Assembly (NCBI GenBank): GCA_049973735.1
Contig: JBMFJL010000002.1
Span: 1-29,414 of the forward strand
Origin: Nanopusillaceae archaeon
GTDB taxonomy: Archaea > Nanobdellota > Nanobdellia > Nanobdellales > Nanobdellaceae
Length of the DNA: 29,414 nt
Direction: 5' to 3'
Shown: piece after piece, positions 1-29,414 of the stretch
How positions within the stretch are numbered: the first letter of the stretch is position 1
Layout of the letters: each line of letters starts with the position of its first letter
The notes under the pieces: generated by a model
The model's database searches: none
The model's input: only the letters and a program-made list of their open reading frames with translations
What the model was told of the DNA's origin: nothing
Position numbers and translations under genes: made by a program

Positions 1-997
1 CTTCCTGGATTTTTAATCCATTTAATTCCTTTATTTCAGATATTATTTTCCCGTCATCTGATATCGAAATTATCTCTGGTAAATTGTATTTGTTTCTCCA
101 CTTAATATCATAAGGATCTCCATATGTACATATCCATACAATTCCCGTTCCAAACTCATATTCTACTTCTTCATCAGAAATTATTTTTACCTTTCTATTT
201 ATTAGTGGAATTGTAACTTCTAATTTCTCTAAATCTTTGTAATCATATTCTTTAATAATTTTTAAATTATTTTTCTTTGCATAAGCCTCAGATACAATTA
301 TATTTCCATCTATTTCTACATATTTGTTTTTTGCAATTAGTATAGCTACACAGGAATTTATCAGTTCTGGTCTTGTAGTTGCAATTAAAATATATTTTCC
401 ATTACTAGTTGGCAATTTTATATAAAGTAATTCTCCATCTTTTTCAATATATCCGGCTTCTTGCATTGAAATTGCGGTTTGACATTTTGGACACCACATT
501 ATTGGATGCTTTTTTCTTTCAAGCAAACCTTCGTTGAACATTTTTATTAGTGTAAACTGAACTAGCGCCTCATATTTTTTGTCCATAGTTTTATAAACTT
601 TAGATCTATCGAAAAGATAACCTAACCTGACAAAGGCATCGTACATAGATTTAATTGAATCATTTGTCCAGTCTATGCAAGCTTTAATAAATCTCTCTTT
701 ATCTTCTTTCGGTATTTTTAATTTTGTTAATATCTTATTTTCTGTAGGTAATCCGTGACAGTCAAACCCCAGAGGAGCATATACATTATAACCATCCAAT
801 ATTTTGTATCTAGTTATAAAATCTAACCAGATAAATTCTAGTGCATGTCCCATATGAGGACTTCCTGATGTAAAAGGTGGTGGAGAATCTATAATAAATT
901 TTTTATCCTTATTTATATCAAAGTAATATATTCTGGTTTTTTCCCATATTTCCAGAGCTTCTTTTTCTATAATTTTATAATCTGGTCTTTTATCCAT
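1..997 (-). CDS. valS: Valyl-tRNA synthetase, N-terminal part (gene runs off the window start)
   Basis: Absent from the ORF track because it is open at the window edge. Translation from the ATG (complement of 995-997) gives MDKRPDYKIIEKEALEIW...FIIDSPPPFTSGSPHMGHALEF...GFDCHGLPTE...MWCPKCQTAIS...ATTRPEL. The PPP plus HMGH (HIGH-type) class I signature and the TTRPE motif fit ValRS. IleRS/LeuRS are not fully excluded. Confidence 0.7.
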   Translation of the reverse strand, partial: MDKRPDYKIIEKEALEIWEKTRIYYFDINKDKKFIIDSPPPFTSGSPHMGHALEFIWLDFITRYKILDGYNVYAPLGFDCHGLPTENKILTKLKIPKEDKERFIKACIDWTNDSIKSMYDAFVRLGYLFDRSKVYKTMDKKYEALVQFTLIKMFNEGLLERKKHPIMWCPKCQTAISMQEAGYIEKDGELLYIKLPTSNGKYILIATTRPELINSCVAILIAKNKYVEIDGNIIVSEAYAKKNNLKIIKEYDYKDLEKLEVTIPLINRKVKIISDEEVEYEFGTGIVWICTYGDPYDIKWRNKYNLPEIISISDDGKIISEIKELNGLKIQE

Positions 998-1027
998 AAG
1001 AATAAAATATAAAAAATTTTTAAAAAA

Positions 1028-1378
1028 TTAGTTAAAAATTATTTTTGAGAGCTTTTTCTTTAGTACAGTTTGCATTAGAACACCTAACAGTGTTAATACT
1101 GTTCCAATAATTTGTAAATATCCCGAAGCTGCTATCAAACTTTGAGCACTTCTACCAAGTTCATACAAATTATATAGACCCGATACCAATGCAACAGCAT
1201 ATAATAATAAAGAAGTTAATAGTATTACTATGCCTATATTTGCTATTTTGCAGTCTTCAATTTCCTCTATTAATGAATAAACGAGAATTGATACAACTAC
1301 TGCTGCCATGTATATTTGGAATAACGCCAGTATAATTACTGAAAAAACAGACAACAAAACTGCTTTTTTCCAATCCAT
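1028..1378 (-). CDS. Small integral membrane protein, unknown function (3-4 predicted TM helices)
   Basis: 116-aa ORF made of long hydrophobic stretches (VLLSVFSVIILALFQIYMAAVVVSILVY, IVILLTSLLLYAVALVSGLY, LQIIGTVLTLLGVLM). A TATA-like tttataaat lies about 25-30 nt upstream of the ATG. No recognisable family. Confidence 0.5.
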   Translation of the reverse strand: MDWKKAVLLSVFSVIILALFQIYMAAVVVSILVYSLIEEIEDCKIANIGIVILLTSLLLYAVALVSGLYNLYELGRSAQSLIAASGYLQIIGTVLTLLGVLMQTVLKKKLSKIIFN

Positions 1379-1471
1379 TAAAAAGAACTATAAAAAATAT
1401 TTATAAATTTAATTGTTTTTCCTAAGTAGATAAAAATCTTTTTATTCTATAATCATTAAAATAAGAATATT

Positions 1472-2254
1472 TTAGCTGTTTAATAATAGACTAATTATAT
1501 TTTGTATTTTCTTATCTAACTGATTTAATCCAATTTCTAATATTTTTTCTGCACTATAGCTACCAAAAGATTCGATATAAAATATAAATTCATCTTTTGG
1601 GATAACTTTTATTTTTCCGTTGCTTGCACTTTCTATAGCATCCAAAAAGTTTCTGTCATATTCTTTTCCCTTTGGTACATTTATCTTTTTTCCGCTTACT
1701 TTAACTCCTAAGATATTCAATTTTTCTTTTTCTTCATCTGATAATCCTTCCTCTAATTTTAGTTCTCCAACTCTATAATAGTATACATATCCAGGTACAA
1801 ATTTTCCATGCATTCTTCCATTACCTAAAATAGCAATTGCCTCCAACTTTACCTTTTGCCCTTCTTCTAGATAACCTATTATAGTTTCCGGATAAATTGG
1901 ATAAACTTCTTTATTTTCAGATTTCAAATCTGATGCATATATATATCCTTTTTTGTCTTTATCTAAATATAATTTTATTTGAGTATTTTCAGAAATACCT
2001 TCCGGTGTGTTTAATACTACTAATCCCAATCTATGAGCGAGCATTTCATCCCAAAGAGCAGAAGAATTTTCATGTATAAATACATCTTCTATTGCTAAAG
2101 TTTTAACTTCTTCTTCAATTGTTCTCTTCAATACATTTAAGAAAACAGGACTCTCTCCCTTTATAAGCAATTTTAATTTATATATTTTCCTATCATGATC
2201 TACTGCAAATTTATCTGTTGATTTTTCAACAACAGAAATCTGTACCATAAACAC
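1472..2254 (-). CDS. rpoD: DNA-directed RNA polymerase subunit D (Rpo3)
   Basis: 260 aa. The FLNVLKRTIEEEV and DEMLAHRLGLVVL motifs are typical of the alpha-like Rpo3/RpoD dimerisation domain, and the length is appropriate. There are no cysteines, so no Fe-S domain. Confidence 0.8.
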   Translation of the reverse strand: MFMVQISVVEKSTDKFAVDHDRKIYKLKLLIKGESPVFLNVLKRTIEEEVKTLAIEDVFIHENSSALWDEMLAHRLGLVVLNTPEGISENTQIKLYLDKDKKGYIYASDLKSENKEVYPIYPETIIGYLEEGQKVKLEAIAILGNGRMHGKFVPGYVYYYRVGELKLEEGLSDEEKEKLNILGVKVSGKKINVPKGKEYDRNFLDAIESASNGKIKVIPKDEFIFYIESFGSYSAEKILEIGLNQLDKKIQNIISLLLNS

Positions 2255-2336
2255 ATATTTTTAAAAAATCTTATAAAGTCTTTAATAGGAGAATAAATTT
2301 TATTCGATATATTGTATAAGAATAAAACTCATTTAA

Positions 2337-2408
2337 TGGGACCGCGGGGATTTGAACCCCGGACCTCCGCCTTGTAAGGGCGGCATCATACCCCTAGACT
2401 ACGGTCCC
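2337..2408 (-). tRNA. tRNA-Val (anticodon UAC), no intron, CCA not encoded
   Basis: The reverse complement is GGGACCGTAGTCTAGGGGTATGATGCCGCCCTTACAAGGCGGAGGTCCGGGGTTCAAATCCCCGCGGTCCCA. It folds with a 7-bp acceptor stem, a CCGCC/GGCGG anticodon stem with loop CTTACAA, a CGGGG/CCCCG T-stem with TTCAAAT loop, and discriminator A. It is the only GC-rich island outside coding sequence. Confidence 0.95.
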
Positions 2409-2434
2409 TTAAATATAATTTTAGAAATGAAGAT

Positions 2435-2812
2435 TTAAAAAAGAACTGATGATTCATATTCTATTTCAGATGTTTTTAAATTTATAACTAGTTTATTCTC
2501 TCTGCTACTTTTCCTTATTGATAGTATACCTTTGTCTAAATAGATATTTAATACATAATATTCTATTTCTCTTAGATCATTTTCTTTAGATAATCTTTCT
2601 ACGTCCATAACTTTTACATTATTTATTGATAAAACTTCATAATCACCTGTTAATTTAGAAGATATAGTTAAAGATAAATTATTTCCATTATATCCAACTT
2701 TTATAGAATAATTTTCTCTTTCACATTCAAAGTATAATCCTTCTTTAAAATTTCCTCCACTAATTTTACAGAAAAATGCAAATTCTTTTTTTAATTTATC
2801 TTGGAGTACCAT
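2435..2812 (-). CDS. Hypothetical protein (125 aa from the internal Met), last gene of the redox/Fe-S operon
   Basis: The track ORF is 2435-2848. I prefer Met13 (2812), which sits 1 nt after the stop of the upstream DUF59 gene, whereas Met1 would overlap it by 35 nt. No recognisable motif; the protein looks beta-rich. Confidence 0.45.
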   Translation of the reverse strand: MVLQDKLKKEFAFFCKISGGNFKEGLYFECERENYSIKVGYNGNNLSLTISSKLTGDYEVLSINNVKVMDVERLSKENDLREIEYYVLNIYLDKGILSIRKSSRENKLVINLKTSEIEYESSVLF

Positions 2813-2813
2813 T

Positions 2814-3110
2814 TCATATACCAAGTTCTTTTCTAATCCCTGGATCAACTCTTTCTATGCTCCATTGATTTTCAAAATCTATTTCTATATTTATTTTGTA
2901 TTCATTAGCAAGATCCTGCAGTTTTTCTTTGATACCTTCTAAAATTGCAGGTATAAATGGACATAGTGGAGTAGTTGGCAAAAATTTTATATATATTTCA
3001 TTGTTTTTAATTTTAATTTCTTCTATTTCTCCGAGAGATATAATATCATATCCAATTTCTGGATCTATAACTTCCTTCAATCTTTCTTTAATCATTTCTT
3101 CACTTACCAC
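2814..3110 (-). CDS. DUF59/MIP18-family (SufT/PaaD-like) Fe-S cluster assembly protein
   Basis: 98 aa. IKERLKEVIDPEIGYDIISLGEI...LPTTPLCPF matches the DPE..-I..LG signature and conserved Cys of the DUF59 family. Confidence 0.7.
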   Translation of the reverse strand: MVSEEMIKERLKEVIDPEIGYDIISLGEIEEIKIKNNEIYIKFLPTTPLCPFIPAILEGIKEKLQDLANEYKINIEIDFENQWSIERVDPGIRKELGI

Positions 3111-4084
3111 CTTCCTGTTTTAATATATATAAATGCCGAATATGCTGCTACTGCTCCCTGGGCTGCGGCAGTTATTATTTGTTTAAGTCCACATAATTGT
3201 GTAGTTACATCTCCTGCCCCAAGTATTCCTTTTACATTTGTTTTACCACAATCATCTACTATTATATTTCCAGCTTCATTTAATTTTACACCAACATCTT
3301 TAACTATTTCCGACAACGGAACCAAACCTATTGCAATGAATAATCCATCTAACTTAAGTGTTGATTTTTCTCCAGTTTTTGTATCCTGTAAAACTACTTC
3401 TTCAACTTTTCCATTACCCCTTATTTCAACAACTACTTTATTTAATAGGAATTTTATTTTTGGGTTTTCTTTTGCTTTTTCAACCTCTATCGGATCTGCT
3501 CTAAATTCATCTCTTCTATGAATAATATATACCTCTTTTGCATGTTGAGACAAAACTTGCGCATCATGAAATGCAGAATTACCTCCACCAACTACCCCAA
3601 CAACTTTGTCTTTAAAAAATGCAGCATCACACTCAGCACAATATGATACTCCAGGCAAATTTTCTCCTGGAATTCCCAACTTTTTTCTTTGTGAACCAGT
3701 CGCAATAATTACTACTTTGGATATAAAATCTTTTCCTGTTGAAGTGAATACTTTCAATCTTTCATCCGGTAACTTTTCTACTCTGACTACATTTTCTATT
3801 AAAAATTTTACTCCAAATTTTTCTACATGATTTCTAAATTTCTTTGCTAGGTCGGGTCCACTAATAGATTCAAAGCCTAAATAATCATCTATTAAATTTA
3901 TTTCATTTAGTAGACCACCAATATTTTGTGTAATAACTAGGGTTTTTAATCTATATCTACCAGAATATAGTGCAGCAGCCAGTCCTGCCGGTCCTCCACC
4001 AATAATTATTACATCCCACTCCTTGTCTAGCTCTTCTGATTGTATTTTCATTATTTCTCCACCTATTTTAAATAAGCTATCCAT
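3104..4084 (-). CDS. trxB: Thioredoxin reductase-like FAD/NAD(P) disulfide oxidoreductase
   Basis: FAD motif DVIIIGGGPAGLAAALY, redox centre CAECDAAFF (a CxxCD variant), NAD(P) motif VVGVVGGGNSAFHDA, C-terminal GAGDVT. An alternative start at Met12 (4051) is possible. Confidence 0.85.
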   Translation of the reverse strand: MDSLFKIGGEIMKIQSEELDKEWDVIIIGGGPAGLAAALYSGRYRLKTLVITQNIGGLLNEINLIDDYLGFESISGPDLAKKFRNHVEKFGVKFLIENVVRVEKLPDERLKVFTSTGKDFISKVVIIATGSQRKKLGIPGENLPGVSYCAECDAAFFKDKVVGVVGGGNSAFHDAQVLSQHAKEVYIIHRRDEFRADPIEVEKAKENPKIKFLLNKVVVEIRGNGKVEEVVLQDTKTGEKSTLKLDGLFIAIGLVPLSEIVKDVGVKLNEAGNIIVDDCGKTNVKGILGAGDVTTQLCGLKQIITAAAQGAVAAYSAFIYIKTGRW

Positions 4085-4136
4085 AATTAATATAGATCAC
4101 TAGGTATTTTTAAGTATTTTTATATCCAACAAAAAA

Positions 4137-4847
4137 TTATTTAGACGATTTTTCTACAGACTTTTTTATCTTATCTGCAAATAATTCTGCTTCTGGCAAC
4201 ATTCCCTCCCATTCTTCAAGTTTCTTGCCATTTTCATCTAATATTGCTATATGTGGTACTCCATAAACATGGAAAGATTCTGCAAATTCTGGAAATTCTG
4301 TACTTTCTACCATAATACCTCTTATATTCTTTTTTACCATTGCAAATTGATGCGCATTATGTGTCATATATGGACAATATGGACATGTAGGAGTTACAAA
4401 TACTAATATATCTAAATTCTTTTCTATACTGGCTAACTTTTTTATTGTTGCACCATCTACATGGAAGTGATCGCTTGATACATGTAATATATCTTCTAAG
4501 AATATTGGAAATTCTTCTCCTGCTGGTAATCCTAAATATATAATCCCTGGATACTTTTTAAATACGAATAATGGACCTCTTCTGTGGCCAACATTATCTA
4601 TCAGTAATCTCTTATTTTTCATTTCTTCTTCTATTTTTGGATCAAAGCTATCATATATATTAAATTTTACTTTATTATTGCTTATATTCATCAATTCTTC
4701 TGCTAATCTTTTTGCAAAATCACTAGCATCTGCATTATTTTTATTATCTAGGTATAAATCTATTTCTACTGGTTCCTTCATATGTTTTTCAAATAATTCT
4801 TTTAGGTATTTTTTATCTTCTTCACTGAAGATTTCTTTGCTAGCCAT
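4137..4847 (-). CDS. Two-unit thioredoxin-fold protein disulfide oxidoreductase (PDO/glutaredoxin-like), single CPYC site
   Basis: 236 aa. The only cysteines are in VFVTPTCPYCPY, in the C-terminal unit. Size and layout resemble archaeal PDO or the AhpF N-terminal domain. It lies immediately upstream of trxB on the same strand. Confidence 0.65.
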   Translation of the reverse strand: MASKEIFSEEDKKYLKELFEKHMKEPVEIDLYLDNKNNADASDFAKRLAEELMNISNNKVKFNIYDSFDPKIEEEMKNKRLLIDNVGHRRGPLFVFKKYPGIIYLGLPAGEEFPIFLEDILHVSSDHFHVDGATIKKLASIEKNLDILVFVTPTCPYCPYMTHNAHQFAMVKKNIRGIMVESTEFPEFAESFHVYGVPHIAILDENGKKLEEWEGMLPEAELFADKIKKSVEKSSK

Positions 4848-4888
4848 AGTATATATATGTTATTAAAACAGCTATTTAAACTTTTTTG

Positions 4889-5986
4889 TTAAATCTCTAC
4901 AAGTTCGTTTAATTTTCTTAACGCTCTTAATTTAAAATAATTATTGGCTTTTGAATCTTTTATTGCATTCTTTAAAAATTCTGCTTCTTCTAACATTAAT
5001 TTTTTCATAACATAGTATGGTTTTCCAACCTTAGTACCGTGTGCAAATGTATATATTATAGGATCTTCCCAAGATAATTCTGTTCCATATATTATCTTTG
5101 CTGTATAGGCCAAAGCCCTCAATAGTCCAGGTCCAATTCCTTTGAAATATAATAAATCTTTAAAATTTTCTACAGTTTTCTTAATTTTGAGAGCTTTCCA
5201 ATAAATTTTATCAGGAATCTTTAAATAGGCCGGTAATTCTTGATAGAAAAGATAATCCTTTATGTCGTCTCTTCCAACGATATATTTTATTATAGTATTA
5301 CTTTTGTTTTCTATAGATTTTAATCTTATTATATACTTCTTTATTTTCTCTATACTTTCGTTATTTATCATTTCTACAATTGAATTCCTCAAATCTTCTG
5401 ATTTCTTGTTCGAAATATTCAAAGTTTTGGTTTTATTACCTAAACCTACTTGATTATCATTAAATATTTCTGTATTTATCCAATGAAATCTTCTAACTTT
5501 TTGTTCTTTTATCGACATTTTCTGATTTATTACTGTTGAAAATCCTTTTTCATCAGATACTATAAAGTGAAAATATAGATTGTAGCCATCTTGTATTAGA
5601 TAGTTATCGATTTTTGCAGATAAAATAGATAAATCTTTGAGTTTATCCTTTACTTTATCTTTTATCTCCTTATTTTCTAATTCTTTAGTTATCTTAGAAT
5701 CTTTTCCTTTTCCACCTAGAACAATTATTGGTAAATTTTCTTCTATAGATATTTCCTTTAGTGCTTTCATTGTTACAGTAGTCATACCAGAGTAATTCCA
5801 TTCAAATCCCAATAAACATGCCAAAGAATTAAACCACAAAGGATTTGATAATCTTTTAACAAGTTCTTCAGGACCAAACTCTTCTATAATAACTTTTACT
5901 ATTGATCTTTCTAGTTCTTTTAATTCTTTATAATGTGGTATAGGCCCTTTAGCCAGCTTTAGTTCAACATCCCCAGTTTTTATCAT
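4889..5986 (-). CDS. DUF763-family protein (conserved, uncharacterised)
   Basis: 365 aa. The N-terminal segment EEFGPEELVKRLSNPLWFNSLACLLGFEWNYSGMTTVT resembles the conserved DUF763 N-terminus as I recall it. This is recognition from memory, not a search. Confidence 0.55.
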   Translation of the reverse strand: MIKTGDVELKLAKGPIPHYKELKELERSIVKVIIEEFGPEELVKRLSNPLWFNSLACLLGFEWNYSGMTTVTMKALKEISIEENLPIIVLGGKGKDSKITKELENKEIKDKVKDKLKDLSILSAKIDNYLIQDGYNLYFHFIVSDEKGFSTVINQKMSIKEQKVRRFHWINTEIFNDNQVGLGNKTKTLNISNKKSEDLRNSIVEMINNESIEKIKKYIIRLKSIENKSNTIIKYIVGRDDIKDYLFYQELPAYLKIPDKIYWKALKIKKTVENFKDLLYFKGIGPGLLRALAYTAKIIYGTELSWEDPIIYTFAHGTKVGKPYYVMKKLMLEEAEFLKNAIKDSKANNYFKLRALRKLNELVEI

Positions 5987-6014
5987 TATAATAAATATCT
6001 ATATGCTAAAAAAT

Positions 6015-7565
6015 TTATATTAGATAGTGCCATACATTGTTACCTTTGAAATTATACACTATAGTTTTATATGTTGTGGTTGTTTCAAATCCGTATCCCA
6101 ATCCTTCTTTTCCTACACCAGAGTCCTTTCTTCCTCCGTATGGATAATAACCAATACCATGTCTTGGGAAATCATTTATATATATTGCACCTACATCTAA
6201 ATATCTTATTATTTTTCTAATTTTAACTATATCGTGTCCAAATACTGATGCATCCAATCCATATCTCCTATTATTTGCTATTTTAATTGCTTCGTCAATA
6301 TCTGAAACCTTTACTAATAATGCTACAGATAAGAATACTTCTTTATTAAATAGGTAAAGATCTTGAACCCTCTCTTTACCTATTTCAATGAGGGTTGGTT
6401 CAAAGTAGGTAGGACCCAATCTATTTCCTCCATAAAGTACAACACCTCCTTTTTGTTTTGCATCCTCTATTCCATACATAAGCTCATCTATGGTCTTTGG
6501 ATCTATTACTGGACCGAAGTTGGTATTTGGATCTCTCGGATCCCCAATTTTTACTTTCTTAAGTTCTTCAATTAATCTACTCTTAAATCTTTCATATACA
6601 GGTTCCTCAACCAGTATTAATTTTATTGAATCACATCTTTGTCCAGAGAATGATGTAATACCTATAGCAATTCTTTGTGCAGCATAATCTATATCAGCAT
6701 CAGATAGTACAAATGCTGGATCTCCACCACCTAATTCCATCAAGAATTGTTTTATTCCAGAATTTCTAATAATTTCTTCTCCAGTTTCAGAAGATCCTGT
6801 AAATAATATAGCTCCTATTTTTTTATTCGACAAAATTTTATTCATTTCTTTTCCAGGTATTGTGATCAAGGATACAGACTTCATTGGTAATCCTGCTAAT
6901 TCCATTACTCTGAAGTATAATATTACTGGTAGAGGATCTGCTGATGGAGGTTTAAATAATAATGCGTTTCCAGACAATAAAGAGAATATAATTTTATTCA
7001 CAGAGTCAAATAATGGATAGTTAAATGGAGCTATCCCTAATATTAATCCTATAGGTTCTCTCTTTACTACAGCTTCAGATTCTAAAGAATCCGCACTCCA
7101 ATCACCAGATATATATTCTCCAAATATTTTTCTTACATCGATGGTTGCTCTTTTTATTCTTTCTATTGTAGCATTTATTTCTCCTTGTGCCTGTGATCTA
7201 GTTTTTCCTACATTTATCATTAATACATTTATAAAATCTTCTATATTTCTTTGTATCAAATCTATAGTTCTTTGAAATCCTTCTAACCTTTTAAATCCAG
7301 GAGTATCTCTAATTATCCATCTACCTTCATTATATAATCTATCAATTTCCTTTTCTACTAATTCATATGGAACTTTTGGTACTTTTGCAATAACAGACTG
7401 ATCTATTGGAGATACTATATTAATGTATTCTCCTTTTCCATAATACCATTCTCCATTAATGAATGCTGGAAATATTGGTATATTATCTATATCATATCTA
7501 ATGATACTTTTTATTTCTTCAGACTTAATTTCTAATTTTGCCTCTCCTAAAATTTCTATCGCCAT
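6015..7565 (-). CDS. Aldehyde dehydrogenase family protein, GAPN-like (non-phosphorylating glyceraldehyde-3-P dehydrogenase candidate)
   Basis: 516 aa. ALDH hallmarks are present: APFNYPL, catalytic Glu in MELGGGDPAFV, catalytic Cys in FSGQRCDSIK. Substrate assignment to GAP is an inference from size and archaeal context. Confidence 0.75.
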   Translation of the reverse strand: MAIEILGEAKLEIKSEEIKSIIRYDIDNIPIFPAFINGEWYYGKGEYINIVSPIDQSVIAKVPKVPYELVEKEIDRLYNEGRWIIRDTPGFKRLEGFQRTIDLIQRNIEDFINVLMINVGKTRSQAQGEINATIERIKRATIDVRKIFGEYISGDWSADSLESEAVVKREPIGLILGIAPFNYPLFDSVNKIIFSLLSGNALLFKPPSADPLPVILYFRVMELAGLPMKSVSLITIPGKEMNKILSNKKIGAILFTGSSETGEEIIRNSGIKQFLMELGGGDPAFVLSDADIDYAAQRIAIGITSFSGQRCDSIKLILVEEPVYERFKSRLIEELKKVKIGDPRDPNTNFGPVIDPKTIDELMYGIEDAKQKGGVVLYGGNRLGPTYFEPTLIEIGKERVQDLYLFNKEVFLSVALLVKVSDIDEAIKIANNRRYGLDASVFGHDIVKIRKIIRYLDVGAIYINDFPRHGIGYYPYGGRKDSGVGKEGLGYGFETTTTYKTIVYNFKGNNVWHYLI

Positions 7566-7588
7566 TTATTATACTTAATATTTCTACT

Positions 7589-8335
7589 TTATAATATTAT
7601 TTCTAGTACTACTGGTAAGTGATCTGATCCATAAAAATCATATAATATGTCAGCATCCTTTACCTTATCTATTATATCTTTGCTTACAATACAATAATCA
7701 ATTCTCCAACCTAAATTCTTTTTTCTAGCTTCTATAAAATATGGAAACCACGAATATTTTATTATATTGCCCTTTATGTATCTAAATGTATCTATAAAGC
7801 CTAGAGATAAAAAATGATCAAACCATTGTCTTTCTTCATCAGTAAAACCTGCATATCTTCTAAATCTATCAGGATTGTAAATATCTATTTCTTTATGTGC
7901 TACATTAAAGTCTCCACAAATTATACAAGGTTTTTTCAAGGACAAAACAAACTCTTCAAATTTTTTATCAAATTCTAATTTGAAGTCTAATCTTTTTAAT
8001 GTATCTTGGCCTGCATTAGGAAAATAAACATTTATCAAATAAAAATTATCATATTCTAATGTTAATACTCTACCTTCATCATCAAATTTGCTTTCCCCTA
8101 TTCCATAAATTACATTTAGTGGTTTTATCTTTGTTAACGTCATAACTCCGCTGTAACCTTTTTCCTTAGCCGGGAAAGAATATACAAAATAATTCATTTT
8201 AAAAGGTAGTGGTATATCTTTTGTTTTTATTTCTTGAAATAGATAAAAATCTGCATTTAAAATTTTCATCATATCCAACAATCCTTTTTTTATCATAGCC
8301 TTAAGTCCGTTAATATTCCAAGAAATAATTTTCAT
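7589..8335 (-). CDS. xth: Exodeoxyribonuclease III / AP endonuclease
   Basis: 248 aa. MKIISWNINGLKA at the N-terminus, CGDFNVAH, and GSDHLPVVLE at the C-terminus are EEP-fold ExoIII signatures. Confidence 0.85.
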   Translation of the reverse strand: MKIISWNINGLKAMIKKGLLDMMKILNADFYLFQEIKTKDIPLPFKMNYFVYSFPAKEKGYSGVMTLTKIKPLNVIYGIGESKFDDEGRVLTLEYDNFYLINVYFPNAGQDTLKRLDFKLEFDKKFEEFVLSLKKPCIICGDFNVAHKEIDIYNPDRFRRYAGFTDEERQWFDHFLSLGFIDTFRYIKGNIIKYSWFPYFIEARKKNLGWRIDYCIVSKDIIDKVKDADILYDFYGSDHLPVVLEIIL

Positions 8336-8360
8336 TGATTTTATATTAAATAAAAATAAT

Positions 8361-8421
8361 TATAAGTTTCAGTTTCCGGGTTCATCATCATTTATCAGAG
8401 AAGATTTATTCATCACTTATA
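8361..8421 (-). ncRNA. C/D box sRNA (2'-O-methylation guide) candidate
   Basis: The minus strand reads tataa-GTGATGA(C)-ataaatcttct-CTGA(D')-taa-ATGATGA(C')-tgaacccggaaa-CTGA(D)-aac-ttata. All four boxes are canonical, the spacers are 11 and 12 nt, and tataa/ttata form possible 5-bp terminal pairing. The C box overlaps the last codons (S-D-E-stop) of tatD. Confidence 0.7.
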
Positions 8422-9164
8422 TTGTATACTTTAATAAAGTTATTAAATATAATTTTCTTAACTTCTTCTATATCGATTTTTTTGATTTCTGATATTGTAT
8501 TCAGTTCATATATTATCTTCCATGAGTTATTTTCACCTTCTCTTAAAGGATCTAGAAATGGAGCATCTGTTTCTGTTAAGATTAAATCTAAGGGAGCATC
8601 TCTTATTATTTTCTTAAATCCGTCATCTCTGTATGCAATTGCCGGAATTGATAAATAACAACCCAAATCTATTGCTTTTTTTGCCAATGCTGGCTTCCAA
8701 AATGTATGCAATACTTTAACAACATTATAACTTTGTATTATCTCCAATACTTCCTTTTCAGCTTTTCTACTATGTATTATTGCAGGTTTTTTAAGTTTTT
8801 CCGCTAATTCTAAAAATTTTTCAAAATAGAATATCTCTTTTTTCTTTTTTTCTTCATCTAAAGGATGATAGAAATCTATACCTATCTCACCAATTGCTAC
8901 AAATTTTTTATCTTTATTATTTTCAATAAAATATAATGTTTCTTCTATTTTTTTATCATCAAGATTATCTATTACATCTGGATATAATCCGAGTGCATAA
9001 TATACTATATCATACTTTTTAGATTCATTAATAACTAGATTAAAACTTTCTAAATCTGTTGCATTTTCTATAATATACTTTACTCCTTTTTCTATATTTT
9101 CAGAGATTTTTTGATCTGCTTTTTCTCCATACATGAATAAATGTGCATGATCATCTACAATCAT
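8406..9164 (-). CDS. tatD: TatD-family metal-dependent hydrolase/DNase (paralogue 1)
   Basis: 252 aa. N-terminal IVDDHAHL (HxH metal site), internal IGEIGIDF, HSR, and TETDAPFL near the C-terminus. Confidence 0.8.
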   Translation of the reverse strand: MIVDDHAHLFMYGEKADQKISENIEKGVKYIIENATDLESFNLVINESKKYDIVYYALGLYPDVIDNLDDKKIEETLYFIENNKDKKFVAIGEIGIDFYHPLDEEKKKKEIFYFEKFLELAEKLKKPAIIHSRKAEKEVLEIIQSYNVVKVLHTFWKPALAKKAIDLGCYLSIPAIAYRDDGFKKIIRDAPLDLILTETDAPFLDPLREGENNSWKIIYELNTISEIKKIDIEEVKKIIFNNFIKVYNISDE

Positions 9165-9179
9165 ATAGATAAAATATAT

Positions 9180-9842
9180 TTAGAATCTCCTTTTTAAATG
9201 TAATAAAATTAAATCTTCAAAGAATATATGAACCTTGTCTACGATTCTGAAGTAATATATATTGCTATATTTGTTTATTATTCTTTCAGGATTTGTTACA
9301 GAAGATAGCACTAATAATATATCGCCGAAAGGGTTTAGATAATTTACAGCTTCGTATAAGAATCTATCAATAGTCTCATATCCATATTTACCGCCAGATA
9401 CCCACCTTCTAATTCTAAATTCTTCATGTTCAATTTCTGGTAAATATGGAGGATTAAATAATATTACATCAAATTTTTCATTTATATTAGAGAACAAATC
9501 TGAGAGGTAAAATTTTACAGGAAAATTCATTTCATTTATCTTTCCATATAATATATCTAAGTTGGCATTTTTGTCTATGAAATTTATATAAAAATTTATC
9601 TTCGATAATTTTATACATTCTGGCAATATGTCTACAAAAGATACATCTTTAGTATATTTATATGCCTCCAATCCTTGTATTCCGGTGCCACAACCCATAT
9701 CTAATACTTTTTTATTTACAACAAATTTTCTAATATGTGAGTTGAGTAAAAAGGAATCTTCCCTCGGTGGATAACACTCTAAATCATTTACCCTAAAATA
9801 GATCTTGAGATTATTATAAATTATAAAATCATAAGGTGGCAT
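9180..9842 (-). CDS. N5-glutamine methyltransferase, Mtq2/PrmC (HemK)-like
   Basis: SAM motif [15 protein letters not shown] and NPPY motif ILFNPPYLP. Start set at Met51 (MPPYDF...), because the 50-codon upstream extension in the track would overlap the rfcS start and looks like non-protein sequence. Confidence 0.7.
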
Positions 9843-9882
9843 AATAAATTTATTTATTAACCTTGATTTAAAACTTTTATAT
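9843..9882. promoter_or_regulatory. 40-bp divergent promoter spacer (methyltransferase / rfcS)
   Basis: TATA-like tttatttatt lies 25-34 nt upstream of the rfcS ATG, and ttttaaatc (minus strand) lies 24-32 nt upstream of the methyltransferase ATG. This implies leaderless or near-leaderless mRNAs. The AT-rich background makes the evidence weak. Confidence 0.3.
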
Positions 9883-10848
9883 ATGACATATGAAGTTTGG
9901 ACAGAAAAATATAGACCAAAGAAGCTAAGTGAGATCAAGGGACAAGATGAGATTGTAAAGCATTTAGAAGCATTTGTAAGACAGAAGAACATGCCACACT
10001 TATTGTTTACCGGACCTGCTGGTGTGGGAAAAACAACTGCAGCGTTGGCATTGGCTAGAGAATTATATGGAGATAATTGGGAACATAATGTATTACAATT
10101 AAATGCATCAGATGACAGGGGTATAGATGTAATAAGAGAAAAGGTAAAAGAGTTTGCTAGAACGAAACCTATAGGGGATGTTCCATTTAAGATAATATTT
10201 TTAGATGAAGCAGATGCAATGACAAGAGATGCGCAACAAGCATTAAGAAGAATAATGGAAGAATATGCATCTAATACAAGATTTATACTATCTTGTAATT
10301 ATTCTTCAAAAATAATAGAGCCAATACAATCCAGAACTGTTATATTTAGATTTAAGCAATTACCAAAAGAAGCAGTATATGAAATATTAAAAAATATTGC
10401 GGATAAGGAAGGTCTAGAACTTGAAGAGGGAGTGTTAGATTCTATATATTATGTAACAGAGGGAGATATGAGAAAATCTATAAATATACTACAAGCAGCA
10501 GCCTTATATTCAAAGAAGATAACTCAGGAATTAATATATGAAGTGGCATCAGTTGCAAAACCAAAAGAGTTACAGGAAATATTGAACTTAGCTTATAGTG
10601 GTAAATTTGCCGATGCAAGACAAAAATTAATTGATGTAATGTTAAGATACGGACTTGCTGGAGAGGATATAATAAAATATTTGGCAAAGGAGGTATATTC
10701 AATGAATATTAGCGAAAAAGAAAAATTAGAGATAATATACTATATTGGGGAGGTTGAATATAGACTTTTAGAAGGGTCAGATCCAATAGTGCAATTGGGA
10801 TCCCTCTTAGCATATCTGGGTTTAAAAGGTTTACAGAATAAAAGATAA
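9883..10848 (+). CDS. rfcS: Replication factor C small subunit
   Basis: 321 aa. [10 protein letters not shown], Walker [24 protein letters not shown]-like [12 protein letters not shown]-type motif ILSCN. No intein. Confidence 0.9.
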
Positions 10849-10854
10849 TTTTTT
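10849..10854 (+). terminator. Oligo-T tract immediately after the rfcS stop
   Basis: TAA is followed directly by TTTTTT. Archaeal RNAP terminates at oligo-T runs, but such runs are frequent in this AT-rich DNA. Confidence 0.25.
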
Positions 10855-10922
10855 GATAATCAATATAGATTTTTAATGTTGTATTGAAATACTTTATATT
10901 TAACAAAGTATTATTAGATCAA

Positions 10923-11180
10923 ATGCCCTATGATATAGAATACGAGTTCACAATTCCAATCATCATCATAGAAGAAATTTTAGAAAACTATTTGGGATAT
11001 AATCTTGAGGAAACTATTCAGAAAGATCCTGTTGTTTTTAGAAGAATACTTTTAGACTATTTAATCAATAAATATCCGAATATATTTGAAAATATAGATG
11101 AAGAAAAATACAATAACATCCTTTCAACATTGAAATATAGAAAAAATAGAAAATACTTATATATATATGTGACAATATAA
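10923..11180 (+). CDS. Small acidic hypothetical protein (85 aa from the ATG)
   Basis: The track ORF starts at TTG 10884. I prefer ATG 10923 because a TATA-like tttatatt sits 23-30 nt upstream. No recognisable motif. Confidence 0.4.
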   Translation: MPYDIEYEFTIPIIIIEEILENYLGYNLEETIQKDPVVFRRILLDYLINKYPNIFENIDEEKYNNILSTLKYRKNRKYLYIYVTI

Positions 11181-11185
11181 CTTTT

Positions 11186-11602
11186 ATGGACATTAAAGAT
11201 TATCTAACTAGAATACCAAGAGCAATTTTATGGTTTGCCATTGCAATCTTTGTTATAGTAGTGTTATATTTAATTTATAGCTACTATATAACTTCGTATT
11301 TACCACCATATTTAAAATATTTTAGCTATAGTTGTCAATTTAATAAAAACGAATCTATAGTAATACTAACAGCAAAAGAAAATATACATAATGTAACTAT
11401 TTATAATTTCTTTGGAACATCAGTATGTTACCTTGGCGATATTGGTCAAGGTTCTATGGATGGTTGTGTTGTAGAAAATAGTTTAGTTGCTGGAGAAGCA
11501 TTAGTTAAAGTATATTATACATCAGATAGTGGAAAAACCTATGTAGCAGTTTTAACATGTAGTGTACCATCATCAGGATTGTTATCTTGGATATTACGTT
11601 AA
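11186..11602 (+). CDS. N-terminally anchored, Cys-containing surface protein; possible type IV pilin-like protein
   Basis: 138 aa. A charged N-terminus ends in PRA and is followed by the hydrophobic helix ILWFAIAIFVIVVLYLIY. The ectodomain has 4 Cys and 2 N-x-S/T sequons. The class III signal peptide assignment is tentative. Confidence 0.45.
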   Translation: MDIKDYLTRIPRAILWFAIAIFVIVVLYLIYSYYITSYLPPYLKYFSYSCQFNKNESIVILTAKENIHNVTIYNFFGTSVCYLGDIGQGSMDGCVVENSLVAGEALVKVYYTSDSGKTYVAVLTCSVPSSGLLSWILR

Positions 11603-11631
11603 TTTATTAATTTATAATATAAAATTATTCT

Positions 11632-12858
11632 ATGGATATACCTTGGATAAAAAAATATGCTCCGAAGCATATAAATGAGATAATTAATCAATCAGATGCT
11701 GTAAGTAAAATTAGAGAATTTATAGAAAAATATCCAAATTTAAATAAGAAAGCTCTTCTTTTATATGGACCACCAGGGGTTGGAAAAACATCTTCAGTTT
11801 ATGCTATAGCAAATGATCTGAATTATGAAGTGATTGAACTAAACGCCTCTGATACTAGAAATGCAAGAAAAATCCATGAAAGATTAGATGAAGCTATAAA
11901 GGGGAAACCATTTTTCAAAAAAGGAAGAGTAATACTAATAGATGAAGTAGATGGCATGGCAGGATTTCAAGATAAAGGTGGTATTGGTGCAATAATAAAT
12001 ATAATTGAGACCAGTAGATGGCCAATAATATTAACGGCAAATGATCCATGGGATCCAAAAATGAAAAAATTAAGAGATGTTTGTGATTTGGTAGAGTTCA
12101 AAAAATTATCATCTACAGACATATATAGAGCATTGAAAAGAATAGCGATAAATGAAAAAATCGATATTGATGATAATGTATTAAAAGTTTTGTCCGAAAG
12201 ATCATCAGGAGATCTTAGAAGTGCTATAAATGATTTACAAACATTATCTACACTAAAAAGAAAAATAACCATAAAGGATCTAGAAATACTTGGGCATAGA
12301 GAAAGGGAAATAACGATATTTCAAGCATTAGGTCAAATGTTTAAAGCATCTACAATATTTTCAGCTACCATGCCTTTTTCTGATGTAGATATGGATCCTA
12401 AAGAGATAGAACCTTGGATAGAGGAAAATATATCCAATGAATATGAAAATATAAAAGAAATATATGAGGCATACGAATGGTTATCTAAAGCAGAAATATT
12501 TTATAATAGAATATTTAAGAGGCAGTATTGGGATCTACTAAAATATTATACAACTTTGATGTATGCTGGTGTTGCATTATCAAAAGAAAAAAGATATAAT
12601 AAATTTACAAAATATAGAATGCCAACTTATATAAGAAGATTGTCTCAAAATAAAGAAATTAGAGAAAAGATAACAGAATTGTCTAAAGGTTTGAAAAACA
12701 AACTCCATGCATCTTTAAAGAGAATTAGAGAAGTTTATATAAATTTGTTAATATATCTTATGGAAAAAGATCCTGAAATAGGTAAAAAATACGGTAAAAT
12801 ATTAGGTCTTACAGATTCTGAATTAGAATATGTGAAATCTGCTATAAAATTATTATGA
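11632..12858 (+). CDS. rfcL: Replication factor C large subunit
   Basis: 408 aa. PWIKKYAPKHINEI, Walker A GPPGVGKTS, ELNASDTRN, Walker B LIDEVDGM, SGDLRSAINDLQ. Confidence 0.85.
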   Translation: MDIPWIKKYAPKHINEIINQSDAVSKIREFIEKYPNLNKKALLLYGPPGVGKTSSVYAIANDLNYEVIELNASDTRNARKIHERLDEAIKGKPFFKKGRVILIDEVDGMAGFQDKGGIGAIINIIETSRWPIILTANDPWDPKMKKLRDVCDLVEFKKLSSTDIYRALKRIAINEKIDIDDNVLKVLSERSSGDLRSAINDLQTLSTLKRKITIKDLEILGHREREITIFQALGQMFKASTIFSATMPFSDVDMDPKEIEPWIEENISNEYENIKEIYEAYEWLSKAEIFYNRIFKRQYWDLLKYYTTLMYAGVALSKEKRYNKFTKYRMPTYIRRLSQNKEIREKITELSKGLKNKLHASLKRIREVYINLLIYLMEKDPEIGKKYGKILGLTDSELEYVKSAIKLL

Positions 12859-13307
12859 GGGAATTAAATAAAGGTTATGTTGAAGAATTATTTAAGAAAA
12901 TAGAAGAATACTATGGAGTAAAAGTTGATGAAAAAATAATAAAGAATTACAAATTTTTTATAAATAATGATAACAAGATATATATATTCAACAAAAATTT
13001 TCCATCTAAAATAATTGATGAAAAAATAATAAAAAACAGAGGACTCTATATAATGAGGATAGAAAGGGGAAATATAATAAGATTTAGTATTGAAGGAGCT
13101 CAACTCTTTGGTATAGAATCGAAAAGAATAATTGAGATAAAAAAAGAAAAACTATTTTATTTATCTGAAGAAAATAAAAAAATAGAAGTTGATGTCGAAG
13201 ATGGTTACTATATAGCAAAAGATGGAAAAGATATACTAGGTTCTGTGTATGTAAAAAATAAAGAGTTAAAAGATTTTATACCAAAGGATAGAAAAATTAA
13301 ACTATAA
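12855..13307 (+). CDS. Hypothetical protein, possibly Nip7/PUA-like RNA-binding protein
   Basis: 150 aa. The start overlaps the rfcL stop (ATGA). The overall pattern and C-terminal segment YYIAKDGKDILGSVYVKNKELKDFIPKD loosely resemble archaeal Nip7-type PUA proteins. Contains an internal DEKIIKN duplication. Confidence 0.4.
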   Translation: MRELNKGYVEELFKKIEEYYGVKVDEKIIKNYKFFINNDNKIYIFNKNFPSKIIDEKIIKNRGLYIMRIERGNIIRFSIEGAQLFGIESKRIIEIKKEKLFYLSEENKKIEVDVEDGYYIAKDGKDILGSVYVKNKELKDFIPKDRKIKL

Positions 13308-14954
13308 CTTGACAAGAGATAAGCCTGATAATATTTTCGTAAAGAAGTAGAATATTCCGACATCTAGTAGTGCAGATATCCATAATAATATTGTAAGATC
13401 TAAGAACATACCAAATTTTGATCCACCATCAACATTTTTAATTACTAGAGATAAGACAAATGCCTGAATAATTACTATTATGTATACGAAATTGACTAGA
13501 ATTATTGGTGGTATATTTAAAGTATAGAAAGTTACTCCTATATAAGATATTGAGGCAGAGCTTAATGCGGTAGATACTCCTTGGAACATCTGATTCATAG
13601 AAAAAATTATTTGTAACATTACAAACATTATTGAGGCAAAGGCTATGAAAGTTCCGTAGATAATTCCTCTTAGATTTGATATAAATTGTTCCTTTCTACT
13701 TCTAAGTTCTATCATCTTTATAAGTGTATTATATAACATATCTCCAGCATTTTTCGTATCTCCATTATATTCTAATACTTTTTCGAATACTTTTATAATT
13801 TTTTCAGCTAATCTACTTCCCAATTCAGATATGAAATATTTCCAGGATTCTGAATAATTTTTTGTTATTGTAATCCTCTTTCTCAATTTTTCTATATCTT
13901 CATTAAGCAATCCAAAGTCATGTACTACAACATTGTTCAATATTTTGGTTTGATTACTTCCAAATATTTCAGAATATTCTACAACACTTACAAAAAAAGA
14001 TGGAAAATATTTTTCTTTAGTTTTTAATATTTTTTCTAGATTTATTATTCTGTAACTAACATATGTTAGTGGTGTAATTGCTATTGCAAATGATGGTAAA
14101 AGAGGCAATCCGGCAACGAATAGAAGTATTAGAAATAATATGTATGATAATGTAACAATAATAATAAAATAATTTCTAATCACCATATATTCACGTGGTT
14201 TTTCTTTAGAGGAAGTCCATAGATTGTCTTCTGGAATGAAATATTTAGATACATAGTAGATGATGAGATTAATAGTTACAAAAATTATTAAAAAGTTTAC
14301 TAATAGAATGTATGGATTAATTTCTAATAAAAAAGGAATAAATAATATTAAAGAAAATGTAAATGCTAAAGATGAAGATAAAGAAATAATTAAATCTTGA
14401 AGTAATCTTGTATTTTCTAAACCTTTCTTGTAATTAGCATCATAAACAGTTAATTCTCTCTGATATTCCTTATATAAAAATTCTGACATATCTTCACCAA
14501 TATCTATTGATGTGGCTAATCTTTCCATAAAACTCTTAAAATTACTCTTCGGAATATATGGCAAGGTAAATCTTATGGCTTCTGGAATTGTATAATTATA
14601 TTTCTTAACTAATTTAATAATTATGTTTATATAGCTGTTTATTTCTTTGAAATTTTCACGTTCTTCGACAGATAACTCAAATAATCTCTTTATATTTGAT
14701 GTAGAAAAAGAAAGAGAATACAGATAAGCTATATAAAATAATAATTCTCTATCTAAAGATGCTTTTAACTTAAAATATTTTATGAAAATTACTTCAAGTG
14801 ATAATGCCACAGCAAACAGATACAAAATATTATAATATATTTTTAACTCAGGGAAGTACCTCCCAATTATTATTATAAGAGATATGGACAATACAAATAT
14901 AGCAGTTATCTCGATAAGACTCCTTTTGAGTATCTCCTTAATTAATTCATACAT
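13302..14954 (-). CDS. FlaJ/PilC/TadC-like polytopic membrane platform protein (two T2SS-F-like cytoplasmic domains)
   Basis: 550 aa. N-terminal TM pair, cytoplasmic domain (TIPEAIRFTLPYIPKSNFKSFMERLATSIDIGEDMSEFL), TM cluster, second cytoplasmic domain (SRLAEKIIKVFEKVLEYNGDTKNAGDMLYNTL), C-terminal TMs. This is the duplicated architecture of archaeal FlaJ-type proteins. Confidence 0.6.
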   Translation of the reverse strand: MYELIKEILKRSLIEITAIFVLSISLIIIIGRYFPELKIYYNILYLFAVALSLEVIFIKYFKLKASLDRELLFYIAYLYSLSFSTSNIKRLFELSVEERENFKEINSYINIIIKLVKKYNYTIPEAIRFTLPYIPKSNFKSFMERLATSIDIGEDMSEFLYKEYQRELTVYDANYKKGLENTRLLQDLIISLSSSLAFTFSLILFIPFLLEINPYILLVNFLIIFVTINLIIYYVSKYFIPEDNLWTSSKEKPREYMVIRNYFIIIVTLSYILFLILLFVAGLPLLPSFAIAITPLTYVSYRIINLEKILKTKEKYFPSFFVSVVEYSEIFGSNQTKILNNVVVHDFGLLNEDIEKLRKRITITKNYSESWKYFISELGSRLAEKIIKVFEKVLEYNGDTKNAGDMLYNTLIKMIELRSRKEQFISNLRGIIYGTFIAFASIMFVMLQIIFSMNQMFQGVSTALSSASISYIGVTFYTLNIPPIILVNFVYIIVIIQAFVLSLVIKNVDGGSKFGMFLDLTILLWISALLDVGIFYFFTKILSGLSLVKL

Positions 14955-15018
14955 AAAAAATATTTAAGATCTAAGACATTATAAAGATTTAAATAACTTT
15001 TTAGTAAATGGTTATGAA
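14955..15018. promoter_or_regulatory. Divergent promoter spacer (FlaJ-like gene / ribosomal protein operon)
   Basis: 64-bp AT-rich spacer. tttaaataac lies 22-31 nt upstream of the uL4 ATG. Confidence 0.3.
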
Positions 15019-15855
15019 ATGGACAATGTACCAATATATGATAAAAGCGGAAACAAGGTAGATGAAATAGATTTGTCAGACATAGTTAACGTTGGGATAA
15101 GAGAAGATATAATATGGAGAGCTTTTAGGGTATATATGTTTAATAGAAGACAACCATATGGTACATATAAATATGCTGGTTTAGAAGCTTCTGCATGGAC
15201 AAGTAAAAGAAGATATAGTTATAGAAGTTCATATAAAAGGGGTATATCTAGAGATCCTAGAGCAATATTAAGTAAGATTGCTACAGGTAGAGGTGTTTTA
15301 TTTTCATGGATTGCTAGGGTAGTTCCACATGCAGTTAAGGGTAGAAGAGCCCATCCACCAAAGCCTGAAAAAGACTGGACTAGAAAAATAAATAAGAAAG
15401 AAAAGAGATTAGCAATATTATCTGCAGTAGCTGCATCTTTTGATGTTACATATATTTCAAATAGATATAAAAAATCTTTTCAATATTTAAAAAGTTCTAT
15501 TGATACTTTTGGAGTACCATTAATTATATCTGATTTAGAAGAACTAAAGAAAGCTAAAGAATATAAAAATTTATTAGAAAAATTCAAATTAATAGAATTC
15601 GTTGAGTATGTTAAAGAAAGAAAAAGACAAAGATCTGGAAAAGGAAAAATGAGAGGAAGAAGGATAGTAAAGGGAAGGGGAATATTGGTGGTACTATCTT
15701 CAGAAGCAAAAGTGCCTTCTATATCCATTGATGGATTGGAAATAACCAATGTTAATAATATAAATATAGATAAACTGGCACCAGGGGGTCATCCGGGAAG
15801 ATATATAATATGGAGTAAAAAGGCAATAGAAGATTTTAAAAGTTTATATACATAA
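15019..15855 (+). CDS. rpl4: 50S ribosomal protein uL4 (L4)
   Basis: 278 aa. The N-terminus VPIYDKSGNKVDEIDL, the KRRYSYRSSYKRGISR loop region and KGKMRGRR are typical of archaeal L4. Confidence 0.9.
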   Translation: MDNVPIYDKSGNKVDEIDLSDIVNVGIREDIIWRAFRVYMFNRRQPYGTYKYAGLEASAWTSKRRYSYRSSYKRGISRDPRAILSKIATGRGVLFSWIARVVPHAVKGRRAHPPKPEKDWTRKINKKEKRLAILSAVAASFDVTYISNRYKKSFQYLKSSIDTFGVPLIISDLEELKKAKEYKNLLEKFKLIEFVEYVKERKRQRSGKGKMRGRRIVKGRGILVVLSSEAKVPSISIDGLEITNVNNINIDKLAPGGHPGRYIIWSKKAIEDFKSLYT

Positions 15856-15863
15856 AATAAAGG

Positions 15864-16124
15864 ATGGAAATGAATAATGTAATTTTGTATGCAGAACTAA
15901 CGGAAAAAGATTTAAATTTGCTGGATAGATTCAATAAAGTTGTATTCATAGTTAATAGAAATGCAAATAAACAACAAATAAAGAGGGAGATTGAAAGGTT
16001 ATTTAATGTTAAGGTTAAAAAGGTAAATACTTTAATTTTACCGGATGGAAGAAAAAAAGCTTATATTACTTTGCATAAGGAATACAAGGCCAAGGATATA
16101 TTAGAAAAATTAGGCTTAATGTAA
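15864..16124 (+). CDS. rpl23: 50S ribosomal protein uL23 (L23)
   Basis: 86 aa. VFIVNRNANKQQIKREIERLFNVKVKKVNTL...KKAYITL is the uL23 pattern, and the gene sits between L4 and L2. Confidence 0.85.
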   Translation: MEMNNVILYAELTEKDLNLLDRFNKVVFIVNRNANKQQIKREIERLFNVKVKKVNTLILPDGRKKAYITLHKEYKAKDILEKLGLM

Positions 16125-16125
16125 A

Positions 16126-16863
16126 ATGGGTGGGAATACTTTACCACAGCAGAGGAGGGGTAAAGGTAAGAATATTTACAAGGTACCAGATTTTTACTCT
16201 GCAGGTAAATTTTCATTAAGGCCTTTAGATGAGATAGAAATGAAAGATAAGATAAAAGGGGTTGTGGAAGATATAATAAAAGATAAAGTACATTATGCAC
16301 CAATAGCAAAAATAAGATTTTCTGATGGTTCTGTAATTTATGTACCAGCTGTGGAAGGTTTGTATGTTGGAAAAGAAATTTATGCAGGAGTAAATGCTCC
16401 CGTCGAAGTTGGAAATATTTTACCATTAAAAATGATCTCCGAAGGTACTCCCGTTTGTATGGTAGAAATAAATCCTGGAGATGGAGGAAAAATATCTAGA
16501 ACCTCCGGTACTTCTTGTATTTTGGTTCAGAAAACTGATAAATATGCAATATTAAGATTACCTTCTGGAAAAAATAAAGCTGTTAGCCTATTATCCAGAG
16601 CAATCATAGGTGTTGTTGCTGGAGGAGGTAGAAAGGATAAACCATTTGTTAAAGCTGGAAATAAATATTATTACATGAAAGCTCATCATAGGAAATATCC
16701 AATTAACTCTCCAACATCGAGAAATGCTGCAGATCATCCATTTGGAGGAAAACACAAGAGGAACAAGGGTGGTATAACACCATTACCAAAACATGGATAT
16801 CCAATTAAATATGGTAAATATGGCTCAAGAAGAACTGGTATAAGAAAGGGAAGTGGTTCATAA
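16126..16863 (+). CDS. rpl2: 50S ribosomal protein uL2 (L2)
   Basis: 245 aa. QRRGKG N-terminus, GGGRKDKPFVKAGNKYY, ADHPFGGKHKR signature. Confidence 0.92.
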   Translation: MGGNTLPQQRRGKGKNIYKVPDFYSAGKFSLRPLDEIEMKDKIKGVVEDIIKDKVHYAPIAKIRFSDGSVIYVPAVEGLYVGKEIYAGVNAPVEVGNILPLKMISEGTPVCMVEINPGDGGKISRTSGTSCILVQKTDKYAILRLPSGKNKAVSLLSRAIIGVVAGGGRKDKPFVKAGNKYYYMKAHHRKYPINSPTSRNAADHPFGGKHKRNKGGITPLPKHGYPIKYGKYGSRRTGIRKGSGS

Positions 16864-16867
16864 TAAA

Positions 16868-17485
16868 ATGGCTGAAGAAAAAATCTGGCTTGTAAATCTT
16901 GAAGATTATATAAAAGCAGGAGTACATATAGGAACAAAAATCAAAAATAAAGAAACAAAAAAATTCATTGCAAGAGTAAGATCTGATGGCCTAGCTATAA
17001 TAGATGTAAATAAAATCGATGAAAGACTGAGATTAGCAACAAGATTATTGTCAAAATATGAACCATATGAAATATTAGCTGTAGGGAGGAGAGAAACTGC
17101 TAGAAAACCTCTCTTAATGCTACATAAATATACTGGTATAAATGTTTATCCTGGGAGATATCCGCCAGGACTATTAACCAATACATCTTTAGAAATATTT
17201 AAAGATGTGGAAGTTGTGATAATAACAGATCCTATATTAGATAAAAACGCGTTACTTGATGCATACAGGACTGGAAAAGTAATTGTAGCATTTGTAGATA
17301 CAAATAATTCGTTGAGATATATAGATTTAGCAATACCGGCAAACAACAGAGGATCAAGGTCGCTAGCTTTGCTTTATTACATTATAACTAGAGAATATTT
17401 ATCTGCTAGAGGATTAATTGGAAGAAAATCCGATTTCCCAATTTCTTATGAAGAATTTGTAGAAAAAGAGTTGGAAGAAGAATAA
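16868..17485 (+). CDS. rps2: 30S ribosomal protein uS2 (S2)
   Basis: YIKAGVHIGTK, AVGRRETA, VIITDPILDKNALLDA, VAFVDTNN. The track starts at GTG 16853; I prefer ATG 16868 (MAEEK...), 4 nt after the L2 stop. Confidence 0.85.
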   Translation: MAEEKIWLVNLEDYIKAGVHIGTKIKNKETKKFIARVRSDGLAIIDVNKIDERLRLATRLLSKYEPYEILAVGRRETARKPLLMLHKYTGINVYPGRYPPGLLTNTSLEIFKDVEVVIITDPILDKNALLDAYRTGKVIVAFVDTNNSLRYIDLAIPANNRGSRSLALLYYIITREYLSARGLIGRKSDFPISYEEFVEKELEEE

Positions 17486-17502
17486 ATTTATATATTAATA
17501 AA

Positions 17503-17508
17503 TTTTTT
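17503..17508 (+). terminator. Oligo-T tract after the uS2 stop
   Basis: A TTTTTT run lies 18 nt after TAA. A TATA-like tttatatatt for the next gene sits between them. Confidence 0.2.
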
Positions 17509-17516
17509 AATAATAT

Positions 17517-17903
17517 ATGGTGTTAGATTCAATTAAAAATATATTTAAGAGAAAGAAAGATGAGGATGATAATCTACCTCCAGATTTTATGCAGTATGGA
17601 GGTCCAGGTCCTTCTCCGTATGATATACATCCACCAGGAAATTTTCCGGGAAATTTCAATATGAATTATCCATCTCCACCAACATATCCTCAGCAATATC
17701 AATATTATCCACCAGATCAGCCGCCAATGATGAATCCGCAGGCATTTTTACCAAATTATCCACCACAATTTAATCAACCATATGATCCTACTTCAATTCA
17801 AGTAATTGCTTCTAAATTAGATTTAATTGCGAATAAATTAGATAATATAATAGTCCTGTTGAACAATTTGTTACAATATTTTAATTATATGTATAGGCGT
17901 TAA
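17517..17903 (+). CDS. Pro/Tyr/Gln/Asn-rich low-complexity protein with C-terminal amphipathic helix
   Basis: 128 aa. Residues about 20-92 are roughly 30% Pro (22 of 72 by my count) with YPP/PPTY repeats. The C-terminus is IQVIASKLDLIANKLDNIIVLLNNLLQYF. Pro codons are costly in this AT-rich genome, which supports real coding sequence. Confidence 0.55.
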   Translation: MVLDSIKNIFKRKKDEDDNLPPDFMQYGGPGPSPYDIHPPGNFPGNFNMNYPSPPTYPQQYQYYPPDQPPMMNPQAFLPNYPPQFNQPYDPTSIQVIASKLDLIANKLDNIIVLLNNLLQYFNYMYRR

Positions 17904-18655
17904 TGAATATTTTAGATTTTATTTACAAATATTTTGTCTATCCTGTAGTAAATTTTCAATATCAATATAATATATACAATACTTTAGTATACGGATTAGT
18001 ATACATAATAGGTTTTCTGATATTTTACGAATTTTTTGTTAAAAGAAAAAAAGTAAAAATAGATAAATATTTTTTGATATCTTTAATAGTTTTAACTTTG
18101 GATTTTTTGTTTATAAGAGTTTTAATGGATTTATCTTATATACAAAAAACCTTCCTTTTGTTAACACCTTTACTAGAGTTTTGGATGATATTGTCATTTC
18201 TATCATATTTTATAATAAAAAATAAAAAATATTATATATATGCATTGTCTATAGTTTTTATACTGGAAGTAATTATTTTTTACAAAAACTTATCTATAAA
18301 TATTTTACCATTTTTCTTACTTATTATATTACTTTCAACAATAATATATTTGTCTATAAATGAAAAATTTTTTATTTTATCTATTTTTGGAGAATTATTT
18401 GAAACAATTTTTTCTATCATATCAATATATCTATATAATTTATCTTCAGAACATGTTTTACTTAATTTTTTAGTTTTTCAGTATAGCAATCCCTTACTAT
18501 TTTATTCTTTAAAAATGTTGCTAACATTTATGATATCTTTATACATAAAATACAAAGTAGAAGAGACCGATCTTAAGAATACATTATATTTATCAATATT
18601 TTATTTGGGTTTTCTACCAGGTTTAAGAGCTGCACTTATTGATATATTAATATGA
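17903..18655 (+). CDS. Polytopic membrane protein (possibly DUF63-like)
   Basis: 250 aa with about 7 hydrophobic segments. The start overlaps the upstream stop (TAATG), and its own stop overlaps the RIO kinase start (ATGA). The N-terminus ILDFIYKYFVYPV...YNIYNTLVYGL resembles DUF63 as I recall it. Confidence 0.5.
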   Translation: MNILDFIYKYFVYPVVNFQYQYNIYNTLVYGLVYIIGFLIFYEFFVKRKKVKIDKYFLISLIVLTLDFLFIRVLMDLSYIQKTFLLLTPLLEFWMILSFLSYFIIKNKKYYIYALSIVFILEVIIFYKNLSINILPFFLLIILLSTIIYLSINEKFFILSIFGELFETIFSIISIYLYNLSSEHVLLNFLVFQYSNPLLFYSLKMLLTFMISLYIKYKVEETDLKNTLYLSIFYLGFLPGLRAALIDILI

Positions 18656-19344
18656 AGTATAGGGAAATTTGGAAAACATATAACAAAGTATTTGATCAAA
18701 CTACCTTAAAATATCTTGACGAATTGTATAATGATAAATATATACAAGATGAAATAATAGTTTTGTCTGAAGGAAAGGAGGCAGTAGTATTTAAATCTGG
18801 AAATTCTGCAATAAAAATATATAAAGTAATGAATAAAAGTTATAAAGAGCAAGTCAAATACCTAAAAGCAGATCCTAGAATAAGAGATTTTCCAAGAACT
18901 ATAATTGGAATAGTATACACTTGGGTAAAAAAAGAATATATGAATCTAAAGAGGATGTATAAAAATTTGGTAAGAGTCCCAGCCCCCTATGTTTTTAAGG
19001 GAAATATTTTAGTTATGGAATACATAGGATATGAAGATGGTACAATACTGCTACATGACTATTATGATTATATAGATGATAAAGAAAAGATGTTTTACAG
19101 TATTCTTGATGAATACAAGAAAATATACAATAAAGCAAAGTTAATACATGGAGACTTTTCAGAATATAACATAATAATATATAAAAATTTGCCATATATT
19201 ATTGATGTTTCGCAGGCAATACCAATAAATTCAAGTTATTCCGAAGAATATCTTGAGAGGGATATAAAAAACATATATAATATATCCAAAAAGCTCAATG
19301 TTAAAATAGATATAGAGGATATAAGGAACTATATTTTAGGTTAA
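18652..19344 (+). CDS. rio1: RIO-type serine protein kinase (Rio1-like, no N-terminal wHTH)
   Basis: 230 aa. LSEGKEAVVFKS (ATP loop), LVMEYIG hinge, catalytic HGDFSEYNIII, and IIDVSQAI metal-binding motif. Confidence 0.8.
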   Translation: MKYREIWKTYNKVFDQTTLKYLDELYNDKYIQDEIIVLSEGKEAVVFKSGNSAIKIYKVMNKSYKEQVKYLKADPRIRDFPRTIIGIVYTWVKKEYMNLKRMYKNLVRVPAPYVFKGNILVMEYIGYEDGTILLHDYYDYIDDKEKMFYSILDEYKKIYNKAKLIHGDFSEYNIIIYKNLPYIIDVSQAIPINSSYSEEYLERDIKNIYNISKKLNVKIDIEDIRNYILG

Positions 19345-19349
19345 AAATC

Positions 19350-19355
19350 TTTTTT
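19350..19355 (+). terminator. Oligo-T tract after the RIO kinase stop
   Basis: TAA aaatc TTTTTT. The next gene starts 17 nt later. Confidence 0.2.
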
Positions 19356-19371
19356 ATAATTTGATATAAAA

Positions 19372-20457
19372 ATGGATATTAAAGAATTGGAGTTGAATAT
19401 GCTTATTGAAGAATTAGAACAATATACTGGTAGAGCTACAGAACTAATCTCTTATTATATACCAGCAGGATATGATTTAGCTAAAATTATGGATCATTTA
19501 AATTATGAATATTCAACAGCACAGAACATAAAGGATAAAAATACAAGACAGCATGTAATGGATGCCCTAGCAAAAATAATTAACTATTTAAAAGGATTGA
19601 AGAAAGTTCCAGAAAATGGTTTAGTTATATTCTGTGGAAATATTTCAAACAGACCTGGTGATGTTGATATAAGACTCTGGGCAATAGAACCGCCCGAAAA
19701 ATTAAATATGAGATTATATAGATGTGATTCTAAATTTGTTCTTGATCCGTTAAAGGAACTAATAGCTCCGAAACAGATTTATGGATTGATTGTTTTAGAT
19801 AGGGGAGAGGCAACTATAGGAATGTTAAAGGGAAACAATTTAATAATATTAGAGAATAAAGAGTCTTGGGTTCCTGGAAAAATGAGAGCAGGAGGACAGT
19901 CTGCAGTAAGATTTCAAAGATTGATCGAACAAGATGTGCATTCATGGTTAAAGTATTTGGCAGATGAAATTAGATATTATTTTGAAAAAGACTTAAATAA
20001 ATTGGCAGGCATAATAGTAGGCGGACCTGGTTTATTAAAAGAACAATTTGTAAATGGAGATTATCTACCATATCATATAAAACAAAAGATTTTAGGGGTA
20101 TTTGATACTGCATATTCAAATGAGCACGGATTAAAAGAATTGGTGGATAGAGCTAAAGATCTATTAGAAAAAACAGAATATATCAGAGAAATAGAGTTAA
20201 TTAGATTGTTTATGGAGCATTTAGCAAAAGGTACAGGTTTAGTTGTATATGGTTTTGAAGATGTAAAAAGAGCACTAGAATTGGGCGCAGTAGATACAAT
20301 TTTGATATCTGAAGATTATAAAGATAAATTAAAGGATATATTAGATCTAATAAAACAAACAGATGCAAAGGTAGAAGTAATATCAAAGAATCATCAAGAA
20401 GGGGAACAATTTTCCAATTTTAAAATTGGTGCAATATTAAGATTTAAGATAGAATGA
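19372..20457 (+). CDS. prf1: Peptide chain release factor aRF1 (compact form)
   Basis: 361 aa. GRATELISYYIP, NIKD (the NIKS position), YRCDSKF (YxCxxxF), GGQ in KMRAGGQSAVRFQRL, C-terminal GAILRF. Confidence 0.9.
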   Translation: MDIKELELNMLIEELEQYTGRATELISYYIPAGYDLAKIMDHLNYEYSTAQNIKDKNTRQHVMDALAKIINYLKGLKKVPENGLVIFCGNISNRPGDVDIRLWAIEPPEKLNMRLYRCDSKFVLDPLKELIAPKQIYGLIVLDRGEATIGMLKGNNLIILENKESWVPGKMRAGGQSAVRFQRLIEQDVHSWLKYLADEIRYYFEKDLNKLAGIIVGGPGLLKEQFVNGDYLPYHIKQKILGVFDTAYSNEHGLKELVDRAKDLLEKTEYIREIELIRLFMEHLAKGTGLVVYGFEDVKRALELGAVDTILISEDYKDKLKDILDLIKQTDAKVEVISKNHQEGEQFSNFKIGAILRFKIE

Positions 20458-21734
20458 TGTTTGAAGATATATTAGAGCTAATAAAACCAGATGAAAAGGA
20501 AAGAAGAAAAGCATATAGCACAATTGAAGAATTTTATCAAATATTAAAGGAAAATGGTCTAGAACCTTTTTTAGGTGGATCATTTGCGAAAGATACCTGG
20601 TTGAGAGGAGATTTTGATATAGATACATTTGTATTATTTGAAAAAGATGAAAAAATGTCTGAAAAAATAGAGAATGTATTGAAAAAGGAAAAATTAGATT
20701 ATATAAAAATTAGAGGATCTAGAGACTATTTCAGGGTAAATTATAAAGATTACATATTTGAGTTAGTACCTGTTCTGAAAATTAAAGATATAAATGAAGC
20801 TAAAAATATAACTGATTTATCTCCATTTCATGTAAAATATGTAAAAGAAAAAATAGAGAAAACTAATTTAAACGATGAAATAAGGTTGGCAAAAGCATTT
20901 ATGAAAAATATTAATGTATATGGAGCAGAATCTTATATAAATGGTTTTTCTGGTTATGCAGTGGAATTACTTGTAATATATTATGGTTCATTTATTAATT
21001 TGATAGAAAATGCTTCAAAATGGAAACCGAAAGTAATAATAGATATAGAAAGATATTATAAAAATTTTGAAGAAATAAAGAATAATCTCTCAAAGGATAA
21101 ATTAAAATCTCCGATAATAATAATAGATCCGATAAATAAATATAGAAATGTTGGAGCTTCGGTATCTATACAAAAGTTTTCAGAATTTATATATTATTCA
21201 AGATTATTTTTGAATGATGTAGATAAAAAGAAATATTTTTTAACGAAAATCTATAAAAGTAAAGAAGAAATAGATAATTTAGCTAATAAGTACGGAGTGA
21301 ATATTTTATATTTACAAATAGAAGGGAATTCAAACAATAAAGATATAAAAAATACAAAGGCCTTAGTTTTGTTTAATTTTATAAAAAGAAATATAAGTTT
21401 ATTTGGATTCAAAATATTTAATAATTATTTCTATTTTGAGAATGATAAGCTTATAGGTTATATAATGTACTATCCGAAGAAATTACCAGAGTATGAAGTA
21501 AGAGAGGGTCCATTAATCTGGAATAGCGAAGATTTTAACAGATTCTATGAAAAACATAAGGGAGAAGAATTGTTTATAAGAAATTCTAGGATATATGCTA
21601 TAACAAAAAGAAAAGTAAATGATATAGATAGTGTGATAAAACATATATTGGATAATTACAAAAACAATATAAAAGAAAAAGCAAAATATTTATTAATTGA
21701 AACAGAAAATAATAAATTTGAAATGAAGTTTTGA
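20454..21734 (+). CDS. cca: CCA-adding enzyme (archaeal class I tRNA nucleotidyltransferase)
   Basis: 426 aa. GGSFAKDTWLRGDFDIDTFV catalytic motif, LSPFHVKYV, RLAKAFMK. The start overlaps the aRF1 stop. Confidence 0.85.
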   Translation: MMFEDILELIKPDEKERRKAYSTIEEFYQILKENGLEPFLGGSFAKDTWLRGDFDIDTFVLFEKDEKMSEKIENVLKKEKLDYIKIRGSRDYFRVNYKDYIFELVPVLKIKDINEAKNITDLSPFHVKYVKEKIEKTNLNDEIRLAKAFMKNINVYGAESYINGFSGYAVELLVIYYGSFINLIENASKWKPKVIIDIERYYKNFEEIKNNLSKDKLKSPIIIIDPINKYRNVGASVSIQKFSEFIYYSRLFLNDVDKKKYFLTKIYKSKEEIDNLANKYGVNILYLQIEGNSNNKDIKNTKALVLFNFIKRNISLFGFKIFNNYFYFENDKLIGYIMYYPKKLPEYEVREGPLIWNSEDFNRFYEKHKGEELFIRNSRIYAITKRKVNDIDSVIKHILDNYKNNIKEKAKYLLIETENNKFEMKF

Positions 21735-21790
21735 AGTTATTTCAAGATAATTTAATTTTTAAAGATAATATAAAAGAATTTAAATTAGGG

Positions 21791-22492
21791 ATGAGCAAGC
21801 TATCTACTGGTATATATCCTATAGATAAGATGCTGGATGGGGGTATAGAGACAGATATAATTACTTCATTTTATGGTCCATCTGCATCTGGTAAAACCAA
21901 TATTGCATTAATAACCACTTATAATGTAACAAGATTAAATAAAAAAGTTATATTTATAGATACGGAAGGAGGATTTTCTTTTGAGAGATTGAAGCAAATA
22001 TCTAAAGAGGAATTCGAAAATTCTCTTAGAAATATATTATTATACAAACCAATGAGTTTTTTAGAACAGAAAAAAGCTATATTTTTGGCATATGAGAAGG
22101 TAAAGGAAAATCCGGATAGTATAGGTCTTGTAGTAGTAGATTCGATATCTATGCTATATAGATTGGAAAAGGGTGATGAAAATGTGAATGAAGTCAATAT
22201 GGAGTTGGCTAAACAATTACAAATACTCTCAGAAATTGCTAGAAAATATAATATACCGGTTTTGGTAACAAATCAGGTATATTCTTTAATTGAAGAAAAA
22301 AACAAAATAGGTATTGTTGGGGGCGATTTAATAAAATATTGGTCTAAATGTTTGATAGAGCTAAAAGTTTATGATAATGGAGTAAGAGAAGCTATATTGA
22401 GAAAACATAGATACCTTCCAGAAGGAATATCTGTGAAATTTAAAATAGTAAATGACGGAATAATAGAATATAAAGAAATAGATAAAATATAA
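21791..22492 (+). CDS. radB: DNA repair and recombination protein RadB
   Basis: LSTGIYPIDKMLDGGIE, Walker A GPSASGKTN, IDTEGGFSFERL, Walker B LVVVDSI, NIPVLVTNQV. No N-terminal HhH domain, so RadB rather than RadA. I prefer ATG 21791 over the track's TTG at 21731. Confidence 0.85.
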   Translation: MSKLSTGIYPIDKMLDGGIETDIITSFYGPSASGKTNIALITTYNVTRLNKKVIFIDTEGGFSFERLKQISKEEFENSLRNILLYKPMSFLEQKKAIFLAYEKVKENPDSIGLVVVDSISMLYRLEKGDENVNEVNMELAKQLQILSEIARKYNIPVLVTNQVYSLIEEKNKIGIVGGDLIKYWSKCLIELKVYDNGVREAILRKHRYLPEGISVKFKIVNDGIIEYKEIDKI

Positions 22493-22496
22493 AAAA

Positions 22497-22901
22497 TTAT
22501 TTAAAATTTTTTAATACATCAGAGGCCTCTTCTTCTGTAAGTTTGTGTGTGGTCCAATTAAATAGTTTGGAAAATCCATTTTCTTCGTACTGTGGTATTA
22601 TATGTATATGTGCATGAAATATTGTTTGTCCAGCATTCTTACCATTGTTTATTATAATATTATAATCTTTTGAAACCTTTTCTTCATATATCTTTAAGAA
22701 TTTTTCAAAACTTAGGAAGAAATTTTTGCTGTATGATTCATCCATTTTTGATATTCGCTCAAAATGTTTCTTTGGTATAAACAATGTATGACCTTTGTTT
22801 ACAGGGTTTATATCTAATATTGCTATCGCATATTCATCTTCATATAATACATAGGCCTTTATTTCTTTTTTTATAATTTTGCAAAATACACAGTTATCCA
22901 T
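22497..22901 (-). CDS. HIT (histidine triad) family nucleotide hydrolase
   Basis: 134 aa. CVFCKI N-terminus and the HAHIHIIP histidine triad. Confidence 0.85.
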   Translation of the reverse strand: MDNCVFCKIIKKEIKAYVLYEDEYAIAILDINPVNKGHTLFIPKKHFERISKMDESYSKNFFLSFEKFLKIYEEKVSKDYNIIINNGKNAGQTIFHAHIHIIPQYEENGFSKLFNWTTHKLTEEEASDVLKNFK

Positions 22902-24048
22902 TTATAGTTAATTTATCCAAAACTTTTTTAATATCTTCACTATCTGCAACATACTTAAAATTGCTGAATACAAGTGCTTTGAGGTTTCTTTTTTCTTCTT
23001 CCCTAATATTATTTATGAAATCTTTTATTTCCTTTTCAAGTTCTTCTAAATTTCTTCTATGCAATCTTTTTTCATTTATTATATCCTCAATACTCTTTTT
23101 TTCTTTAATATAATAGTAATATATTATAGGAACAGCATTTTTTACAATTTTTTTATCTTTTAGATATCTAACTATATTATATATGAAATTTATATCAAAA
23201 TCTTCTATTTTTTCTTTGAATATTGATGATACATCTCCCAACAATTGAAAGAACAAATAATAGACTGTGTTTGGATCAATTTCTAAAGATAATTTTATTA
23301 TATCATAAATATATTCATTCCAAATTATATTTTCTATTTGCTTATCATTATAGCCAATTTTTTTTAAAAGATCTCGCATAAAAGATGGATCTATAGAATT
23401 TAATACTTCTTTTCCTTCTTTATATAACCTTAAAAATGTATCATAATCATTATTTTTAACATTATAGATTTCATATTTGTAATTTATATTACCATAGGAA
23501 ATGTCATAAATAATTATATCATATTTTTCGCCCTCTATAATATTTCTATTTATGAATATATATGGATGATCCGTTTCCGGGTACATTCTTTCGGATCCTG
23601 GTTGGGGTCTAAGAAATGTTGTGGTCCCGTCATCATTAGCTTGTCTGGTATCCTTTGGTACACCTCTTATAAATTCGTTAATTCTGTGGATTATCAATCT
23701 AAAAACCTTTTTTGCAGTATCAATATCTGGAGACATCAATAAAATATATCCATCATTTTCACTACAATTTAATATTTCCTTAACTTTTTTTACTTCTTCT
23801 TCGCTAATTCCATAACCAGGTAATTCATCCGAATGCAATATACCTTTAAGACCAAATCTTTTTGCTACATCGGCAAGTTCTGTTCCAATCCTTCTATTTG
23901 GCATTATTTCATAACCTATTAAACCTTTCAATTTTTCTAACTTTATTCCATATACCTTATATCCTTTTTCTAGTGCTAATCTAACTAAATTAGATTTTGT
24001 ATTGTTAAATATGTTTGTTAGATCATATATTTTTGTCTTATATATCAT
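22894..24048 (-). CDS. gatE: Glu-tRNA(Gln) amidotransferase subunit E, C-terminal portion only (GAD/AspRS-like insertion domain onward)
   Basis: 384 aa. RRIGTELADVAKRFGLKGILHSDELPGYGISEEEV, then GVPKDTRQANDDGTTTFLRPQPGSERMYPETDHP, then a helical tail. These motifs lie in the middle and C-terminal part of the roughly 620-aa GatE. The N-terminal cradle domain is not encoded upstream; only 30 nt separate this gene from tfe. Confidence 0.7.
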   Translation of the reverse strand: MIYKTKIYDLTNIFNNTKSNLVRLALEKGYKVYGIKLEKLKGLIGYEIMPNRRIGTELADVAKRFGLKGILHSDELPGYGISEEEVKKVKEILNCSENDGYILLMSPDIDTAKKVFRLIIHRINEFIRGVPKDTRQANDDGTTTFLRPQPGSERMYPETDHPYIFINRNIIEGEKYDIIIYDISYGNINYKYEIYNVKNNDYDTFLRLYKEGKEVLNSIDPSFMRDLLKKIGYNDKQIENIIWNEYIYDIIKLSLEIDPNTVYYLFFQLLGDVSSIFKEKIEDFDINFIYNIVRYLKDKKIVKNAVPIIYYYYIKEKKSIEDIINEKRLHRRNLEELEKEIKDFINNIREEEKRNLKALVFSNFKYVADSEDIKKVLDKLTING

Positions 24049-24078
24049 AAATTAAAAATATAAAAAATGTTAAAAAAT

Positions 24079-24588
24079 TTATTTTTCTTTTGCCTTTGCA
24101 ACTCTTTTCTTTTCTTCTGTTTTTACATATTTATCATATAAGGCCTTTAAGTTTTCCAATCTGTTGAGTAATTCTGCATATCTGAAGTTTTCTCTTTCTT
24201 TTAATACTGAACCACATTCTTTACATTTAAATAAATTTTCATATGCTTCTTCATGGTAATAACCTATACCACATTCTTCACAATAATATATCGTTTTTGG
24301 AGTATTGTTTAACTCTTTCTCAACATTATTTATTTCATCTTTCAATATTTTTTCAAAGAATTTCTTCTTATCAGGTATTTTATTTCCCCATCTAAAGTCA
24401 AATTTTCCATTATTATTTATTATATTTAGTGGATATATTATTCCTTTTTCTTCTAATATATATAGTAGTTTTCTTATTTCCTCTTCTTTGATCTTCAATT
24501 CTCTTCTTACTTCTTTTTCTGTAAATTCTTTTTTATCAGCTATATACTCCAATATTCTAAGGTTGTTTTCATTTAAGATGTAAACCAT
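24079..24588 (-). CDS. tfe: Transcription factor E (TFE alpha)
   Basis: Winged-helix N-terminus (RILEYIADKKEFTEKEVRRELKIKEEEIRKLLYILEEKGII) plus zinc ribbon YYCEECG...FKCKECG. Start set at Met12 of the track ORF. Confidence 0.75.
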   Translation of the reverse strand: MVYILNENNLRILEYIADKKEFTEKEVRRELKIKEEEIRKLLYILEEKGIIYPLNIINNNGKFDFRWGNKIPDKKKFFEKILKDEINNVEKELNNTPKTIYYCEECGIGYYHEEAYENLFKCKECGSVLKERENFRYAELLNRLENLKALYDKYVKTEEKKRVAKAKEK

Positions 24589-24627
24589 AAATATATAAAA
24601 TTTGTCGGTATTTATAAGCATTATTTG

Positions 24628-24710
24628 TTAACATCATGTTAAAAAGATATTACTCAACATTAAATATTATACATACCTATTACCATATATAAATTTAACG
24701 TTCGTTAAAT
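24628..24710. promoter_or_regulatory. Two TTAAC-core palindromes in the tfe upstream region
   Basis: TTAACAT-c-ATGTTAA at 24628-24642, ATTTAACG-tt-CGTTAAAT at 24693-24710, and a further TTAACG at 24716-24721. All lie in the longest non-coding stretch of the window (24589-24726). Confidence 0.3.
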
Positions 24711-24726
24711 AATGATTAACGCCGTA

Positions 24727-25455
24727 TTAATAGATAAATTTTAAAAAGTTTTCTGTTATCTGTTCATATAACTTATCTAGAGAAATATTCTTTATTTCCG
24801 CAACTCTCTTATACAGGTCAAGAAGCATTTCTGGATGTAAAATTATATTTTTATATCTATATGGCCCGTCAGATTCTAGTAAAATGTTTTTAATATTTGT
24901 TATTTCAATATATTTTTCATATTTTTTGTTAATTAAAGTAGCTACGTTTATTCCAATAAAGTATCCTTTATCCTGTATTTCTTCTAATAATTTTTCATCC
25001 CCACTGTACCAATGAAAATATGCCTTTTTAATATCATATTTTATTAATAAATCGAAAACCTCCCTTTGTGCTTCTGGGCTATGCAGGTTGACAGATAAAT
25101 CATATTCTTTTGCCAATTCCAAAAATTTTTTAAAAATATCTACCTGTTTTTCAAAAGTCTCTGGTTTAAATTTTTTGTCTAATCCTATTTCACCTAAAAC
25201 TCCTATTTTTTCCTTATCTATAATATCTCTAATAGTTTCTATAGATTTCTCATTAAATTTTTCTACATTCCATGGATGTATACCTACTGCAGGTATAACA
25301 TTTTCATTTAGTTTACTAATCGTAAGATTTTTTATTGAGGACTCAAGATCTTCAGATACTGATAATATTACTAAGTTTTCATATTTATTTAAAATTCTCC
25401 TAGCTTCTAATTGACTAAAATTATAAAAATGACAGTGACTATCTATTATTTTCAT
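24727..25455 (-). CDS. tatD: TatD-family metal-dependent hydrolase/DNase (paralogue 2)
   Basis: 242 aa. MKIIDSHCHF, GEIGLDK, NLHS, and ESDGPY near the C-terminus. Confidence 0.8.
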   Translation of the reverse strand: MKIIDSHCHFYNFSQLEARRILNKYENLVILSVSEDLESSIKNLTISKLNENVIPAVGIHPWNVEKFNEKSIETIRDIIDKEKIGVLGEIGLDKKFKPETFEKQVDIFKKFLELAKEYDLSVNLHSPEAQREVFDLLIKYDIKKAYFHWYSGDEKLLEEIQDKGYFIGINVATLINKKYEKYIEITNIKNILLESDGPYRYKNIILHPEMLLDLYKRVAEIKNISLDKLYEQITENFLKFIY

Positions 25456-25856
25456 TGTGTTATATTCAATAATTGGTTTTTATATATTATATTTTTTACA
25501 GAACAGTTTTCATTTAATATTATTAGGCTATTAACATTTCCACACAAGTTTTTATTTTCTTTAGATATTTGACATCCCCAATCAAGATCTCCAATATAAT
25601 AATTTAAATAAGATTGCCAATCATTATAAAATATTGATTGAGGAGAAGTCAAACAACCCTCTGTTAAATTAATAGACAAATTATACTTTGCATAGTAGCA
25701 TATGGATTGACAGTAACCAGATACTTGAGAAATTTTATATAATTCGCTTTGGTTTATATTTGAATTACCTCTACTTATAGAATAAAAGTAAGGGGCTAAG
25801 AAGCCAGCTATAAATAACAATCCTATCACAAGACCGAAAGCTTTCCTTTTTTCCAT
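25452..25856 (-). CDS. Cys-rich secreted/anchored protein with class III (prepilin-like) signal peptide candidate
   Basis: 134 aa. MEKRKA followed by FGLVIGLLFIAGFLAPYF (K at -2, A at -1, then a hydrophobic helix). The ectodomain has 7 Cys and about 5 N-x-S/T sequons. Its stop overlaps the tatD start (ATGA). Confidence 0.5.
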   Translation of the reverse strand: MEKRKAFGLVIGLLFIAGFLAPYFYSISRGNSNINQSELYKISQVSGYCQSICYYAKYNLSINLTEGCLTSPQSIFYNDWQSYLNYYIGDLDWGCQISKENKNLCGNVNSLIILNENCSVKNIIYKNQLLNITQ

Positions 25857-25887
25857 AAACAGAAATTATATAAAATGATTAAAAAAC

Positions 25888-26616
25888 TTATGTTCTTTTC
25901 ATGGCATCTCTTAAACTTTTTAATTCTTCAATTGTTTCTCTTAATTCTTTTGTTGATTCTGATATAGCAGGAATCATTGTTCTTATTAATCTATGCAATG
26001 CTTGTATTTCTGTAGTAGCCTCTTGTATTCCTTTATCATATTCCTCTAATTTCTTAGTTGCCATATTGCTTATCTCCTGTATTCTATTTTCTAATCTATG
26101 AATATTTTCTTCGATTTTATCAATGGTATATTCTATCTTTTCCTTCCATATTTTTAGATGGTTTATTTCATCTCTAATTTGACTTAACTTATCTTCTATC
26201 ATATTTTCTACTAAAGAGTTTATATAGCTTTCAGATGGGTAGTCGAATGTTGATTTAGTTTGACCAAAGCCTGTTGATTGAAATGCATTTTGCTGTGTAA
26301 AATTCTGTTGAGGTTGGAAAGATAAATTTTGCTGTGATAAATTTTGAGAGAAATTTTGTGGAGGCATAAACTGATTAGAAAAGTTATTGCTTGGTTGACC
26401 CATTGATTGATACATATTATTTTGAGGCATATTAAATCCTAACTGGGTACTTTGTTGGGTTTGTTGCATAGTTGGACCAAATTGATAATTCATACCTTGA
26501 TCTAATGGGTAGTTACCAAAGCCCTGATTGTTCTGAAATAATGAATTTACATCTATATTATCTCTGGGTTGATTATCTTTAGCTTTACCCTTGCCAAACA
26601 GACTTACACCTTTCAT
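25888..26616 (-). CDS. Q/N/F-rich low-complexity (FG-dipeptide) protein with C-terminal coiled coil
   Basis: 242 aa. Residues about 14-121 are roughly 40% Gln+Asn (43 of 108 by my count), almost uncharged, with LFG, GFG, QFG and GFG. Residues about 130-242 show heptad-like helical sequence (IRDEINHLKIWKEKIEYTIDKIEENIHRLENRIQEI...). Confidence 0.6.
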   Translation of the reverse strand: MKGVSLFGKGKAKDNQPRDNIDVNSLFQNNQGFGNYPLDQGMNYQFGPTMQQTQQSTQLGFNMPQNNMYQSMGQPSNNFSNQFMPPQNFSQNLSQQNLSFQPQQNFTQQNAFQSTGFGQTKSTFDYPSESYINSLVENMIEDKLSQIRDEINHLKIWKEKIEYTIDKIEENIHRLENRIQEISNMATKKLEEYDKGIQEATTEIQALHRLIRTMIPAISESTKELRETIEELKSLRDAMKRT

Positions 26617-26656
26617 AAGATTATAAACTACTGTGATAGTTATAAATTTTTATTTT

Positions 26657-27043
26657 CTAATACTTTTCCTTTATATCTGTATATTTATCTTTGTTAAGAA
26701 GAGATTCCAAGTATCTCTTTATTCTTTCATCAATAATCTTTTCTGCTTCTTTTTTTGTCATAAAATCCATAGGATTCATATAATCTATAAAAGTTTCTAA
26801 AGTTTTTATTTGATCCACTGTAGCAAATAAAGATAACTGATCAGTTATAGCTTTAATTTTAATTTCTAAATCATCTATTTTATCTTTTATGCTTTGTAGC
26901 TCCTTTTCTATTTTTTCTATTTTTTCTTGTATATTACTAATAGAAGATCTGGTCGTATAGTCGATAGAGGATATTATATTATTAAACATAGAGATTTTCT
27001 CTTCAATGTATTTTATTCTCTTGATCAAATTGATATCAGACAT
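26657..27043 (-). CDS. Coiled-coil protein, unknown function
   Basis: 128 aa. IQEKIEKIEKELQSIKDKIDDLEIKIKAITDQL is heptad-rich. It is the first gene divergent from the ATPase. Confidence 0.55.
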   Translation of the reverse strand: MSDINLIKRIKYIEEKISMFNNIISSIDYTTRSSISNIQEKIEKIEKELQSIKDKIDDLEIKIKAITDQLSLFATVDQIKTLETFIDYMNPMDFMTKKEAEKIIDERIKRYLESLLNKDKYTDIKEKY

Positions 27044-27083
27044 ATTAAAATTTATATTGATTAGAATATATTAATTTTTTTAG
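27044..27083. promoter_or_regulatory. 40-bp bidirectional promoter spacer (coiled-coil operon / ATPase operon)
   Basis: tttatatt (27051-27058) lies 26-33 nt upstream of the ATPase ATG. attaatatattc (minus strand, 27064-27075) lies 21-32 nt upstream of the coiled-coil gene ATG. Both are preceded by A-rich BRE-like sequence. Confidence 0.35.
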
Positions 27084-29327
27084 ATGAACATTTCTTTACA
27101 ATACGAAATAAAAAAGGAAGGAAAAGAGAGAATTCTGTACATTGATGCTAGAGGGTACCAAAATATCGCAACCATCGAGGACGATCCCGAAATTATGGAA
27201 TTTGTCTTGAATATATTACTATCAGACCCTGCTATAGATACAATAATGATAGAACAAGATGAACTAATAGAATATTATCATGATTCTATAAAGATATTAA
27301 AATATTTTTTGGATCCATATTATGTAGTCAGGGAAAATATAAAAGCATATTATCAGTATTTAATAACTGCCAACCCTCTTTATAAAGAAGTTAGAGACAT
27401 AATAAATGCTTTAGATAAAAATTATCTAAAGGATCCTATAGGTACTTATCTATATATAAGGAGATACAAAAAATATTTGTTATCTTTAGCCAAAAATAAT
27501 AAAAGTCTTGAAGATCATGTAAACAATTTATTATCGTTATTAGATAATTTTCTAATTAAATTCGAGTCTTTACCATTCTATAAATATATAAAACCGTTTT
27601 TAATAGGACATGAAACCAGTAATAGAGAGATATACAGGAGATTATTCATAGCAGACATAAAACCTAAGTTTGTTGATACAAAATACTTACTAAAAATAGA
27701 GGAAATGTATAATGTTGTAGAATCATACAAATTAGATAAAAATACAGAAGTATTTATTTTAAAAAATCCGGAAGAAAGTGTTTTCAGATACTACATATTT
27801 CCGGAAGAATATAAGATATTTACTGAAGAGACATTTCTAGCACACAAGGCTATAGATATATTGTTACAGTATGAACCTAAGAGGGAGGATTATTTAGATG
27901 TAGAAAAACTCAGAGATATATATAATAATATATTGGATAATATATTGACAAAGTTATCTGGTTTATATAATATTAAATTAAACAAAGATCAATATGAAAT
28001 ATTAAAAAGTATCATACTTAGATATACAATTGGTTTTGGTATTATAGAAAAAATTGTTCTAGATGAGAATTTAGAAGATCTATTTGTCAATCCACCCCCG
28101 GGAATTGCTCCAATATCTTTGCAACATGGAAAATACGAACTATGTGTAACCAACGTAACTCCAACTAGAAAAGAAATAGAATCTTGGGCTACAAAATTAA
28201 GGTTAATTTCTGGAAGACCATTTGATGAAGCAAATCCTGTATTGGATACCGATCTTGTATTGGGAAAAGATATTCTGTTAAGAGTTGCCGCTATTTCTCC
28301 TCCCTTATCTCCTGCCGGTATTGCATATATATTAAGAAGGCATAGAGCAAAACCATGGACCCTACCACTATTTATAAAAAACAAGATGATAAATTATTTT
28401 GCTGCAGGCCTTTTATCATTTATAGTAGCAAATGGAAGAGCAATACTAATTGCTGGTACTAGAGGAAGTGGAAAAACGTCATTGTTAACTTCTTTGATGT
28501 TAGAATTACCAAAGAAAACTAGAATAATAACTGTAGAAGATACTTTAGAAATACCAGCAGATTATTTCAGAAAATTAGGATATAATATAGTTCCTCTAAA
28601 AGTAAGAAGTCCTTTTTCAATAAAATCCGCAGAATTATCTGCAGAAGATGGTCTAAGAGTTTCTCTAAGAATGGGAGATAGTGCAATTATTGTTGGGGAA
28701 GTTAGATCTAAAGAGGCACAGACTTTATATGAAGCTATGAGAATTGGAGCAATGGCCAATGCGGTCATGGGTACTTTACATGCGGAGAGTCCATATGGAG
28801 TATATGATAGAGTAGTAAATGATTTGGGTGTACCTAAAACATCCTTCAAAGCAACAGATATAATAGTAATTGTAAATCCAATAAGAGATCCTTCCGGACT
28901 TCATAGATATAGAAGAGTTTTAAGAATTACTGAAGTAAGAAAATTCTGGGAAGAAGATCCATTGAAAGAGAGAGGTTTTGTAGATTTAATGATATATGAT
29001 AGTGATAAAGATAACTTAGAGCCAACCTTAGAATTAATTAATGGTGATTCGGATGTTTTAAAGGCTATAGCAAGTAGAATAAAGTATTTGTCAAAATCTT
29101 GGGATAGAGTTTGGAACATGATAGAGACAAATGGATTATCAAAGAAAATTTTAGTAGATATTGCAAATGAAAAGAATAGACCTGATATTCTTGAAGCAGA
29201 TTTTGTTTCTACTTATAATGAAATGTATAGGTATTATATAAATGAAAGCATAAAAGAATATGGAGACATAAACAAGGAATATATATTGGACAATTTAAGG
29301 AAATGGATTTTAAAGAAAATACAGTAG
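27084..29327 (+). CDS. Type II/IV secretion-family ATPase (FlaI/PilB/VirB11 superfamily) with a long N-terminal extension
   Basis: 747 aa. Walker A LIAGTRGSGKTSLL at about aa 455-468, RIITVEDTLEI, IIVGEVRSKEAQTLYEAMRIG, GTLHAES. The preceding LRVAAISPPLSPAGIAYILRRH is typical of this family's N-terminal domain. The first 330 or so aa are unrecognisable. Confidence 0.85.
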   Translation: MNISLQYEIKKEGKERILYIDARGYQNIATIEDDPEIMEFVLNILLSDPAIDTIMIEQDELIEYYHDSIKILKYFLDPYYVVRENIKAYYQYLITANPLYKEVRDIINALDKNYLKDPIGTYLYIRRYKKYLLSLAKNNKSLEDHVNNLLSLLDNFLIKFESLPFYKYIKPFLIGHETSNREIYRRLFIADIKPKFVDTKYLLKIEEMYNVVESYKLDKNTEVFILKNPEESVFRYYIFPEEYKIFTEETFLAHKAIDILLQYEPKREDYLDVEKLRDIYNNILDNILTKLSGLYNIKLNKDQYEILKSIILRYTIGFGIIEKIVLDENLEDLFVNPPPGIAPISLQHGKYELCVTNVTPTRKEIESWATKLRLISGRPFDEANPVLDTDLVLGKDILLRVAAISPPLSPAGIAYILRRHRAKPWTLPLFIKNKMINYFAAGLLSFIVANGRAILIAGTRGSGKTSLLTSLMLELPKKTRIITVEDTLEIPADYFRKLGYNIVPLKVRSPFSIKSAELSAEDGLRVSLRMGDSAIIVGEVRSKEAQTLYEAMRIGAMANAVMGTLHAESPYGVYDRVVNDLGVPKTSFKATDIIVIVNPIRDPSGLHRYRRVLRITEVRKFWEEDPLKERGFVDLMIYDSDKDNLEPTLELINGDSDVLKAIASRIKYLSKSWDRVWNMIETNGLSKKILVDIANEKNRPDILEADFVSTYNEMYRYYINESIKEYGDINKEYILDNLRKWILKKIQ

Positions 29328-29414
29328 CTGTACAAGGACAATTTGCAGATTTAGAAAAAAGAATAAGATATTATAAGTATTTTTATTTTGGAGAAACCCT
29401 TAGATATTATGAAA
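29303..29414 (+). CDS. 5' end of a gene overlapping the ATPase stop (possible FlaJ/PilC-like partner), truncated by the window end
   Basis: The ATG at 29303 opens a frame (MDFKENTVAVQGQFADLEKRIRYYKYFYFGETLRYYE) that stays open to the window end and overlaps the ATPase gene by 25 nt. The product assignment comes only from the usual ATPase-platform gene order. Confidence 0.35.
   Translation, partial: MDFKENTVAVQGQFADLEKRIRYYKYFYFGETLRYYE

Follow-up and report, generated by a model that had tools for sequence, protein, structure and literature searches.

The clade to which the ATPase analyzed here appears to belong has already been catalogued. In 2016, Makarova et al. placed an ATPase clade of nanoarchaea in clade 4, with subclade 4F, noted it in their section on clades 4C and 4F, and found no cognate pilins for it; they also described that pilins of archaeal type IV filament (TFF) systems are often encoded apart from the motor genes (PMC4858521). 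In their supplementary tree, the clade 4 entry of Nst1 is sister to the ATPase of N. equitans, beside a branch of Methanomassiliicoccales and halobacteria; in addition, Nst1 possesses a distinct archaellum ATPase, of clade 3, together with a 549-aa FlaJ, and the supplements contain no clade 3 ATPase of N. equitans (PMC4858521). N. equitans is stated to be without an archaellum (PMC3655853), and a 2026 preprint characterizes the ATPases of archaella as the most minimal ones. In bacteria, type IV pili are reported to mediate the binding of episymbiotic Saccharibacteria to their hosts (PMC9894109).

Here, we analyze a divergent gene cluster from a Nanopusillaceae genome that an initial annotation described as a candidate uncharacterised apparatus, although the ATPase clade had already been catalogued. 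We think it probable, although by no means certain, that the locus encodes the motor module of a non-archaellum TFF machine, the filament of which would serve in adhesion or host contact.

The locus and its ATPase

The window, i.e., the whole stretch of DNA analyzed, corresponds to one complete contig (29,414 bp) from a Nanopusillaceae MAG; therefore, the platform gene is truncated where the contig stops, and the sequence past position 29414 was read from relatives. The features are as follows.

13302-14954: solitary ArlJ/FlaJ-like gene, 550 aa (ArlJ model, 282 bits, full length)
25452..25856, minus strand: 134-aa protein, membrane-anchored at its N-terminus and restricted to Nanobdellales-like relatives
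25888..26616, minus strand: cc2, 242-aa protein (59 orthologues in loci)
26657..27043, minus strand: cc1, 128-aa cytoplasmic coiled-coil protein (orthologues in 65 loci)
27044..27083, no strand: 40-bp divergent spacer with two TATA-like boxes
27051-27058: TATA-like box TTTATATT, ~30 nt before the ATPase ATG
27065-27074, minus strand: TATA-like box AATATATTAA, ~27 nt before the cc1 start
27084..29327, plus strand: secretion-superfamily ATPase (T2SSE/FlaI/PilB/VirB11), 747 aa, identified by PF00437, fold, and motifs
29303..29414, plus strand: start of the platform gene (37 codons), with a 25-nt overlap with the ATPase stop

The positions and lengths of the ATPase, cc1, cc2, and 134-aa ORFs are exactly those given in the initial annotation, which had also recognized the overlapping ORF that runs off the window and the two opposed TATA-like boxes. 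Both boxes are conserved in seven relatives, which is modest evidence given DNA of 27% GC. Based on the standard archaeal spacing between TATA box and start, the first box likely serves the ATPase gene and the second cc1, and the two transcripts would have no leader or almost none.

The assignment of the ATPase to the FlaI/PilB superfamily was borne out. A profile search matched it to PF00437 (T2SSE) with 74.6 bits at a cut-off of 24.9, and all motifs quoted previously are present, i.e., GTRGSGKTS at residue 458, RIITVEDTLE at 480, GEVRSKEA at 538, and TLHAES at 564. Among 16 orthologues, the invariant residues are G458, T459, R460, G463, K464, and S466 in the Walker A motif; E485, D486, L488, and E489 in the Asp box; G538, E539, R541, S542, E544, and A545 in GEVRSKEA; and T564 and H566 in the His box. 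The sequence matches in the PDB are afGspE (2OAP; 2e-30), CpaF (2e-24), and FlaI (4II7; 2e-17). Consistently, an AF2 model (pLDDT 78) has the secretion-ATPase fold and, using Foldseek, matches 2OAP with a TM score of 0.81 and 4II7 with 0.71 (target-normalised, with ~500 of the 747 residues covered). FlaI/GspE-like N domains (residues ~200-420) precede the core (residues ~440-640; Walker A 458-466, Asp box 480-489, Walker B 534-545, and His box 564-569). Beyond this afGspE/FlaI-like part, the protein has ~280 additional residues, of which ~190 form an N-terminal extension (residues ~1-190; a small alpha/beta unit and a helical bundle) and ~90 a helical C-terminal extension (residues ~657-746). 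The whole protein contains a single Cys.

A four-gene core that travels together

The initial annotation suggested searching for a FlaJ/PilC-like protein past the window end, and in relatives we found a polytopic membrane protein of 652-788 aa, the gene of which has the identical 25-nt overlap with the ATPase gene. This platform gene lies immediately 3' of the ATPase gene in 66 of 80 loci. The protein has ~8-10 hydrophobic segments corresponding to two repeats of a cytoplasmic domain plus TM segments, and the second cytoplasmic domain is diverged T2SSF/TadC/FlaJ-like with weak similarity. The matches behind the T2SSF assignment are themselves weak: PF00482 (T2SSF), the commonest Pfam match among platform members, was detected in 13 of 38 (best E 3.5e-5), and hhalign gave a weak match (E 0.089) to a bona fide T2SSF protein.

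cc1, with orthologues such as MJ1_0512 (Nanobdella) and Nst1_444 (Nst1), contains the conserved C-terminal motif KYIDLWxPxxFVTxxEV. Its database matches are unannotated or carry "hypothetical" or generic automated labels, 117 of the 120 matches listed have no precomputed Pfam domain, and searches of Pfam, NCBIfam, and the PDB for a family of cc1 returned only generic coiled-coil noise. In cc2, a basic-hydrophobic motif at the N-terminus (MKGVSLFGKGKAK) is followed by ~115 disordered, Q/N/F-rich residues, and the C-terminal half consists of a single 115-residue helix (residues 127-241) with the conserved motifs EKW...WK...EYDK...E(I/V)(K/Q)A(L/M)(E/H); in the AF2 model, the pLDDT is <50 at residues 1-125, and the helix has block-mean values of >=94 over residues ~140-240. 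In Woesearchaeota-type cc2 proteins, a UBA-like three-helix segment and a P/Q linker replace the disordered part. A search of 1.84 billion proteins with cc2 gave 1,616 representative clusters at E<=1e-10; the labels in the sources, including that of Nst1_445, are "hypothetical," "uncharacterized," or generic automated ones, and 55 cc2 members have no consistent Pfam family in common. An hhalign comparison of cc1 with the C-terminal domain of cc2 (probability 72%, E 3e-5, 116 columns) suggests that the two are probable paralogues. The possibility, raised by the initial annotation, that the coiled-coil proteins are FlaC/D/E was rejected on the basis of profile searches, in which FlaC_arch matched one protein only (E=0.011) and was absent from the 25 families matched by most of 55 cc2 orthologues.

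Our genome scan (at least 594 tblastn-confirmed stretches) places the ATPase family in at least hundreds of Woesearchaeota/Pacearchaeota genomes. Among the 74 loci with upstream sequence, cc1 and cc2 are directly adjacent to the ATPase gene and divergent from it in 44, and the pair lies within ~2.5 kb of it in ~15 more, with intervening genes that are unrelated to one another. Altogether, ~80% of these loci have the pair beside the ATPase gene, even where the ATPase is only 41% identical, while every other gene flanking the ATPase gene changes. The module occurs across the Nanobdellota, i.e., in Nanopusillaceae/Nanobdellaceae, Nanoclepta, and Woesearchaeota- and Pacearchaeota-type genomes. Because cc1 and cc2 stay with the ATPase across distant lineages, the core module consists of four genes that travel together, encoding the ATPase, the platform, cc1, and cc2. 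Thus, the linkage proposed in the initial annotation holds well beyond the family; its view of cc1 and cc2 as lineage-specific accessory proteins does not, since they are kept across a phylum-level group. The genome is very gene-dense, and the minus-strand run continues past the module into the clearly unrelated genes for TatD, TFIIE-alpha, a GatE fragment, and HIT, as would be expected if the divergent genes were mere neighbours unrelated to the ATPase. However, the persistence of the cc1-cc2 pair amid changing flanks contradicts this explanation for cc1 and cc2 and makes it hardly credible overall; for the 134-aa gene, it is possible. A RecA-like gene near the locus was considered as ArlH and ruled out, as it matches the RadB model with 241 bits, above the cut-off.

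Relation to the archaellum

The locus is not an archaellum operon. Against the NCBIfam FlaI model, the ATPase scores 131.8 bits with a cut-off of 550, while other DPANN TFF paralogues reach 245-407. In four relatives, archaellum genes, including those for FlaF, FlaG, FlaH, and archaellins, are absent within 10 kb downstream, and what follows the window end in relatives is limited to genes for diphthamide synthase, Nre, and PUA. The initial annotation had likewise favored a non-archaellum machine. Its observation that FlaB, F, G, and H are lacking is correct for the locus; nevertheless, the solitary ArlJ/FlaJ-like gene is present elsewhere in the window, ~12 kb away. Nst1 carries the identical module (Nst1_442-445), and by GI-to-locus-tag arithmetic, its ATPase orthologue Nst1_443 is the clade 4 entry gi 490715604.

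Could the ATPase and platform still be the archaellum pair ArlI/ArlJ in a reduced genome with dispersed archaellum genes? NCBI names the orthologues in Nanobdella ("flagella-related ATPase FlaI") and AP031373 FlaI; archaella have been seen in Nanobdella, YN1, and YN4, with archaellum genes reported in those genomes; and the isolated ArlJ-like gene in the window documents that such genes are indeed dispersed. However, the ATPase scores below even non-archaellum DPANN paralogues with the FlaI equivalog model, and it is paired with an overlapping 668-aa platform that no NCBIfam ArlJ model matches, in addition to the distant ArlJ-like gene. Moreover, the clade 3 ATPase of Nst1 is distinct from its clade 4 orthologue, N. 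equitans retains an orthologous clade 4 ATPase yet lacks an archaellum, and the family is widespread in Woesearchaeota/Pacearchaeota genomes. We conclude that the ArlI/ArlJ reading is largely refuted and very improbable.

Pilins, a filament motor, and known systems

The 134-aa protein has six invariant Cys (residues 49, 53, 68, 95, 105, and 118), which probably form three disulfides, and five N-X-S/T sequons; the initial annotation had described a sequon-rich ectodomain and counted seven Cys. Searches of Pfam and NCBIfam profiles gave no match. The gene was found in 8 of the 88 loci of the locus scan and in Nst1, always between cc2 and the TatD gene, and is missing beside cc2 in loci L005 and L007 and in Woesearchaeota/Pacearchaeota loci. 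A role as pilin, i.e., the filament subunit of the machine, would be consistent with its N-terminus in the window, MEKRKA/FGLVIGLLFIAGF (slash, putative cleavage site), which fits the class III cleavage pattern, with an extracytoplasmic, disulfide-rich, and sequon-bearing protein, and with a gene that always adjoins cc2 in Nanobdellales-like genomes. However, the K-A/F motif is not conserved among the eight orthologues, in which the -2/-1 positions vary (MNKTKIIG, MDKNKEIIV, MKRLIILL, and MNKSLAF), and the hydrophobic helix fits a plain signal anchor equally well. Also, the stop codon overlaps the TatD start by 4 nt, coupling the gene translationally to a different gene, and all more distant lineages keep the other four genes without it. 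Because the protein is limited to Nanobdellales-like relatives and the motif is not conserved, the prepilin assignment of the initial annotation is unsupported, and we consider a pilin role improbable; membership of the protein in the module is peripheral or uncertain.

With this candidate failing the conservation test, neither a pilin nor a prepilin peptidase was found in the locus or the rest of the window. In Woesearchaeota/Pacearchaeota loci, class III-like N-termini of the KKG/xELS type are encoded 3' of the platform gene (L043, L071, L078, L079, L084, L086, L057, and L074); these pilin-like genes have no Pfam support, and because a stricter filter left seven candidates downstream of the ATPase gene versus five upstream, the pilin link is suggestive only. 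One explanation is that the machine derives from a TFF but has been repurposed and has ceased to build a pilus; it would instead move other cargo (exchanging protein, DNA, or lipid with the host) or remodel the envelope, with cc1/cc2 as a cytoskeletal scaffold. The lack of pilin and peptidase genes agrees with this idea, as do the missing cognate pilins of the nanoarchaeal clade in Makarova et al., the oversized platform and the ATPase extensions, which are unlike standard pilus motors, and the membrane protein gene coupled to that of the TatD nuclease after the module in Nanobdellales. Pilin-less TFF remnants also have an accepted precedent, the thermoproteal subsystem 4D, in which ATPase and platform occur without pilins. 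Nevertheless, pilin-like genes lie directly 3' of the platform gene in several orthologous loci, no catalytic motif has been lost, the platform keeps the two-repeat architecture of filament-assembling systems, the pilin genes of archaeal TFF systems often lie apart from those of the motor (PMC4858521), and the TatD adjacency is limited to Nanobdellales-like genomes. We regard a repurposed machine as unlikely, while giving it some weight.

For a filament motor, the reading that we prefer, we speculate that the ATPase, as a hexamer, binds to the platform through the cytoplasmic domains of the latter and that ATP hydrolysis pulls pilins with class III signal peptides from the membrane to polymerise them into a thin surface filament. 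These pilins would be encoded elsewhere in Nanobdellales and just 3' of the platform in some Woesearchaeota and Pacearchaeota genomes. Based on gene linkage, cc1 and cc2 may contact each other or the ATPase; they could form a hetero-oligomeric coiled coil ~17 nm long that binds the extra N- or C-terminal domains of the ATPase. In this way, it would tether the motor at the membrane, position it there, or regulate it, a role comparable to that of ArlX/ArlCDE in archaella or of the coiled-coil protein in haloarchaeal 4F systems. In host-dependent archaea, such a filament would most plausibly serve in adhesion or host contact.

Similar to the locus here, clade 4/4F systems such as the haloarchaeal PilB2/PilC2 regulon (arCOG01818) pair an ATPase with a TadC/PilC-like protein, their ATPase is extended by further domains at the N-terminus, and an intracellular coiled-coil protein (arCOG07564) is part of the halobacterial system. 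By contrast, our locus is without adjacent pilins, adhesin, S-layer-like protein, and CetZ2, the N-terminal extension of its ATPase is not Cys-rich, and its coiled-coil genes are two paralogues in a fixed divergent arrangement. With archaellar ArlI/ArlJ, it shares the ATPase fold (4II7) and an overlapping ATPase-platform pair, and its cytoplasmic coiled-coil partners are plausibly analogous to the ArlX/ArlC/D/E scaffolds; however, its ATPase and platform fail the ArlI and ArlJ equivalog models, ArlH, ArlF/G, and archaellins are absent nearby, the ATPase is ~280 residues larger, and the ArlJ-like gene is a separate one. afGspE of Archaeoglobus fulgidus, the best solved match by sequence and by fold, has the same hexameric secretion-ATPase architecture with N1 and N2 domains but is only 22% identical, lacks the 190-residue N-terminal and 90-residue C-terminal extensions, and, from GI numbering, appears to belong to a different archaeal ATPase clade. 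Finally, the Saccharibacteria (CPR), ultra-small host-dependent episymbionts, are reported to bind their hosts by a PilB/PilC-type machine (PMC9894109 and PMC11623550). That system is of the bacterial T4aP type, with known pilins and experimental support, and its homology to ours is limited to the ATPase and platform superfamilies; it is as a functional analogy that it underlies the proposed role, and an attachment or host-contact function would be plausible.

The four-gene module and its conservation

The module at the end of the window combines a conserved TFF-type ATPase-platform pair with two linked coiled-coil proteins that are probably paralogues, and its ATPase carries family-specific domains. 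All five ORFs described in the initial annotation were recovered: three minus-strand ORFs for proteins of 134, 242 and 128 aa, the plus-strand ORF for the 747-aa ATPase, and a new ORF at 29303 that overlaps the stop of the ATPase gene by 25 nt and is cut by the contig end.

Features of the module locus and one further gene of the window
11186-11602, plus strand: 138-aa protein; N-terminus class III-like, MDIKDYLTRIPRA|ILWFAIAIFVIVVLYLIY; C-terminal part beta-rich and with Cys
25452-25856, minus strand: 134-aa protein
25888-26616, minus strand: cc2, 242-aa coiled-coil protein
26657-27043, minus strand: cc1, 128-aa coiled-coil protein
27051-27058: TATA-like box TTTATATT, in the spacer between cc1 and the ATPase gene
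27065-27074: TATA-like box AATATATTAA, in the same spacer
27084-29327, plus strand: ATPase
from 29303, plus strand: platform gene

Reading the sequence of the 40-bp divergent spacer between cc1 and the ATPase gene, we found that each box lies 27-30 nt 5' of a start codon, namely that of the gene across the spacer from it, and that both boxes are kept in seven relatives. We infer two interleaved archaeal promoters, which would give rise to leaderless mRNAs; in DNA as AT-rich as this (~27% GC across the window), the boxes are modest evidence.

The ATPase is a bona fide secretion-superfamily ATPase (T2SSE: PilB/GspE/FlaI/VirB11) with the archaeal GspE/FlaI fold. It matches PF00437 T2SSE at 74.6 bits (gathering score 24.9) over residues 362-596, and the key residues of Walker A (position 458), the Asp box (480), Walker B (538) and the His box (564) are invariant across 16 orthologues. 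By sequence, the closest solved structures are afGspE (2OAP; 2e-30), CpaF (2e-24) and S. acidocaldarius FlaI (2e-17). Based on an AlphaFold2 model (pLDDT 78, with lower values within parts of the core) and Foldseek, ~500 residues superpose on 2OAP (E 7.6e-22, TM 0.81 of the target) and ~500 on FlaI 4II7 (TM 0.71). The core is flanked by an N-terminal extension (~1-190), which is confidently modelled as a small alpha/beta unit and a helical bundle, and by a helical C-terminal extension (~657-746), both of which are conserved throughout the family.

A scan for the ATPase in one genome per species gave at least 594 confirmed matches, and we compared the best 80 of these loci, which derive from Nanopusillus, Nanopusillaceae, Woesearchaeota and Pacearchaeota. 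About 20 of the best 80 (L013, L018, L019, L023, L028, L030 and others) are titled as MAGs of an 'uncultured Methanosarcinales archaeon' and one as 'Armatimonadota bacterium'; these titles are probably taxonomic mislabels or reflect mis-binned contigs in public assemblies. Second T2SSE ATPases are present in L050 and L070, and L005 (GCA_054017035) has a second TFF cluster at 192-3247, 6 kb upstream of the module, in which the gene for an ATPase of 509 aa, which scores 407 bits with the FlaI model, is divergent from two T2SSF platform genes.

The platform gene lies directly 3' of the ATPase gene in 66 of the 80 loci. The initial annotation had pointed to the sequence downstream of 29414 as the place for a FlaJ/PilC-like protein. 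Read in Nanobdella aerobiophila, AP031373, Nanoclepta, the relative Nst1 and more distant genomes, the overlapping ORF encodes a polytopic membrane protein of 652-788 aa with two repeats of a cytoplasmic domain plus TM. Its sole recurrent family signal is T2SSF (PF00482), matched by 13 of 38 members with a best E of 3.5e-5 and sub-threshold in the closest relatives, N. aerobiophila (L001) and AP031373 (L003). Alignment of the platform profile with one T2SSF protein was weak (hhalign, E 0.089), a search of the profile against the PDB gave no match, and the orthologues of L001, L088 and L007 had no match at E≤0.01 in NCBIfam, including the ArlJ models. A candidate membrane platform is present in the relatives, with weak T2SSF homology and no ArlJ match; its position, topology and weak homology suggest a diverged protein of the TadC/PilC/FlaJ type.

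Orthologues of cc1 and cc2 are found at the corresponding position, and oriented alike, in Nanobdella, AP031373, Nanoclepta, Nst1, a relative at 51% identity and a Woesearchaeota-like genome at 44% identity (BLASTP E 1e-10 to 1e-55). With HMMs built from the loci, we scored the 74 whose upstream sequence extends to 1.5 kb or more: cc1 and cc2 are directly adjacent to the ATPase gene and divergent from it in 44, the pair lies within ~2.5 kb with one inserted gene between in ~15 more, and it was not found within 6 kb in about a dozen. The genes inserted between cc1 and the ATPase gene are mutually unrelated (nitrilase-like, transposase-like) and were rejected as a fifth component, while the other flanking genes all change between lineages. 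The insertion in L029 is a 397-aa ORF (1935-3128, plus strand) whose product by eye resembles a transposon nuclease of the TnpB/OrfB type, with a zinc ribbon (CxxC...CxxC) at the C-terminus. The linkage of the divergent genes with the ATPase, which the initial annotation had named as a point to check, is conserved in relatives, and the core therefore comprises four genes.

In hhalign, cc1 is matched to the C-terminal domain of cc2 (probability 72%, E 3e-5), and the two have common motifs, [ED](V/I)K(V/A)(L/M)EK...(W/L)P, because of which we regard them as probably ancient paralogues. Neither has a TM segment. In the model of cc2, the N-terminal half is disordered, and what follows is one helix of 115 residues, predicted with very high confidence; in the Woesearchaeota-type cc2, a UBA-like three-helix segment replaces the Q/N-rich region. 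An ESCRT-III-like N-terminus of cc2 (LFGxKKK) was considered and dropped, as the motif is present in 61 of 251 members and the model is a single helix. Profiles of cc1 and cc2 searched against Pfam, NCBIfam and the PDB returned coiled-coil noise only (phage tail fibre, phosphoprotein, designed coils), and their public labels are solely hypothetical, uncharacterized or generic automated ones. In an exhaustive profile search, the cc2 family comprised 1,616 representative clusters at E≤1e-10. We define cc1 and cc2 here as two new protein families.

Relation to the archaellum and clade placement

The module is not the archaellum, which upholds the initial reading on this point: the ATPase falls short of the FlaI model, its platform has no ArlJ match, and archaellum genes are absent nearby. 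On the NCBIfam FlaI equivalog (NF058587), the ATPase scores 131.8 bits against a cut-off of 550, and three unrelated DPANN TFF ATPases in the relatives' loci score 245-407 bits on the same model. cc2 matches PF05377 FlaC_arch at E 0.011 and 16.6 bits, against a cut-off of 27.8, in the coiled-coil segment only, and FlaC_arch is absent from the 25 families matched by most of 55 cc2 orthologues; we rejected this match and weak prefoldin matches as compositional. cc1 has no FlaC_arch or Arch_fla_DE match, and neither protein matched FlaC/D/E above cut-off.

No ArlH, archaellin or ArlF/G gene was found in the window, nor in the 10 kb past its end in four relatives, where the genes are instead for diphthamide synthase, Nre, a PUA protein, AsnC and translation factors. 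A RecA-like gene 4.6 kb upstream (21731-22492, plus strand, with a TTG start) was considered as ArlH and rejected, as it encodes RadB (TIGR02237, 241 bits against a cut-off of 172). A separate gene (13302-14954, minus strand) encodes a 550-aa protein that matches ArlJ/FlaJ along its entire length (NF004704, 282 bits, under the cut-off of 550; E 7.8e-84); the counterpart in Nst1 is the 549-aa FlaJ given by Makarova et al. The gene is solitary amid plus-strand genes with no ArlI or ArlH adjoining and, because it stands alone, the archaellum genes seem to be dispersed in this lineage. The 138-aa protein at 11186-11602, whose gene lies between two RFC subunit genes and two genes from ArlJ, has no match in Pfam or NCBIfam and could be an ArlF/G-like protein or a pilin.

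The rest of the window holds housekeeping genes. The window also has two TatD-family nuclease paralogues within 29 kb (8406-9164 and 24727-25455, both minus strand) and a 384-aa ORF (22894-24048, minus strand) that matches the C-terminal part of GatE only (model ~278-446 of 630, E 2.9e-73). The same GatE-like gene, of 381-383 aa, is found in Nanobdella and Nst1. It may represent a GatE that was truncated or split, and the case recalls split genes known from Nanoarchaeota.

Nst1 has an identical module of platform, ATPase, cc1 and cc2, with cc2 being Nst1_445 in the database. Counting genes along the conserved synteny places FlaJ at Nst1_461 and the ATPase at Nst1_443; anchored on the FlaJ entry gi 490715622 (549 aa, arCOG01809), an offset of 161 equates Nst1_443 with gi 490715604. 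In Makarova et al. (PMC4858521), this entry carries the label 'Clade_4' and has N. equitans gi 41615211 as its sister; one clade 3 archaellum ATPase is given for Nst1 as well. By the same offset, the 'FlaI paralogs' of Podar et al. (Nst1_088, 227 and 260) map to three clade 2 entries, and the GI/locus mapping is self-consistent at five anchor points. N. equitans is without an archaellum (PMC3655853) and without a clade 3 ATPase, and has kept the clade 4 one. Our GI/locus offset for Nst1_443 argues against placing the ATPase in the archaellum clade 3 and, by the same arithmetic, we infer that the module is a clade 4 (4F-like) archaeal TFF motor.

The orthologues in N. aerobiophila and AP031373 are labelled 'flagella-related ATPase FlaI' in NCBI. 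For these cultured strains the label is a mis-annotation that could mislead the reading of transcriptomes and proteomes, and an ArlI/FlaI listed in papers for either strain may be this non-archaellum ATPase.

A possible link to filaments and host contact

The initial annotation regarded the 134-aa protein as prepilin-like, and this part of the reading did not hold. The protein has five sequons and six Cys rather than seven; the Cys are invariant in orthologues. Its class III-like K-A|F motif is not kept: the orthologues have KTKIIG, KNKEIIV, MKRLIIL or NKSLAF. It was found only in a Nanobdellales-like set (the window, Nanobdella, AP031373, Nanoclepta, two Nanopusillus, two Nanopusillaceae and Nst1), and the gene always lies between cc2 and TatD, with its stop overlapping the TatD start (by 4 nt in the window). 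We regard it as a membrane-anchored, disulfide-rich surface protein; its membership of the module is doubtful, and its identification as a pilin is not supported. Overall, the non-archaellum, TFF-type motor of the earlier interpretation stands and the 134-aa prepilin does not.

No class III signal-peptide pilin was established in the module locus, and a prepilin peptidase (PibD/FlaK/EppA) was not found within the 29-kb contig; two nanoarchaea were noted to be without prepilin peptidase (Makarova et al., PMC4858521). The main rival to a pilus-type motor is a machine of the 4D type that was repurposed and has no pilins, and these observations are consistent with it. What speaks for pilins comes from more distant loci: in at least eight from Woesearchaeota/Pacearchaeota (L043, L071, L078, L079, L084, L086, L057 and L074), genes directly 3' of the platform encode KKG|xELS-type N-termini, which resemble archaeal class III signal peptides, and a hydrophobic helix. 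These genes have no Pfam match, and a stricter class III filter on the loci left too few cases for statistics. Judged from these N-terminal sequences, the pilin-like genes suggest that the module family assembles pilins.

DPANN/Nanobdellota archaea depend on physical contact with their hosts, and cryo-ET has revealed contact structures that include cones, portals, 8-nm filaments and a 'rough' appendage. In cultured Nanobdellales, nanotubes and a second, 'rough' appendage are seen besides the archaella. These cells also have an attachment organelle; by cryo-ET of YN1 and YN4, it consists of a layered cone, a 25-nm portal and an 8-nm filament that enters the host. For one of the filaments other than the archaellum, the module is a reasonable candidate. 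A far bolder proposal, which we consider improbable, is that it is the assembly motor of the YN1/YN4 attachment organelle, in which the ATPase and platform would extrude the ~8 nm filament via the apical portal into the host, the layered cytoplasmic cone would consist of cc1 and cc2 (17-nm helix and disordered, Q/N-rich region) or be nucleated by them, and the same machine with adjacent pilins would be a general host-contact device of Woesearchaeota/Pacearchaeota. The module is far more widespread than the known range of the organelle.

Few envelope-associated machines are conserved all the way from Nanopusillaceae to Woesearchaeota; the module is one of them, and it is also kept in a lineage without archaella. 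The four-gene core, the cc1 and cc2 families and the placement of the archaellum platform gene elsewhere provide targets that can be studied in existing co-cultures with antibodies, by cross-linking mass spectrometry and by subtomogram averaging.

Comparison with known systems

The haloarchaeal 4F system is PilB2/C2 and adjoins cetZ2. 4F ATPases have a variable, Cys-rich N-terminal domain, whereas the ATPase described here has an N-terminal extension but a single Cys in the whole protein, at residue 354. PilA-family pilins, an adhesin and an S-layer-like protein are associated with 4F, while pilins and an adhesin are absent from the module locus. 4F has an intracellular coiled-coil component, arCOG07564, and the module has the coiled-coil proteins cc1 and cc2. 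New here is this conserved coiled-coil partner pair of a putative clade 4 motor, which was previously undescribed.

We propose that a hexameric ATPase would drive the platform to polymerise pilins encoded elsewhere, and that cc1 and cc2 would assemble into a heteromeric coiled coil, docked on the ATPase extensions, by which the motor is tethered or regulated. Such docking fits the proposal that accessory proteins specific to a subsystem contact the ATPase through its extra domains (Sivabalasarma and Albers, 2026 preprint), and the role suggested for cc1 and cc2 would be analogous to that of ArlX/ArlCDE in the archaellum. The filament would serve adhesion or host contact, like the type IV pili of Saccharibacteria episymbionts, which are reported to serve host binding (PMC9894109).
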